Position numbers and translations under genes: made by a program
From: an uncultured Candidatus Saccharibacteria bacterium
Lineage (GTDB): Bacteria > Patescibacteriota > Saccharimonadia > Saccharimonadales > UBA4665
NCBI GenBank assembly: GCA_964603965.1
Contig: CAZRWV010000001.1
Location: 1-46,723 of the forward strand
DNA: 46,723 nucleotides
Direction: 5' to 3'
Part shown: in pieces, positions 1-46,723 of the stretch
How positions within the stretch are numbered: the first letter of the stretch is position 1
Layout of the letters: each line of letters starts with the position of its first letter
Notes under the pieces: model-generated
What the model was told of the DNA's origin: nothing
Database searches by the model: none
Seen by the model: only the letters and a program-made list of their open reading frames with translations

Positions 1-55
1 TTATCTGAAGATTTGGTCCCAGCATTCGGGGGTTCGAATCCCTCCGCCCTAGCCA
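1..55 (+). repeat. att core, left copy (extent unknown because the window begins inside it)
   Basis: TTATCTGAAGATTTGGTCCCAGCATTCGGGGGTTCGAATCCCTCCGCCCTAGCCA is identical to 38658-38712. The sequences diverge immediately after CCA (ATGGAGAC here versus TATATAAG on the right). Confidence 0.85.
11..55 (+). tRNA. 3' 45 nt of a tRNA gene, tRNA-Gln(UUG)-like (anticodon loop to CCA); no 5' half is visible
   Basis: Reads as ATTTGGT (7-nt loop, T33, TTG anticodon), CCCAG, CATTC (variable loop), GGGGG/TTCGAAT/CCCTC (T arm), CGCCCTA (acceptor 3' strand, implying U1:A72), G73, CCA. The preceding TGAAG cannot pair with CCCAG, so the anticodon stem is not closed in the visible sequence. Confidence 0.55.
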
Positions 56-70
56 ATGGAGACAACAACA

Positions 71-100
71 GCCGTTATTCGAAAGAATAGCGGCTTTTTA
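71..100 (+). terminator. Rho-independent terminator in the phage arm just downstream of the tRNA-derived core
   Basis: 10-bp stem GCCGTTATTC/GAATAGCGGC (one G.U) with a GAAA loop, followed by TTTTTA. Confidence 0.8.
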
Positions 101-109
101 TTTGATCGG

Positions 110-132
110 GAGTCATGATTTGAGCGTCGTGG
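110..132 (+). repeat. 23-bp box repeated in both att arms (left copy)
   Basis: GAGTCATGATTTGAGCGTCGTGG matches 38420-38442 at 22 of 23 positions, in direct orientation. It starts 55 nt (54 intervening nt) right of the core here and ends 215 nt left of the core at the other end. Confidence 0.7.
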
Positions 133-265
133 CCCCAGGGAGCTAAAAAGCCCTGGCGACATCGTAATCGCGCAACAAAACAGATTGATGATCTGGCGCA
201 ACCACGATGGAACCAAAGTGAGTGACTTATCAGGGATGTGGAGTCCCTAATCGCAAAGGAGCGTT

Positions 266-787
266 ATGAAATACATCATAACAGCCCTGTTAAGTGCAGC
301 TTTAATTCTGCTCTTGCCAGGAACTCCGGTTAACAACTCAACCCCCGCAAGTACGAGAGTACGAACTGTGCAGGCCGTAGCTCCTGAAAAGGCTACTGAG
401 GTTAAATCCCCAGCCCCAACGGAACAGAAAACGGTAGTTGAACCGGTGCAACCACAGATAAAGGTGGTTGCAAAACCTATAAGCACAAACTGTGCGGACT
501 ATTCAGGATTAGTTTCTCAGTACGACTGGGACGTTAGAACAGCCTTGGCAATCATGCGAGCAGAAAGCGGATGTGATCCGAACGCAACCAATAGAGCTAA
601 CTACAACGGAACGGTAGATAGAGGACTTTTCCAGGTGAACAGTATTCACAGTGCAAAGGTAAACGGTAATTTAGACTCTCTGTACAACGCATCTACCAAT
701 GTATCGGTCGCGTACCGGATATATCTAGGAAGTGGGTGGAGGGCTTGGAGCGTCTACAATAACGGTCGATATTTGCAGTTCTTATAG
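266..787 (+). CDS. Secreted lysozyme-like / lytic transglycosylase (SLT-type) protein
   Basis: N-terminal hydrophobic signal-like segment, then a Pro/Val/Thr-rich linker, then AIMRAESGCDP...DRGLFQVNS...SVAYRIY motifs typical of the SLT fold. AAAGGAG RBS upstream. Confidence 0.75.
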   Translation: MKYIITALLSAALILLLPGTPVNNSTPASTRVRTVQAVAPEKATEVKSPAPTEQKTVVEPVQPQIKVVAKPISTNCADYSGLVSQYDWDVRTALAIMRAESGCDPNATNRANYNGTVDRGLFQVNSIHSAKVNGNLDSLYNASTNVSVAYRIYLGSGWRAWSVYNNGRYLQFL

Positions 788-1413
788 GTTAGATTGACTA
801 GTCAAAGTGGCTGTATAAGTGCTTGCCCAACTTAAGCAAGAAAAATGCCAAGCGAGTAAGAGCAGCTCATACAGTCAGCTAGTAGCAGTAATGCGGACTG
901 TGAGCCGATAGGGACACAAGAAGCCGCACATGTATAGAGGTTAATTCGTAACTGCCCGTAGCGTTCCATAAGGCAATGAACTCTATGTGTGACCACGCAC
1001 GCGGCTGTGGGTCTAACCCCACTGATAGCTACTAGCGCCACTTCTGACGGTAATTAACTGAAATCCTTTACGGTGAGCAATCGGCCGTAACTAAGTCCTA
1101 CGACGATAGAGTATGCGCAAGCAAATGGTACTCGCCTGAAATATAGCGAAGTCAGTAGGGTTAGTCGGTAAGAATCCGATTGCCGTCAGTAGTGGCTAGT
1201 CAATCTATGTTGTAGGCAGTAGTGCTAGAAATGAGTGGCGCAAAAGGCGGGCGCAGCGATGCAACGCAGGGGGTCATGCCCCGAGCAAGTAGACGCTACC
1301 GAAACTCCCAGAATTCAGCGGGCTGAGCCAACGGTAGTCCCAATGCTTAGATAAGACATATAGGGTGACAACCCGAAAATCCCTATCTCATTTCCAGCAC
1401 CATGCCTACAACA
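788..1413 (+). ncRNA. Candidate large structured RNA with two abutting closed domains; family unassigned
   Basis: No credible ORF. Helices: 790-804/1193-1207 (15 bp), 1041-1053/1180-1192, and 1208-1235/1387-1413 (24 bp in three segments). Internal hairpins at 922-1006, 1068-1090, 1109-1133 (GCAA loop) and 1360-1386. G.U pairs only work on the + strand. Confidence 0.4.
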
Positions 1414-1459
1414 AATGTTCATGCATCCATTGTCAGTAAATAACAATGGAGGAAACCAA

Positions 1460-1699
1460 ATGTCTGACGAACCACAACGCGAAATGACTTTCGGAGAGAA
1501 AGCAGTAGGGTTGAATTTTAACCCGAGTGGCGACACGACGGTAGCAAAGCTCAAGGAACACTACGCAGCAATCATTGATATCCTCAATGATGACCGTGGT
1601 GAAAACCGTGATGAGCGTGCCCGTCTCGCCTCTGTAGCTATCACCGAGGCTCAAGGCGCGCAGATGTGGGCTGTAAAGGCTGTAACCTTTACGCGTTAG
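1460..1699 (+). CDS. Small helical phage protein, possibly Acb2/Tad1-hairpin family (cyclic-nucleotide sponge candidate)
   Basis: GGAGGA RBS 6 nt upstream of the ATG. 79 aa with the motif FGEKAVGLNFNPSGD..V..LK..YA.IID.L...R.RLASVAITEAQGAQMWAVKAVT. The family assignment is from memory only. Confidence 0.5.
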   Translation: MSDEPQREMTFGEKAVGLNFNPSGDTTVAKLKEHYAAIIDILNDDRGENRDERARLASVAITEAQGAQMWAVKAVTFTR

Positions 1700-1851
1700 C
1701 TCAAGTGGTGTCTGCGAATAAGCGAGGCCAATAAGCAGGGGCGCGTGCGTATATATACCCTCAAGTCTCTTTGAAGTGTGAAGGCACGGTAAACGCTTCC
1801 CCCACCACCACGCCAGCCAGTTTTTTGCTGGCAACGGGTGCATGAACAAAC

Positions 1852-1959
1852 GTAGAGCGCATGAGCGTGGGAACGCGAGCCATTTTCTAGTCACTTTCAA
1901 CACAACTAGATCCTGGGCGCGGCGAGTGATGAGCTCGCACCCACGCTCATGCGCTCTAC
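1852..1959. repeat. Long inverted repeat / hairpin (20 bp perfect plus 6 bp)
   Basis: 1852-1871 GTAGAGCGCATGAGCGTGGG is the exact reverse complement of 1940-1959. 1875-1880 pairs with 1933-1938. There is also an inner TCTAGT/ACTAGA stem. Confidence 0.8.
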
Positions 1960-2042
1960 TGTGGGCTGGACTCTGGGTTGAACAGTAACGGCAGATGAGG
2001 CTATTCTGTCGTGCGTTTCAGCTCAGTATCCAGTCCACACCA

Positions 2043-2133
2043 CTTTACTGCTCACCCGGACAGGTGGGGGTGAATCTCGAAAACAACATGTTTGTAGCAA
2101 TCAGAGAGCCATCTGCCCGGACGAGCAGTAAAG
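2043..2133. repeat. Long imperfect hairpin (11+4+7 bp)
   Basis: 2043-2053 CTTTACTGCTC pairs with 2123-2133 GAGCAGTAAAG. Pairing continues at 2056-2059/2117-2120 and 2061-2067/2109-2115 (one G.U). Confidence 0.7.
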
Positions 2134-2333
2134 AATTGTGACTGACAAATATTAATTTATTGACCAATCGAATATGTGCCTGTGTTGAGGGTACGGCCAA
2201 CGGGCCAACTCCTGCGAAGCGGTTATAGTACTCAAGCTTTCCCGCTTTTAACAGACCGACGGAGGTACCTCCGCGTACGCAATTCGGCACAGCATGGGTG
2301 CATTTTCGGTTGGTCACAATTTTGGAGTTTGAA

Positions 2334-2627
2334 ATGAGTAAACCAGATAAGTTGCAAAAAGATGCAAAGAAAATGAACAACGAGTTGCATGAGATGACCG
2401 ATAAGTCTTTTAGGGATGGAGTACGCGAGGCGTGGGTATTCGTAAAGAGGCTCGCCGCCTCTATCTTCGCCGTAGGCGTTGGTGGATCGGGCGTACTAGC
2501 AGAGGTACACGCTACTGCGATGTACGCAGGTCTATATCGAGATGCGGTGATCGTATCCGGTGTGTGCGCCAGTCTCGCTGGCATTGCACTGCTGTACGCT
2601 GCGCTGATGAAAATCGGAAAGGACTAA
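2334..2627 (+). CDS. Small membrane protein (charged N-terminus, two hydrophobic helices)
   Basis: GGAG RBS before the ATG at 2334. Hydrophobic segments LAASIFAVGVGGSGVL and VSGVCASLAGIALLYAAL. Confidence 0.5.
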   Translation: MSKPDKLQKDAKKMNNELHEMTDKSFRDGVREAWVFVKRLAASIFAVGVGGSGVLAEVHATAMYAGLYRDAVIVSGVCASLAGIALLYAALMKIGKD

Positions 2628-2628
2628 C

Positions 2629-3432
2629 ATGGCTGAGGTTTCAATCGATGCGCTGCTGATTAGCAAGGGCATGACGGACACGAACGTAAGAAAGTTCGTA
2701 GCCTACATCAATGCTGAACGCCGCGCAGAGGCGACCAAAGACGCAAACAAACGGCCGATAACCAACAACACTGCCGATGAACTCGCTGATATCGCGCTCA
2801 AGTTTAACAACTTGGGTCTGACGGTGGACGGGGTGAACGTTGTCATTACCGGTAAGCGCATGGCAATGGTCACGTACCATGGCTACAAAAACAAAGTGCT
2901 CCAGGTCTACCCTGATGCGGAGTTCGATCTGCAGCTAGTGCGCGAGGATGACACTTTCAGTGTCGCCAAAGAGTCGGGGGCTGTGCAATACAGCCACCAG
3001 ATAAATGACCCGTTCGGTAACAAGAACATCATAGGTGCTTACTGCGTCATCAAAACGAGGCGTGGCGAGTTCCTGGAGCTGTTGAACGCGCACGACTACG
3101 AAGAGATGAAGAACGCCAGTAAACAATCGTTCCTATGGAACAAGTGGTCATCCGAGTTCTGGCTTAAGTCCGTCATAAAGCGAGCGTGCAAACGGCACTT
3201 CAATGATATCACCGCAGAAATCGACAAGATGGACAATGACGATTACGGTGCACGTGGGGATGGTGAGCAACATGTTTTAGAGGATGAGGAAATCACCGGC
3301 GCTATTGCAGCCGCGACTGATCGTCAGCAGTTTTCCGACATCTTGAAAAAGCTTACTCCAGAGCAGAAGCGCAGCGCTACACCTCTGATCGAACAGAGGA
3401 TAAGGGAGCTGGACAATGTCAACGCTGGTTGA
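2629..3432 (+). CDS. recT: RecT-family single-strand annealing recombinase
   Basis: YHGYKNKV...IIGAYCVIK...WNKWSSEFWLKSVIKRACKR pattern typical of RecT. Followed by a YqaJ-type exonuclease gene. Confidence 0.8.
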   Translation: MAEVSIDALLISKGMTDTNVRKFVAYINAERRAEATKDANKRPITNNTADELADIALKFNNLGLTVDGVNVVITGKRMAMVTYHGYKNKVLQVYPDAEFDLQLVREDDTFSVAKESGAVQYSHQINDPFGNKNIIGAYCVIKTRRGEFLELLNAHDYEEMKNASKQSFLWNKWSSEFWLKSVIKRACKRHFNDITAEIDKMDNDDYGARGDGEQHVLEDEEITGAIAAATDRQQFSDILKKLTPEQKRSATPLIEQRIRELDNVNAG

Positions 3433-4045
3433 AGCTGAGCAGCGTAGCCCGGAATGGTTTAAGGCTAGGCTTGGCGTTCCTACTGCGAGTGATTTCGACA
3501 AGGTTATGGCGGCCAACGAAACTGCCACGTACAGAAACTACGTGGCAGAAAAGGCTGCCGAGCGGTTGGCAGATAAGCCCTACAGTGAGCTGGCCGGCCG
3601 TAATTTCACGACCTGGGAAATGCAATGGGGCACCGACAATGAGCCTGTAGCGCGCCTCCAGTACATGCTAGCAAGCGGTAATGAGGTCGTGGAGACGGGC
3701 CTTTGGCTACATGACGAACTTGCCGCAGGGGCTAGCCCTGATGGCTTTGTGAACAACGACGGAACCTTGGAAATCAAATGCCCGAACACGGCTACGCACA
3801 TAGAAACGATGCGTAAGGGCGAGGTTCCCTACCAGTACAAATGGCAAGTCCAGGGCCAGCTATGGATTACCGGCCGCAAGTGGTGCGACTTCGTGAGTTT
3901 TGACCCACGCCTACCAGAGAACGCGCAGATGATAGTTATCACCGTAGATCGTGATGATGCTATGATTGTCCGCCTGGAAAACGGCGTAAGAGACTTTCTA
4001 AAAGACGTAGAAAGCACAGTTGAGTTCATTAAAAAGTTTGAGTAA
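3416..4045 (+). CDS. YqaJ/lambda-Exo-like PD-(D/E)XK recombination exonuclease
   Basis: QRSPEWFKARLGVPTASDF N-terminus, ASPDGFV...LEIKCP catalytic motifs, and QVQGQLWITGRKWCDFVSF. Confidence 0.85.
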   Translation: MSTLVEAEQRSPEWFKARLGVPTASDFDKVMAANETATYRNYVAEKAAERLADKPYSELAGRNFTTWEMQWGTDNEPVARLQYMLASGNEVVETGLWLHDELAAGASPDGFVNNDGTLEIKCPNTATHIETMRKGEVPYQYKWQVQGQLWITGRKWCDFVSFDPRLPENAQMIVITVDRDDAMIVRLENGVRDFLKDVESTVEFIKKFE

Positions 4046-4060
4046 AACGGAGGGTTTTAC

Positions 4061-4369
4061 ATGGCAGATGGCGTAAAAATGAGGCCAGCTTTTAATATCA
4101 CGTTCCCTAACGGCACATACACCGACAAGGACGGCAAAGAGAAAACACGGTGGCTGAACGTCGGCACGCTGTTTATCAGCGAGGACAAGCAACGTATGGC
4201 GATCAAGCTCGATGCAGTACCGACTTCGAAGGAGTTTGAGGGGTGGCTGAATGTGTTCCCGAAACAACGCAGCAGTGGCACGACCATTGATCAGGCAAAA
4301 GAGGCTGAGTCAGCCGGCCTGGACGACATAGGCGGTGACCCGATTAACCTCGATGAGATACCCTTCTAG
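4061..4369 (+). CDS. Small SSB-like protein with an acidic C-terminal tip
   Basis: Lies in the recombination module. The C-terminus ...GDPINLDEIPF resembles the SSB DDDIPF partner-binding tail. GGAGGG RBS. Confidence 0.5.
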   Translation: MADGVKMRPAFNITFPNGTYTDKDGKEKTRWLNVGTLFISEDKQRMAIKLDAVPTSKEFEGWLNVFPKQRSSGTTIDQAKEAESAGLDDIGGDPINLDEIPF

Positions 4370-4371
4370 CC

Positions 4372-4821
4372 ATGATTTTTAACTTGGCAGACTCACAGGA
4401 GTTGGCCAAGGCGCGTGAACATCTAAACGGGCTCGCAAGGCTCGGCAAACGAGTGGAGATAGTGAGGAAGGCCGAGCATCGAACGCTCAACCAAAACTCC
4501 TATCTCCACTTGGTTTTAGGCTATTTCGGTACACAGACTGGCTACACCCTAGAGGAAGCCAAAGTGCTGTACAAGCGCCTCAACTCCGACATCTACGTGT
4601 ACGAAAAGAAAGGTGCTAAGTTCGTGAGAAGCTCGGCTGACATCTCGAAAGAGGACATGGCGATAACCATTGACCGATTTATAGAGTATTCGGACAGGCA
4701 GGGCGTTCCCCTGCCCCAGGCCGACAACCAAGCTTTTATAGACCTGGCAACCAACACGATAGAGGCACAAAGACAGTATCTGGACGAGAGGGAAAAGTAC
4801 CCCTGGGAACGGAACAAATAA
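4372..4821 (+). CDS. NinB/Orf-like recombination mediator (tentative)
   Basis: RTLNQNSYLHLVLG motif resembles the R(S/T)xxQN signature of NinB-type proteins. Lies in the recombination module. Confidence 0.4.
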   Translation: MIFNLADSQELAKAREHLNGLARLGKRVEIVRKAEHRTLNQNSYLHLVLGYFGTQTGYTLEEAKVLYKRLNSDIYVYEKKGAKFVRSSADISKEDMAITIDRFIEYSDRQGVPLPQADNQAFIDLATNTIEAQRQYLDEREKYPWERNK

Positions 4822-4863
4822 CTTCGGCCTTTTGCATAAGGGTAAGCAAAGCGCCGAACTGGA

Positions 4864-5073
4864 GTGATGATGAGGAATGTACCTGAGGAATTATGGTGGA
4901 TGATTGGTTGGGCGCTAATCATATTAGCGGTCGGCGCTTCGGTAACTGGAATGATATACGCCGGCAATACATACGGCAACCTAGTAGCGAAACGCTGCAT
5001 TGAAAAAGGTGGCGAGTGGCGACTAGTAGATAACCGGTACTCGAACTACGAGTGCCGTCTTAACGATAAATAG
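4864..5073 (+). CDS. Small membrane protein
   Basis: GGAG precedes GTG/ATG starts at 4864-4870. One hydrophobic helix, WWMIGWALIILAVGASVTGMIY. Confidence 0.4.
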   Translation: MMMRNVPEELWWMIGWALIILAVGASVTGMIYAGNTYGNLVAKRCIEKGGEWRLVDNRYSNYECRLNDK

Positions 5074-5082
5074 AGGAAGAAT

Positions 5083-5325
5083 ATGAAAAAAGCACTGCAG
5101 AGCAAGACCATTTACGAGCCTAACCCAAACGTTAAGGTTACGGTGGTTAACAAACCCGTATTTGATGAGACTGGCAAGAAAATCGGGTACGACGCAAAGG
5201 TTACTGTCGCCTATCTAGCAAAGAAGCTGGATGAGGTAACGTTCACCAGTGATGATGACATAGCTGAATTTGTGGGTGCTATCGATTTCACCGATCCCCA
5301 GCAGCAGCTTTTGAAGGATGAGTAA
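5083..5325 (+). CDS. Hypothetical phage protein
   Basis: AGAGGAAG RBS. Same strand and tight spacing with its neighbours. Confidence 0.45.
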   Translation: MKKALQSKTIYEPNPNVKVTVVNKPVFDETGKKIGYDAKVTVAYLAKKLDEVTFTSDDDIAEFVGAIDFTDPQQQLLKDE

Positions 5326-5477
5326 TGAAAAAGCTTTGCCTAGCTGTCATGAAAGACGGCCATATGGAACGGATGCTCGTTAAGGTCGATACCATACAGA
5401 AAGTTGAAGACATCAAAGAGGCTCTAGGTTTCGCAGTTGATGAGTACTTTGAAGAATTGGAGGAAGATGATGGGTGA
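5325..5477 (+). CDS. Small acidic hypothetical protein (50 aa, below the ORF-track cutoff)
   Basis: The ATG overlaps the previous stop (TAATGA). My translation: MKKLCLAVMKDGHMERMLVKVDTIQKVEDIKEALGFAVDEYFEELEEDDG. Confidence 0.3.
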   Translation: MKKLCLAVMKDGHMERMLVKVDTIQKVEDIKEALGFAVDEYFEELEEDDG

Positions 5478-5781
5478 CCTATTTTCCAAAGAGAAACAAG
5501 CTTGGCTCGATGAATGCCGTGCAGCCGCACGTAGGCTGCTTACGACACGGGAAGAGATAACCGTGGAGGATGTGCTTGAGATATGCCCACGTCCTACCTA
5601 TATCCATAGAAATACTACCGGACAGATATTCAACCACAAAGACTTCCAGTTCGCTCGGTTCACTAAATCACGCCGGCACATAAGCAAGGGTCGATGGATT
5701 ATGCGCTGGAAGCTAGATGATTCGTTGTTTCTGACGTTACGCCAGATCGGCCGATCCAAGCACGTAGGGATGGCTAGGTAA
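5467..5781 (+). CDS. Hypothetical phage protein
   Basis: In-frame ATG at 5467 preceded by GGAGGA. The longer track start at 5437 lacks an RBS. Confidence 0.4.
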   Translation: MMGDLFSKEKQAWLDECRAAARRLLTTREEITVEDVLEICPRPTYIHRNTTGQIFNHKDFQFARFTKSRRHISKGRWIMRWKLDDSLFLTLRQIGRSKHVGMAR

Positions 5782-6308
5782 TGCTAGCCATCTTTTGTAG
5801 ACCACGTGGCAGACTTGTGACCGACTGGATGCAATTCAAGGATGGTGACACGGTTGATGTGTGCAGAATGCCGTACGACAGGATGTTTAGCAGGACACTT
5901 AGAGACGCATCGATCCGTCACAAGAAGGTCTGCCGTTATGGCAGCCTAACGATGACAGAGATATGGATTGACCACAAAAGTAAGTCATACGAACTTGGAT
6001 TCTTCTATACGGGGGATGACTACGACGGCGAATTCCACAAATCCACGATAGAAAAATGGTGGCTATATAAATTTAACGGACTGATCAAGGAGCCCTCGAT
6101 GGCAAACAAACTACTAGCACTCGTAAAACTGGACAAGAGTCAGCGCCGCCTGGCTAAGGTCGGCATCTACGATGAAAACGGCAATCTAACCGATGACGGA
6201 CAAGAGGTCTTGCTGAACATGCTCGCCAAGGATAACGAATCAAAACTGATCGATCTCGTTAAGGACTGGAAGGACGACAAAGACTGCAAGAAAAAGTCTG
6301 ACGATTAG
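5781..6308 (+). CDS. Hypothetical phage protein
   Basis: TAATG start/stop overlap with the upstream gene. 175 aa with no recognisable motif. Confidence 0.45.
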   Translation: MLAIFCRPRGRLVTDWMQFKDGDTVDVCRMPYDRMFSRTLRDASIRHKKVCRYGSLTMTEIWIDHKSKSYELGFFYTGDDYDGEFHKSTIEKWWLYKFNGLIKEPSMANKLLALVKLDKSQRRLAKVGIYDENGNLTDDGQEVLLNMLAKDNESKLIDLVKDWKDDKDCKKKSDD

Positions 6309-6319
6309 GCTGGCTGGCC

Positions 6320-6520
6320 ATGACCGCCGAACAACCAAAGGCCGCAGAGCCCCACGTGCACAAATACGACCGTCGGGTTAAACGCAAGGCCCCACTCTAC
6401 AGCTTCGAATACATTGAGGGACAGTTGGTCAGCTCGCTTATCGGGCACGACTATCTGTTGATGCGGAAGTGTAAATGCGGCGACGTGGAGACTTACGACC
6501 TAGTGAGGCAATTGATATGA
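6320..6520 (+). CDS. Hypothetical phage protein
   Basis: ORF in the operon context. No motif recognised. Confidence 0.4.
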   Translation: MTAEQPKAAEPHVHKYDRRVKRKAPLYSFEYIEGQLVSSLIGHDYLLMRKCKCGDVETYDLVRQLI

Positions 6521-6590
6521 CGATCGAACGTCTCTGCCCGAAATGCGGCTGCAGACAAACAGATAACCCTCGGGTAAAGGATAGGTGCAT

Positions 6591-6914
6591 ATGCGATGTA
6601 GTAAATGCGGCAAAAGAGCCTTTGGCGAACTCTGCTTTAACTGCAAACCACGAAAGCCGATTGCGACAAAACGCGGGCCGAAAAAGATCGGCAAGTACGG
6701 CCGAAAGTGGCTAGAAACCCGTGACAAGTGGTTGGAGCAGAACAAAGCGCCATATTACTTCTGCTACATCTGCGGCAAGATGCTGACCCGGAGTCAACTG
6801 ACCCTGGATCACGTCAAAAGCCGCTCACGCCACCCTGAGTTGAGATTCAGTCTAAAAAACCTCCAGCCGTGCTGCTGGGAGTGCAACACACGAAAAGGCA
6901 GTAACGACAATTAA
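6591..6914 (+). CDS. HNH endonuclease with an N-terminal zinc ribbon
   Basis: CSKCGK...CFNC ribbon, then LTLDHVKSRS...NLQPCCWECNTRKG (HNH core). The frame is closed at 6582, so the start is GTG 6585 or ATG 6591. Confidence 0.8.
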   Translation: MRCSKCGKRAFGELCFNCKPRKPIATKRGPKKIGKYGRKWLETRDKWLEQNKAPYYFCYICGKMLTRSQLTLDHVKSRSRHPELRFSLKNLQPCCWECNTRKGSNDN

Positions 6915-6924
6915 CGGAGTAACT

Positions 6925-7044
6925 ATGATGGCAAAAGTGAAAAAGGCGTACAGACAAGCGAAGGCAAAGCTGTTTTCAAAGACGCGTGGCAGCGCGTTGA
7001 GCAGGATGCCTCTGTATTACGAAGAGCTGCCCGAAGATGTATAA
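6925..7044 (+). CDS. Small basic hypothetical protein (39 aa)
   Basis: GGAG RBS. My translation: MMAKVKKAYRQAKAKLFSKTRGSALSRMPLYYEELPEDV. Confidence 0.3.
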   Translation: MMAKVKKAYRQAKAKLFSKTRGSALSRMPLYYEELPEDV

Positions 7045-7225
7045 GTCGCCGCGACACGTAAAAGCTGGCAAAGCATCTGCAGCGAAGCAGGATATGCATG
7101 AGGTCGGCCGGCTGGGCGGTCTAGTACGCGTCCGAAAAGGTCTAGCCATGCTACCGCCTGAGAGGCGTAGTGCTATAGGCCGGATGGGAGGGAGTGTTCA
7201 GCCGACCCGCCGCTCGACAATTTAA
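7037..7225 (+). CDS. Small basic protein with a KGG-repeat-like motif
   Basis: GLAMLPPERRSAIGRMGG resembles the stress-protein KGG repeat (GFA.M....R.I...GG). Weak RBS. Confidence 0.35.
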   Translation: MYKSPRHVKAGKASAAKQDMHEVGRLGGLVRVRKGLAMLPPERRSAIGRMGGSVQPTRRSTI

Positions 7226-7237
7226 CCGAGGAATAAT

Positions 7238-7450
7238 ATGAGCAAATATCCAATACTAGGCAAATCGCTAGATGGCCTGTATCCCCGCTGTGTTTGGTGT
7301 GAAGGCGAGATTTACATGCCCCACGTACTCGAGTACAGCAAGGGTCGTGTAGCCCACCATGGGTGCGGTAAGAAGCTGCCCAAGTCATACGTAAGACTAG
7401 TATCACGGGGAAAGGAAGAAGATGAGCACAGACACGTACCAAAAGCCTGA
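7238..7450 (+). CDS. Small Cys/His-containing protein
   Basis: GAGGAA RBS. CVWC...HHGC pattern. Confidence 0.4.
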   Translation: MSKYPILGKSLDGLYPRCVWCEGEIYMPHVLEYSKGRVAHHGCGKKLPKSYVRLVSRGKEEDEHRHVPKA

Positions 7451-8213
7451 GTCGGCTCAGAAGATGACTACCCCCGAGCTGACCGAGAGGTTGCACAATT
7501 ACTATGGCCAGCGCCAGGGATGGGCCTTCATAACCCAGCTTAGAAGCACTACGGGCTATGCGAGCCAGATTCGCACTGCTGACGCAATGGCGATGGGTCT
7601 TTGGCCAAGCAGTGGTCTAAAGCTCATTGGTTTCGAGTTGAAGGTATCGCGCTCAGACTGGCTACATGAGCTAAAACAGCCCGAAAAGGCCGAGGAAATC
7701 AAGCAATTTTGTGACGAATGGTACTTGGTTGTGCCGGATGACAGTATCGTCAAAGACGGTGAGCTTCCCGAGGATTGGGGGATGATGACGGCAACAGGTC
7801 GTGGCCATGTGATCAAGGTAAAGAAAAAAGCTGTGCAGCTTAGTCCGGTTGACGTTGATAGGGCTTTTCTGGCCTCAATATTTCGTAATATCACAGAAAA
7901 GAATATGCCACTCGACCGGCACACCCAAATCCTTAATGACCAGCTGGAGCATCAGAAGCGGTGGCAAGAACGAGAGTATCGCCAAGAGATCGAAAAATAC
8001 AAGGTGTTCCATCAACAAATTAAGGAGTTCGAGGAAGCGACGGGTATACCGTTCACAACATGGAACCGCGATCACATGGAGCTGGCAAAAACCGTCAAAG
8101 CTGCACTTGGCGGCAAATACGACGAGGCCGAGCAGAAGCTCCAAGCTCTGCGGGATAAATCCGTACGCATAACGCAGTTTATCGATGGCGAGATAGAGGG
8201 GTTTAGGGTATGA
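7422..8213 (+). CDS. PD-(D/E)XK-type nuclease-fold protein (MmcB-like) with a C-terminal coiled coil
   Basis: TADAMAMGLWPSSG...IGFELKVSRSDWLHE...CDEWYLVVP pattern. AAGGAAG RBS. Confidence 0.5.
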   Translation: MSTDTYQKPESAQKMTTPELTERLHNYYGQRQGWAFITQLRSTTGYASQIRTADAMAMGLWPSSGLKLIGFELKVSRSDWLHELKQPEKAEEIKQFCDEWYLVVPDDSIVKDGELPEDWGMMTATGRGHVIKVKKKAVQLSPVDVDRAFLASIFRNITEKNMPLDRHTQILNDQLEHQKRWQEREYRQEIEKYKVFHQQIKEFEEATGIPFTTWNRDHMELAKTVKAALGGKYDEAEQKLQALRDKSVRITQFIDGEIEGFRV

Positions 8214-8380
8214 GCAAATTCAAATTCAGGATCGGCCAAACGGTAAAACACGACTACAGCGGCGACGTTGGAACTGTGGTCGGCATGCGAAACGATACAT
8301 CATCCTACTGCTACAAGGTCGAGTGGCAAAACGGTAGGTCTGACTGGTACGTAGAGAACGTTTTGAGGGAGGTTGTATGA
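8210..8380 (+). CDS. Small hypothetical protein (56 aa)
   Basis: ATGA coupling at both ends. My translation: MSKFKFRIGQTVKHDYSGDVGTVVGMRNDTSSYCYKVEWQNGRSDWYVENVLREVV. Confidence 0.4.
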   Translation: MSKFKFRIGQTVKHDYSGDVGTVVGMRNDTSSYCYKVEWQNGRSDWYVENVLREVV

Positions 8381-8880
8381 GTGGCATTTGCGGCCCCGCG
8401 TGTGATCTAATAAATCAGATAGCCGCCGGCACGCCCGATGAGTCCTGGCATTGCCGGACGCACAATCGTCCTTATTTTCCCAACCGCCATACTCAACCAG
8501 GCGCATTCTGCAGAACCTGCGGTGGCACGCCCGACCACCATATACCGAGCATGCTTGATCCGTATGGTAGGGGCGAAGCGGGCCATTGGGTTCTCCACCC
8601 GGATAACACGGGATTACGCGAAAGATTGAAGGCATTGAAGCCTCACACCGAAGGACAGCTGCCGCTCGGTGACTTGTTGAGCTATTCCGAGGTTGAGGCC
8701 ATCATGCGGCTCCTGACCCGTGAATGCAAGGCAGCTGAATTAGAGGGGCGTTTAGACGAGGTGAACCACATCCCCGATAACTTTTTCCAGGTGTGGGACG
8801 GTGAAAATATTACCGCTAGGGCGCGTAGGGCTGAGCTGCAGGCCCAGATACAAGCCCAGCAATCGGAGGAACAAACATGA
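8377..8880 (+). CDS. Cys/His-rich hypothetical protein
   Basis: ATGA coupling. N-terminal half has CGPAC...HCRTH...CRTCGG. Confidence 0.45.
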   Translation: MSGICGPACDLINQIAAGTPDESWHCRTHNRPYFPNRHTQPGAFCRTCGGTPDHHIPSMLDPYGRGEAGHWVLHPDNTGLRERLKALKPHTEGQLPLGDLLSYSEVEAIMRLLTRECKAAELEGRLDEVNHIPDNFFQVWDGENITARARRAELQAQIQAQQSEEQT

Positions 8881-9092
8881 GCGGTACTGATATAGGCGAG
8901 ATGAGAATTCAAAAACGAATAGACGAGGCTTCTCTAAAAGCCCGTCTAGTCGAGTTAGACTTGCTCGAGCAAGCGATAAATCGCTACGGCGACATGACCG
9001 TTGCAGAGCTAAATGCCTATAAGCTCCAGCGACTCGACGACATTACGGCGAGGCTTAAAGCGCTGTGGTGTGGCTCGGAGGGTAGGTCGTGA
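8877..9092 (+). CDS. Hypothetical coiled-coil protein
   Basis: ATGA coupling with the upstream gene. Confidence 0.45.
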   Translation: MSGTDIGEMRIQKRIDEASLKARLVELDLLEQAINRYGDMTVAELNAYKLQRLDDITARLKALWCGSEGRS

Positions 9093-9277
9093 GACGACTC
9101 CACCTAGTCAGACTTCTATGGCGGGAACGTAACCGCGTCTGGTATTGGAAAACGCAATGCGTAAGCCCGCTGACTCGCGAGCACTACACCTGGCGCGAGG
9201 CCATAAGAGCGACAATCGAGAACCCGCCCGGGTTCGAGCAATATTTCACACCACCGGTAGAAGGAGAGAATGTATGA
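9089..9277 (+). CDS. Hypothetical protein (GTG start)
   Basis: GTGA overlap with the upstream stop. Trp/Arg-rich. Confidence 0.35.
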   Translation: MRRLHLVRLLWRERNRVWYWKTQCVSPLTREHYTWREAIRATIENPPGFEQYFTPPVEGENV

Positions 9278-9426
9278 GCGTACCCAAAGCTTTATTCGTT
9301 GTCATAGCAACGGTGTTCCTATCACTCGTAACGGCAGTAACGTTCCTACCCTATCTGATCTTTGAGTGGGCCGGTATCGGCATAGCCAAGATGGAAGAAT
9401 GGATAGATGACCTCGATGAGGAATAG
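9274..9426 (+). CDS. Small membrane protein (50 aa)
   Basis: ATGA coupling. Sequence MSVPKALFVVIATVFLSLVTAVTFLPYLIF... followed by an acidic tail. Confidence 0.4.
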   Translation: MSVPKALFVVIATVFLSLVTAVTFLPYLIFEWAGIGIAKMEEWIDDLDEE

Positions 9427-9432
9427 GGCTGC

Positions 9433-9534
9433 ATGGAAGACATAACCTGCGGCTTCTACGCCGTCAACCAGAGACACTGCTGGAATGATGGGCACTGTAT
9501 TGTGTGCTGGACGGCGCAAGAGGCCATGAAATGA
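9433..9534 (+). CDS. Cys-rich micro-ORF (33 aa)
   Basis: My translation: MEDITCGFYAVNQRHCWNDGHCIVCWTAQEAMK. Its ATGA overlaps the next start. Confidence 0.25.
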   Translation: MEDITCGFYAVNQRHCWNDGHCIVCWTAQEAMK

Positions 9535-9734
9535 ACAAACAACAACCAGAAGGCGAAATGCGGAGGCGTGCAGACGAATGGCGCAGGGAGCATCCCGGCC
9601 ATGTACATCAGTTCTCGTACAGCTACGAAACGATGAATAAACACTGCTCGTGCGGGGCCTGGATACACCGCCTGGACGGCCGCGTGCATGAACCTTGGGA
9701 GTCCAGCGCATCACATATCAGATCAGGAGGGTAA
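9531..9734 (+). CDS. Small Cys/His-containing hypothetical protein
   Basis: In-frame ATG at 9531 coupled to the preceding micro-ORF. Confidence 0.35.
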   Translation: MNKQQPEGEMRRRADEWRREHPGHVHQFSYSYETMNKHCSCGAWIHRLDGRVHEPWESSASHIRSGG

Positions 9735-10374
9735 GGAAATCAAGATCTTAAATCTATATGCAGGCATAGGCGGCAACCGGGCGCTATGGGGTGATGAACA
9801 TGAGGTTACGGCTGTCGAATCCGAACAGTATATAGCCGATGCCTACCAACAGCTATTCCCAAATGACACCGTAGTAGTGACGGATGCACATCAGTACCTA
9901 ATCGATCACTATGATGAGTTTGATTTTATATGGTCTTCCCCGCCGTGTCCTACGCATAGCAAGATGTCACCGGTAAATGTCGCGTTAGGGCGGCGGAAGT
10001 ACCCGGATATGAAGCTGTATGAAGAGATCATATTCTTGAAGCACTTTTGCAGGGGCAAGTGGGTGGTAGAGAATGTCGAACCATACTACACGCCATTAAT
10101 TACTCCACGTGTGGTGCTCGACAGGCACTGCATATGGAGCAACTTCCCTATCAATCGTCAGTACTTTGACAGGAATTATGGGCCGGATGCAAAGCGTGGC
10201 CACAATACTGGTGGCGTTACGGGGCAAACCAAAGAGGTCTTGTCCGCTGCGTATGGCATAACATTGCCGGCTGGTACCAAAAATCAACGTAAATTGCTTC
10301 GTAATGCGGTGTTGCCAAATATGGGACTGTATATCCTTGAGTGCTCGAAAACTAAACAGGAGGCATTACTATGA
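9688..10374 (+). CDS. Compact DNA (cytosine-5) methyltransferase, orphan (no cognate nuclease seen)
   Basis: Motif I ILNLYAGIGGN, motif IV SSPPCPTHS, motif VI VVENVEP, motif X-like LRNAVLPNMG. Only 228 aa, so the target-recognition region is very short. Confidence 0.8.
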   Translation: MNLGSPAHHISDQEGKEIKILNLYAGIGGNRALWGDEHEVTAVESEQYIADAYQQLFPNDTVVVTDAHQYLIDHYDEFDFIWSSPPCPTHSKMSPVNVALGRRKYPDMKLYEEIIFLKHFCRGKWVVENVEPYYTPLITPRVVLDRHCIWSNFPINRQYFDRNYGPDAKRGHNTGGVTGQTKEVLSAAYGITLPAGTKNQRKLLRNAVLPNMGLYILECSKTKQEALL

Positions 10375-10652
10375 ATCTTAACGAATACCGCCGTGGTAGG
10401 ACGGATGCCCAGCTCAAAGCCCAGGATATACAGGAGCTATACGGCATGCCGGTTAAGACATCAAAGATAATCCCTAAGAACAGTGCGTACTTCGTGGACG
10501 AGACGACCTCTGCAAGGTGGCATGAAGTGGATAAACTGTTCCGTCGTAAATGGTGGTCGCCATTGTGGTGGCTGAAATATTGGCGAACCAGACGCACCAT
10601 GAAACGGGAAGCGCTAATGATCGTCAAACACATCGGGAGGGTAAAATCGTGA
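10371..10652 (+). CDS. Hypothetical basic protein
   Basis: ATGA coupling to the methyltransferase gene. Confidence 0.4.
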   Translation: MNLNEYRRGRTDAQLKAQDIQELYGMPVKTSKIIPKNSAYFVDETTSARWHEVDKLFRRKWWSPLWWLKYWRTRRTMKREALMIVKHIGRVKS

Positions 10653-10717
10653 CCACAAAGCTCTGCAAAATCTGTGGCCAATTGGGGCATACCCAGTCTA
10701 AGTGCCCGAGTAGATAG
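10649..10717 (+). CDS. 22-aa micro-ORF with a CCHC zinc-knuckle pattern
   Basis: GTGA overlap with the upstream stop. My translation: VTTKLCKICGQLGHTQSKCPSR (C-x2-C-x4-H-x4-C). It ends 1 nt before the next ATG. Confidence 0.2.
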   Translation: MTTKLCKICGQLGHTQSKCPSR

Positions 10718-10987
10718 ATGAGTAACTACCTACATTTTTTTGTGACCTCTGGCGTAAGAGAGAATCTACTGACCTATTTCTTTGGCGGCAACAAACCGGC
10801 CACCTGCGCGCAGCTAACAGAGCTGACCGGCTTGACCAGATCAGCTATATGGCGCGAGCTACAGAGACTGGAGCACCACGGGTTTCTAGCCAAGAAACGG
10901 CGCGGACACCAGGTGTTCTACTCTGCGAACCCAAAATGCCCGATAGCACTCGAGCTGATTAAGATCGTCAATACTCCGGCTCAGTAA
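10718..10987 (+). CDS. Winged helix-turn-helix DNA-binding protein (ArsR/MarR-like)
   Basis: CAQLTELTGLTRSAIWRELQRLEHHGFLAKKRRGHQVFY (HTH plus wing). Last gene of the + arm. Confidence 0.6.
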   Translation: MSNYLHFFVTSGVRENLLTYFFGGNKPATCAQLTELTGLTRSAIWRELQRLEHHGFLAKKRRGHQVFYSANPKCPIALELIKIVNTPAQ

Positions 10988-11234
10988 AGAGCTGCTTGAC
11001 GGTGACAGCGATGCTGTTCAGCGCGCCAACGACACCGCCGACTATCACTGAAATTACGAAGCTCGCGCCAATGCTAAGATGCAGCTCGTGGCCGTTCTGC
11101 AGGGCGGCCAGAGCCGTGCTTAGCAGGCCAGTCGCCGTTATCACGAAGCCGCCAGCAAAGCCTGAGCTGGCGCTGTAATAAAGTGCCTTTAACACCTTTT
11201 GCCACTGCCTTTTGGTTATGGTTGATGGTTGCAT
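10968..11234 (-). CDS. Holin-like membrane protein
   Basis: 88 aa with two hydrophobic helices, immediately downstream of the endolysin gene at the end of the late operon. Confidence 0.45.
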   Translation of the reverse strand: MQPSTITKRQWQKVLKALYYSASSGFAGGFVITATGLLSTALAALQNGHELHLSIGASFVISVIVGGVVGALNSIAVTVKQLFTEPEY

Positions 11235-11238
11235 GACT

Positions 11239-11892
11239 CTACCCTTTCTTTACAAATAATTGCTGACCAACATAGGGCGTATAGTTGCCTCCACCCGCCG
11301 GGTTGTTAGTCTTATAAGTACGGTAGTCCTGGCCGTGGTCACAGGCGTATTTTTTTATATCCTCTGTGGCATAGTGGTAGTCCTTGCCGGCATAGGCGTT
11401 CGCTTCTGCTTCCGACGGGTCCCTGCCCAAGATTGTCCGGTAGTGCCAGATTACCTCTTCTTTTGTTATGGTTTGCACTGGTTCCTCCTGTGGCTCAGCC
11501 ACTCTTAGTCCATTAATATCCTCGCTCCAGCCGACGTAGACCACAGGTTGGGTGCCGCCATTGAAGTGCGTTGTGTAGTGCTGCTCGATCTCTGCTATCG
11601 ACCCGTAGACACCATGGCCAGTGCCGGTGACGGGTGACGAGTAAATCCCCTTGCCAGGGACGCTAACGGTGACGTGACCCTCCTTGATACCGTTGTTGAC
11701 GTAGGAGTAATACATCAGCACGGCTGCATCGGTTGGTAGGTTACGGTCGGTATGCTTGTATTTGGCAGCCTGCCAGGCGTCCCAGGCGTAGTTAGTTCCA
11801 CCGGGGGCGGCAAACATACTGCGAGCGTAGGCTAAGCAGTAGCCCTCTTTCCCTACTGTGTTTAGGTTTGGCGTGACGAGTTGTTTGTACAT
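11239..11892 (-). CDS. Endolysin: CHAP/NlpC-P60-type cysteine peptidase with a DUF4214-like C-terminal module
   Basis: GYCLAYARSMF (Cys) ... EGHVTVSV (His) spacing typical of CHAP. C-terminal HYRTILGRDPSEAEANAY motif. Confidence 0.6.
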   Translation of the reverse strand: MYKQLVTPNLNTVGKEGYCLAYARSMFAAPGGTNYAWDAWQAAKYKHTDRNLPTDAAVLMYYSYVNNGIKEGHVTVSVPGKGIYSSPVTGTGHGVYGSIAEIEQHYTTHFNGGTQPVVYVGWSEDINGLRVAEPQEEPVQTITKEEVIWHYRTILGRDPSEAEANAYAGKDYHYATEDIKKYACDHGQDYRTYKTNNPAGGGNYTPYVGQQLFVKKG

Positions 11893-11901
11893 ATCACCTC
11901 T

Positions 11902-12153
11902 TTACTTGAGTGCATTTATAATTGCCGCCGTGACAATCGCGGTGACAACGGAAGTAGCAATATTACTGACCCACTTACTGGTCCGGTTGGACTTCTTGAA
12001 TTCATCAAATTCACGTCGGGTAACTACCTTTGGGTCTTCGCCCATCAGGAAATTCTTGATGGCCTTTACGTCCGCTGTGAGTGCCTGAATGTCGGTAGCC
12101 ATCTGTTCGTTGTCCTTTTTGATTAGTGCAATTTCTGTTTGTGTGGTGGTCAT
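11902..12153 (-). CDS. Coiled-coil protein with a C-terminal transmembrane anchor (lysis or fibre accessory)
   Basis: ATGA coupling with the tail-fibre gene. C-terminal helix VSNIATSVVTAIVTAAIINAL. Confidence 0.4.
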   Translation of the reverse strand: MTTTQTEIALIKKDNEQMATDIQALTADVKAIKNFLMGEDPKVVTRREFDEFKKSNRTSKWVSNIATSVVTAIVTAAIINALK

Positions 12154-13574
12154 TACGTCAGCTCCACCTTAATGAATACTGGGCTAGTGGAGGTGGCGGC
12201 TAGCGAGGCGGTGCCAGAGGTAACGGCGTTGAATCCGATGTTATACGTCTTGCTCGATGAGGTGGGGGTTGTGAATGCATGGAGCAACATAGGGATGGAT
12301 TCTGCCGATGACGGGCGGCGATACTCACCACCTTGTAGTTTCGTACCGGAGCCGACGGTGCCATCCCAAATCTGGGCGTTTATACGTGCATCACCTGCAG
12401 TCGAGTTGAATACGTTGCCATCGCCAAACCATATTGTCACTTTTCTACCGGTGGGGATTATGACCGGACACGACAGACCGGTGGCCTGCGTAGCGGAGGT
12501 GCTTGTCGTAGTCACGTCGGCTGTTATCTGGCGGTAGCCTAACACCTTTCGATTAGGGTCACGGGGGCAGATAAGGTTGCCTAATGAGTCGGTGACTGCG
12601 TAAGGGACGCTTGAAGCTATGGGCAGTACCCTATCCTCTTGTCCCTGGTTCACTGCAGCAGCGTTAGCGATGTTTGATGCACCTGTAACGATGATCCCCA
12701 CTCGTATCGAGTTGGAGGCCAGTGCGGCCGAGGCAGCGTTGTTGGTAGCCTCGGTGTATACAACTGTACCTGTGCCGTCACCAGCGTCCAGCACATCGAC
12801 GTACGTGTCCTTGGAGGCCGTGAAGGTGTGGGCAGAGACGGCGGCCACTGTTATTGGGTTGCCATTGATCACTACGACACCAGAGGTCATCGAGCCCGCA
12901 CGGGTCGATCCGTAGCTATCACCGCTCCACACGCAGCCAGAGACTACGTAGTCATATGCGTAGATTACGGCTGCACCTTTGCCAATCGTGACGGTCTTGG
13001 CCAGGCCCTTGCCACGCAGGTTCAAGTTGATGTTACTGTCGGTGCCGGCTGGTGCCAGGGTTGGGTCGGTGCCGGTGGCTGCATTCGTGTTGTTGACGTA
13101 GTTGACAGCACTCGCGGTCGCAGTCTGTCCGATCCAGGTGGCACCGTTAGCGTCTTTGAGCGAAGTTGTCACCTTTGGCGTTGTCAGGGGCAGGTTGGTT
13201 ATCATGGTACCGTCCTGGTTGTGTGAGACGATCAGGCCCTGGATGAGCTTATCGGCCCATGATGCCGTCGGCCCCATCTCCATAATGTCACCTGTGGTAT
13301 TGCCACTGTCGGCTGCACCGGCCAAACGCGTCAGTGAACCAACGCTGTTGCCCGACACGATACCTAGCCAATCCGTCTGGGTTCCTTCGACCACCTGGTC
13401 CGAGGTGTCAATCTGGTAAGTGGAAAAATGGACGACCGTATCAGTCGGCCAGCCTGCCAAGTTGTCGCCTGCGAGCGTGGTCGCGCCCATCGTACGATTG
13501 GTGTTGACCCTAGCGACGTTAGGATTTGTCGAATTGAATGTTCTTGCGAATTTATCTGTTACTGCTGCGGACAT
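12153..13574 (-). CDS. Tail fibre / receptor-binding protein
   Basis: 473 aa, Gly/Thr/Ser/Asn/Ala/Val-rich beta-type composition. Lies after the nozzle-like gene and before the lysis genes. Confidence 0.55.
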   Translation of the reverse strand: MSAAVTDKFARTFNSTNPNVARVNTNRTMGATTLAGDNLAGWPTDTVVHFSTYQIDTSDQVVEGTQTDWLGIVSGNSVGSLTRLAGAADSGNTTGDIMEMGPTASWADKLIQGLIVSHNQDGTMITNLPLTTPKVTTSLKDANGATWIGQTATASAVNYVNNTNAATGTDPTLAPAGTDSNINLNLRGKGLAKTVTIGKGAAVIYAYDYVVSGCVWSGDSYGSTRAGSMTSGVVVINGNPITVAAVSAHTFTASKDTYVDVLDAGDGTGTVVYTEATNNAASAALASNSIRVGIIVTGASNIANAAAVNQGQEDRVLPIASSVPYAVTDSLGNLICPRDPNRKVLGYRQITADVTTTSTSATQATGLSCPVIIPTGRKVTIWFGDGNVFNSTAGDARINAQIWDGTVGSGTKLQGGEYRRPSSAESIPMLLHAFTTPTSSSKTYNIGFNAVTSGTASLAATSTSPVFIKVELT

Positions 13575-13585
13575 GTTATTCCTTT

Positions 13586-15613
13586 CTACGCGTCCTTAAA
13601 GCCCACAGGGACGTAGGTTGCTATCACGTCCGATAGGTTGTAATCAACACCGACATCGGTCGTGGACCAGCCGTACGAAAACCACTGCATGTCTTCGTCA
13701 ACCTCTACGTCGATTTCTTGTGTTGCATCATTGAATGAAACCGGAACCTCGTTGATCTCGCTCCAGCCGCGTAAACGTCCAAAGCTGCTGTTGCTCCAGC
13801 CCGACCTTGGTTCGCTCCAACCGGCCCTCGAGCTACGAGCCACGAATGTCTCGCCGCCTACGATCGCCAAGGCTGAATCCTCGGTCTTCCCCGAGACGGT
13901 CAGGTTAATAGCCCCCTGTGGTCGAAGGAACACGAAGGTTAGCTTTATCAAGTGGCCCCATATTCGGCCGTCAGACGAAAACTTAATCTGACCACTGTTG
14001 CCGCTGGTCGGAACGGCAGTCCCGTTGTCGGAGGTAAGTGCGCGATAAGAAAGCTCGTACAGTACGCTGCCAGAGAGTACTAGGAAATGTGTAGCGCCTG
14101 AGTTGTCGTTATACAGAGTCATCCAGTCGGCAGAAATGCTCCACGGTTTCATCCATGCACCGTTACGGTCTAAGTCGAGCACCCATATCTGGTTATTCGT
14201 TTGTGAGATAACGGGCAGCGCAAAATACAGCCGACCTTCAAACGGTATGCCGACGGCCCTATCCATAACAGAGGTGCTTAGGGTCGATATATCCCTATCT
14301 ATAGTGTTTGAGATGCGGTCGGTTGATAGCACGTTCTGTAGCTGAGGTTTAGTGCCGGTGGTCTTAAAGCCATCTCTTGAGGGGTACCAGATTGAGTTGT
14401 TGTATAAGATCACCGCGTCGGGCGAATCAGTACCATCCTGCCCGCTGTCCTCTGTTAGCTGCCAGACTATAAACGTGGAGGTGCTGTACGTAACAGTCTG
14501 CGGTGATAGAGTAAAACGTCTTCCCGAGCCGTTGGTGCCCTGGGTCAGAATCGTTACTCGCGGATCGCCCTGGCCAGAACGGAAAGGAAGCGCCCGCACG
14601 GGTAGGTCTTTACTGCCCTGCCCGACCGGCGTATAGCCGCCCCCGTTGGATGGCGAGAAGTCAAACTCAAATCCGAAGTCCCCACCTCTCCATACGTAGT
14701 CCCGGTTGTCTTTGTCGCCCGTCAGCCATACCCGACCGTTGATAACGTCGCCACGGGTAGCTTTCGGGCCGGCCGTCGAGTTGGCGGTTGGTACGGGCCT
14801 GGTGAGGTCTTGTGCACGCGTACCATTGTCGGTAAAAGTCAGCGTTGCAGAATCGAGGCCCGCAGCAATCAGGTACAGCGTCGGTGTTCCTCCACCGTCT
14901 GCGGAGACACCGCAGTAAACGTTGTACGACTGGGCGCTTTCCACGGCTGACCACGCGATCTTGATGCTCTTAGTGCCAGAGTCCCACAGGTCGCGGTCGG
15001 TGCTCACATCGACCGTCAGGGCGCTCGAGCCGGTCGTTTCGCCCACTGTCGAGTTGGCCGTGATCGCGTAGTAAACGTTATAGTCCGTGCCGCTCAAGCC
15101 TGTATTCGCACTCAAGGTTGGCGCAGACGGGTTGCCCAATGCCACAAATGCCGTAATAGTTGTACCACCAACAGTTAGGTAGCTGAGGCTATCGACCCCG
15201 TTCATGACTAGCACCTTGTCGTCGAGCTGCAGAAAGTGTGCCCGCGCAGACGTGTCGTAGGTCTTGCCGGTGCATGCGGTCCAAGTAGTGTCCTCGCCAC
15301 GGGCGATGTACACCTTCGCAACTCCAGCAACTACTTGTATGGATATGAGCCAGTTTTCAGCAGAGAGGCCGGTGAACTTACGGAATTCAAATATTTGTCC
15401 CAGCACCGTCCCAACCGGCTGAGGCCCATACAGGCTCAGTGATGGGCGCGGCCGTACCGTGCCATCCTGGTCAAGCACAACGTTGCCTGATGTCCTCAAC
15501 CCCTCTAGCGGTGAGCGTGCGTCGTCAAAGGCTGTAACTGTTCCGTTTATCCATTTTGCAACGGATATCGTTTTCAGTTCCGGTGGAGCGGTAGCCCTCG
15601 GGACAGCCAGCAT
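13586..15613 (-). CDS. Large tail structural protein (nozzle / tail tubular protein B-like) with an FN3-like insertion
   Basis: 675 aa. Position matches T7 gp12 in a podoviral layout. KSIKIAWSAVESAQSYNVY is FN3-like. Confidence 0.45.
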   Translation of the reverse strand: MLAVPRATAPPELKTISVAKWINGTVTAFDDARSPLEGLRTSGNVVLDQDGTVRPRPSLSLYGPQPVGTVLGQIFEFRKFTGLSAENWLISIQVVAGVAKVYIARGEDTTWTACTGKTYDTSARAHFLQLDDKVLVMNGVDSLSYLTVGGTTITAFVALGNPSAPTLSANTGLSGTDYNVYYAITANSTVGETTGSSALTVDVSTDRDLWDSGTKSIKIAWSAVESAQSYNVYCGVSADGGGTPTLYLIAAGLDSATLTFTDNGTRAQDLTRPVPTANSTAGPKATRGDVINGRVWLTGDKDNRDYVWRGGDFGFEFDFSPSNGGGYTPVGQGSKDLPVRALPFRSGQGDPRVTILTQGTNGSGRRFTLSPQTVTYSTSTFIVWQLTEDSGQDGTDSPDAVILYNNSIWYPSRDGFKTTGTKPQLQNVLSTDRISNTIDRDISTLSTSVMDRAVGIPFEGRLYFALPVISQTNNQIWVLDLDRNGAWMKPWSISADWMTLYNDNSGATHFLVLSGSVLYELSYRALTSDNGTAVPTSGNSGQIKFSSDGRIWGHLIKLTFVFLRPQGAINLTVSGKTEDSALAIVGGETFVARSSRAGWSEPRSGWSNSSFGRLRGWSEINEVPVSFNDATQEIDVEVDEDMQWFSYGWSTTDVGVDYNLSDVIATYVPVGFKDA

Positions 15614-16278
15614 TACCAGGTAGCCCCCGCAGCCATGAAGCTACTCGGCACAGTGTCAACCTGTGCACTGTTATTTTCCTTCATCTTTATCATCAGCTGG
15701 TTGCCCTCGGCTACGAGATTCGGGTATTGGTTCTGGCGGGTGATATCGGTGCGGGTGTACTCTGCGGCACCCATCACGAGCAGCCAGTTCGGATCATCTA
15801 CCGGGACAACACTGGAAGCGTCAGATAGGCGCGTAGCGAAGCCGTATTTGGGGACGTAGATAGTACCGCCATATTGCGGATCGGTACTGGCAAAGGCGTT
15901 GTTGAATACGAGGTTGTCGCCTATGCGGGCACAATAGTTGCCCTCGGTGTACGCCTTGAGACGGTCGCCCTTAACTAATTCATAATCGGTGTAATTGCCG
16001 TCAGTATGGACAATCCGAATGTAGTCGCCGCGTTCTTGGCTGATCTTTCGAACGTCATCTGTATCAATAGCAAAGGTGTCGGTAGCAGTGACGGCACCAA
16101 GCGAATATGCGTTGTCGTATAAAGAGTCCCAGTCAACGCCGGGTTCAGACTCCCACTGGCCGATGAGCAGGTTCGCAATGCCAACAACCTTGTTCCACTT
16201 CGTGTCGCCCTGGGTGACAGTAGTGGCCTTACCGGTTGCTTTTAGGAGTATGCCGGCTACCAGTTCTGTGGTAGTCAT
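15613..16278 (-). CDS. Tail adaptor / tubular protein A-like structural protein
   Basis: 221 aa. Start/stop overlap with the downstream 675-aa gene. Call rests on position only. Confidence 0.35.
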   Translation of the reverse strand: MTTTELVAGILLKATGKATTVTQGDTKWNKVVGIANLLIGQWESEPGVDWDSLYDNAYSLGAVTATDTFAIDTDDVRKISQERGDYIRIVHTDGNYTDYELVKGDRLKAYTEGNYCARIGDNLVFNNAFASTDPQYGGTIYVPKYGFATRLSDASSVVPVDDPNWLLVMGAAEYTRTDITRQNQYPNLVAEGNQLMIKMKENNSAQVDTVPSSFMAAGATW

Positions 16279-16296
16279 CTAGCGCCTAACTAGAAA

Positions 16297-16356
16297 CACG
16301 GGGTCGGCTGTTATGCCGAACGCCCGTGCTTTTTAGGTGCGCTGTTTCTTGCACCT
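16297..16356 (-). promoter_or_regulatory. Two intergenic hairpins between the 1456-aa gene and the adaptor-like gene
   Basis: 16297-16328: CACGGG/CCCGTG plus inner TCGGC/GCCGA; a T-run follows on the + strand and TTTCT on the - strand. 16335-16356: AGGTGC/GCACCT. Confidence 0.4.
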
Positions 16357-16366
16357 ATTATAGCAT

Positions 16367-19300
16367 TTAGCTATATACGATACCACGCCTGACACTAATC
16401 TGTGGTGCAGCCTGTCTGCCGCCGCTGTGTCCCTGCAAGGCCACCCTGTTGTACTTAGAGCCGGTAGGCATACCCGAACGGGTGATCTGACCCGTCTTTG
16501 GCGTGCGTGGGCCTGCAGCGACACTAGCCGTACCCTTTGAGCTGCCACTACCTGCAGGCGCTATGCCGTTCTTATACTTTGGATTGCTGATGATGTCAGC
16601 CTCGTATAGTGCCTTGTCGTAGGCAATGAGCTGATCGGCCATCTTTTGCTTGTCAACGCCGTCCTCGGGTGTGGTCAGGTAATCGTAGAGGTTAGCCTTA
16701 CCAACCCCATACATGTCGCGAATTTGCTTAGGAAATGCCGAACCAGCACGATCTTTACGAAGCGCGGCTTCCTTGTTGATCTGTTGAGCGGTGGTTAGCT
16801 TGCCCTCTCGCAGCAGCTGCTCAAACTGGGCGGCATGTAGTTTGAACTCGGCATCCGGCTGGTTGTCTAGAAGTCGTTGACGGCCATCATCTGTCATCTT
16901 GGCATACTGGGTAAGTATATGTGCTGATTCCTGACTTATCCCGTTCGGTAGGTTGATATCGGGGTTCAATGCCCGCTTTGCAGCCATAAATTGGTCGTAG
17001 ATCGCCTGGTTATCGGGGCTCTGTTTTGCCCAATCTTTGCGCTCAGCGTCGTTCTTGAGGCCGGCAAAGTCCTTGCCAAAGGCCTCGGTTAATGCTGCCT
17101 TGTCTTTCAGTAGGTCTGGGCCAGTCATGCTGGAGTTAGTTGTACCGCCGTTAGATTGATTCTTCGGTGCGCCGTGCAGTGCGTATGGGCCAAGCAGTGC
17201 GCCCGTGGCGTAATTTTGCGGTGTTTTCGGGATAGTCATAGTTGGTTTCCCGTATTGCTTCACTTCACCGCGATTCACGGCATTCACGCCCGTGACAGTC
17301 TTCTTACCCTGTACGAACCCCGGAACAACTGAGCTACCAACCTTGTTGCCTACGTTCATCCATGCTCTCACGATCTTCTGCCCGCGTGTGGATTGATTGG
17401 TGTCCTTTGCTGTGGCAGTAGTGGCTATAGCCTTACCGACCGTCCCCGGCACCTGAAATGGAGCTGTACCACCAACCTGGGCGGACGGTAGCATGTCCTG
17501 CGGTTTGTAGCCAAGCGCCCTACCGACCGTTAGAAATACGGCGGCGCTCGCCATGGTGAATCTCAATAGTTTGGCGAACTCCTTGTTCTTGACCATCTCG
17601 CCCAAGTATTCAGCTTGTTTGACGTTATAGCTTTGGAACTGAGTGACCAACTTCGTGAGGTCGTCCTGCAGTGCTACGGGGGTATCCACCCGCCCGAAGG
17701 TGAACTGTGTCTTTCGCGCCGTATCGATACCGGCCTGTATGGCCTCGGCCTCGCTCTTCCCTGCACGAAGTGCCGCATCCTTAGCACCGAAGTATGCAGC
17801 GCCACGGTTTATCTTTTCTGCCGCCTCAAAGAATGCAAATAGCCCCTTATCTGCCTTCTGCAGTAGCTTCTTAGCAGCGCTAATAGTCCTGTCCTCTACA
17901 AACGAGTTATCGAGCACGCCGACATCTTGAAGTTCTGTGCTACGTGTTGCGATTGCGTGAAGTGCTCTGCCGTAACCGTCTATCGTGCCTCTGGTACCAA
18001 GCTCCGCAAAGGTGTTTATGCCCTGCGTCAAGTTCCTGACAGCTGAACCAATGTTGAGTCCGAGGCTAGCACGATATGTTGCCTGACGAATGCCGCGTGA
18101 TAGCCGTGCAGTCGGTCTGTTGCCAAGCTTGTACCCCACAGGTGATTGCTTGATCATGTTGTCCAGCAGGTTGTCGATCATAGTGGGACGCATATTGATG
18201 CGATCACCGTAGTGCTTCACAAAGTCATAGCCGCTCTTGTCCAGGCCCTGTGAGGCATATGACAGCTTCTCGAGCGCAGGGTCAAAATTGGCCTTGCGTG
18301 TGGCCCGCTTAACGTAGGCGTCCAGGGCAACAAAGGCGTCCTGTTTGTACCCCCGTTTGCCCAGGCGTTTCTGCGTGAACGGGTCGTATACGGAGCCTGG
18401 CACCTTATCGGCAATCAGCTTTTCGAGGTCGGGGTCAAACTCCTTAGAAATGAATGCGTCGTCAAAAATGTGGGTGATGTAATTCGAGATCCGCTGCTCC
18501 GGCGGCAGTTTCAGGCGGTCGGCCCAGCTACTCAGGTACTCCTTTATCTCGCCGGCAACGCGCAACTCATTACCCTGCAGTAGGCGTTTGGCGCCGGGCT
18601 GGCCGTCCAGGTACCTGAATATGCGCTCAGAGGCGTCCTTGGAGCGGCCGACCTCATCGAACCATTTAGTAATACGGTCAATCTCTTTTGGAAGCTGTTG
18701 CTTGTATGCGTGATCGGCCTCGCGCAGCGCTTTGGCTTCGTTGCCCAGACCAATCTTTTGCAGGACGCGCTCCGGCGTACGTAGGTAGTCCAAGATGCCG
18801 ACCTTGCGGTTCAGCGGGTAGCTACCATGTATGACGGCCTCGTCAACAGCATCAGGTACGACTGCACCAATCGGGTTGTATGCAGCGGCCTTTACTTTGC
18901 CGGACATCTCAGCCTCTTGCGCTTTAGCGGCCCGGTACAATGCTCGTTCCACGTCTGACATGCCTCTAGTACCACCAGTACGCTCTTTCAGTACATCAGA
19001 TAGCGGTTTCGGGTTTGCGTAGCCTCTGACCTCATTTGCGGCCTGCTGTAGTTCGCTTACATGCTCGGGCGCAATATCTAGGCTACGGGTTAGTCGCTCA
19101 GGTTGGGCCGGAGGTTCCGTGGCTACATCATTCTCTCGGGTCGTCTTATAAACAACGCGGGTGTTGCCGACCCGTTCACCCTTTACTTTCTTATCTGAAT
19201 TAAGCGGTAGGTCTTTGACAACACTACCATCAGATAATTGAATGTCGGCTTTCTGGCCCTGATATTCACCCTCCAGGCTCCGATATTCACTTGTGTTAAG

Positions 19301-20737
19301 CACTTTGCCCTCTACGACATCTGATGCGATATTGGGATTCGACGGGTAAGTGGTGACTTTGACGTTGTCGCCGGATTTTATAGACCCCCCTATAATGTCA
19401 GCCTCTGGAACGAGTGTCTGATGATTCGTTGCTGCCGCCTCACGCGCTGCAATCTCCATGTCTGCACCTGTGGCACCAGGACGGTCCGCGACCGTGCGAA
19501 CGACAGGCAGCGCCTCAGCTATTTTCTCTACCTGTCCAGCCGGTGGTACACTATTAGGTAATGAAGCTTGACGACTGGATGTGGAACCGGGCTTACTCTC
19601 CGAAGCGGGGGCACGACCTCGCGTGGTTTTACCTATGGGCACGCTACCCTCATCTGCGCCGCGCCGTCCGGGAAGGGAGACATAGCCACCTTGAGCCAGT
19701 CGATGCACTTCCTCCTGGTTCACAATCTTCCCAGGAATCGTCTGCAGACCCAGAGACTTAGCCGCTGCGAGACGGTGTTTACCATCCTCTACGAAAAGCT
19801 TGCCTTTCGGATCACGCATTACCAGGATTGGTTTAATGCGTCCGGTTTTCGCTATCTGATCCCTATACTTTGCTACCTGAGTAGGATCAAGGTCACCATA
19901 CCCTGATGCATCCGTAGGCGTTAGGCGGTCTATGTGTAATCTACCGAGCGGCTTAGATTTTGACGCTGTTTCTGCCAACATCGTCCGTTGAGCACGCGGT
20001 AAACCTCTGACAGCTTTTGTGGCCAGTCTAGCGCCCTCGCCGGCGGCGGCTCCAGCAGCGGGCAGCACAAATCCAACAACTGCAGTTGTGCCAGCGTTTC
20101 CGAGCGCCTGACGAGCTGTAGCGTTGGGATCATGGACATATGTACCAGCAAACCCGGACGGAGCAGACAATGCAGCGGTCTTTGTACCCTGCTGCACTAA
20201 CTCACGGGTTACGGCTTTAGTGGCCGCCCATTTACCACCCTGTTTCAGTGCCTGCCTGCCAGCCATACGCGCAGCCTGGCCGCCTGCAGCCCCAAATCCA
20301 GCCGTAGCGCCAGTAAAGGCAGTGTCTGCGAACGCAGCACCAGCCCTGACGGGGTTGGTGTTTTTGACTATCTCGTGGCTCAGGTTCTCGGCCATGTTGT
20401 TTGTCTCTGGCAGCTGAGCCTCGGTAGTGGTCAACAGGTGCTGGTAACGTGCCCTCTGCTCGGGTGTAACACCGGGTCGCGCCATGCCCCTACGTGCCAC
20501 CAGGATGCTATTCATACTAGCATCCTGAGCACCTTGGGCTGAATGCTGTGCGGCCCTTACATCAGGTGAAAACCCATACGCAAGGCTCCTACCCAACTGG
20601 GTAGGGCCTTCGGTAGCACCTTCTACGAATGATCTGCCGACACGTTCTGCCGGGTTCACTATGTCACGGTTTACCGTTTCTATGCCGCCCTGAATTTTCT
20701 TCTTGGCGGTACCGAGCCAGGATAGCAGCTTGGCCAT
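16367..20737 (-). CDS. 1456-aa virion-associated multidomain (polyvalent-type) protein with a ParB/Srx-like N-terminal-type domain
   Basis: GGAGG RBS. Gly/Ala-rich hydrophobic N-terminal third. Residues about 265-340, LHIDRLTPTD...IKPILVMRD...FVEDGKHRLAAAKSLGLQTIPGKIV, are ParB-like. The long helical C-terminal part sits where T7 gp16 would be. Confidence 0.55.
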   Translation of the reverse strand: MAKLLSWLGTAKKKIQGGIETVNRDIVNPAERVGRSFVEGATEGPTQLGRSLAYGFSPDVRAAQHSAQGAQDASMNSILVARRGMARPGVTPEQRARYQHLLTTTEAQLPETNNMAENLSHEIVKNTNPVRAGAAFADTAFTGATAGFGAAGGQAARMAGRQALKQGGKWAATKAVTRELVQQGTKTAALSAPSGFAGTYVHDPNATARQALGNAGTTAVVGFVLPAAGAAAGEGARLATKAVRGLPRAQRTMLAETASKSKPLGRLHIDRLTPTDASGYGDLDPTQVAKYRDQIAKTGRIKPILVMRDPKGKLFVEDGKHRLAAAKSLGLQTIPGKIVNQEEVHRLAQGGYVSLPGRRGADEGSVPIGKTTRGRAPASESKPGSTSSRQASLPNSVPPAGQVEKIAEALPVVRTVADRPGATGADMEIAAREAAATNHQTLVPEADIIGGSIKSGDNVKVTTYPSNPNIASDVVEGKVLNTSEYRSLEGEYQGQKADIQLSDGSVVKDLPLNSDKKVKGERVGNTRVVYKTTRENDVATEPPAQPERLTRSLDIAPEHVSELQQAANEVRGYANPKPLSDVLKERTGGTRGMSDVERALYRAAKAQEAEMSGKVKAAAYNPIGAVVPDAVDEAVIHGSYPLNRKVGILDYLRTPERVLQKIGLGNEAKALREADHAYKQQLPKEIDRITKWFDEVGRSKDASERIFRYLDGQPGAKRLLQGNELRVAGEIKEYLSSWADRLKLPPEQRISNYITHIFDDAFISKEFDPDLEKLIADKVPGSVYDPFTQKRLGKRGYKQDAFVALDAYVKRATRKANFDPALEKLSYASQGLDKSGYDFVKHYGDRINMRPTMIDNLLDNMIKQSPVGYKLGNRPTARLSRGIRQATYRASLGLNIGSAVRNLTQGINTFAELGTRGTIDGYGRALHAIATRSTELQDVGVLDNSFVEDRTISAAKKLLQKADKGLFAFFEAAEKINRGAAYFGAKDAALRAGKSEAEAIQAGIDTARKTQFTFGRVDTPVALQDDLTKLVTQFQSYNVKQAEYLGEMVKNKEFAKLLRFTMASAAVFLTVGRALGYKPQDMLPSAQVGGTAPFQVPGTVGKAIATTATAKDTNQSTRGQKIVRAWMNVGNKVGSSVVPGFVQGKKTVTGVNAVNRGEVKQYGKPTMTIPKTPQNYATGALLGPYALHGAPKNQSNGGTTNSSMTGPDLLKDKAALTEAFGKDFAGLKNDAERKDWAKQSPDNQAIYDQFMAAKRALNPDINLPNGISQESAHILTQYAKMTDDGRQRLLDNQPDAEFKLHAAQFEQLLREGKLTTAQQINKEAALRKDRAGSAFPKQIRDMYGVGKANLYDYLTTPEDGVDKQKMADQLIAYDKALYEADIISNPKYKNGIAPAGSGSSKGTASVAAGPRTPKTGQITRSGMPTGSKYNRVALQGHSGGRQAAPQISVRRGIVYS

Positions 20738-20748
20738 CTGATTGCCTC

Positions 20749-21813
20749 CTAAGCCAAGGTTGCTAGTTGCTGCTGCCGCCGTCTCTCCTCTGGCGTGAGG
20801 GTCGTGTATGGGTTAGCAGCGTTTTCAGCTGGAGCGATGGTGTAGGATGGATTGCCCATTACGGTCTGGTAACTATCCAGGGTGGGAGCAGCGTACACCG
20901 GAGTCGCACCTGTGTAGGTGGGCGAGAACCGGCCGAGTGCGTCAATTGCAGGGTTCAGCGCATCTGCTTGGGTCAGGTATGTAGATGCCTGAGACGGGTC
21001 GCTCATCAGGCCGGCCAGCTGCTGCAGCAGTGATTGACGGTTGGTCATGCTCTGCTGTTCAGCGCTGTTCAGCTGCTGGGTGCGCCAGTCCTCCAGCTGC
21101 CTACGATCCTGCTGATCTTGGTTTTGGAAGCCAGCCCAGTTGGTGTCCAGGTTCCGCTGGTTGCCGGCAAAGGTTTGGCCAGCACCGGCGCGCTGCATAG
21201 AAGCGTCCTGAGCGACCGCCTGGGATGCGAGACTGCGGTCAGAGCCGTTAGCACCAAACGAGCCCAGCAGCCGAAGCAGGCCGCGCAGACCTTGTGAGGC
21301 CATGTCGGTGATGGTGTTCTTGTTCGTGCGGAGGTTCTGCTGGTTTTGAGTACTCTGGGTGTTGTACTGGCTTTGTCCCTGAGCGAAGTTGCTGTCCAGC
21401 TGGTTCCTGCCGACGTTGTACTGGTCGCCAATGTTTCCCTGGGCGATACTTAGCTGAGTGGGGAGACGGTTTAGCTGACTGTTGACGATGCCGATTGCGG
21501 AAGCCTGTGCGGTTGCATTCGGGTCGTAAACCGTGGTGTCGGTCGTGGGCTGATTCAGAGCGCCCGTGTCTTGGTTGGCAGTCGGCTGAGCGGTTGGCTG
21601 AGGAGCTGCGTATGTGAAGCCACTATTCTGTCCGAATCCCAGTGCTGCTGGGTCGGATAGGGTGACGTTTGGATTGGTGATAGCATTTCCGACATTCGTC
21701 ATCTTGCTAGTGCCATTACCGGGGGTAAGGTAGTCGTAAGCCGTACCTGTGCCCTTTAGAGCGGGGCCGATAACGTTACCGCCCGCGTGAACCAACGAGT
21801 TATACCATGCCAT
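20749..21813 (-). CDS. Gln/Asn/Thr-rich virion-associated protein (internal/ejection protein candidate)
   Basis: 354 aa of low-complexity Q/N-rich sequence, directly upstream of the giant protein gene. Confidence 0.35.
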   Translation of the reverse strand: MAWYNSLVHAGGNVIGPALKGTGTAYDYLTPGNGTSKMTNVGNAITNPNVTLSDPAALGFGQNSGFTYAAPQPTAQPTANQDTGALNQPTTDTTVYDPNATAQASAIGIVNSQLNRLPTQLSIAQGNIGDQYNVGRNQLDSNFAQGQSQYNTQSTQNQQNLRTNKNTITDMASQGLRGLLRLLGSFGANGSDRSLASQAVAQDASMQRAGAGQTFAGNQRNLDTNWAGFQNQDQQDRRQLEDWRTQQLNSAEQQSMTNRQSLLQQLAGLMSDPSQASTYLTQADALNPAIDALGRFSPTYTGATPVYAAPTLDSYQTVMGNPSYTIAPAENAANPYTTLTPEERRRQQQLATLA

Positions 21814-21818
21814 AGAAA

Positions 21819-21845
21819 AAGACTCCTTTGAGAGAGGTTGGAGTC
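21819..21845 (-). terminator. Terminator-like hairpin after the CAP-domain gene
   Basis: AGACTCC/GGAGTCT 7-bp stem with a 13-nt loop. Followed on the - strand by TTTT and on the + strand by AGTTTTT. The 3' arm contains the GGAG that would serve as the RBS of the 354-aa gene. Confidence 0.5.
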
Positions 21846-21862
21846 TAGTTTTTAGAAGCTAA

Positions 21863-22387
21863 TTATTTCGATTGGCAGAAGTGTTCTACGATCTGGTTAC
21901 CGCTGATTCCGAAACCAGTCAGATCGTACGCGCCATTAATCATAGCTGCGTGGTGAGGCGGACTCGCGATCCACGCATTCACAGCATGTGCCGCATCGTT
22001 AACAGTTGTATTCTGGGTAAGGTTTTCACTTGAATCAATGCATGAAATCCCGGTTGCTATCATCCAGTAACGACTATTGCCTCGATTGTTCGGGCTCTTA
22101 TCGCTCTCATGGCCAAAATACCCATACTTCACCTCATCATTAGCCTTCATCTGGGCCGAGCTGTTCAGCCTATCATCAATCTTCAGTGGTGCTGCACCGT
22201 TCCTCGCTCGTTCTTTATTCACGAGAGCAAGTAGCTCGTCTACAGCCGGCGGGTGCACCTTAGCCTGCGTGACAGGTGTATCGGTCTGGCCCCTGCCATC
22301 GTCCGATGTAATGATTACAGTCGCCCCAAAGGCTGCCCAGATGATTAGGCAGGATGCAGCAATTATCCACACCTTTTTGCTTGACAT
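21863..22387 (-). CDS. CAP/SCP/PR-1 superfamily protein with an N-terminal membrane anchor or signal
   Basis: LLALVNKERARNGAAPLKIDDRLNSSAQMKANDE...GHES...ENL...AVNAWIASPPHHAAMIN...G is a typical CAP domain pattern. Confidence 0.75.
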   Translation of the reverse strand: MSSKKVWIIAASCLIIWAAFGATVIITSDDGRGQTDTPVTQAKVHPPAVDELLALVNKERARNGAAPLKIDDRLNSSAQMKANDEVKYGYFGHESDKSPNNRGNSRYWMIATGISCIDSSENLTQNTTVNDAAHAVNAWIASPPHHAAMINGAYDLTGFGISGNQIVEHFCQSK

Positions 22388-22432
22388 ACCTAAGATATTA
22401 GCATATTCTTATGGTAAAGTCAACAGAGGGGG

Positions 22433-22819
22433 ATGTGTATGCTAGCTCTGCTCCTGGTAAGTTGTACGGTAGCTCTTGGTGGTTTTCTATGGTGGACATT
22501 CCACAAAGCGATGGCGGGGGAAAGACACTTGGTCGCAGACATATCGTCGCACGACCCCTGTCAGTTCTGCGATGATCCGCACGCCGCCACCCTTCGCCAA
22601 ACTAAGGTCGTTGGGGTGTTGATTGGCTGTGAGAAGTCGGAGTACGCGCTTAGGGTATGCCAGAAACACGCTCAGGAATCTTTTGCGTTCTTCATGAAAA
22701 AGAACCTGCTTTTTGGCTGGTGGTCCCTGATATCGCCGATCTTGCTACCGATATGTCTCTGCATGAACGCGTTCAACTACCAAAAGTACAAATCTGCGCT
22801 ATTAGCTAGTAAAAACTAG
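22433..22819 (+). CDS. Membrane protein with a Cys-rich central segment; the only + strand gene inside the late arm
   Basis: GGGGGA RBS. N- and C-terminal hydrophobic helices. Opposite orientation to all neighbouring genes. Confidence 0.5.
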   Translation: MCMLALLLVSCTVALGGFLWWTFHKAMAGERHLVADISSHDPCQFCDDPHAATLRQTKVVGVLIGCEKSEYALRVCQKHAQESFAFFMKKNLLFGWWSLISPILLPICLCMNAFNYQKYKSALLASKN

Positions 22820-23002
22820 ACTCCAATTGTTAAATTGCGATTTGCTAGTTTCGCAACGTGTAGAGTTCTTTTACTCTTTGGCGATGGCTTCTTTTAGCCT
22901 ATCTGGTTGGCTACGCTATAGTCTTGGCGTGCGCTCGTATCTTTAGAGTCTCAGGTGCTCATTTTTTGCTTGCCTGACGCTGTGCTGATTTCAGTATAAC
23001 AC

Positions 23003-23359
23003 TTATGGTCGGATTCTTGTGGCGACTATGCCGGCGATTGCTACCAATATGCCCGCAGCCGTCAGTAGGGCTGTCAGTGACACCTTCCTGTTTGTGGCCC
23101 ACAGATCGAATATGCCGAACGGTATGCCAAATTTTCTGGACAAGAACTCATCACCCTTGATGGTGGTCTTATAGAGATCAGTCAGTTTATTGTCCTGCTC
23201 GATCAGCTTATGTGTTACGGCAAACTCAAGTGCCTTTTCCGCGTCGCGTCGCATCAACGGTGTGAGGCTGGTGATGTTATTTGGACCATCCTGATCCATG
23301 TGCAGAGCGCAGACGGACGCTAGGTCTACGACCATACGTGCATTACGGTATATTCCCAT
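23003..23359 (-). CDS. Tail-anchored membrane protein with a winged-helix-like N-terminal domain
   Basis: ALEFAVTHKLIEQDNKLTDLYKTTIKGDEFL (wHTH-like) and C-terminal helix LTALLTAAGILVAIAGIVA. TATAAT ends 8 nt upstream of the ATG. Confidence 0.45.
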   Translation of the reverse strand: MGIYRNARMVVDLASVCALHMDQDGPNNITSLTPLMRRDAEKALEFAVTHKLIEQDNKLTDLYKTTIKGDEFLSRKFGIPFGIFDLWATNRKVSLTALLTAAGILVAIAGIVATRIRP

Positions 23360-23374
23360 AACCTGGATTATACG

Positions 23375-23959
23375 CTATGCTCGGCCACCCCAAACCTTAC
23401 TAAACGGCTGATGTTCGCCGCGCTCCATCCTGCCCTTATCCCAGAATCCTAAGCTTTCAACCGGCAGGTCGGCCTGTTTAAACGCGAACGCCCATGCCCG
23501 CTCGGTACCCTGTGCCTGCAGTTTGTTTTCGGGTGTCTTGGGGAACAGACCCTTACTGTCCAGCAGTTCCATACTCGCCCGGTTCGTGTAGAACACTGGC
23601 CCAAAGATACCGTATTCGGGCATCGGGCAGCTGTACTGGCTATCCACCCATTCAGCCTGCTCCTGGGTATCAAAGAACAGACCAAAGTGCCCCCAGGCCA
23701 CTGCCCCAAGTTCTGGCATCTTTTCCCTGAACGGAGCCATAACATCATCCGTGATGGCGCGCATGCTGTCCTGGATGAATAGGTAATTGTCGGCCGGATG
23801 CTCGCGGTATGCCCTGACGTACGCACCGGATGGATGTCCACCGCTCGATGTATCCATTACAACAACCTGATACCTATCACCCAGCGACTCCAGGCAGGAA
23901 TCGATATAGGTGTTATCAAACGCGGCTACTACTACGATGTCTCTCGATTGCTTGGTCAT
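23375..23959 (-). CDS. GT-A-like glycosyltransferase candidate
   Basis: DIVVVAAFDNTYIDSCLESL...YQVVVMDTS...YLFIQDS resembles the Rossmann-like start and DxD-type motif of GT-A enzymes. Last gene of the overlapped cassette. Confidence 0.4.
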   Translation of the reverse strand: MTKQSRDIVVVAAFDNTYIDSCLESLGDRYQVVVMDTSSGGHPSGAYVRAYREHPADNYLFIQDSMRAITDDVMAPFREKMPELGAVAWGHFGLFFDTQEQAEWVDSQYSCPMPEYGIFGPVFYTNRASMELLDSKGLFPKTPENKLQAQGTERAWAFAFKQADLPVESLGFWDKGRMERGEHQPFSKVWGGRA

Positions 23960-24161
23960 ACGCCTCTAATTCCCGATAGCACCTCTTGTGAAAGTGCAGT
24001 TCTTTCTTAAATCCGCCGATATTGATCCAGCAATGGTACATGCGGAGCCACAGCCGTCTGCCGCAGAACGCACAGTGCGCCATGCGGTAGGACTGCGGGG
24101 ATTGGGATGCTTCCGGTTCCCATTTGTTGGCCTCTGCCAGTAGGGTGCGTTGGCTAATCAT
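23916..24161 (-). CDS. Small Cys/His protein
   Basis: ATGA coupling to the SDR gene. HCAFCGRR...HFHKRC pattern. Overlaps the next gene by 44 nt. Confidence 0.35.
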   Translation of the reverse strand: MISQRTLLAEANKWEPEASQSPQSYRMAHCAFCGRRLWLRMYHCWINIGGFKKELHFHKRCYRELEAYDQAIERHRSSSRV

Positions 24162-24793
24162 AGTGTTACTGGCTCACCCACTTTTAGCTCTCTGCGCCAT
24201 GATTCGTTACGGTCTACCTTAATCGGGGCTGTTTCGTATCCAATCCGACGGATGATGATGTTGTCGCCTGCCTGGTACTTACCGTCGGCGATGTCGTAAA
24301 CGACTTTCGCAACTTCCCACGTCTCTAACCGGGTGCCAGGTTGGTCGGCCGGATAGTCGTGTTGGCGCATCCGCGTATCGACGCGGCCAGGGCTGATTGC
24401 GTATGCGTCGTAACCTTCCATCGCCAGTGATTCCACTAGAGATATAACGCCGCCCTTGGAGGCGCTATACCCGCTATGATTTGGTTTGCCGTAAAGTCCA
24501 GCCACAGAAGCAATAAAAATCATCTTCCTGGCACCAAACACCGCTGCAGCCTTGGCTACGTGGTAGCTACCGAGCAGATTCACCTCAAGCTCTTCCTGCC
24601 AGTCGTTAGGCAACGAGTCTTTGATGTTGGATACGTGCGACACCCCAGCCGTCACCACGACCACCTCGGGCTTGTGCTGGAATATCTTCGCTTGTACGGC
24701 GTTATAGTCGCGCACATCGCACTTGTCTTTATCCAGGATGGTGCCGCCGATTGCTGCTGCGATGTCCCCACCGCCGAATATTAATGTGTCCAT
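24158..24793 (-). CDS. Classical short-chain dehydrogenase/reductase (SDR)
   Basis: FGGGDIAAAIG dinucleotide-binding turn, TAGV, catalytic YSASKGG (YxxxK), and ISPGRVDT. Confidence 0.8.
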   Translation of the reverse strand: MDTLIFGGGDIAAAIGGTILDKDKCDVRDYNAVQAKIFQHKPEVVVVTAGVSHVSNIKDSLPNDWQEELEVNLLGSYHVAKAAAVFGARKMIFIASVAGLYGKPNHSGYSASKGGVISLVESLAMEGYDAYAISPGRVDTRMRQHDYPADQPGTRLETWEVAKVVYDIADGKYQAGDNIIIRRIGYETAPIKVDRNESWRRELKVGEPVTL

Positions 24794-25443
24794 GATCCAA
24801 CCGCCACTGCCGCTTCAAATAGCTGTAGTTCTTCGGGCGTACCGAGCATCGCGGACGGAGCATCGTACACGCCGAGTTTCTTGCCACTCTCTATCATCCG
24901 GGCGATGGCGGACGACACGTAGAATTCGCCCTTAACACGTTCATCGTTTTCAATGACTTGTCGGCCGGCCTCAATAAAATCACCAGCCCGCTTGAAGTAA
25001 TAGACTCCAGTAACTGCCCAGTTGGAAATGACCTCTTTTTCGGCAATCCGAGTGATGAGAGAATGGTCGTCCAGTTCGACGTAACTATGGTGTTCCTTGT
25101 TCGATTTGAATACCACTAGCCCACCGTCGATGTTATACTGACGGACCCTATCGATCATTTTGTCCACATCGAAAGCAACGAGCTGGTCACAGTTACCGAT
25201 AAGCAGCGGTTCCTCAGGGTCGAGGTTTGCACGCAGTATAGTCTCTACGGCACCCCTGGATGGTTCCGTGAGCATAGGCCTGGTGATCACCTGGATTGTG
25301 TGCAGCTGGCTAGGCCGTAGGTTTTCGATTACTCGTGAGATCATAGACCTACCGTTTACGTTGATCAGGTGTTTCGGTTGGTCGTACCCGACATCTTTGA
25401 ACCTTTGGCCGTTGCCAGCGGCTGGGATGACTAATTGGATCAT
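24781..25443 (-). CDS. Sugar- (or alditol-) phosphate nucleotidylyltransferase
   Basis: LVIPAAGNGQRFKDVGYDQPKHLINVNGRSMI signature of NTP-transferase folds. C-terminal LGTPEEL. Confidence 0.8.
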   Translation of the reverse strand: MIQLVIPAAGNGQRFKDVGYDQPKHLINVNGRSMISRVIENLRPSQLHTIQVITRPMLTEPSRGAVETILRANLDPEEPLLIGNCDQLVAFDVDKMIDRVRQYNIDGGLVVFKSNKEHHSYVELDDHSLITRIAEKEVISNWAVTGVYYFKRAGDFIEAGRQVIENDERVKGEFYVSSAIARMIESGKKLGVYDAPSAMLGTPEELQLFEAAVAVGSWTH

Positions 25444-25577
25444 TCTGCTACCCTTTCGAACGTCTGAACCATATTTTTTGCCACCAGCTCGATCTCTTCT
25501 GCTGTCACCTCATTCACGTAGACAGTGTTGTGGTATGTCCGGCCATTGTGGGTGAATTTGTATGATATTGTTTCCAT
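25440..25577 (-). CDS. Small protein (45 aa), paralogue of the 32977-33177 product
   Basis: TAATG coupling to the GT-B gene and ATGA coupling to the NTase gene. ISYKFTHNGRTYHNTV...ELVAKNMVQTFERVA compares with IEWQFTYRGKRWGNAV...ELMAVNMLETFDALA. Confidence 0.45.
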   Translation of the reverse strand: METISYKFTHNGRTYHNTVYVNEVTAEEIELVAKNMVQTFERVAE

Positions 25578-26671
25578 TATTTTGACTCCTTTACCTTGAT
25601 AAACATGTCTCGGTACGCTTCCCAATGGTCTTCAAGCCGCCAGTTCTTAAGCTCCTTCTTTGCTCTGGCAACCTGGGCTTTGCGTCTCTGCTCGTCGAAA
25701 ACCAGCTCTTCCAGCACGGCGAACCATGCCTCCTGGGTATTCGGGGTGAGCGTGGCAACATCCTTGCTAAGCGGCTTGTAGGGGCCGACGTTACTTGCAA
25801 CGAACGCCATACCCATCCGGGTAGATTCCTGCCACTTGATGTTCGACTTATATTTGTTGAACTCGGTGTCGAGCAACGGCGCACAGGCGATGTCCATCCC
25901 TAGAGACGGCAGTGTTTCCGTGGGCCATTTGACACCTTGTGCCACATCCACCTCCTCCACGCGGGCACGGGGCAGATAGTGATCGAGCGGCTGGCCGCAT
26001 ATCTTGAAGTAGACGTTTTTGTACTTGTGCATCAGCTTTTCGGCTGCCGGGAGAAGTCCGGTCTGATGCAAGTCGTTGTAGTGGCTCGCGCCGCCAAAGA
26101 ATCCGATCACAACTTTGTCGCCGTTGTCTACGCTCTGCTCTGGGTACATGTCTGATATGTAGTTGGGTATCACAAACATGTTGGGGTCTACCCCTGAGCG
26201 TGCGCGAATCTTGTCCGCAAGGTCATCGTTGGTAGTGCAGATGTTCTTGGCTATGCCCGCCATAACCCCAAGGAATTCATGCCCCTGCCAGCCGGCCGAC
26301 CGCCAAAACCCGAAGTTCGACGGGTCAACGTCGAATAGGTCATCATCGAAATCAAGGATATGTTTGGTACCGAACCGCTTCTCCGCGCCCCAGAGTAGGG
26401 TGTACACATGTGGGCTAGTGAAATAACTCGAGAAAATAACGTCGTACTGACCTAATTCCCTGACAAGGTCTACGCCGTACTTTTTAATAAACCCATCCGG
26501 GTCAAGCTCCATTCCGTGAAAGCCCTGGATGATTGCCGGCCGGAAATCTATCTGCCAGTCAACATGCTTTTGCAGTTCCATCAACGGGCGCTTAATGCGC
26601 CATAGATGGATAGCGGAGTCTTGCTTTAGTTTCGAATCACCTACGTAACCACTAATTGCTAATATCTTCAT
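25577..26671 (-). CDS. GT-B fold glycosyltransferase (GT1/GT4-like; a TagF-like transferase is not excluded)
   Basis: Two Rossmann-like halves. C-terminal KWQESTRMGMAFVASNVGPY resembles the E..(E)A.A.G.PV.AS..G donor-binding motif. GAGG RBS. Confidence 0.6.
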   Translation of the reverse strand: MKILAISGYVGDSKLKQDSAIHLWRIKRPLMELQKHVDWQIDFRPAIIQGFHGMELDPDGFIKKYGVDLVRELGQYDVIFSSYFTSPHVYTLLWGAEKRFGTKHILDFDDDLFDVDPSNFGFWRSAGWQGHEFLGVMAGIAKNICTTNDDLADKIRARSGVDPNMFVIPNYISDMYPEQSVDNGDKVVIGFFGGASHYNDLHQTGLLPAAEKLMHKYKNVYFKICGQPLDHYLPRARVEEVDVAQGVKWPTETLPSLGMDIACAPLLDTEFNKYKSNIKWQESTRMGMAFVASNVGPYKPLSKDVATLTPNTQEAWFAVLEELVFDEQRRKAQVARAKKELKNWRLEDHWEAYRDMFIKVKESK

Positions 26672-26731
26672 AAACGCCTCAATTTTTAGTGGTTAGGGCA
26701 GATACATTAGCGTTCTGGCCTTTCAGCTACG

Positions 26732-26989
26732 CTATCGGCTGTACTGCCCTAACCGTTTTTGCCGCGAGTACCGATCTATCTCGTGCTCAATCTGTTCAAT
26801 TGCCCGTTTGTCATTGACCTGTGTGGCCCGGATTAGCCGGTGCCGCATCTCGACCAAACACTTGTCCTTGACTTGCCTCTGGATGCTGCAAAAGCTTCTG
26901 TAGGCGTACTGCTTGGTCTGTTTGTCTTTGTGCGGGTCGTTGAAGATCTTGTGCAACCGAATCAGATCGGTATCGCGACTGGTGTCCAT
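26732..26989 (-). CDS. Basic hypothetical protein
   Basis: Starts 1 nt after the upstream stop. 85 aa, Lys/Arg/Gln-rich. Confidence 0.4.
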   Translation of the reverse strand: MDTSRDTDLIRLHKIFNDPHKDKQTKQYAYRSFCSIQRQVKDKCLVEMRHRLIRATQVNDKRAIEQIEHEIDRYSRQKRLGQYSR

Positions 26990-26990
26990 C

Positions 26991-27437
26991 CTACTCTTCG
27001 TCCATCAATCGCGTTTCGGGCGGTTGATCGATGTCCAGGATGCGACGGATACGCTCGATCTGTGGCTCATTGTCGAAGCCAAAGACGATCATGGCGATCT
27101 GGTACAGGTTCTTGCCCTTGTTGTAAAGTGCCTTCACCTTATCTTCGTTCGATTCCTGAGGCGGAACAGCCTTTGCAGCCTTTTGAGCCGCCTCGGCCTG
27201 TTCGCGGGCATCAGCTTCTGCTTTGCGCGCAGCCTCAGCCTCAGCCTTGGCGGCAGCCTCAGCCCTGCGGGCTTCCTCAGCAGCAGTCTCAGCAGCAGCT
27301 AGACGTGCTTCGAGATCGGCGTTGTTTTTGGTGTCGTCAGTTGCCTTACCATCAGCAGGGGCGGTATCCGCCGGTGCCGGAGTCGAGGGTGCCGGAGCAC
27401 CCCCAGCTTCTGGTGAATTTTTTGTAGTGTTGGCCAT
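26991..27437 (-). CDS. Ala/Glu-rich coiled-coil protein (head-associated?)
   Basis: ATG at 27437 preceded by GGAGG; the track start at 27542 lies inside the capsid gene. AEEARRAEAAAKAEAEAARKAEADAREQAEAAQKA repeats. Confidence 0.5.
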   Translation of the reverse strand: MANTTKNSPEAGGAPAPSTPAPADTAPADGKATDDTKNNADLEARLAAAETAAEEARRAEAAAKAEAEAARKAEADAREQAEAAQKAAKAVPPQESNEDKVKALYNKGKNLYQIAMIVFGFDNEPQIERIRRILDIDQPPETRLMDEE

Positions 27438-27475
27438 AATGCCTCCGTTATGGCGGATACCCGCCTTAGTTACTG

Positions 27476-28396
27476 TTAAGCGCTCTTGATGTTCACAATC
27501 CAGTTGCTGTTCAGGGTCTTGGTAGCAAAGGCAGCCTTCCAACCAATGGTCATGAACATGTTCAACGGGTTGCTGGTGTCGCTCTTGTCGCTCTGCTTGA
27601 CGATCAAGCGCATAGCGTTGCCAGACAGGTCAACCGTACCAATGGCCTCTTGGCCGTGGATGAAGTTACTGAACACGTCGATAGAGCCCGAACCTGCACC
27701 AGCATCTTTGTACTGGTTGCTCGTAGCCTCGATGAAGCGCACACCGAACAGCTTACCGATCTCACCCCTAAAGATGTTGCCGGCAGTGTTGTACTTGTAC
27801 ACGTCAATCCAGGTGGTGCTGTCAGCCATCAGGCTGTAGCTGGTGTCGGGACCGATCTTGCCCAGGAAGTAGCCATCTTCGTACGGCATAGCGTTGGCTT
27901 TTTTCAAGGTCTTCACGCCCTTACGGATTTCGGTCGAACTCATCGTGTCAGACGAAGCCACGAGCGACAGGGCGGCTTTACCACCAGCGAACTGGGTAGT
28001 AGCACCAGCTGCCAGCTCGTTACGTACCAAGGTGTCCAGGGTTTCAGCAGCGTTCTGCGCCAGAACCTCAGTCTTTTCGGTCGCGGCCTTGTCGATTGAC
28101 GTACCGTAGAGCAGGCTAGAAACTTTAACAAAGTTACCGTATTCAGCGACGGTGGCGCTAACCGTAGAGCCAGTCATGTTGGCTTCGGTCGGGTTACTTG
28201 CCTCGGTCAGTGCAGTAGTTGCAACAGCCAGGGGCGTGTAGCGGTTCCAGGTCATAGCCTTACCGCTGTTTTGGGGGTGAACGCGCTTCTTAGCACCTTC
28301 TGCGTGGGGCAAGGCAGCCTTGGACCGCGACAGGAAGGTATCGACCAAGAAGGTCATCATTTCACCAGTCAGTGTGCCAGTTGTGTCAGAAGACAT
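27476..28396 (-). CDS. Major capsid protein (HK97 fold, podoviral type)
   Basis: 306 aa immediately after the scaffold-like gene. AAGGAAA RBS. Composition and length fit an MCP, and the pattern resembles N4-gp56/T7-type capsids as I recall them. Confidence 0.8.
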   Translation of the reverse strand: MSSDTTGTLTGEMMTFLVDTFLSRSKAALPHAEGAKKRVHPQNSGKAMTWNRYTPLAVATTALTEASNPTEANMTGSTVSATVAEYGNFVKVSSLLYGTSIDKAATEKTEVLAQNAAETLDTLVRNELAAGATTQFAGGKAALSLVASSDTMSSTEIRKGVKTLKKANAMPYEDGYFLGKIGPDTSYSLMADSTTWIDVYKYNTAGNIFRGEIGKLFGVRFIEATSNQYKDAGAGSGSIDVFSNFIHGQEAIGTVDLSGNAMRLIVKQSDKSDTSNPLNMFMTIGWKAAFATKTLNSNWIVNIKSA

Positions 28397-28415
28397 GGGG
28401 GTGTTTCCTTATGGG

Positions 28416-29297
28416 TTAAACATCATGTCCTTTCGCACGGAGGTAAGCGCGTTTTTCGTCAAGAGTCATCGAGTCGAATCCCTTAGAGGGTTGCGGCGCT
28501 CCACCTACGTTATCTGCAGAGGCCAGCATTTGCTCTGTGGCGCGCTGTCCCTGCAATCTTCCGTCGGTAGTGCTCTGCGCGTAGGTTTCATGAAAAGCTT
28601 GGTAGAGTTGATACGGACGTTGTGAAGAACCGATGACTTGACCAGTATTGGGATCAAACACCAGACTCGTGGCCATGATATTGTCGACCATAGCGGCGAT
28701 ATCCGCCCTGTAATTAGGATTTGTCGGATTACCCTGCGCGTCAGGCATTGGGTCAAACATGGGGAAATCCCTGAGTGCCCGTTCTGCCTCGTTGCCGAGT
28801 ACCAGCTGCGTCTCAGCTACACGGTCGTTGTATGCGCTCATCTGTTGAGAGTCGCCCATAACTTTGACCCGAGCCTCTAGCGGACTGTAGTAATCGCCAG
28901 TGTCAGGATTGATCTGGTCTAACAGCTGTTGTTCGGTTGCGGGCCGGTACGCTTTAGCATTCGCCTGTTCGACGTGCTGCTTGAGCGCATTACGCACCGA
29001 GACTAAATCTCTGATCTCGGTATTAGGGTCGATCCCGGCTTGTTTTTGCAAGTCCTGAATCTCGCCCTTGAGCTGTTCTTTTCGCTTCTCAGCGCCTCGC
29101 GGTTCGTTGGGAGTGTCGCCTGCAGGCTTGTCAGTCGTTTCCGACTGGGGCTGTGGTTTGACATCATCCGCCGAGTACTCGCCCGTATCATTGGCGGGAC
29201 TCGCGGTCGCTACAGGTTTGTTGTCCTCAGGTGCCGGTGCTGGGGCAGCAGGCTGTGCTGCTGGTTCTGGGTTTACGGCTGTGGCTTCTTCGGCCAT
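28416..29297 (-). CDS. Scaffolding-like protein
   Basis: Acidic Pro/Ala/Glu-rich N-terminus, helical remainder, position directly before the capsid gene. Start chosen at ATG 29297; the track start at 29336 is TTG. Confidence 0.45.
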   Translation of the reverse strand: MAEEATAVNPEPAAQPAAPAPAPEDNKPVATASPANDTGEYSADDVKPQPQSETTDKPAGDTPNEPRGAEKRKEQLKGEIQDLQKQAGIDPNTEIRDLVSVRNALKQHVEQANAKAYRPATEQQLLDQINPDTGDYYSPLEARVKVMGDSQQMSAYNDRVAETQLVLGNEAERALRDFPMFDPMPDAQGNPTNPNYRADIAAMVDNIMATSLVFDPNTGQVIGSSQRPYQLYQAFHETYAQSTTDGRLQGQRATEQMLASADNVGGAPQPSKGFDSMTLDEKRAYLRAKGHDV

Positions 29298-29350
29298 GGT
29301 GCTCGCTTTCCATCTATATCCCATAACCACGGCCAAGTGGTTAATTATTG

Positions 29351-29734
29351 CTATTCGTTTTCGAACTGGAATGATTCGGGTTGTGGCTGTTGCATCGCCT
29401 CTTCAAAGGTTGGATGCTCACGGAAGCTGTTTACTTCTGCGCGTCCCACTATGGAGTGAATAAGCGTGACTCGGTTGCGAGCGTGGTTGTATAGCTCACG
29501 CTGGATGAGTTGCTTATACGCCTTGAGTTGTCTATCGTTTTGGATAAACGCCTCTGCTTGGGTGAGCAGCACGCCAACTAGATGTTGGTTATCTGCGTTG
29601 CTCATCTCGCTTAACGAAACTGCTAACTTGAGCCTAGGCGAAGCTTCGCTCGGTGCATTGGCATGTATTACGTTGCCTTTGCCAACGATCTCTTCGTTTT
29701 CGGCTTCCAGTGACTTACCTGCGTCTTGTGACAT
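29351..29734 (-). CDS. Hypothetical head-module protein
   Basis: GAAAGG RBS. 127 aa, acidic. Confidence 0.45.
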   Translation of the reverse strand: MSQDAGKSLEAENEEIVGKGNVIHANAPSEASPRLKLAVSLSEMSNADNQHLVGVLLTQAEAFIQNDRQLKAYKQLIQRELYNHARNRVTLIHSIVGRAEVNSFREHPTFEEAMQQPQPESFQFENE

Positions 29735-29842
29735 AACTTGACCTTTCTAAACTAGACTTGGCCGCAGATAGGGATATAGATTGTTAAAGTTCTTTTACGC
29801 CGATTACAGAGGCGATTCTGGGAGTACGCGAGTAGCTAACTC

Positions 29843-29878
29843 CTGTCGGGCGGGAATTGAGACAACCCCGCCCGACAG
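29843..29878 (-). promoter_or_regulatory. GC-rich 12-bp hairpin in the 151-nt gap upstream of the scaffold/capsid genes
   Basis: CTGTCGGGCGGG (29843-29854) pairs perfectly with CCCGCCCGACAG (29867-29878). No T-run on either strand. Confidence 0.5.
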
Positions 29879-29885
29879 CAATCAA

Positions 29886-30194
29886 CTACATATGCCCATC
29901 AATCAGGCCCTTGATGGCTCTCCTTTCCGTTTCAAGCTGCTGACGCACAATGTCCATGACGACTAGGGCTGTTGCGCTATCGATGTTGTAGTTTTCGGCA
30001 ATTACAAATGCTTGCTTTACGCTGTCGGTCGCCGCAATCCGGTCGTCAAGATGCTTGATGACCTCCAGTAGTGCCGGTAGCGCGGTCAGAACCTCTATGG
30101 CCTCTTCGTGCTCTGCCTTTACCTGATCTTCTGGCACGGTCGCATAGAATGCACCATCATTCGGGTATAGATTGCCATCGGTTACGCTGCTCAT
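29886..30194 (-). CDS. Hypothetical head-module protein
   Basis: ATGA coupling with the portal stop. Confidence 0.45.
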   Translation of the reverse strand: MSSVTDGNLYPNDGAFYATVPEDQVKAEHEEAIEVLTALPALLEVIKHLDDRIAATDSVKQAFVIAENYNIDSATALVVMDIVRQQLETERRAIKGLIDGHM

Positions 30195-32233
30195 GCCGGC
30201 TGCCTCATCGAAGCCAGGTTGTTCATCACGTCCTGGTCGCTCATGCCCTGATCAAGCATGTTCATTGCCTGGTTGATAGCATCCTTACCAAACCCAAGAC
30301 GTTCTAGGTGGTAGGCGATCTGTTGATCTTCCTCGGTCGTGTCCTGAGCTGGTTGAGCTGGTGCCATTGGCTGGGCCGGGGCCATCGCCTGGACTTGGGT
30401 CTGCTGCAGCCTGACCTGTTCCTGTTGCAGTTTCACCTTGTCCTGCTCGAGCTTCACGCCCTCTTGCTGGGTTTTGATCTGTTCCGTCTCAACCTGTGAG
30501 TCGGTTCCCTGGGACTGGGCGGCCTTGGCCTGCTGCTGTTTGAACTCTTCTACGTCAACGGTCAGTTCTTCGGGGTCTTCAACGCCCGAAGCATCAACGA
30601 TCTTGTTCCAAGCTCCAACGATCTTTTCCTGTGGCACCACAGCGGCCAGGATGGGGTTGTCTTTCAGGGTGTCCATCAGTCCGGTAAGTGCAGCTAACTG
30701 CTCCTGGTCGGTCTTAATCTTCGATGTCGAAGCGTCTACGGTGAATCTCAGGGCCGGGGTGGCAGTATCGTAGTCGATCCGAATCTTGTTATCGGGCGAC
30801 ACCAAGGACATGTCGAACTTGCCCTTTTTGGCCAGCCTTCGAAGCTTATCGACGGATTTGCTGTCCAGCTGCACCTCTTCCACGCCAGAGCGTTCAGCGA
30901 ACCATAGGTTGATGGCCGTCTCGCTCCAGTTGCCGAACCACGTCTCGAACATCTTACGGATGTAGTTGTCGTCAACTGAGATGACAGCCTGTTGCTGGCG
31001 TAAGCCCTCAGGAGTCTTGGAAAAGCCCGGGTTGCCCACATCGGCGCTGACGCTCGTGTCGGGGCTGTTCACTAGGTTCAATAGCTGGGACTTCTGCAGG
31101 CCGTATAGTTCTGGGTAGTTTTGGACTGCTGAGGTGTCGATCTTAAGCGGGATAACATCAGCGGTGGGCGTTTCGCCAACATCGATAATCTTGTTGGGTT
31201 CGTAGACAATCTGCGATTTGGGGAAACTGCCCCTTTTGATGACAGGCGGCGCGAGCATCAAGGCCCGGTTCCACTGGTACATCTGCATGTCTGCGTCAAT
31301 CAGGTTCTGCAGGCCGCCGACTAGTTCAACAATTCCACGGCCCAATGGGTTGGTACCGTCGATATCGCCATACATCCAGTCGATAGGCATCTTGCCGCGT
31401 GGGTCTTTGTTCTTCTTGCGGCGCAAGACCTTCTCTGAGGCTGGATTGAAGGTGAAGAATGTAGCGCCAACACCGATCTGGAAACCGGTCACGATCTCGA
31501 TAGCAGTTGTGCTAGTGGCGCGGTCACGTTCGACTGGAGTGGAGGCTTTGTCGTCTTTTACGGTGACAGCATCCCTGGCCTCTTTGAGCGCTTTGGCATC
31601 CCAACCGGATTCGTAGTCTGGCTCGACTTCCTTACCAGCCTTACGCTGACGGTACTGCCGTGACTTGACCCGCTTAGTCATCTTCTCTATCTGACTTATG
31701 AGCGCGTCGATATCTTCTGGTTGCCACCAAGCACGCATAAAGACGTACTTGCAGGCGTAGCCGGACTTCTTACCCTTCTGCAGGAACATGTCACCCCAGT
31801 AGGTCAGGGTCATGTCGGTTGTGAAGTAACCGTCGTGGTTCAGGAACGGGGCGTAACTCGCACCGGAACCGAATGTCAGGCCACGCTCAATCTGGTTCCA
31901 GCATTTCTGAACCAAGTCGTAGTCTTCGTTGGCATGCTTGAGGATACAGTTTGTGTATATGGACTGAGCTACGATGGGTAGCCAATCATTGTCATCCTCG
32001 CTCGACACAACACCAGTAGGTAGCTGCTGGACAACACGCTTCGGGGTCTTGCGGACTATAGAGGCGGTGGTGCCGTCCGTGGTTTTAGGCAGCTTTTTAT
32101 CGATCCCCTCAGCGGGACGATTGCGAGCAATCCGCTCAAATTCTTTGAACGGTTGCGTTAGAAGCTCGGTATGCTTTTTAGCTTCCTCATACCGATCAAA
32201 TAGATTTTCTTCTGTTAAATACGAAAAAATCAC
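30191..32233 (-). CDS. Portal protein (GTG start)
   Basis: 680 aa lying between terL and the scaffold/capsid genes. Gln-rich C-terminal tail as in T7-like connectors. The only in-frame start is GTG at 32233. Confidence 0.7.
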   Translation of the reverse strand: MIFSYLTEENLFDRYEEAKKHTELLTQPFKEFERIARNRPAEGIDKKLPKTTDGTTASIVRKTPKRVVQQLPTGVVSSEDDNDWLPIVAQSIYTNCILKHANEDYDLVQKCWNQIERGLTFGSGASYAPFLNHDGYFTTDMTLTYWGDMFLQKGKKSGYACKYVFMRAWWQPEDIDALISQIEKMTKRVKSRQYRQRKAGKEVEPDYESGWDAKALKEARDAVTVKDDKASTPVERDRATSTTAIEIVTGFQIGVGATFFTFNPASEKVLRRKKNKDPRGKMPIDWMYGDIDGTNPLGRGIVELVGGLQNLIDADMQMYQWNRALMLAPPVIKRGSFPKSQIVYEPNKIIDVGETPTADVIPLKIDTSAVQNYPELYGLQKSQLLNLVNSPDTSVSADVGNPGFSKTPEGLRQQQAVISVDDNYIRKMFETWFGNWSETAINLWFAERSGVEEVQLDSKSVDKLRRLAKKGKFDMSLVSPDNKIRIDYDTATPALRFTVDASTSKIKTDQEQLAALTGLMDTLKDNPILAAVVPQEKIVGAWNKIVDASGVEDPEELTVDVEEFKQQQAKAAQSQGTDSQVETEQIKTQQEGVKLEQDKVKLQQEQVRLQQTQVQAMAPAQPMAPAQPAQDTTEEDQQIAYHLERLGFGKDAINQAMNMLDQGMSDQDVMNNLASMRQPA

Positions 32234-32279
32234 TGAGTAAGTACGTTAGGCGTAAGATCCTGTACTTTTTCAGTGATTT
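32227..32279 (-). promoter_or_regulatory. Long hairpin plus U-run overlapping the portal start codon (terminator/attenuator-like)
   Basis: 32227-32244 pairs with 32262-32279 (10 bp + 2x2 internal loop + 6 bp on the - strand). It is followed on the - strand by TTTTTT, which is the start of the portal ORF (GTG ATT TTT TCG). Confidence 0.45.
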
Positions 32280-32330
32280 ACTGCTGGTAATTATAGCAAA
32301 AACGGAATGTAAAGACTACAATGTTGTCCC

Positions 32331-32594
32331 TTAATGATGAAATTCCCATGCCTCACGAGGACGGCGGGCTATCTCTTTGGCCTGCAATGTCTCAAACAGT
32401 TCCTGGGGGTTCTTAAAATATGTGTGCTCTCGGCGGCCGTCCGAGTATGCGACTTCCAATGCATCGCGACCGGCGGTGTCAGTCACAATCCGTACAAACC
32501 GAGCCCCCTTTAGTGCTCGTGGAAACCGCTGCGGCAGGAAGGCCGTCAGTGCTGCGGTCCCTGTGTGGGCTGGCGACTCAGTAGATGAGATCAC
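32331..32594 (-). CDS. Hypothetical protein
   Basis: ATGA coupling with the upstream gene. Confidence 0.4.
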   Translation of the reverse strand: MISSTESPAHTGTAALTAFLPQRFPRALKGARFVRIVTDTAGRDALEVAYSDGRREHTYFKNPQELFETLQAKEIARRPREAWEFHH

Positions 32595-32980
32595 TCTATA
32601 CCTGCTACTTTCTTAGCTGCGTCCATTGCATCACAAGAACAGCCCTCACAGTGCTTTGCCATGCTACCCATTTCCTTGGCGAACCTGTTGTACCATTCCT
32701 GGCCGGTCATGACAGGCGCTTGATATAGCATCTTTGAGACTATATGCTTCATGAGCACCGCACTCTGGTCATCGGTCAACTCTACCACGGGGTTTGTGTA
32801 CAGCTTATATCCCGCATCCGCGAATACCCGTTCGATCTGGTCCGCTGCGTACTTGACTGGATCCGAGTAGCTTCCCAACGTCCTGCGACTAACGCCACCT
32901 CTACCCATAGCAGCAGACACCGCATCGCTCTCGACCGTCCCTAATATCCTTTGCAATTCTGACCGTAATGCGTCGGTCAT
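32591..32980 (-). CDS. Hypothetical protein
   Basis: ATGA coupling on both sides. C-terminal CEGCSC. Confidence 0.4.
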   Translation of the reverse strand: MTDALRSELQRILGTVESDAVSAAMGRGGVSRRTLGSYSDPVKYAADQIERVFADAGYKLYTNPVVELTDDQSAVLMKHIVSKMLYQAPVMTGQEWYNRFAKEMGSMAKHCEGCSCDAMDAAKKVAGIE

Positions 32981-33177
32981 GACTCTACACCTACGGCCTT
33001 CTTGGCAGTTTTCTTTGCAGCTAATGCATCAAATGTCTCAAGCATGTTGACAGCCATAAGTTCCAGGAGTTTCCGATTAACGGTAGTCGATGCGCCTAAC
33101 CGTACTGCGTTACCCCATCTCTTGCCACGATACGTAAACTGCCACTCAATTTGGTCGGGCGCTTGTGCGTTGCTCAT
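32977..33177 (-). CDS. Small protein, paralogue of the 25440-25577 product
   Basis: ATGA coupling. Shared (Y/W)xFTxxGxxxxNxV ... ELxAxNMxxTF pattern. Confidence 0.45.
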   Translation of the reverse strand: MSNAQAPDQIEWQFTYRGKRWGNAVRLGASTTVNRKLLELMAVNMLETFDALAAKKTAKKAVGVES

Positions 33178-33473
33178 GCCTGATACTCCAATAACGTGTA
33201 GCTGGCGACTACGTAATAAAAGCCGTTCTTTTCCCCCAACGAACTGCGTTCAATCGAAAATCTGGGGTCAAGCTTCTTGGGGTCACGCTGGATGTCGTCA
33301 GAAAACTTCTTGTACTCTTCGAATTCCTGGGTCTGGTTGCTCACTTTGACCCGATTGTCGTAGGTTACGCGCACCGGCAGATTGGGCTGATTCTTGATGT
33401 AGTTGACCTCTTTGGATACGGTGCTACCGTTGTTATCTACTATGCTGACTCGTGTTTCTTTTCCGTAGAACAT
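33174..33473 (-). CDS. Hypothetical protein
   Basis: GGAGG RBS. Confidence 0.45.
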   Translation of the reverse strand: MFYGKETRVSIVDNNGSTVSKEVNYIKNQPNLPVRVTYDNRVKVSNQTQEFEEYKKFSDDIQRDPKKLDPRFSIERSSLGEKNGFYYVVASYTLLEYQA

Positions 33474-33481
33474 GGTGCCTC

Positions 33482-33652
33482 CTACAACCCAACCAGTTCA
33501 CTAAATGCGGTTCTGCGGTACTCTCGGTAATTCGGGGCCTGATATGCCACGAAGATCTTGTGCCTAGACTCTTTGAAAGCGTCGGCTAGCCTTTTGTATT
33601 CAACGCCCATTTTCTGGAACGCTTTTACTATTGCGAACTGATCTTGGTTCAT
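33482..33652 (-). CDS. Small hypothetical protein
   Basis: ATG at 33652 forms an ATGA overlap with the terL stop and follows GGAGGG. Confidence 0.4.
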   Translation of the reverse strand: MNQDQFAIVKAFQKMGVEYKRLADAFKESRHKIFVAYQAPNYREYRRTAFSELVGL

Positions 33653-35028
33653 ACTGTCCCTCCTTGCCATAGGCTTGTTATATTTCCACTTGAGTAGGAA
33701 TCGTTACCATCGTCCTTGGGTGACGCGAATGCCATTAGCCCATAGCGCAGCATGTCGTAATCGTGATCATCGGCTTTAGTGTCCACGTCATCCACTTTGA
33801 TCTTGTCGTAAGGCAAGTCAGGCACCGTGGTAATCGTGCTGGCACATGTTGAAAAGAATTGAATGCCTGGCTTGCCGTCCTTTTGGATAGCGAGCTTGCT
33901 GTGAACTACTTCGAGCCCGGCCTTACGGTCATTGTTCGCTGGCATCCAGCTAACACCCTCATCCGAATAGAGCCTGGCTATGCTTTTGCCCGTCGTGTGA
34001 TCACCCTGACCGTCAGCCCAGATCGACGGGTCGGCAAGGCCATATGACACCTTTTCACCGGCCTCAAACTGCTTGATGTTCCGAGCCTTTTCACCAATTT
34101 CTTTGTATTCCTTTTCCCGATATTCCCGGTACATGTAGATACGCTCGGTAGCAGGGTCTTGGGCGAACCAGCCGACTGAGTTGTTGTTGCCGTGGTCCAT
34201 GGCGCGCCATCGTTGCCAGTGTGTCGGTATGGAGAATGGATCAATGACGTGTACGTGATAATCAAACTCGGTGAATACCTGGCCGGCAAACGTATTCCAG
34301 TCGCCATTACGTAGGGCTTTGCGCAGGTTGGGGTCCTCGATACTCTGCAGCTGCTTGTTGTAGTCGAGCTTAAAACGTTCATTCGGGTGGTCGTCGAGCT
34401 TGGCAGGTATGAATACACGCGTCTTGATCGTGCCGTCCGGCAGCGTCACGTTGAATACCTCACCCCACGGCTTGTGATCGATGAACCGCTTCTTGACCCA
34501 GCCGTGGCCAATACCTCCGGGGTTGGTGCCACCCATGAACATAACGGGCCAGTCGTCCCGGTCGGTGCGGTTTCTGGTAACGAGGTAGTCGATCCAAGAC
34601 ATGGGGAACTGTGTCAGTTCGTCAACGCCAATTACGGGCATTTCAGCACCCTGGTAGTGGTCTAGGTCTGACTCATTGTCCAGGTAGTTGAGGATGATGC
34701 TTGAGCCGTTCCTGAATATGTATGACCGGCCCTCATGCTCACCATCACTGGTGCCACGCCAGCGCATGCCACCACCCTTCAGGTATGCGCCAGCTTGCTT
34801 AACGATTTCCCTTTTGATCGTCTTGTTGAGGTCAGGTATGGTGCGACGGAATAGGTTGATAGGTATGCCGGGATATTCCAGTGCTAGCGTGATCGACTCA
34901 GCAACCAGCGCAGCGGTTTTGCCGCCACCGGCAGCGCCACCATATAGCTTTTCGTCAGCTACAGTCGTGTGGAAGGCTGTCTGACGCTCCGAGGCGGTGT
35001 AGTCAGGGACTTTGACTTCTGTCGTCAT
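33649..35028 (-). CDS. terL: Terminase large subunit
   Basis: Walker A GGAAGGGKT, Walker B VIGVDELTQF, and a C-terminal nuclease-like half with acidic motifs. Start taken at MTTEVKV (TAATG coupling) rather than the track start at 35073. Confidence 0.9.
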   Translation of the reverse strand: MTTEVKVPDYTASERQTAFHTTVADEKLYGGAAGGGKTAALVAESITLALEYPGIPINLFRRTIPDLNKTIKREIVKQAGAYLKGGGMRWRGTSDGEHEGRSYIFRNGSSIILNYLDNESDLDHYQGAEMPVIGVDELTQFPMSWIDYLVTRNRTDRDDWPVMFMGGTNPGGIGHGWVKKRFIDHKPWGEVFNVTLPDGTIKTRVFIPAKLDDHPNERFKLDYNKQLQSIEDPNLRKALRNGDWNTFAGQVFTEFDYHVHVIDPFSIPTHWQRWRAMDHGNNNSVGWFAQDPATERIYMYREYREKEYKEIGEKARNIKQFEAGEKVSYGLADPSIWADGQGDHTTGKSIARLYSDEGVSWMPANNDRKAGLEVVHSKLAIQKDGKPGIQFFSTCASTITTVPDLPYDKIKVDDVDTKADDHDYDMLRYGLMAFASPKDDGNDSYSSGNITSLWQGGTV

Positions 35029-35183
35029 TAAAACCAGACCTGTATCATTTTGTCGGCCAACTCTTTGAACCACGCCTCGAACTGCTGGCCCAATTTTCTG
35101 TCCATTGTCAGCTGCTCAAGCTCGTCGATGCTGAATTCTCTAATCCAGCGCAGAACCAGGTAACGCTTAATCCGTCTGATCAT
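35028..35183 (-). CDS. Small ORF (51 aa) between terS and terL
   Basis: ATGA/TAATG coupling on both sides. My translation: MIRRIKRYLVLRWIREFSIDELEQLTMDRKLGQQFEAWFKELADKMIQVWF. Confidence 0.35.
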   Translation of the reverse strand: MIRRIKRYLVLRWIREFSIDELEQLTMDRKLGQQFEAWFKELADKMIQVWF

Positions 35184-35290
35184 CTTTTGACTAGCCTCTG
35201 GATAAAATGGAGCAATCGGCTAGGTGGCGTATATTTGTGCAGCTTGCCGGTAGTGAGGTCTACATACCTAAGTGGGTCCCGGCCGTTCAT
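35180..35290 (-). CDS. Small ORF (36 aa; 51 aa if started at GTG 35335)
   Basis: ATGA coupling downstream. My translation: MNGRDPLRYVDLTTGKLHKYTPPSRLLHFIQRLVKR. Confidence 0.25.
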   Translation of the reverse strand: MNGRDPLRYVDLTTGKLHKYTPPSRLLHFIQRLVKR

Positions 35291-35327
35291 GAGGAACAGG
35301 CGGTCGTTATACTCAACGTATCTATAC

Positions 35328-35675
35328 CTACTCACTCTTTGGCCTCGGCACACTATTAACGAATGTTACATCACCACTCAGGTTGCCTTCCCATTCCTTG
35401 CGCTCTTTGAACACCTCCGGCTCCATACGCTCCAGTAGGAACTCGGGGCGGGCCTGCTTGATATGCTTCTTTAAAAACTTTATCCTGGCTTCCTCTAGCT
35501 GGCCCGAAAAATCGTCATCTGAATCACGCCATTCTTTCAACGTCTCCTCTGTCTTGCCAATGGCGCGAGCGATAAGCTTGTAGTGATAAAGTGACTCGGC
35601 ATGGATAACGGCCTCTCTTTTCAGAAGCGCCTGCTTTTCCTCCAGGGTCATGTCCTTGTCGCCTAATTTAGCCAT
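35328..35675 (-). CDS. terS: Terminase small subunit (HTH type)
   Basis: LIARAIGKTEETLKEWRDSDDDFSGQLEEARIKF matches the common terS N-terminal HTH pattern. Lies upstream of terL. Confidence 0.6.
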   Translation of the reverse strand: MAKLGDKDMTLEEKQALLKREAVIHAESLYHYKLIARAIGKTEETLKEWRDSDDDFSGQLEEARIKFLKKHIKQARPEFLLERMEPEVFKERKEWEGNLSGDVTFVNSVPRPKSE

Positions 35676-35789
35676 ATATCACCCTATGTATAAATTTACG
35701 AACGTTTTCTAGAAAAGTGGATATAATGCCGGGATTTATGGCATCAGGATTGAAGCTATATGTCACATGTGAGATATGTTTATCAGCAC

Positions 35790-36077
35790 TCATGGAGCTG
35801 CCACCTCATAAATATCAGCGAGGTCGAGGCTTACCCGTAATGATGTCGTCTCGCCATCATAGTCACGCTCAACCTTTAGACGACCAGTCGCCATGGATTC
35901 GCACTTACCCTCGATAACGGGCTCAGCAAGTTCCACGATAGTTTTTTGGATGTCCTCAGCTGTCGGTACGCCAGTATCGGACCAGCTCCAGCCAAACAGC
36001 CGGTAGAGTGGAGCCACTTTTAGCGCTGCCTGCTCAATTTGGGGATTAAGGTCTAGGCTAATGTTCAGTCTTTTCAT
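35790..36077 (-). CDS. Hypothetical protein
   Basis: ATGA coupling with the upstream gene. Confidence 0.4.
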   Translation of the reverse strand: MKRLNISLDLNPQIEQAALKVAPLYRLFGWSWSDTGVPTAEDIQKTIVELAEPVIEGKCESMATGRLKVERDYDGETTSLRVSLDLADIYEVAAP

Positions 36078-36346
36078 ACGCCCAGCCCCTTGTGATGATC
36101 ATAATTGTTGTTGTCCCACTTGCGGTGGAAATCAAAGTCAGTAGCGTCGTGCTCGTGTTGGTATAACTCCTGGACTACCCATTTCTTTTCGGGCTTGAAG
36201 TCAGCGAGAGAGATAATGCTGCCGGGTTTTAGGCCAGGACGAACGTCTAACCAGGTAAGTAGCATTTCGTGACCATCGATACTTTGTAGACAAGCCTGCT
36301 TTATTTTCACAGTGCACCTCATTAATAACTTATTTAGGCATCGCAC
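36074..36346 (-). CDS. Hypothetical protein (first gene of the late-arm run)
   Basis: ORF follows an AT-rich intergenic region. No motif assigned. Confidence 0.4.
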   Translation of the reverse strand: MRCLNKLLMRCTVKIKQACLQSIDGHEMLLTWLDVRPGLKPGSIISLADFKPEKKWVVQELYQHEHDATDFDFHRKWDNNNYDHHKGLGV

Positions 36347-36521
36347 GGACTACACTGGGCTGTTTCAACGTAGCAGGAGTGATATGAAAGGGTGCTACGT
36401 GTAGTAAGAGACTTTCTTATGTGTGAGGTGGGTTGGAGTTTTGGGAGGTGTTTAAAATTCAACAATTAACAAAAAATACAAAAACCTACAACATGAAGTT
36501 ATTAAGGTACGATCACTCCTT

Positions 36522-36551
36522 TAAAAAGGCCGGGCGCGCAAATGTCGCCCG
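36522..36551 (-). terminator. Terminator-like hairpin downstream of int
   Basis: CGGGCG/CGCCCG 6-bp stem (36531-36536/36546-36551) with a 9-nt loop, followed on the - strand by GCCTTTTT. Confidence 0.5.
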
Positions 36552-36641
36552 TGCGATGACTAAATTATTAGAGAACCTGCTTGTAGGCTCAAAGAGAGAT
36601 TGGGTGAATACCCATAGTGTAGCATAAGCGTAACGAGAAAT

Positions 36642-37499
36642 CTAGACCTTAGTGTGGAAACGGGCATGCGCTTCATCCCCGCGTTTTTCGTGGACATTAA
36701 TATACCCACGCGTAGTAGAAATGTTGGTGTGGCCTAATGCGACCTGGATGTCCACAATCCCTGCTCCGTTTAGGTCCATGTCAGTAGCGAGTCCCCTGCG
36801 GAACGAGTGGGGTGTGATGTTCTTTTCCGTCCCATCCGGCCGCGCCACACCAAGCTCGCCGGCAATCTGGTTTACTATCTGCTCGGCACGTTGCACGGTC
36901 ATACGGCGCATCTGGGACGATATGAATAGGGCTGGTAGCCTGTCGCCTCGTTCGTCCAGGTATTCCGCTATGCAGTGTCGTGCTGTGTCGTCCAGGCGCA
37001 CGACCACTTCTTTACTGTTCTTACCAATTACCTTGGGCTTTGGGTCATGCAATGCGTCCCGGTTCAGGCTCAGCACCTCGGATATACGGCTACCGCTGCT
37101 CCATAGGACTGCCACTAACGCTTTATCCCTGGTATTGGTAGCGTAGTCGATCATCTGCCGGGCCTCGGTCGGAGCAACGTGATCTTTTGGCTCGATGAAT
37201 ATCCGTGGAATCTCAACATCCCGGAAACTAATGACTTTGACGTTGCGTTTGTGTAGGTACTTGAGCACTTCGCGCAGCCTAGATATGTCATGAGCCACAG
37301 TAGAAGACTTGTGGCCCTGCTGTTCCCTGAATAGCTGCCAGCGCATGATGACAGTCTCATCAATCAGCTCCACGGGCATGTCACCACATGCTTTAACCAA
37401 GCTGTTAACTGTTGACCGGTAATTTGTGAGGGTCTTCAACTTAGCACCGTCCTGGTGCTTCTTGAATATGCAGAGTTGAAAAGCCTCAGAAATAACCAT
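36642..37499 (-). CDS. int: Tyrosine recombinase / phage integrase (short, XerC/D-like, no arm-binding domain)
   Basis: SGSRISEV (Arg I), PHSFRRG (H-x-x-R), LGHTNISTTRGY (His and the catalytic Tyr). Adjacent to attR. Confidence 0.9.
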   Translation of the reverse strand: MVISEAFQLCIFKKHQDGAKLKTLTNYRSTVNSLVKACGDMPVELIDETVIMRWQLFREQQGHKSSTVAHDISRLREVLKYLHKRNVKVISFRDVEIPRIFIEPKDHVAPTEARQMIDYATNTRDKALVAVLWSSGSRISEVLSLNRDALHDPKPKVIGKNSKEVVVRLDDTARHCIAEYLDERGDRLPALFISSQMRRMTVQRAEQIVNQIAGELGVARPDGTEKNITPHSFRRGLATDMDLNGAGIVDIQVALGHTNISTTRGYINVHEKRGDEAHARFHTKV

Positions 37500-37841
37500 G
37501 TAGCAGCCTTTCTATTCCCGTAAGGTGTGTAATCCAGGATTAGAATAGAGATTGCTTGCTGCGGTCCAGCCTGACTTGACCGTACTAGGGCAAACTCGGC
37601 GCTATATGGTTTAAAACTTGTGCGTGGAAACCTTGCGGAGTACGCACATAGTAAACCCAGTATAATACCTGAGTAGTTGCCCTCTGCAAGCGTGAAGTTA
37701 TAGATTTTTGTTCATTGGAAAACGACTAATGCCCACCACTTCTCTACAGGTGCCCGTTATGTAGTGTTGTCGCCCTCCTCTGATTACGTACTGTCATTTA
37801 TATATCTGTTGACCCCTGTTGTGCAAGGGGTGAAGTTGTCA

Positions 37842-37870
37842 CTGACACTTTTGCTTCGTTATGTTAAAAT
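37842..37870 (+). promoter_or_regulatory. Sigma70-like promoter facing attR
   Basis: CTGACA (37842-37847), 17-nt spacer, TAAAAT (37865-37870). Confidence 0.4.
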
Positions 37871-38244
37871 ATTTGGCCTACGTCAAAGAAACCTGACTTT
37901 TTATTCCCCTCCGGGAGCAGGCACCTTACATTCTGCTGACAATCCGGTGAGATTTTTTCCATTCAAACCTAAACACCTTAGTCAGATTAACGAAAGTGAT
38001 CCATTCCAAAACCCCTGTGAGGTACCGTATAGGGACGGTAGAGTGTTTGAAATAAACCAACCTTATTTGTTAAATGACTAAGGTATGCAAGCTTTAACCC
38101 TCTCGCTTGTCCAGCTCCAGTGAATACCACCGGACCGCCAGGCGCTTTACGATAGCACTAAACGTTGTTTGTACTTGTGGCCTTATTAAATAGACAGGTG
38201 CACCCCTAGACCACTGTTCGCCCTCTTCCACGCGTCATACGAGG

Positions 38245-38269
38245 GGCTCACCGGCGGAATCGAACCGCC
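38245..38269 (-). other. tRNA-like T-arm plus acceptor 3' strand fragment (no matching 5' half)
   Basis: The - strand reads GGCGG TTCGATT CCGCC GGTGAGC C. No GCTCACC partner or anticodon arm lies within tRNA distance. Confidence 0.45.
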
Positions 38270-38360
38270 CAGGGAACATCTGCCTACTTGTTAAGGTGTG
38301 TGCCAGGTTCTTTTAAGTGCCCCGGTGGCCGTACAAAGCCTGCCTACACTTTTAACGAGA

Positions 38361-38384
38361 AAACCCCGGTGATGGCCGGGGTTT
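38361..38384. terminator. Hairpin with weak U-runs on both strands
   Basis: AAACCCCGG/CCGGGGTTT 9-bp stem with a 6-nt loop. The - strand continues TTCTCGTT and the + strand continues CGTC. Confidence 0.35.
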
Positions 38385-38419
38385 CGTCACGATTGTTATC
38401 ATGACTAACCTCGCAATGA

Positions 38420-38442
38420 GAGTCATGATATGAGCGTCGTGG
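38420..38442 (+). repeat. 23-bp box repeated in both att arms (right copy)
   Basis: GAGTCATGATATGAGCGTCGTGG matches 110-132 at 22 of 23 positions. Its first 10 nt form the 3' arm of a 9-bp hairpin (38396-38404/38421-38429). Confidence 0.7.
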
Positions 38443-38554
38443 AACACTATTACTATAACAAATTTAGCGTGCCGTTTCAATATCTCGAATGTCCAGAAAA
38501 TGACTACATTACGATATGTAACTCCTTACGCTTGCCCAAGACAGCAAATCGCTA

Positions 38555-38583
38555 TTGCATAAAACAGTTCGTTGTGTTAATAT
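38555..38583 (+). promoter_or_regulatory. Sigma70-like promoter reading into the tRNA-derived att core
   Basis: TTGCAT (38555-38560), 17-nt spacer, TAATAT (38578-38583). The predicted start near 38590 is about 68 nt upstream of the core. Confidence 0.45.
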
Positions 38584-38657
38584 GAATTCAGTACTTTCAA
38601 AACCTGACAGCGTTTCGAATAACGAAGCTATGTTATATCTCTTTCGGGGGACAAAAT

Positions 38658-38712
38658 CTTATCTGAAGATTTGGTCCCAGCATTCGGGGGTTCGAATCCC
38701 TCCGCCCTAGCC
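38658..38712 (+). repeat. att core, right copy (attR)
   Basis: Identical to 1-55. Phage sequence lies to the left and host sequence with a terminator lies to the right. Confidence 0.85.
38668..38712 (+). tRNA. Displaced 3' fragment of a tRNA-Gln(UUG)-like gene (not a complete tRNA)
   Basis: Same 45 nt as 11-55. The upstream sequence has no TAGGGCG acceptor strand, D arm or anticodon-stem partner. Confidence 0.55.
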
Positions 38713-38729
38713 ATATATAAGCGTTAGGA

Positions 38730-38758
38730 AAGACTTCTTCGGAAGTCTTTTTTGTTTT
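38730..38758 (+). terminator. Rho-independent terminator (native tRNA terminator)
   Basis: AAGACTTC/GAAGTCTT 8-bp stem with a TTCG tetraloop, followed by TTTTGTTTT. Confidence 0.85.
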
Positions 38759-38772
38759 GGTATGATTGGGGT

Positions 38773-39369
38773 ATGACCAAATACGTTATCGGTTCCGGTG
38801 GATTGGGCCACGCTGAAGACAAGGGACGTGCGTTCGTAAACGAGATGCTTAAGGGACTGGGCAATAACCCAAAGCTCCTGTACTGCTTCTTTGCCGACCC
38901 ACGTGAGTTCTGGGAATCGAAGTTTCATAAATACAAGGCTGATTTTAGTGCGCTACTGCCGGAGGACGTTACGCTGGAAGCCGACCTAGCCATGCCCGAT
39001 ACTTTTGCCGAACAGTGCGCCAAAGCGGATGCTATTTACATGCATAGCGGCGAGAACCACCTAGCGTTGTACTGGTTGCGGCAATTTGACTTGCCAAAGA
39101 TATTTGACGGCAAGGTGGTTGCCACTAGCTCTGCCAGTTCTAACTCCCTATCAACGAGTTTTTACTCACCCAGCTGGCGGCAGATTATGGATGGACTAAG
39201 TATTCTACCTATCAAGTTCATGCCGCACTTCAAAGCAGCCTGGAGTGATACAGACTCGCGTGGGCCGGTCGACTGGCAGAAAGCATATGACGACTTGGCC
39301 GCTTACGGTGACACCTCGCTGCCACTGCATGCCCTGAGAGACGGTGAGTTTGTGGTGATCGAGAAATAA
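38773..39369 (+). CDS. Peptidase S51 (dipeptidase E)-like / class I glutamine amidotransferase-like protein
   Basis: Start at MTKYVIGSGG. HSGENHLALYW and VVATSSASSNSL resemble the S51 nucleophile region. Tentative. Confidence 0.45.
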   Translation: MTKYVIGSGGLGHAEDKGRAFVNEMLKGLGNNPKLLYCFFADPREFWESKFHKYKADFSALLPEDVTLEADLAMPDTFAEQCAKADAIYMHSGENHLALYWLRQFDLPKIFDGKVVATSSASSNSLSTSFYSPSWRQIMDGLSILPIKFMPHFKAAWSDTDSRGPVDWQKAYDDLAAYGDTSLPLHALRDGEFVVIEK

Positions 39370-39393
39370 GTTTGCTATGCTAGAGTTACCTAT

Positions 39394-40044
39394 ATGAAGC
39401 TGTTTGTTTGGGATCTTCACGGGACGCTAGAGCAAGGCAACGAAGATGCGGTAATCGAGCTATCGAATATGGCGCTCGAACAGCTGGGCTATACGCAGCG
39501 CTTCTTGGCGGAGGATTCGCGCAGCCTGTACGGGCTCAAGTGGTATGAGTATTTCCAGACGCTTCTTCCGGAGGAATCCCACGAAAAGCACATGGAGCTG
39601 CAGCGGCTTAGTTTTCGGCTATCCGATGATAATACCGACCTTATTGCACGGCATATGCGCCCCACAACGCATGCCCACGATGTTTTGCAGATGATCGCCG
39701 GTAGCCCACATGCACAAATCCTGATCTCCAACACTGTGCCGTCCACGATACCGCTTTTTATGAAGGCACTGGCAATGGAGCATTATTTTAACGAGCTGAA
39801 TGCATTTGCCGTGAACGCCCATGCCAAAGAGGCTATGAAAAGCAAAGAGGATGCCCTGAGTGTCTACATGAACGGCAAGTTGTTCGAAGATGTTATTGTA
39901 ATCGGCGACTCGGCGACTGACTTACGTCTGGCTGAGTATGCCAAGGCCAAGGCGTATCTGTATGCCCACCCTGGCTACGCCTTCCGGGCTGACGGTGGCG
40001 ATTACCGCATCAATGATTTGCGTGAAGTGCTAGTGCACGTGTAG
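39394..40044 (+). CDS. HAD-superfamily hydrolase-like protein
   Basis: Motif I-like LFVWDLHGTLE (second Asp replaced by His) and motif IV VIVIGDSATDL. Confidence 0.6.
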   Translation: MKLFVWDLHGTLEQGNEDAVIELSNMALEQLGYTQRFLAEDSRSLYGLKWYEYFQTLLPEESHEKHMELQRLSFRLSDDNTDLIARHMRPTTHAHDVLQMIAGSPHAQILISNTVPSTIPLFMKALAMEHYFNELNAFAVNAHAKEAMKSKEDALSVYMNGKLFEDVIVIGDSATDLRLAEYAKAKAYLYAHPGYAFRADGGDYRINDLREVLVHV

Positions 40045-40103
40045 CCATTCGTTCCGAAAAGCGCTCTAGCGCGGTCACGGAATTTTTATGCTATCGTTAG
40101 CAT

Positions 40104-40565
40104 ATGGCGCAGGCGACTAAATATTTTAGGATGCGGGTTGTGATCGGCATTTTGTTCCGCAACGGCGGTAAGCTACTACTGGCACAGCGTAAAGACACGG
40201 GCTATCATGACGGTAACTACAGCTTGCCGGCCGGCCATCTGGATGGCAACGAGCTTGCGACCGCAGCTGCTGCGCGTGAGGCAAAAGAAGAGCTTGATGT
40301 TGACGTAGACCCTGCCGATTTTCGCCTAGCACATGTAACGCACCGGCTTGGTACTGCAACGACTGTCGAGCGAATCGAGCTGTTTTTTGAGGTACGAAAG
40401 TGGCAAGGCGAACCGCGCAATGCGGAGTCGCACAAGTGTGACCACGTGGCATGGTATCCGGTGAACGACTTGCCCAAAAACATGATTCCCCAGGTGCGGC
40501 GTGTGATCGGGCTGATTGGTGAGGGTGTAATGTACTCAGAGTACTCCGACGAGCCCACGGACTAG
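40104..40565 (+). CDS. NUDIX hydrolase
   Basis: Nudix box GHLDGNELATAAAAREAKEELDV (G-x5-E-x7-REAxEE-x-x-V). Confidence 0.85.
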   Translation: MAQATKYFRMRVVIGILFRNGGKLLLAQRKDTGYHDGNYSLPAGHLDGNELATAAAAREAKEELDVDVDPADFRLAHVTHRLGTATTVERIELFFEVRKWQGEPRNAESHKCDHVAWYPVNDLPKNMIPQVRRVIGLIGEGVMYSEYSDEPTD

Positions 40566-40600
40566 CTTCCCGGAGAATCTTTCTTTGGTATAGTACTACC

Positions 40601-41221
40601 ATGACAAAACCAGACAATTCCACCATCATCAACGTTTGCGTAATTCCCGACGAGCGCGTTGGCGCGGAGTGTGTGTTAATCAGCCAGTCGCTCAAGAGCG
40701 ACGATACGCTGTTTGTGCTGGGCGGCGATAAGTTTGCTCACATGACGGCGTATATGGCGCGGTTCGCTGATGCGGACATCGACAAAGTCGTGCAAGGTGT
40801 GGAAAGTGCACTGAAAACCGCGTCGTCGTTCCGCTGCGAGCATACCGGTTACTTTATGACCGCTGGGCGCTACATGGAGGTGTCTTACCGCAAGTCGGAT
40901 GCGTTTATGGGCTTGCACGAATCGCTGATCACGGCCGTGTCTGATCTGCGCATCAACCCGGGCAACCCTTACGAGGAGGGCTACTTTACACCCTACACTG
41001 CCGAACAGCAACAAAACGCTGCCGAAACCGGCTATGACTTGGCACGGAATCTGTACCGCCCACACGTAACCCTCACCCGCTACCAGGAAGGCGGCGTGCC
41101 GGCAGAATTCCCGGCGCTTCCCGCAGTTAACCTATCGTTTGATCTAGACAAAGTTTGCGTATACAAGGCTGACGACAACGGTGCGGTTTACGAACTGATC
41201 CGCGAGTTCCACGTTCGCTAG
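40601..41221 (+). CDS. 2H phosphoesterase superfamily protein (LigT-like)
   Basis: Two H-x-T motifs: AHMTAY and PHVTLTRY. Confidence 0.65.
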   Translation: MTKPDNSTIINVCVIPDERVGAECVLISQSLKSDDTLFVLGGDKFAHMTAYMARFADADIDKVVQGVESALKTASSFRCEHTGYFMTAGRYMEVSYRKSDAFMGLHESLITAVSDLRINPGNPYEEGYFTPYTAEQQQNAAETGYDLARNLYRPHVTLTRYQEGGVPAEFPALPAVNLSFDLDKVCVYKADDNGAVYELIREFHVR

Positions 41222-41222
41222 C

Positions 41223-42407
41223 TTACCCCGCAAACTGCCCGCTCACAAAGAACATATACAAAATTGCCTGCATAGCGATACCTACGACCACGAGTGCGCC
41301 AAGCGCAGCCGGCAGCCACTTGCGTGTCCCGTAGGCACGCAGCAGAAATAGTGGCACCAGATAGACCACCAGGCACGGCAGCACGTAGCGGTGCACCGAC
41401 ACGGTGTTGTTATTGACGGTAAAGAATACCACGGAGGCCAGGCCGGCGATGCCGAGCGGCAGCGTTTTGCCGCGGATGACGATGATGCAGTGCAGAGACG
41501 CGAGCGTTAACAGTCCCAGGGCTGCAAGTGGCAGTATGGCGTTGACTAGCACAACCGACCAGGCCTCGCCGTTCGTGCCGAGCAGTTTGTACACCACCTC
41601 GCCACAGCTATGGATAATGGCGCGCGGAAAGAACGGGTTAAACTTGTGGTACGACCAGTCGCTGGTGGCGTGGTAGCCGTGGACCATGGCCAGAAAGTCG
41701 CCGCGGGTGGCTTGCAGGTATAGCCCGTAGCCAATAAAGCCTAACGGCACGAGCGCGAAGGCCAAGATGCGAGGGTTGACCAGCCGTTTGATAGACCAAT
41801 CATGGGCGCGCATAAACTCCAGCGTACACAGGCCGATCACCAGCAGCGCCGGTATCTTGACGATCATAATCAGACACAGCAGAATGCCCATGCGCAGCCA
41901 CTGGCGCCGCAGCGCGAACAGATATGCCCAGAATGCCAGGGCACAGAACAGCGCCTCGGCGTAGAAAAAGTGCATAAAGAGTGCCGTCGGGAACGCCAAG
42001 AACAGCCCGACCATCAGCCACTTGTAGCGGCCAAGGTCGAACGCCTCGGCTATGCGCACGAGTGCCATGATTGCCAGCCACAACGAGACGGTGTTGACCA
42101 CTAGTGCGGCCGCTAGAACACTCAGGGCGTGAAAACTAATGGCCTGCACCAACAATACGGCCAGCGGAAACAACGGATAGAACACCGGTGCGGCATTGTT
42201 CACCACATAGCCATTGCCTGTGATGATGGACAAGAACCAGCCACCGTCCCAATGGCTGGTGTGGTTGAGCAGACTGATCGTGGACGGATCAGCAGCAAAG
42301 TGACGTTCCAACAGATAGCCGGCGGCCGTCATAAACGCCTGCCAACCCAGCGCGATGCCGAGCGATCGCACCCACACCGACGTCCAGTTGATTTTTATGC
42401 TTCGCAT
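41223..42407 (-). CDS. Polytopic membrane glycosyltransferase (PIG-V/GT-C-like)
   Basis: At least 10 hydrophobic helices. N-terminal-loop motif HWDGGWFLSIITGNGY, as in PIG-V-type mannosyltransferases. Confidence 0.55.
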   Translation of the reverse strand: MRSIKINWTSVWVRSLGIALGWQAFMTAAGYLLERHFAADPSTISLLNHTSHWDGGWFLSIITGNGYVVNNAAPVFYPLFPLAVLLVQAISFHALSVLAAALVVNTVSLWLAIMALVRIAEAFDLGRYKWLMVGLFLAFPTALFMHFFYAEALFCALAFWAYLFALRRQWLRMGILLCLIMIVKIPALLVIGLCTLEFMRAHDWSIKRLVNPRILAFALVPLGFIGYGLYLQATRGDFLAMVHGYHATSDWSYHKFNPFFPRAIIHSCGEVVYKLLGTNGEAWSVVLVNAILPLAALGLLTLASLHCIIVIRGKTLPLGIAGLASVVFFTVNNNTVSVHRYVLPCLVVYLVPLFLLRAYGTRKWLPAALGALVVVGIAMQAILYMFFVSGQFAG

Positions 42408-42435
42408 CCGCTTCCTAATGTATCATAGAGCTAGG

Positions 42436-43380
42436 ATGAAAAAGAAAACCATAACCTATCTGTTCCCGATTTATAACGAGTCGGGAAACATTGACCTGTT
42501 GCACCACGCCATGCAGGAGGTGTTGGCGGCCAAGAGCGAGAGCTACCAGTTTGAGCTGATCTTTATTAACGACGGCAGCCGCGATGATTCGCTGGCCAAG
42601 CTGTATGCCCTGCAAGCGCGGGATGAGCGGGTGCGGGTGATCAACTTTGCGCGCAACTTTGGCCACCAACTGGCCGTGACCGCCGGGCTGGACTACGCCG
42701 TGGGCGACGCGGTGATCATTATGGATAGCGACATGCAGGATCCGCCGGCCGTGAGTCTGCAGCTGATCGACAAGTGGGAGCAAGGCTTCGACGTGGTATA
42801 TGCTCAGCGCCGGACGCGCAGCGACAGCTGGTTCAAGAAGCTGACCGCCAGCCTATTTTATCGCTTGCTACGGCGCGTGGCCGACGTCGACATCCCGCGC
42901 AACACCGGTGACTTCCGGCTGGTGGACCGCAAGGTGGTCGGGGCGCTCAAGCAGTTCCGCGAGCACAACCGGTTCCTACGCGGCATGGTCAGCTACATTG
43001 GCTTTAAGCAAACCGCTGTGCTGTTCGACCGTGATAAGCGTCACGCCGGTGTTACCGGCTATCCGTTCAAGAAGATGGTGCGGTTTGCTGCCGACGGCAT
43101 CCTCAGCTTTTCGTCGACGCCGCTCAAGCTGATCAGCCGCATCGGTTATACGTTTTCTTTCTTTAGCCTCTTAGGCATTTTGTATGCGCTAGGCATGAAA
43201 ATCCTCTACCCCGATCAGGTAATTTCCGGCTGGACGTTCACGGTAATCGCGATTTTGCTCATCGGCGGTCTGCAAATGGTGATGCTGGGCGTGCTGGGCA
43301 GCTATATCGGGCGGATCTACACCGAGGTACAGGGTCGGCCGCTGTACATCGTGGAATCGGTGCGCGATCATGCTGAGTAG
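42436..43380 (+). CDS. GT2 polyprenyl-phosphate glycosyltransferase (GtrB/ArnC/DPM1-like)
   Basis: YLFPIYNESGNI, FINDGSRDDS, IIMDSDMQDPP (DxD), two C-terminal TM helices. Start taken at MKKKTITY. Confidence 0.85.
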   Translation: MKKKTITYLFPIYNESGNIDLLHHAMQEVLAAKSESYQFELIFINDGSRDDSLAKLYALQARDERVRVINFARNFGHQLAVTAGLDYAVGDAVIIMDSDMQDPPAVSLQLIDKWEQGFDVVYAQRRTRSDSWFKKLTASLFYRLLRRVADVDIPRNTGDFRLVDRKVVGALKQFREHNRFLRGMVSYIGFKQTAVLFDRDKRHAGVTGYPFKKMVRFAADGILSFSSTPLKLISRIGYTFSFFSLLGILYALGMKILYPDQVISGWTFTVIAILLIGGLQMVMLGVLGSYIGRIYTEVQGRPLYIVESVRDHAE

Positions 43381-43783
43381 TTCGATCGCCCACGTCCGGC
43401 GGCTGTTTGACCAGCACACCGGGGTACGGTACGTGTTCGTGGGCGGTTCGTCGTATGCGGTGGAGTTGAGCTCGCTGCTGGCGCTATACCACCTGACCGG
43501 CTCACGTAGCTTAGCGACGGCAGTATCGTTCCTGATCGGCTTCTGCATCGCGTTTGGCCTGCAAAAACTGGTAGCGTTCCGCGAATTCAGCCGCGAGCTC
43601 AAGGCCATCGGCCGCCAAGGGACGCTCTATGCGTTGCTCAACGCCTGGAACTGGGTCTTCACCGTTGCGTTCGTGTCGATCTTGCCTGCGGACAATCTAA
43701 TAGTCACGCGCACCATCGCACTGGTGCTGATGACCTCGTGGAACTTCTTTGTGTACCGGTATGTGATTTTCCGGCAGCGGTAG
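43370..43783 (+). CDS. GtrA-family membrane protein
   Basis: 137 aa with four hydrophobic helices. VRYVFVGGSSYAVELSSLL N-terminus typical of GtrA. Overlaps the GT2 gene's stop. Confidence 0.7.
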   Translation: MLSSSIAHVRRLFDQHTGVRYVFVGGSSYAVELSSLLALYHLTGSRSLATAVSFLIGFCIAFGLQKLVAFREFSRELKAIGRQGTLYALLNAWNWVFTVAFVSILPADNLIVTRTIALVLMTSWNFFVYRYVIFRQR

Positions 43784-43795
43784 CATGGGCCCGAC

Positions 43796-45025
43796 CTAGG
43801 CGTGCTCGCTCTTCACACGAGAGATGCTGAGCAGGTAGTCTTTGTCTTCGGTCAGACTGGTGTGTAGGACGTCGAAGTCATTGCGGTCGAGCTGTTGGAG
43901 TACTTCTGGAACGTTTTGGTGACGCGAGCGCCAAAGCAGGATAGTCTCGTTTTTGTTGAGCGTTACGGCACGCATGCCCTTCTCAAAAGTAAAATCTATG
44001 GTGAGCGCGACTTTAAGCCGTATCTGGATATAGCGTTGGCGCCGCTCTGGGTCGTAGCCAGCCTCGACATCGTAAAATGACTCGTCGATATTCAGAAGAT
44101 CCAAGACCATCTTTGATTTTGCGTCTATTAATGACGTTTTAGTGCCGATGTTAAAGTCAAAGTAGCGGCGGGCCGCTTCGGTGTCGAGCTTACGGTCGAA
44201 AACGAATAAATCATTGCGGTTCATGCTATCGTGTATGGCCCTCAGCGCGCCGTCAGCCGATCGGAAGTTCGAGAACGTGTCGCCTAGGGCAAGTATCACA
44301 TCAATGGTTTTGTCAGCCTGTTCGCTCAGTGCATCTTCCGTCAATATACTAATGAAGCGATCATAGTTAATATCCGCCTGGTAACCCGTAAATGAAACTT
44401 GGCCACCAAACCATGAGTCTATGTTGTGCTGTACCAATTGCAGCATGGCGGGGCTAATGTCCACGGCCATGTAGCGATTCAACTTACCACTTTCCAATAG
44501 GTGTTGCAGTAGGTTTTTAACCGGCAAGGCATTGCCCGGCCCAACATCAATCACGTTTACGTGGTCATAGTTTTTTAGCAGATGGTCGATGTAGTCCTGA
44601 CTGATTCGCAAGTGCGTCATGCTGTTGTAGAGATTGTTTGATGTCTTTTCTGACACCAGACGCTGGGCGTACTCGTCCCAATATGTGGCACCACCATTGA
44701 AGTACCCGTATTGGAATGGTATCTCCCGGTGAATGTCCAGGTTGGACGCAATGTCGAAGATTTGTTGCTGGTTATAACGTTGGTAAAAGTCGGGTTTGGG
44801 ACTAATAACCTTGACGCCACGAGTGTTGCGAAACTTGCGCCGGCTTTCCACTAGCTCTTCGATGAGGGTGATGTTTCTAGTAGTATTCGCTATCCAGGTG
44901 CGATTGTGTGCTTGATGCAGTTGCAGGTCTAATTTGCCGGCTTTGGCTTCCTGAATCCAGTTCGAGACCGTTTTTTCAGATACATGATACGTTTCTGCTA
45001 GTTCATTCTTCTTGAAGTAAAGCAT
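43796..45025 (-). CDS. EgtD-like SAM-dependent methyltransferase (Methyltransf_33-type) with an N-terminal HTH
   Basis: VIDVGPGNALPVKNLL, YMAVDISPAML, LALGDTFSNF. N-terminal ELAETYHVSEKTVSNWIQEAK. The start could be 45025 or 45163. Confidence 0.5.
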   Translation of the reverse strand: MLYFKKNELAETYHVSEKTVSNWIQEAKAGKLDLQLHQAHNRTWIANTTRNITLIEELVESRRKFRNTRGVKVISPKPDFYQRYNQQQIFDIASNLDIHREIPFQYGYFNGGATYWDEYAQRLVSEKTSNNLYNSMTHLRISQDYIDHLLKNYDHVNVIDVGPGNALPVKNLLQHLLESGKLNRYMAVDISPAMLQLVQHNIDSWFGGQVSFTGYQADINYDRFISILTEDALSEQADKTIDVILALGDTFSNFRSADGALRAIHDSMNRNDLFVFDRKLDTEAARRYFDFNIGTKTSLIDAKSKMVLDLLNIDESFYDVEAGYDPERRQRYIQIRLKVALTIDFTFEKGMRAVTLNKNETILLWRSRHQNVPEVLQQLDRNDFDVLHTSLTEDKDYLLSISRVKSEHA

Positions 45026-45204
45026 AAAGGTAAAACTGAAATCCTTAAAAAATGTTCTTGTATGTTTCCATATGTATGAGGTAACATATGGATAGTGATA
45101 CGGAACGTTAAGTAATAAAGTATTACAAACGGTTATCGTATCACCTTTAGAGAAGCTGTTCAAGCTGTGATCCTACAGCAATAACAGAAAGGATAACGAT
45201 AACC

Positions 45205-45525
45205 ATGGTCAAAGGGACATTAGTCAAGCAACCGAAGCGCCGATCTCGCGCCTCGGCTCCGCAGCCCCAAGGCAGTGTTTTTACTCGTTACGTTGGTAAA
45301 CTGGATGTCAAGCCGCGACAGCAGTCCCGCTTGTCGCTTGGTCTCTTTAGCGCCGATAATCCAGCCAAAGGCTTTTGTGTCCACCTGACCCCTGAACCCG
45401 AGGATCCGGAAAGCATTACATCACATATTGCTACCCCGATGGGCCGGATGAGCACCTACGAGCTCACGCTCCAAATTACCAATTACGGCGCAGAGCGAAT
45501 TAGCGCCGAAGTCTGGCAAATGTAA
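45205..45525 (+). CDS. Hypothetical protein
   Basis: AAAGGA RBS region. 106 aa with a basic N-terminus. Confidence 0.4.
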   Translation: MVKGTLVKQPKRRSRASAPQPQGSVFTRYVGKLDVKPRQQSRLSLGLFSADNPAKGFCVHLTPEPEDPESITSHIATPMGRMSTYELTLQITNYGAERISAEVWQM

Positions 45526-45621
45526 CAGGCACCGCAAGGTGTCATTTTTATACCTCAAGCGGCTTTAGCCGGATTTCATGAGCATTTAATAACTGGGCGC
45601 TACACTACCAATGAGGTTAGT

Positions 45622-46723
45622 ATGGCAAACAGTGGTAGCGATCAAACAAACACACGTGCTCTATGGTATGTAGCGGTGCTGAGCGTGCTGATGCTTGGCG
45701 GCCTGCTGTTGTCGTTGCATCTGATTGCGTATACGCGGCGGCCGGTGCTGACATCGCCAGCTAGTCAGACCGACAGTACGACCAATGTGACGCTGCCCGA
45801 TGTCGACGCCTCGTCCATTCAAGAAATTTCTATCTCGAGTGCACAACTGATGCCTATGGTTACGGGCGCAATTACCGGATCCAAGATTGCTCCGCAGACG
45901 ATTACTATGGACAATCTGAACCCTTCGGTGGTGGATTCGCTGCTAAACAATCTGCAGCTGACACTTCCCCGCCTGAATGATCTGGTTGATCTGAACGGGC
46001 TGCTCGCCCAGCTGCAGGCTCTACAAGCCTTGCCGGTATTGAACGGTGAGATCAACCTTGACGACCTGTCGCCGACGCTTGAAACGTTGCTCAACACGAC
46101 CGGCGTTATCTTACCCGGCTCGATTACGAGCACGGAACTGGCGGATGGTGCGGTGCAGACGGCGAATGTAGCGCTGGGGGCAATCACTGGGCCGCTGCTG
46201 GCCGACGGCTCGATTGGTGCCCTGCAACTCGCGGATGGGTCCGTGGGCGTATCGCAGTTGGTTGACGGGTCGATTACGGGTAATAAGATTGCGCCGGGTG
46301 CCATAGGTACGGCGCACATTCTGGCCGCCGCTGTTACTGGTGCGCTGATTGCTGACGGAACTATAGGCACTGATAATATTGCCAGTGGCGCGATTACTGG
46401 GCCACTTTTGGCGGACGGCTCGGTCGGTAGCTCCCAGATAGCCGATGGAGTTATTGGTACGGCTCACATCGCAGATGGTGCCATCACAACTGCGTTGTTA
46501 GGTCCTGGGGCGGTAACAAGCGACCGTCTGGCCGACAATTCGGTTACGCCCGACGCGCTCGCGGCTGGAGCGGTGACGGGCAGCGCTATCGCCGACGACG
46601 CTATTACCGGCGCCAAAATCCTGGCCGGCGCTATCACAAGCGACGACATTGCCAACGGTTCGATTACGGGTATCCTGATCGCGGATGGGGCCATCACGAC
46701 TAACAACATAGCGGCAGATGCGA
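45622..46723 (+). CDS. Membrane-anchored surface protein with tandem decapeptide repeats (partial, runs off the window)
   Basis: Not in the ORF track because it has no stop. GAGG RBS. N-terminal TM helix ALWYVAVLSVLMLGGLLLSL, then at least 17 repeats of G(A/S)(I/V)T(G/T)xx(I/L)A(D/x). Confidence 0.6.
   Translation, partial: MANSGSDQTNTRALWYVAVLSVLMLGGLLLSLHLIAYTRRPVLTSPASQTDSTTNVTLPDVDASSIQEISISSAQLMPMVTGAITGSKIAPQTITMDNLNPSVVDSLLNNLQLTLPRLNDLVDLNGLLAQLQALQALPVLNGEINLDDLSPTLETLLNTTGVILPGSITSTELADGAVQTANVALGAITGPLLADGSIGALQLADGSVGVSQLVDGSITGNKIAPGAIGTAHILAAAVTGALIADGTIGTDNIASGAITGPLLADGSVGSSQIADGVIGTAHIADGAITTALLGPGAVTSDRLADNSVTPDALAAGAVTGSAIADDAITGAKILAGAITSDDIANGSITGILIADGAITTNNIAADA

Follow-up and report, generated by a model that had tools for sequence, protein, structure and literature searches.

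Hairpin-closed modules between the genes of a Verrucomicrobia prophage: candidate intercistronic RNA elements of an accessory operon

In phages of the T7 type, RNase III hairpins are placed between the genes of the early mRNA, and rRNA operons carry processing stems. REP/BIME, ERIC and Correia/NEMIS repeats are co-transcribed with the genes flanking them, with ERIC accepting internal insertions, Correia elements being cut by RNase III and REP elements, of which GTAG is a hallmark, stabilising the upstream mRNA. Other described systems include the intervening sequence (IVS) of the Coxiella burnetii 23S rRNA, which is 428 nt long, horizontally acquired, ORF-carrying and closed by a stem, and is excised by RNase III (PMC4990558), and the PeSL of T4-type phages, a mobile regulatory cassette made up of an early promoter and a terminator stem-loop (PMC2839356, PMC4122927).

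The hairpin-closed modules considered here, which lie between genes of a prophage and of its relatives, may be compared with each of these systems. Like an IVS, they are optional inserts with a long stem formed by their own two ends around a variable interior in which an ORF is possible (an HNH gene in one related phage, L091), and one of them is inserted in another structured RNA, namely in the stem of the module named D1 below. IVSs, however, occupy rRNA helices 25 and 45 whereas the modules lie between phage cistrons, the two have no sequence similarity, and cleavage by RNase III has been demonstrated for the IVS while for the phage modules we infer it. With the RNase III hairpins of T7 early mRNA and the processing stems of rRNA they share related duplexes that recur between cistrons, are roughly two helical turns long and contain an internal loop, and such processing stems can also enclose long RNAs by long-range pairing; T7 sites are in contrast simple local hairpins without large interiors, and the host in the present case is a verrucomicrobium, in which RNase III specificity may differ. 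With REP/BIME (REPIN), ERIC and the Neisseria Correia/NEMIS elements they have in common that they are extragenic imperfect palindromes, often directly after stop codons, and their GTAG-rich arms resemble those of REP, but a host genome carries such elements in tens to hundreds of near-identical copies, oriented either way, whereas each phage has few, diverged and co-oriented copies with compensatory evolution, and neither a RAYT nor another transposase was seen. PeSLs are similarly repeated intergenic stem-loops in a variable accessory part of the genome, with flanking small ORFan genes that differ among close relatives; unlike them, the modules have no detected promoter or U-tract, possess much longer stems and enclose variable interiors. 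Finally, ROOL, GOLLD and other large phage-associated RNAs are likewise non-coding and highly structured and are found in prophages near a tRNA locus (10.1101/2024.12.08.627333), but the modules gave no covariance-model match and form a mosaic of independent units, the interiors of which are not conserved.

Prophage setting and coding content

The window (the whole stretch of DNA analysed, 46,723 nt) contains a prophage of ~38.7 kb whose host belongs to the Verrucomicrobia (Opitutaceae-like) and whose extent, about 56–38713, is defined by att repeats of 28 nt, for which 0 occurrences are expected by chance (Table 1). A terminator-like hairpin is located at 70–95. ARAGORN found no complete tRNA and no tmRNA gene over the window, and the sole Rfam match at E <= 10 in positions 1–2400 was an 18-nt fragment of a tmRNA/tRNA T-arm at 27–44.

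The stop codon of the SLT gene lies 2 nt before the first module. The protein encoded downstream of the block has over 2000 relatives and belongs to the Acb2/Tad1-hairpin family, a family of anti-CBASS/anti-Thoeris sponges. At the closest Acb2 loci (L091 and L092; related phages are given here by contig numbers) homology to the window begins at 1429–1430, and the Acb2-like gene is, as judged from this comparison, a separately mobile gene unit starting near 1429. A linkage between the block and Acb2 was rejected, given that the block is absent from ~85 loci with Acb2 relatives.

Between the SLT_3 and the Acb2/Tad1-like genes the longest ORFs are of 30–39 aa on the + strand and at most 69 aa on the - strand (with a GTG start). 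ORFs of the block 788–1413 gave zero matches in a Pfam search, and tblastn of the HNH gene from the L091 cassette did not find a remnant in the block; on these grounds a hidden gene was rejected, in agreement with the original prediction that the block is ORF-free. The accompanying view that the phage is otherwise tightly packed does not hold for this region, as a second ORF-free structured block adjoins the Acb2-like gene at 1700–2335.

A search for sigma-70-type promoters in 1–2700 on either strand found none, and neither did a search for terminator-like sites on the + strand in 96–2700. The pair TTGACT...TATAAG (794–819) was rejected as a sigma-70 promoter: its spacer is 14 nt, and L096 does not share the -10-like hexamer. 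The scanned ORFs included no gene for phage RNA processing; the recombination genes of the phage are RecT, YqaJ and NinB, and its integrase belongs by Pfam to the generic Phage_integrase family of ordinary phage type.

Table 1. Coordinates of the features discussed (window positions unless a contig is named)
Feature	Position	Strand	Basis
attL core, 3' end of tRNA-type integration target	28..55	+	exact 28-nt repeat at 38686-38713 (attR)
Upstream gene, secreted SLT_3/SLT lysozyme-like protein	266..787	+	Pfam SLT_3 2.3e-15, SLT 1.1e-8
Module D1, three-way-junction element	790..1207	+	fold and L096 homologue
Module nested in 3' strand of D1 closing stem	1041..1192	+	helix in sequence and MFE
Module D2, cassette	1208..1413	+	11+5+8 bp closing stem; orthologous cassettes in L096, L095
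Downstream gene, Acb2/Tad1-hairpin family small protein	1460..1699	+	Pfam PF24729 6.7e-8, 33.1 bits vs cut-off 27
ORF-free structured block, conserved across phage group	1700..2335	+	next gene starts 2334
Further cassette of the same family	1852..1959	+	perfect 20-bp closing stem, fold z = -8.3
Untrained covariance-model matches	L095 8618-8729; L106 6561-6666; L103 769-875; L095 13185-13246	gene strand	

Structure of the block and relatives of its modules

All three long helices originally predicted in the block were recovered: 790–804/1193–1207 with 15 bp and a single G.U (T802.G1195), 1041–1053/1180–1192 with 13 positions including one mismatch (T1043xT1190) and one G.U, and 1208–1235/1387–1413 with 11+5+8 bp. 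The minimum free energy (MFE) of 788–1413 was -221.2 kcal/mol against -183.7 +/- 5.4 for shuffles (z = -6.98), and when folded separately D1 and D2 reached z-scores of -5.27 and -4.25. Local 200-nt windows were ordinary (801–1000, z = +0.1; 1201–1400, z = -1.1), and the folding signal of the block stems mostly from the long-range closing stems. Of the smaller elements originally proposed, the pseudoknot 1013–1019/1158–1164 does have its 7-nt complementarity, but chance alone would give ~12 7-mer matches of this kind over 626 nt (hand arithmetic), and a 6-bp helix near 923–928/1001–1006 competes with GCGG 893–896/CCGC 924–927, the latter being conserved in the L096 homologue of D1.

The G.U pairs had also been taken as a mark of a + strand RNA, an argument that fails, as the MFE is slightly lower for the - strand (-235.0 kcal/mol, 25 G.U) than for the + strand (-221.2 kcal/mol, 12 G.U). 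Counts of G.U in the closing stems are equal on both strands (26 vs 25), and when only the arms of 19 stems are folded, the summed energy is mildly in favour of the + strand (-658.8 vs -624.1 kcal/mol). Neither thermodynamics nor G.U counts decide between the strands; since neither the closing stems nor these counts carry a clear strand signal, a hairpin at the DNA level may still be envisaged.

Judged from the comparisons that follow, three modules make up the block: D1, D2 and one that is nested in the closing stem of D1. D1 consists of P1 (outer part 790–804/1193–1207, inner part 805–810/1038–1043; 15+6 bp), P2 (809–820/865–876, with a variable tip) and P3 (878–886/1028–1036, followed by the GCGG/CCGC helix named above and a variable interior at ~897–1027). 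It has one clear homologue, in a related phage (L096 14210–14413), which retains an identical P1/P2/P3 order at another genome position. This comparison covers two full sequences and one partial; in it, the window has UA,AU at positions 6 and 7 of P2 where L096 has CG,GC and L111 has GC,UA, which is compensatory, and the window and L111 share a conserved G.U at GGCUG/CAGUC. In L095, L096, L103 and L111 the cassette follows the SLT stop codon without an intervening D1. The order of D1 followed by a cassette recurs at L096 14210–14575, the gap between the two being 0 nt in the window and 5 nt in L096, the two phages that have D1. The flanks of D1 show no direct repeat of the target-site duplication kind (window TTATAGGT / TGTTGT, L096 ATCAAT / CCAAAC), and no further copy of D1 exists within the 46.7-kb window, the sole other one being the diverged copy in L096.

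The nested module is closed by a helix of 13–14 bp (1041–1054/1179–1192, CTTCTGACGGTAAT / ATTGCCGTCAGTAG), contains hairpins at ~1068–1088 and ~1108–1132, and repeats in its 3' arm the CAGTAGTG motif of cassette 5' arms. The D1 of L096 is devoid of this insert, CCACTT running straight into AGCTAGTCAA. A UUGACUAG string in the D1 stem resembles the 3' strand of metazoan Y RNA, but is here on the 5' strand; a bacterial (YrlA-like) Y RNA, which combines a closing stem bound by Ro with a tRNA-like module, was rejected, Rfam being silent and a TROVE/Rsr gene not being among the scanned ORFs.

The closing stem of D2 comprises 24 bp within 28-nt arms: an outer stem (1208–1218/1403–1413), an internal loop of GUA (1219–1221) opposite CA (1401–1402), an inner stem (1222–1226/1396–1400), the mismatch A1227xC1395 and a last stem (1228–1235/1387–1394). 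Its 151-nt interior (1236–1386) is unique to the window phage. Directly 3' of the SLT stop codon, L096 (8467–8596) and L095 (8507–8617) carry orthologous cassettes with the same or a covarying outer stem and interiors unrelated to that of D2; SLT homologues in related phages (45–61% identity) have a cassette directly 3'. Seven related phage contigs together contain at least 14 D2-type closing stems, all gene-oriented, a uniformity that rests on perhaps 8–9 independent sites because many of the cassettes are at orthologous positions. Modules begin 0–5 nt downstream of a stop codon, and ~45 nt separate their ends from the ribosome-binding site that follows. The interiors of cassettes are mutually unrelated, from 45 to ~500 nt in length, with that of L091 enclosing the HNH gene, and cassettes flank slots holding differing small genes: Acb2 in the window, ORFs of 61 aa and 42 aa in L096 and a 208-aa ORF in L106.

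Eight cassettes were aligned with the conserved loop as anchor; of their 25 stem pairs, 14 had changed on both sides, and 94% of the cells were paired, a percentage that is inflated because the arms were picked by hand for their pairing; this bias is lessened by the fixed register, by shuffle and slide controls and by matches of the model to untrained cassettes. The covariation score was 0.613 vs 0.263 for shuffles (0/500 shuffles reached the observed value), pairing collapsed when the partner was slid by 1–3 columns, and a covariance model built from the eight found four cassettes that were not in its training set, all on the gene strand. Between the window and L111 the outer stem changes from GGCA/TGCC to GATA/TATC, that is, by two compensatory pairs. 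Covariation in related phages, which the original prediction had proposed to examine, speaks for the helices: because compensatory change maintains them in D2-type stems and in P2 of D1, the structure is under selection. What these comparisons show to be selected is the long interrupted closing duplex of ~24–30 bp, with the enclosed content free to vary.

The recurrent core of this duplex is 5' GCAGUAG(Y)GCUGG / 3' CCAGC(R)CCAUGC with an asymmetric GUA/CA internal loop, which is not universal (absent in 1852–1959, different in L095 8619–8728 and L096 14424–14575); K-turn and sarcin-ricin readings of the loop were rejected by inspection, the opposing strand being a misfit. Outer stems are not conserved between cassette types. 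Each cassette arm contains 2–3 GTAG, and the + strand of the block has 8 occurrences vs ~2.4 expected (hand count). In the two main types the arms show weak self-palindromy (GCGC-AGUA-GCGC), a property lost in L111 11855–11954 and L096 14424–14575. Some cassette interiors of L095 are T-arm-like. Two interiors contain CUGAUGAG-like strings, which were dismissed as hammerheads, Rfam being silent, and a pairing of 1365–1402 with the ribosome-binding region 2302–2338 was likewise dismissed, its -27.9 kcal/mol being ordinary vs a background of -22.9 +/- 4.0 and many windows being better.

Besides its cassette, the second structured block contains a hairpin (2036–2140) and a conserved TGTGAC...GTCACA just before the next gene, and has an MFE of -274.4 on the + strand and -242.3 on the - strand. 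The cassette is closed by GTAGAGCGCATGAGCGTGGG / CCCACGCTCATGCGCTCTAC around a 68-nt interior of two hairpins, and its 74-nt core (1869–1942) is 97% identical to L096 15950–16023, where it is held in a different closing stem. Taken between related phages, these comparisons show modules that have been gained, lost and nested.

Searches for described relatives gave little. Rfam 15 at gathering thresholds had no match in the whole window, no relation to ROOL, GOLLD, HEARO, raiA, introns or riboswitches was seen at E <= 10 (1–2400), and in related phage loci Rfam returned tRNAs only. No DNA similarity was found in GenBank phages and plasmids, the closest GenBank phage NinB being only 39% identical; IMG/VR, queried with four DNA patterns, two proteins and one protein alignment, yielded chance matches or nothing, JGI metagenome scans nothing related, and a GTDB genome scan returned solely an Oleiharenicola MAG contig. 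The 8-kb host flank and the rest of the window contain no module copies, and Y1_Tnp was found neither in this flank, nor in the scanned window ORFs, nor in the called genes of L095, L096 and L111. Most of the 626 nt consists of interiors, for which no search detected a homologue. The distribution shows one small, undescribed family confined to a rare clade of Verrucomicrobia phages.

Interpretation and competing explanations

The reading that we tentatively prefer, and hold to be possible to a degree just short of probable, is that of three hairpin-closed RNA modules placed between cistrons of a + strand accessory operon, with closing duplexes that serve as processing or decay-barrier elements. 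At the left prophage end the operon would run from the SLT lysozyme through the modules to the Acb2-like anti-defence gene, with the modules being transcribed within it. The closing stems of D2 (24 bp) and D1 (15+6 bp) provide the duplex of at least 20 bp, formed by both ends of the enclosed RNA with internal loops tolerated, that is typical of RNase III-processed stems, while that of the nested module has 13–14 bp. With the T7, rRNA, IVS and REP/Correia stems described above as precedents, the stems would act at the RNA level, either by being cut by an RNase III-type endonuclease or by blocking 3' exonucleases; by either route the flanking cistrons would be uncoupled and their levels set. The enclosed RNAs may be inert passengers; a few are possibly functional small RNAs (for example the 1869–1942 core and the T-arm-like L095 interiors).

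The main rival, which we regard as unlikely, is that the modules are selfish non-autonomous repeats that spread as DNA, akin to REP/BIME (REPIN) or MITE/Correia elements and mobilised in trans by, e.g., a RAYT-type Y1 transposase, the hairpin RNA being a by-product. It would account for the terminal inverted repeats (790–804/1193–1207 and 1208–1235/1387–1413), for presence/absence and nested-insertion polymorphisms, for the 97% identity of the 74-nt core at another position in a phage with genes ~75% identical, for the richness of the arms and the block in GTAG, for the REP-like extragenic position directly 3' of stop codons, and for closing stems that lack a clear strand signal. However, the copies are diverged, with their pairing kept by compensatory changes, instead of near-identical; positions are conserved orthologously among phages with SLT proteins only 45–61% identical; all copies have a single orientation; none is present in 8 kb of host flank or in the rest of the window; and no Y1 transposase was found in the window or in the called genes of related phages. 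A copy of D1 elsewhere, which the original prediction had named as the mark of a MITE-like element, does exist, but it lies in another phage, is diverged with compensatory changes and, like the window copy, has no target-site duplication; on this comparison it is unlike a young MITE.

A more elaborate possibility, to which we give rather low credence, is a new, self-nesting class of stem-closed RNAs, in effect intervening sequences of phage operon RNA, that would move among the intergenic hairpins of a counter-defence island, be excised by a double-strand RNase and deliver functional small RNAs beside the Acb2 sponge gene; the 74-nt two-hairpin core and the T-arm-like interiors are the candidates, as tRNA-like decoys or anti-defence RNAs.

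It is improbable that the modules are recombination scaffolds, i.e. repeated intergenic homology by which accessory (anti-defence) gene cassettes are shuffled between phages in a PeSL-like manner. The slots between cassettes do hold different small genes in each phage, interiors recombine independently of stems, recombination functions are encoded by the phage (RecT, YqaJ and NinB), and PeSLs of T4-type phages set a precedent (PMC2839356, PMC4122927). The breakpoints of the Acb2 slot, however, are outside the stems, ~17 nt downstream of the D2 3' arm on one side and ~25 nt short of the following cassette on the other, a PeSL consists of a promoter and a terminator while neither a promoter-like site nor a U-tract terminator was found here, and homology needs no base-pairing, yet pairing is the conserved feature; shuffling may also be a consequence of the repeats and not their function.

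We consider equally improbable the view of the original prediction, a single multi-domain functional RNA of ~0.6 kb in the class of ROOL and GOLLD that acts as a unit. The block is non-coding and its closing helices are real, the global fold is strong, the prophage setting is near a tRNA and D1 immediately precedes a cassette in each of the two phages in which it occurs; the ROOL/GOLLD-like unit, however, was not borne out, Rfam 15 being silent even at E <= 10. In four relatives D2-type cassettes stand alone, with no D1 beside them, the greater part of the 626 nt lacks a homologue, interior windows are not unusually stable and the nested insert is optional, so that in place of one 0.63-kb two-domain RNA there are D1, the nested insert and D2, each of which occurs or is missing independently in relatives.

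Integron attC sites have the core order R''(RYYYAAC)...R'(GTTRRRY) and are used with an IntI-type integrase. That the modules are folded ssDNA recombination sites of this kind, through which the neighbouring tyrosine recombinase would capture gene cassettes, is very improbable and was rejected on core-site polarity and breakpoint positions: despite a similar shape (outer stem, unpaired spacer, inner stem, variable terminal structure) and small promoterless ORFs that alternate with hairpins beside int/attP in L095 and L096, the polarity is opposite (arms 5' TGTTGTAGGCA ... TGCCTACAACA 3', with GTT... at the 5' base and ...AAC at the 3' base), exchange breakpoints are outside the stems, outer stems differ between cassette types, interiors reach ~500 nt, a second island is far from int, and the integrase is an ordinary phage one.

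In conclusion, the block also calls for caution in genome scans, where a strong global folding score may reflect a few closing stems around non-conserved filler. If closing duplexes that process or protect operon RNA are indeed what these modules provide, a clade of temperate Verrucomicrobia phages would organise its accessory anti-defence region with private modular RNA hairpin cassettes, found neither in Rfam nor in IMG/VR or GenBank phages, and intercistronic control of the RNase III/REP type would extend to phage counter-defence islands, with an effect on expression of the Acb2-family anti-CBASS gene that is directly testable. The modules would also constitute a natural example of structured RNAs growing by nested insertion.

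Position and folding of the block

The block lies near the left end of a prophage of about 38.7 kb, bordered by an exact 28-nt att repeat (28-55 and 38686-38713) with the sequence of a tRNA-type gene 3' end; the closest identifiable relative is a 38-kb contig from an uncultured Oleiharenicola (Verrucomicrobiota) MAG. The tyrosine integrase module (36642-37499 on the - strand, and 37476-37880) is inverted relative to the related contigs L096 and L095, in which int, attP and the SLT gene share one reading direction. Genes in the host flank (38714-46723) encode HAD hydrolase, NUDIX, 2H/2'-5' RNA ligase-superfamily (40601-41221), GT2 glycosyltransferase, GtrA and SAM methyltransferase proteins.

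The original prediction of one large RNA stands in part: the block holds a real, non-coding structure. Instead of a large ornate RNA it is a set of intercistronic hairpin modules arranged as a mosaic, in which module D1 (790-1207) and a module nested within it are optional and interiors are not conserved. The + strand of the block has only ORFs of 30-39 aa and the - strand a single one of 69 aa (GTG start), none of them matching Pfam; the long-range helices predicted earlier all lie at their stated coordinates. Against dinucleotide shuffles, folding gave z = -6.98 for 788-1413, -5.27 for 790-1207 alone and -4.25 for 1208-1413 (D2) alone, while 200-nt sliding windows gave +0.1 at 801-1000 and -1.1 at 1201-1400; interior stability is ordinary and the global signal is supplied mainly by the closing stems. 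G.U pairs, previously taken to mark the + strand as the RNA, do not do so, because the - strand folds slightly better (-235.0 kcal/mol with 25 G.U, vs -221.2 kcal/mol with 12), and the 7-nt pseudoknot argument fails, about a dozen such complements being expected by chance in 626 nt. Arms-only folds summed over 19 stems show a mild + preference (-658.8 vs -624.1 kcal/mol), with equal closing-stem G.U counts on both strands.

GTAG, a hallmark of REP elements which the cassette arms recall, occurs 8 times on the + strand of the block vs about 2.4 expected (CTAC, 4), and 2-3 times in each cassette 5' arm at all loci. A 38-nt imperfect inverted repeat relates 1365-1402, in the 3' part of D2, to 2302-2338, the RBS region of a gene starting at 2334; this is probably chance, since the energy of the predicted duplex is unexceptional within the window.

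A clade-specific family of hairpin-closed modules

Membership of a ROOL/GOLLD-type family found no support in Rfam 15, which gave no match in the whole window at gathering thresholds, nothing except an att T-arm fragment in 1-2400 at E <= 10, and tRNAs alone at related loci. The block DNA had no match among GenBank phages and plasmids, and the searches made of IMG/VR and of the JGI metagenome collection did not recover the phage clade. L010, a Logan contig, is 100% identical and therefore uninformative. Same-clade contigs were reached through homologues of two genes, SLT (45-61% identity) and the NinB-like one (about 77-80%); seven are compared here (L095, L096, which is the same sequence as L097 and L102, L103, L106, L107, L111 and L091), out of a larger set for which the NinB-like search showed about 25 further members. 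The modules constitute a clade-specific, previously undescribed hairpin-closed family (table).

Left-end gene order, non-coding islands and cassette-type stems (a cassette being a long interrupted closing stem around a variable interior)
Feature	Sequence	Coordinates	Strand	Remarks
SLT_3 lysozyme-like gene, secreted	window	266-787	+	left-end gene order
Block, 626 nt	window	788-1413	+	between SLT_3 and Acb2/Tad1-like genes
Acb2/Tad1-hairpin family gene, 79 aa	window	1460-1699	+	left-end gene order
Second ORF-free block	window	1700-2335	+	after Acb2/Tad1-like gene
Small membrane protein gene, then RecT, YqaJ exonuclease, NinB-like	window	3' of 1700-2335	+	left-end gene order
Second non-coding islands (0.5-1.2 kb)	L095	13761-14710		
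	L096	14114-14603; 14908-16067		
	L111	11745-12708		
Cassette-type stems	window	1852-1959		
	L096	8858-8972; 14424-14575		
	L095	8619-8728; 8893-9023		
	L106	6307-6558; 6563-6665		
	L103	about 770-875		
	L111	5725-5824; 11854-11955		
	L091	475-1026		GTAAGACGCAGTAGTGCTGGATTAG ... CTAATCTAGCACCACGCGTCTTAC; encloses 36-aa ORF and complete HNH_3 endonuclease gene

In L096 and L095 a hairpin directly follows the SLT stop codon, with arms matching window 1208-1413; in L096 these arms (TGTTGTAGGCAGTAGTGCTGGTAGCGAG ... CTCGCTACCAGCACCATGCCTACAACA) enclose an interior unrelated to that of D2 (75 nt vs 151 nt). The L091 cassette belongs to a different prophage, likewise tRNA-adjacent, and sits upstream of an Acb2 gene with 96% identity. 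When the arms of eight cassettes were aligned, with the register set by the common GUA/CA internal loop and interiors replaced by GAAA, standard pairs filled 94% of cells vs 76.7% in shuffles, a percentage that is partly circular because arms were picked for pairing. Both sides had changed in 14 of 25 pairs, the covariation score (0.613 vs 0.263 shuffled) was reached by none of 500 shuffles, and sliding the partner by 1-3 columns lowered pairing to 20-55%. A covariance model from these eight recovered four unseen cassettes, all on the gene strand. Selection maintains the closing duplex, and interiors vary freely; modules start 0-5 nt after stop codons in the orientation of the genes, and relatives differ by gain, loss and nesting of whole modules. 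L106 has no more than a short hairpin of 9 bp after the SLT stop (5487-5530; GGGTGTAGC...GCTACACCC); it has the GTAGC/GCTAC motif in common with cassettes and may represent their minimal or ancestral state.

L095, L096, L103 and L111 lack a counterpart of 788-1207 at the SLT-cassette junction. A D1 homologue is located in L096 at 14210-14413, within another non-coding island that lies 6 kb further downstream, and the two full copies on which the D1 evidence is based have in common TTGACTAG...AAGTGGCTG..TAAGTGC, CAG(Y)CAGCTAGTAGCA..AATGCGG and GCTACTAGC.CCACTT..CTAGTCAA. The L096 copy is predicted to fold (z = -6.6) with the same P1 closing stem and P2 and P3 hairpins; P2 pairs 6 and 7 are U-A and A-U in the window, C-G and G-C in L096, and G-C and U-A in L111, where the copy is partial and, like the window, has a G.U in GGCUG/CAGUC. 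The P1 3' strand, unbroken in L096 (CCACTTAGCTAGTCAA), is split in the window by about 150 nt with its own closing helix (1041-1054/1179-1192), an insert that forms a third module, nested in D1. By eye, the D1 3' part (GCTACTAGCGCCACTT) is similar to the cassette 3' arm (GCTACCAGCACCATGC), so D1 may represent a cassette scaffold whose internal loop is replaced by a hairpin. A cassette lies directly 3' of D1 in both phages (gap 0 nt in the window, 5 nt in L096).

Neighbouring elements

The Acb2-like protein belongs to the Acb2/Tad1-hairpin family of anti-CBASS/anti-Thoeris sponges and is very conserved: it has >2000 relatives, and an alignment of 36 sequences shows 22 invariant columns. The block was present at none of about 85 fetched loci of these relatives, and it lies outside the Acb2 gene unit, since DNA homology of the closest loci (96% protein identity) begins beyond it, at 1429-1430; the gene behaves as a separately mobile unit starting near 1429.

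The strongly structured second block (+ strand -274 vs - strand -242 kcal/mol) is, unlike 788-1413, kept across the clade (L095, L096, L106, L111). At its end, immediately 5' of the next gene, lies a conserved TGTGAC...GTCACA region, a possible operator or promoter. Within the block, a 74-nt two-hairpin core (1869-1942) is 97% identical to L096 15950-16023, phage genes being about 75% identical, with different closing stems and genome positions; this is a functional small RNA under sequence constraint or else an element transferred recently. The second islands of relatives contain tRNA genes (tRNA-His; in L095 a tRNA with a long insertion), cassettes and stem-closed modules with T-arm-like interiors; the window yielded neither a counterpart of these islands nor a tRNA.

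Alternative readings and possible function

The main rival is that the modules are REPIN/MITE-like selfish DNA repeats, as their GTAG-rich arms, the insertion polymorphisms between relatives and the displaced 74-nt core would allow; however, target-site duplications are absent, copies are diverged with compensating changes and stand in one orientation only, no transposase was found, and the 8-kb host flank contains neither transposase nor module copies. A role as recombination scaffolds of the PeSL type (PMC2839356) fits in part, in that gene slots between cassettes vary, but breakpoints fall outside stems and promoter and terminator signals are absent. The single large ROOL/GOLLD-like RNA is weakened by the modularity and unconserved interiors, and an attC-like ssDNA site was rejected on its wrong core polarity.

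The closest functional precedents for the module duplexes are processing stems of rRNA together with the RNase III sites of T7 early mRNA; REP, ERIC and Correia hairpins; and intervening sequences of 23S rRNA. The last are excised by RNase III and are likewise optional, stem-closed, horizontally acquired and at times ORF-bearing (PMC4990558). Operon transcription would include the modules, and their 24-30-bp closing duplexes would serve as RNA processing or decay-barrier elements, a reading to which we give slightly less than an even chance.

Follow-up and report, generated by a model that had tools for sequence, protein, structure and literature searches.

A six-gene glycosyltransferase cassette beside the capsid gene of a podovirus-type prophage, with virion glycosylation as its candidate function

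The window (the whole stretch of DNA analysed, 46,723 nts) includes a prophage with a cassette of six overlapping genes on the minus strand, at 23375-26671, encoding two predicted transferases, two predicted enzymes of donor synthesis and two small proteins. The explanation that we favor, with about even confidence, is that the cassette glycosylates virion proteins late and in the cytoplasm, using a nucleotide sugar made by the phage. The earlier note had proposed virion glycosylation or late envelope remodelling, together with alditol chemistry. Comparative genomics makes virion glycosylation the best supported reading; the alditol chemistry is not supported.

Results

The cassette occupies a variable slot in the late genes

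The prophage is 38.7 kb long, and it is bounded by exact direct att repeats of 55 bp on the plus strand, attL (1-55) being identical to attR (38659-38713), where the prophage ends. The repeat resembles a tRNA or tmRNA 3' end, with a weak match to the latter. A tyrosine integrase is found at 36642-37499, and the phage is temperate, tailed and of podovirus type. Positions 38714-46723, to the right of attR, are host DNA with host-type genes; a GtrB/GtrA-like pair at 42355-43783 is in this host flank, outside the prophage.

Upstream of the cassette are the terminase (33649-35073), the portal (30191-32233), the scaffold (28416-29336) and the major capsid protein (MCP; 27476-28396, minus strand; phrog_1357, 1.2e-62), and downstream are a 1456-aa ParB-N-domain protein and the tail genes. 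This context agrees with the earlier note, both in the placement of the cassette and in seeing it as an accessory unit inserted among the late structural genes. The MCP has 35-36% identity to those of Bacillus phages Page and Pascal and a Ser+Thr content of 21%. The cassette fills a variable slot, with p85, a conserved small gene of the head region (85 aa; 26732-26989, minus strand), on one side and the tail and ejection genes on the other. The backbone gene p85 forms the upstream edge and follows the MCP in relatives both with and without the GT-B glycosyltransferase of the cassette. The downstream edge is a CAP/SCP-domain protein with an N-terminal TM segment (21863-22387, minus strand; PF00188, 3e-13), present in relatives in either orientation. 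Next to it, a 128-aa Cys-rich membrane ORF on the plus strand (22433-22819), with divergent promoter-like sites, is a moron-like insertion that breaks the late gene train. A 118-aa tail-anchored membrane protein (23003-23359, minus strand; C-terminal hydrophobic segment, KD19 2.41) starts 15 nts past the last cassette gene; it has no tblastn match in related loci, and whether it belongs to the cassette is uncertain.

The six tightly coupled genes of the earlier note are confirmed as minus-strand ORFs at the coordinates it gave. In order of transcription, they are the GT-B (364 aa, 25577-26671), p45 (25440-25577; 45 aa from its ATG, or 61 aa in the ORF listing, which extends upstream to a TTG at 25625), a nucleotidyltransferase or NTase (220 aa, 24781-25443), a short-chain reductase or SDR (211 aa, 24158-24793), p81 (81 aa, 23916-24161) and p194 (194 aa, 23375-23959). 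The successive junctions are -1 nt (TAATG), -4 (ATGA), -13, -4 (ATGA) and -44. All six ORFs have homologs elsewhere, and thus they are real genes. We find no minus-strand promoter-like or terminator-like site inside 23375-26671, and no promoter-like site ahead of it. None of the six proteins has a hydrophobic segment (maximum KD19 below 1.6), so they are expected to work in the cytoplasm, the site of capsid assembly.

Two predicted transferases and two small proteins

The earlier fold and family assignments (GT-B, NTase, SDR and GT-A-like) are upheld by Pfam scores and by AF2 models compared with Foldseek. GT-B is the cassette component with the widest distribution: it has 231 homologs, of which a subset of 60 sequences shows 33 invariant columns. 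It matches the phrog_7162 glycosyltransferase (2.5e-23), and Pfam GT1_4 and GT4_4 under their cutoffs. Its AF2 model (pLDDT 95.5) aligns to GT4 enzymes with an E-value of about 1e-14 and a TM of about 0.7; the matches include ManT, GlgM, MshA, BshA, PglA and PimA (5e-14 to 1e-11). The model thus indicates a GT4-like enzyme of the MshA, BshA and PimA type. The TagF-like polyol-phosphate transferase that had been suggested is rejected, as there is no PF04464 match and the best 50 Foldseek matches are GT4-type Leloir enzymes.

The nearest cellular homologs of GT-B are domains of multi-GT proteins of 1257-1596 aa. In 11 of the fetched genome loci, flagellar genes (fliC, fliD and/or fliS) are found near these multi-GT relatives, mostly directly downstream. 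Comparing the GT-B to a flagellin-locus GT with hhalign results in a probability of 99.5 and an E-value of 2.8e-23, with 32% identity across the signature motifs of the family. By analogy, this kinship is consistent with a protein acceptor in the virion; the flagellin-locus proteins are themselves putative glycosyltransferases, which counts against leaning on it.

For p194 there is no Pfam, PHROG or NCBIfam match, and of the 1.84 billion proteins covered, only 376 representative clusters contain it. Its 50 homologs have D64, E153, R154 and W156 invariant. The AF2 model (pLDDT 94.9) matches GT6, B4GalT7, TarP and STIV A197 in the PDB (E-values 2e-4 to 1e-3), and RgpF-like and giant-virus GT-A proteins in BFVD (2e-7 to 1e-5, TMq about 0.6). 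Judging from the model, p194 represents a new GT-A-fold family that those three databases do not describe, and it is likely the second transferase of the cassette. Its usual partner is p81, whose gene immediately precedes that of p194 in many loci; the pair is a mobile unit that also appears in other phage glycosylation islands. The earlier description of p81 as a Cys/His protein holds: C30, C33, H43, H56 and C61 are invariant, the signature of a predicted zinc-binding protein. As for p45, it is a conserved small protein: a 45-aa ORF in the same position in related locus L001 is 35% identical, and locus L002 has a Cpn10-like ORF there instead.

GT-B is linked to the capsid gene

Amongst the 116 GT-B-relative loci with at least 5 kb of upstream sequence, 60 carry an MCP homolog that is encoded on the same strand and lies 0.5-6.6 kb upstream, an arrangement that holds for nearly all the phage contigs in the set. 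The linkage spans identities of 31-76% for the MCP and 26-62% for the GT-B, and in L001 the MCP-p85-GT-B block is kept though the portal and adaptor are unrelated to those of the window. Both the linkage and this co-inheritance suggest that the GT-B acts on the virion. The full cassette appears again in L001/L104 and L002, while short contigs, L322 among them, have the part from the NTase to p194. Long gaps between p85 and GT-B contain genes for ConA/Laminin-G lectin-like, collagen-repeat and tail-repeat proteins. Proteins of these kinds typically form surface fibres and are known to be glycosylated, and their presence here points the same way.

Two other lineages also have glycan-enzyme sets. 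L015/L016, an independent lineage with an SU10-type capsid, combines the MCP with a giant GT2-TPR-GT4 protein, a methyltransferase, an NTase, an SDR and p81, together with one p194-like, one GT2 and one GT4-like gene. The distantly related podovirus MW202801 has, in the same place, a different set: a radical SAM protein, a GT, PhyH, a methyltransferase, NodB and another GT. The first set by analogy, with its TPR-GT fusion by the MCP, and the second by position would both fit glycosylation of virion proteins. GT-B is wholly absent from a large clade of relatives whose MCP is about 51% identical, so its function must be dispensable. The Ser+Thr fraction of the MCP is 0.186 with and 0.172 without a GT-B, a comparison confounded by phylogeny.

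The combination and its placement had been called unusual. They are less so in that a GT-B is found beside the capsid gene in dozens of uncultured phage contigs. We find no cultured phage with the cassette module, and a tblastn search with GT-B against cultured phages gives only weak partial matches. All cassette-bearing relatives are uncultured and undescribed, so the cassette is not a common module of a well-described group with a known role.

Envelope remodelling is the main alternative

The cassette could instead alter a cytoplasmic step in the synthesis of O-antigen, capsule, LOS or teichoic acid. In the lysogen this would mean seroconversion or exclusion of superinfecting phage; late in the infection, it would instead mask receptors such that progeny is not trapped on cell debris. 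We consider this unlikely, yet it is the strongest of the rivals. The phage is temperate, as integrase and att repeats indicate, and the slot also holds moron-like membrane-protein genes, which makes it a general accessory hotspot, so position alone is weak evidence for a virion target. In LPS, capsule and teichoic-acid pathways, GT4 and GT-A are the dominant folds, and enzymes of both kinds being equally typical of LPS and capsule synthesis counts against the virion. The p194 protein weakly resembles TarP, a prophage-encoded WTA glycosyltransferase, and the NTase family also appears in big phages and cyanophages, within large GT islands for which an envelope target is the usual assumption. 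The phage relatives are binned mostly with diderm bacteria; the host may still have a Gram-positive wall.

Conversion modules of the GtrABC and TarP types are expressed in the lysogen; they are either linked to the membrane (GtrA/B/C) or consist of one gene close to att or to the lysis genes. The cassette would share with them the changing of a glycan by a temperate phage, and TarP is, like p194, a soluble GT-A protein. In contrast, the cassette comprises six genes for soluble proteins within the late train, not near int and att, the usual seat of conversion genes, with no flippase, GtrA/B/C-type or other membrane component. The lack of promoter-like sites ahead of it or inside it, its direction, the same as that of the late genes, and its gene overlaps, like those of the late train, argue for the virion. 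So do the specific linkage of GT-B to the capsid gene across deep divergence, and the fact that its nearest cellular relatives are in flagellin loci and not O-antigen loci.

Donor synthesis, and two less probable chemistries

The NTase has a PF00483 score of 43.9 bits (cutoff 21.2), partial best NCBIfam matches to AglF, RmlA and GlmU, 470 homologs, and more than 558 relatives in IMG/VR. Its nearest solved relative is PDB 4evw (1.4e-12 with the single sequence; 3.7e-26, full length, with the family profile), followed by ST0452, GlmU, HddC, RmlA and GalU. This is a structural-genomics entry named Vibrio cholerae nucleoside-diphosphate-sugar pyrophosphorylase; the name gives no substrate, so the match does not fix the donor sugar. 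IspD matches the profile at 4e-5 at best, partially, and PF01128 reaches 23.4 bits (cutoff 27) over the first 54 residues. The R-to-K spacing of the N-terminal motif, as read from the sequence, follows the RmlA pattern, unlike IspD. On these comparisons, we assign the NTase to the sugar-1-phosphate type (4evw, RmlA, GlmU, HddC) and reject an IspD/TarI-like enzyme.

The SDR, a short classical ketoreductase (adh_short, 65.7 bits, cutoff 26.6), has FabG-like PDB matches down to 4e-22 with a profile. N72, S96, Y109, K113 and C25-D26-x-R28 are invariant. The N-terminal dinucleotide-binding motif is truncated and degenerate, with only G7 invariant in the Gly motif, and there is no C-terminal NDP-binding domain, as in the classical FabG type. 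The SDR is always directly after the NTase in L001, L002, L003, L015, L098-L102, L243 and L317; this pair too is a mobile unit present in other phage glycosylation islands.

The earlier note had seen in the pair the CDP-ribitol logic of Bcs1 and TarIJ. NTase and SDR would then make an NDP-alditol (as for CDP-ribitol, -glucitol or -arabinitol), and a transferase would add alditol-phosphate, in teichoic-acid style, to either virion or envelope. Known CDP-alditol pairs (Bcs1, TarI/TarJ, AbpA/AbpB, Mnp1/Mnp2, HS5.18/HS5.17; PMC10918830) are likewise two-gene donor units of NTase and reductase, NAD(P)H-dependent in the known cases. A FabG-type SDR with no NDP-binding domain suits a small ketose-phosphate better than an NDP-sugar, and among cultured phages its lowest E-value comes from fused IspD-SDR proteins in Yersinia phages YerA41 and GN1. 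However, the SDR is no closer to YerA41 than to generic FabG, and in the known pairs an IspD-family (PF01128) cytidylyltransferase is combined with a reductase of the extended SDR (PF01370), MDR or Bcs1 type (PMC10918830), whereas the cassette has a PF00483/4evw-type NTase and a truncated classical SDR. It has no TagF (PF04464), LicD, CDP-alcohol phosphotransferase or other polyol-phosphate transferase, and both its transferases have Leloir GT folds. Alditol chemistry is therefore improbable.

Least probable is that GT-B and/or p194 glycosylate hydroxymethylated bases of phage DNA using the NTase product. Phage DNA GTs of both folds have the same top structural matches (BshA, MshA; TarP) and can come with a cytidylyltransferase (Pyle et al., bioRxiv 10.1101/2023.12.21.572611), and a gene resembling C5-cytosine methyltransferases is found in the phage at 9688-10374. 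That gene, however, belongs to the early arm, on the opposite strand and 13 kb from the cassette. The scanned ORFs include no dioxygenase of the TET/JBP type, no hydroxymethylase resembling thymidylate synthase and no phage DNA polymerase, and the neighbor of GT-B conserved in more than 60 loci is the capsid gene, not the methyltransferase and dioxygenase of the C5-MT + 5mYOX/TET + GT clusters.

Discussion

Starting from the observed gene structure, folds, catalytic motifs, absence of membrane segments and conserved linkage, we infer a scheme for acceptor, donor sugars, order of steps and timing of virion glycosylation. The cassette would be a late-expressed, wholly cytoplasmic module decorating virion proteins before or during assembly, with the MCP or a neighboring head-associated protein as candidate acceptor. 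GT-B would move a sugar from a common host nucleotide sugar onto the acceptor. The NTase would activate a host sugar-1-phosphate, and the SDR would modify the sugar or its precursor, resulting in a phage-specific NDP-sugar. Finally, p194 with p81 would transfer that product, extending or capping the glycan.

The scheme resembles flagellin O-glycosylation, in which soluble GTs with dedicated nucleotide sugars act in the cytoplasm on a surface protein that assembles itself, as does FlmG, a flagellin O-glycosyltransferase with a TPR-GT fusion architecture (PMC7591256). The phage GT-B shares subfamily and signature motifs with GT domains beside fliC-fliD-fliS, and the TPR-GT fusion next to the MCP in L015 has the FlmG-type architecture. 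GT-B itself, unlike FlmG, lacks a TPR and any other domain recognisable as acceptor-binding, its flagellin-locus relatives are giant multi-GT proteins and not FlmG, and the cassette, unlike flagellar glycosylation islands, has no genes for Pse, Leg or other nonulosonic acids.

The closest phage precedent is that of mycobacteriophages Che8, Corndog and Myrna (Freeman et al. 2023, as related in PMC12363180 and PMC12619734). As described there, these phages have their own soluble GTs as an accessory, patchy trait, like the cassette. They glycosylate capsid and tail-tube subunits in the cytoplasm of the infected cell, whereas for the cassette the glycan is a prediction, and they are siphoviruses and myoviruses of Actinobacteria, not a podovirus-type prophage. 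The tblastn search against cultured phages shows no sequence kinship of GT-B to their system, and the cassette differs in having its own NTase and SDR for the donor and a new GT-A family. To our knowledge, virion glycosylation has been shown so far only in mycobacteriophages.

Genomic context of the cassette

The best-supported reading of the six minus-strand genes at 23375-26671 is that they glycosylate virion proteins late in infection and in the cytoplasm. We give this reading about even credence, with the acceptor, the donor and the timing as the parts that we infer. In gene order, they encode a putative glycosyltransferase (GT-B, 25577-26671), the 45-aa p45, a nucleotidyltransferase (NTase), a short-chain dehydrogenase/reductase (SDR), the 81-aa p81 and the 194-aa p194. 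The ORF listing puts the six ORFs at exactly the coordinates of the earlier note, and the overlapping couplings described there are borne out: the successive junctions measure -1 (TAATG), -4 (ATGA), -13, -4 (ATGA) and -44 nt, and the next gene follows at +15 nt. All six ORFs have homologs elsewhere, and are therefore genes and not chance ORFs; p45 (25440-25577) is kept at 35% identity in L001, a 38-kb contig with the same gene order. A consensus scan of the minus strand of 23375-26671 finds no promoter-like or terminator-like site, and hydrophobic segments of the membrane type are lacking in all six proteins.

Upstream of the cassette, on the same strand, are the genes for the terminase (33649-35073), the portal (30191-32233), the scaffold (28416-29336) and the major capsid protein (MCP, 27476-28396; phrog_1357, 1.2e-62). 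Tail genes lie downstream; in this tail/ejection region, a 1456-aa protein (16367-20737) contains, from about residue 250 to about residue 350, a ParB-N-like domain of the sulfiredoxin type. The ORF directly after the MCP gene (26991-27542) has a Pro/Ala/Thr/Ser-rich N-terminus, followed by a coiled coil rich in Ala and Glu and by a C-terminal domain that relatives share; its product could be a decoration protein or a glycan acceptor. Read from the annotated TTG, this ORF overlaps the MCP gene by 67 nt, which makes a start at an internal ATG more plausible. The minus-strand late train is broken between p118, a 118-aa membrane protein (23003-23359), and the CAP-domain gene by a 128-aa Cys-rich membrane ORF on the plus strand (22433-22819). 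This ORF has divergent promoter-like sites beside it (22381-22423) and looks like a moron. The CAP/SCP-domain protein (21863-22387), with an N-terminal TM segment, is conserved, yet its orientation flips among relatives.

Positions 1-55 are an exact direct repeat of 38659-38713. The contig starts exactly at this 55-bp repeat, and a terminator-like hairpin follows the second copy. Together with a tyrosine integrase gene (36642-37499), the repeats indicate that a prophage of about 38.7 kb makes up the window except for its last 8 kb, which are host DNA. In sequence, the repeat is like a tRNA or tmRNA at its 3' end; Rfam gives it a weak match to tmRNA (E 0.006, 18 nt), and tRNA and Rfam scans of the window give nothing at threshold. 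The early arm carries genes for RecT, a YqaJ exonuclease, NinB, an HNH/NinG-like protein and a short C5-methyltransferase-like protein. This last ORF, a C5-cytosine methyltransferase-like protein of 228 aa in the 9688-10652 region, matches profile positions 1-79 of 324 and is followed and overlapped by a 93-aa ORF; the gene may be split or truncated. The host flank encodes a peptidase S51, a HAD hydrolase, a NUDIX hydrolase, a GtrB-like GT2 with GtrA, and a methyltransferase. The GtrB-like GT2 gene (42355-43380) overlaps the GtrA-family gene (43370-43783) beyond attR, and a 394-aa unknown protein is encoded next to them on the other strand (41223-43783 with the pair). The pair resembles a bactoprenol-sugar modification system of the chromosome, located next to where the prophage is integrated. 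Neither the cassette nor 24.5 kb of the phage has a megablast match in GenBank phages or E. coli genomes, and the host flank has none in E. coli by distant blastn. Of six host-flank proteins that were looked up by exact sequence, four are on record, in clusters with one or two members, and tblastn of the GtrB-like protein against plasmids matches Bacillus and Vibrio about equally.

Distribution of the cassette among phages

NTase homologs are found on many contigs of 37-48 kb. The contigs L001 (also L104) and L002 (37 kb) share the gene order of the window: MCP, small ORFs, p85 (an 85-aa gene, 26732-26989 in the window), GT-B, a small ORF, NTase, SDR, p81, p194 and tail genes. Between GT-B and NTase, L002 has a GroES/Cpn10-like ORF (91-96 aa, 9714-10004) in place of the 45-aa ORF, a putative phage co-chaperonin within the presumed glycosylation cassette. 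A homologous MCP gene lies on the same strand 0.5-6.6 kb upstream of the GT-B relative in 60 of the 116 GT-B loci that have at least 5 kb of upstream sequence, and these 60 are essentially all the phage contigs in the set. Scanning from the MCP side, we found a large clade (MCP about 51% identical) without GT-B, in which the order is MCP, p85, a gap of 1.2-2 kb, the CAP-domain gene in either orientation, and the p354 gene. Because of this clade, we rejected a view of GT-B as a core gene universal to the lineage. Some closer MCP relatives have GT-B alone. The pattern of presence and absence identifies the region from p85 to the CAP-domain or tail genes as a variable accessory slot, and GT-B is an accessory gene found almost exclusively there.

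The MCP-p85-GT-B block persists in L001 despite a portal and an adaptor that are unrelated to those of the window. Pfam matches to an SU10-type portal, adaptor or MCP occur in L001 and in L015, a locus discussed below. We dropped the label of SU10-like phage for the window, since its portal and its 221-aa protein have no similarity to those of L001. We also set aside an enrichment of Ser and Thr in the GT-B-linked MCPs, for which the difference is small and confounded by phylogeny. Long gaps between p85 and GT-B (L106 4466-7137, L042 7571-8725 and L041 6822-8666) encode two Laminin_G_3 lectin-like proteins, a collagen-repeat protein or a tail-repeat protein, any of which may form head fibres or decorate the capsid and is thus a candidate glycan acceptor.

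The loci L012-L014, L031-L032 and L362 have a 57-aa remnant of the p194 C-terminus after GT-B (72% identical; for example L362 8001-8171) and lack NTase and SDR, which indicates decay and loss of the sub-cassette in these phages. In IMG/VR, the relatives of the NTase family number more than 558, cyanophage fusion proteins among them, and a short SDR directly follows only in the NTase subclade at 45% identity or above. The NTase-SDR pair recurs in unrelated large phages, within big glycosyltransferase islands. In many metagenomic loci p81 directly precedes p194, with or without NTase and SDR upstream, and a GT-B relative is sometimes found downstream of p81-p194. The NTase-SDR and p81-p194 sub-units are thus mobile. 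Between the window and L001, the identity is 92% for SDR, 79% for p81, 71% for NTase and 47% for MCP, and the nucleotide identity over NTase-SDR is 74%. It follows that exchange of the sub-cassette is more recent than the divergence of the capsids, and that SDR is strongly constrained.

L015 and L016 represent a separate phage with an SU10-type capsid, in which the order is MCP, a giant GT2-TPR-GT4 gene with an intein, a methyltransferase, NTase, SDR, p81, a p194-like gene, a GT2 and a GT4-like gene. The 1119-aa GT2-TPR-GT4 protein of L015 (3897-7256) is encoded directly downstream of MCP, and its intein consists of Intein_splicing and LAGLIDADG domains. The distant podovirus MW202801 has a different set of glycan enzymes at the corresponding place.

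The main rival to virion glycosylation is modification of the host envelope glycans, in favour of which the phage is temperate and its accessory slot also holds moron-like membrane-protein genes. However, the cassette has no promoter-like site, its genes overlap with late genes, no membrane component is included, and GT-B is linked specifically to the capsid gene; we regard an envelope target as unlikely. The known GtrABC seroconversion module has a membrane GtrA flippase, a GtrB bactoprenol GT and a GtrC-type GT near int/att, unlike the cassette, whose proteins have no TM segments. We rejected a GtrABC-type module, as GtrB/GtrA-like genes occur only in the host flank (42355-43783), beyond attR. 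The cassette is like the virion glycosylation systems of mycobacteriophages in that its predicted soluble GTs are co-located and co-oriented with structural genes.

Predicted functions of the cassette proteins

For GT-B, an AlphaFold2 model built with 60 homologs (pLDDT 95.5, pTM 0.91) has two Rossmann-like domains, and its Foldseek matches are the retaining GT4 enzymes ManT, GlgM, MshA, BshA, PglA and PimA (E 5e-14 to 1e-11, TMq 0.6-0.71). The protein is thus predicted to be a GT4-like Leloir glycosyltransferase with a GT-B fold. It belongs to a divergent subfamily. The Pfam GT1_4 and GT4_4 scores are under the gathering cutoff (PF13692 20.7 bits vs 27; PF13579 19.1 vs 29.7), and phrog_7162, annotated as glycosyltransferase, matches at 2.5e-23. 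Residues E282, K275, K279, H197, D200, D107, D109 and D110 are invariant in 60 aligned sequences; as we read the sequence, the canonical GRxxxxKG and the second Glu of EX7E are replaced. The suggestion of the earlier note that GT-B is a TagF-like polyol-phosphate transferase does not hold, as there is no match to Glyphos_transf (PF04464) at E up to 0.1, and TagF is absent from the top 50 Foldseek neighbours.

NTase (24781-25443) matches PF00483 with 43.9 bits against a cutoff of 21.2, and in its N-terminal G-x-G-x-R...K loop G10, G12, R14 and K24 are invariant or nearly so. A profile of 48 sequences searched against the PDB matches 4evw over its full length (3.7e-26), then ST0452, GlmU, HddC, RmlA and GalU. 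Because 4evw ranks first and IspD matches only in part (4e-5, behind 4evw and about 40 sugar-1-phosphate NTases), we assign NTase to the sugar-1-phosphate class (PF00483; RmlA, GlmU, GalU, HddC). The match to PF01128 (IspD) has 23.4 bits against a cutoff of 27 and covers residues 3-56 only, the N-terminal loop. An IspD/TarI cytidylyltransferase is therefore rejected, and the CDP-ribitol chemistry that had been proposed from the pairing with SDR is not supported. No NCBIfam equivalog reaches its cutoff, the name of 4evw gives no substrate, and an exact-protein look-up finds no record of this NTase elsewhere.

SDR (24158-24793) matches adh_short with 65.7 bits (cutoff 26.6), its nearest PDB relatives are FabG-type enzymes, and the catalytic tetrad N72, S96, Y109 and K113 is invariant in nine sequences, so that it reads as a classical short-chain dehydrogenase/reductase. 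It has no canonical TGxxxGxG dinucleotide-binding motif, of whose Gly residues G7 alone is invariant. Compared with FabG, about 40 residues are missing between the Gly loop and the CDVRD strand, where the beta2-alphaC element is not found; the C-D-x-R motif is invariant. The lowest E-value match of SDR in the cultured-phage collection is a protein annotated as IspD in YerA41 (MW570730 95037-95312) and GN1 (LC779065), Yersinia phages with heavily modified thymidine. The matched stretch is SDR-like and points to an IspD-SDR fusion of the Bcs1 type. Being classical and lacking an NDP-binding domain, the SDR of the window leaves some room for a sugar-phosphate or alditol route through NTase and SDR, but the CDP-ribitol/TagF idea fails the profile and Foldseek comparisons that the earlier note had itself proposed, and we consider such a route improbable.

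In p81 (23916-24161), C30, C33, H43, H56 and C61 are invariant, and we predict a small zinc-binding protein. The next protein, p194 (23375-23959), has no match in Pfam, PHROG or NCBIfam, and its profile matches only 376 representative clusters among 1.84 billion proteins. Its AF2 model (pLDDT 94.9) has a single Rossmann-like fold of the nucleotide-diphospho-sugar transferase kind. PDB matches by Foldseek are GT6, B4GalT7, TarP and STIV A197 with probabilities of 0.99-1.0 and a TMq of only 0.45-0.56, and the BFVD matches are RgpF-like and GT-A proteins of giant viruses (E 2e-7, TMq about 0.6). The model thus predicts a GT-A fold glycosyltransferase, in agreement with the GT-A-like call made earlier. 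There is no DxD motif: the position reads F-I-Q-D-S with D64 alone invariant, and p194 may be metal-independent or use a variant metal motif. E153-R154-x-W156 is invariant as well. For both p194 and GT-B, searching the PDB with the sequence profile gave nothing useful, and fold comparison alone gave matches.

In the mechanism that we propose for virion glycosylation, GT-B would use a nucleotide sugar of the host to start the glycan. A dedicated donor would come from NTase and SDR and be transferred by p81 and p194. Glycosylation of DNA by the cassette is very improbable: published phage DNA glycosyltransferases do share structural neighbours with the cassette GTs (bioRxiv 10.1101/2023.12.21.572611), but Pfam and PHROG scans of the submitted window ORFs find no TET/JBP dioxygenase, hydroxymethylase or phage polymerase gene, the conserved neighbour of GT-B is a capsid gene, and a DNA hypermodification cluster (GT, C5-methyltransferase, and 5mYOX/TET or dNMP hydroxymethylase) is rejected, with the methyltransferase-like gene 13 kb off.

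Relatives of GT-B in flagellar loci

The closest homologs of GT-B in bacterial genomes are domains of multi-GT proteins of 1257-1596 aa (GT1-GT2-GT4). Flagellar genes (fliC, fliD and/or fliS) are nearby in 11 of the genome loci fetched, mostly with fliC directly after the GT gene; they include Pseudogulbenkiania, three Chromobacterium species, and Methylococcaceae and Burkholderiales MAGs. An hhalign comparison of the phage GT-B family with the Pseudogulbenkiania protein gives a probability of 99.5 (E 2.8e-23, 32% identity, columns 101-361), and the aligned part takes in the invariant motifs of the phage family. In Pseudogulbenkiania (L123 7681-12471), the multi-GT gene has a DegT aminotransferase gene on one side and fliC-fliD-fliS on the other. 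In Azoarcus (L146 8581-12354), the neighbours are TPR/methyltransferase and ATP-grasp proteins, with no flagellar gene detected. Neither giant protein appears to have been characterised. It is established that soluble GT-B enzymes can O-glycosylate flagellin in the cytoplasm (PMC7591256).

Discussion

A more far-reaching reading, to which we give less than even credence, is that the prophage belongs to a large uncultured lineage of podovirus-type phages and prophages of roughly 38 kb with heritable virion O-glycosylation, in which a GT-B subfamily shared with bacterial flagellin-glycosylation islands is joined by mobile two-gene units for synthesis of a phage-specific nucleotide sugar (NTase-SDR) and for its transfer (a zinc protein and a new GT-A). 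The biology of virion glycosylation is plausible, with acceptor, donor and expression timing all deduced. To our knowledge, a few mycobacteriophages are the only phages shown to glycosylate their virions, and in them the glycans shield the particles from antibodies. The features that appear to be new are a lineage without a cultured member, the consistent pairing of a capsid gene with GT-B, the kinship with flagellin-locus GTs, a self-contained unit for donor synthesis, and two protein families without an existing profile model. Phage-encoded glycosyltransferases are already known, as is the glycosylation of mycobacteriophage virions (Freeman et al. 2023, as cited in PMC12363180 and PMC12619734).

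If the target were the cell envelope, the cassette would be an unusual conversion module expressed with late genes. If our reading is true, there would be testable functions for three uncharacterised families, namely the p194 GT-A family, the p81 zinc protein, and the truncated SDR with its 4evw-type NTase. For glycoengineering, it is useful to have cassettes that glycosylate proteins, are soluble and self-contained, and supply the donor themselves, and surface glycans, which alter immune recognition of phage, are relevant to phage therapy. If the capsids are glycosylated by this module, the trait reaches a broad environmental podovirus-type lineage and would be linked by descent to flagellin glycosylation. 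Virion O-glycosylation would then be not a peculiarity of actinophages but a widespread phage strategy, which would have evolved by exchange with the bacterial machinery that glycosylates surface filaments.
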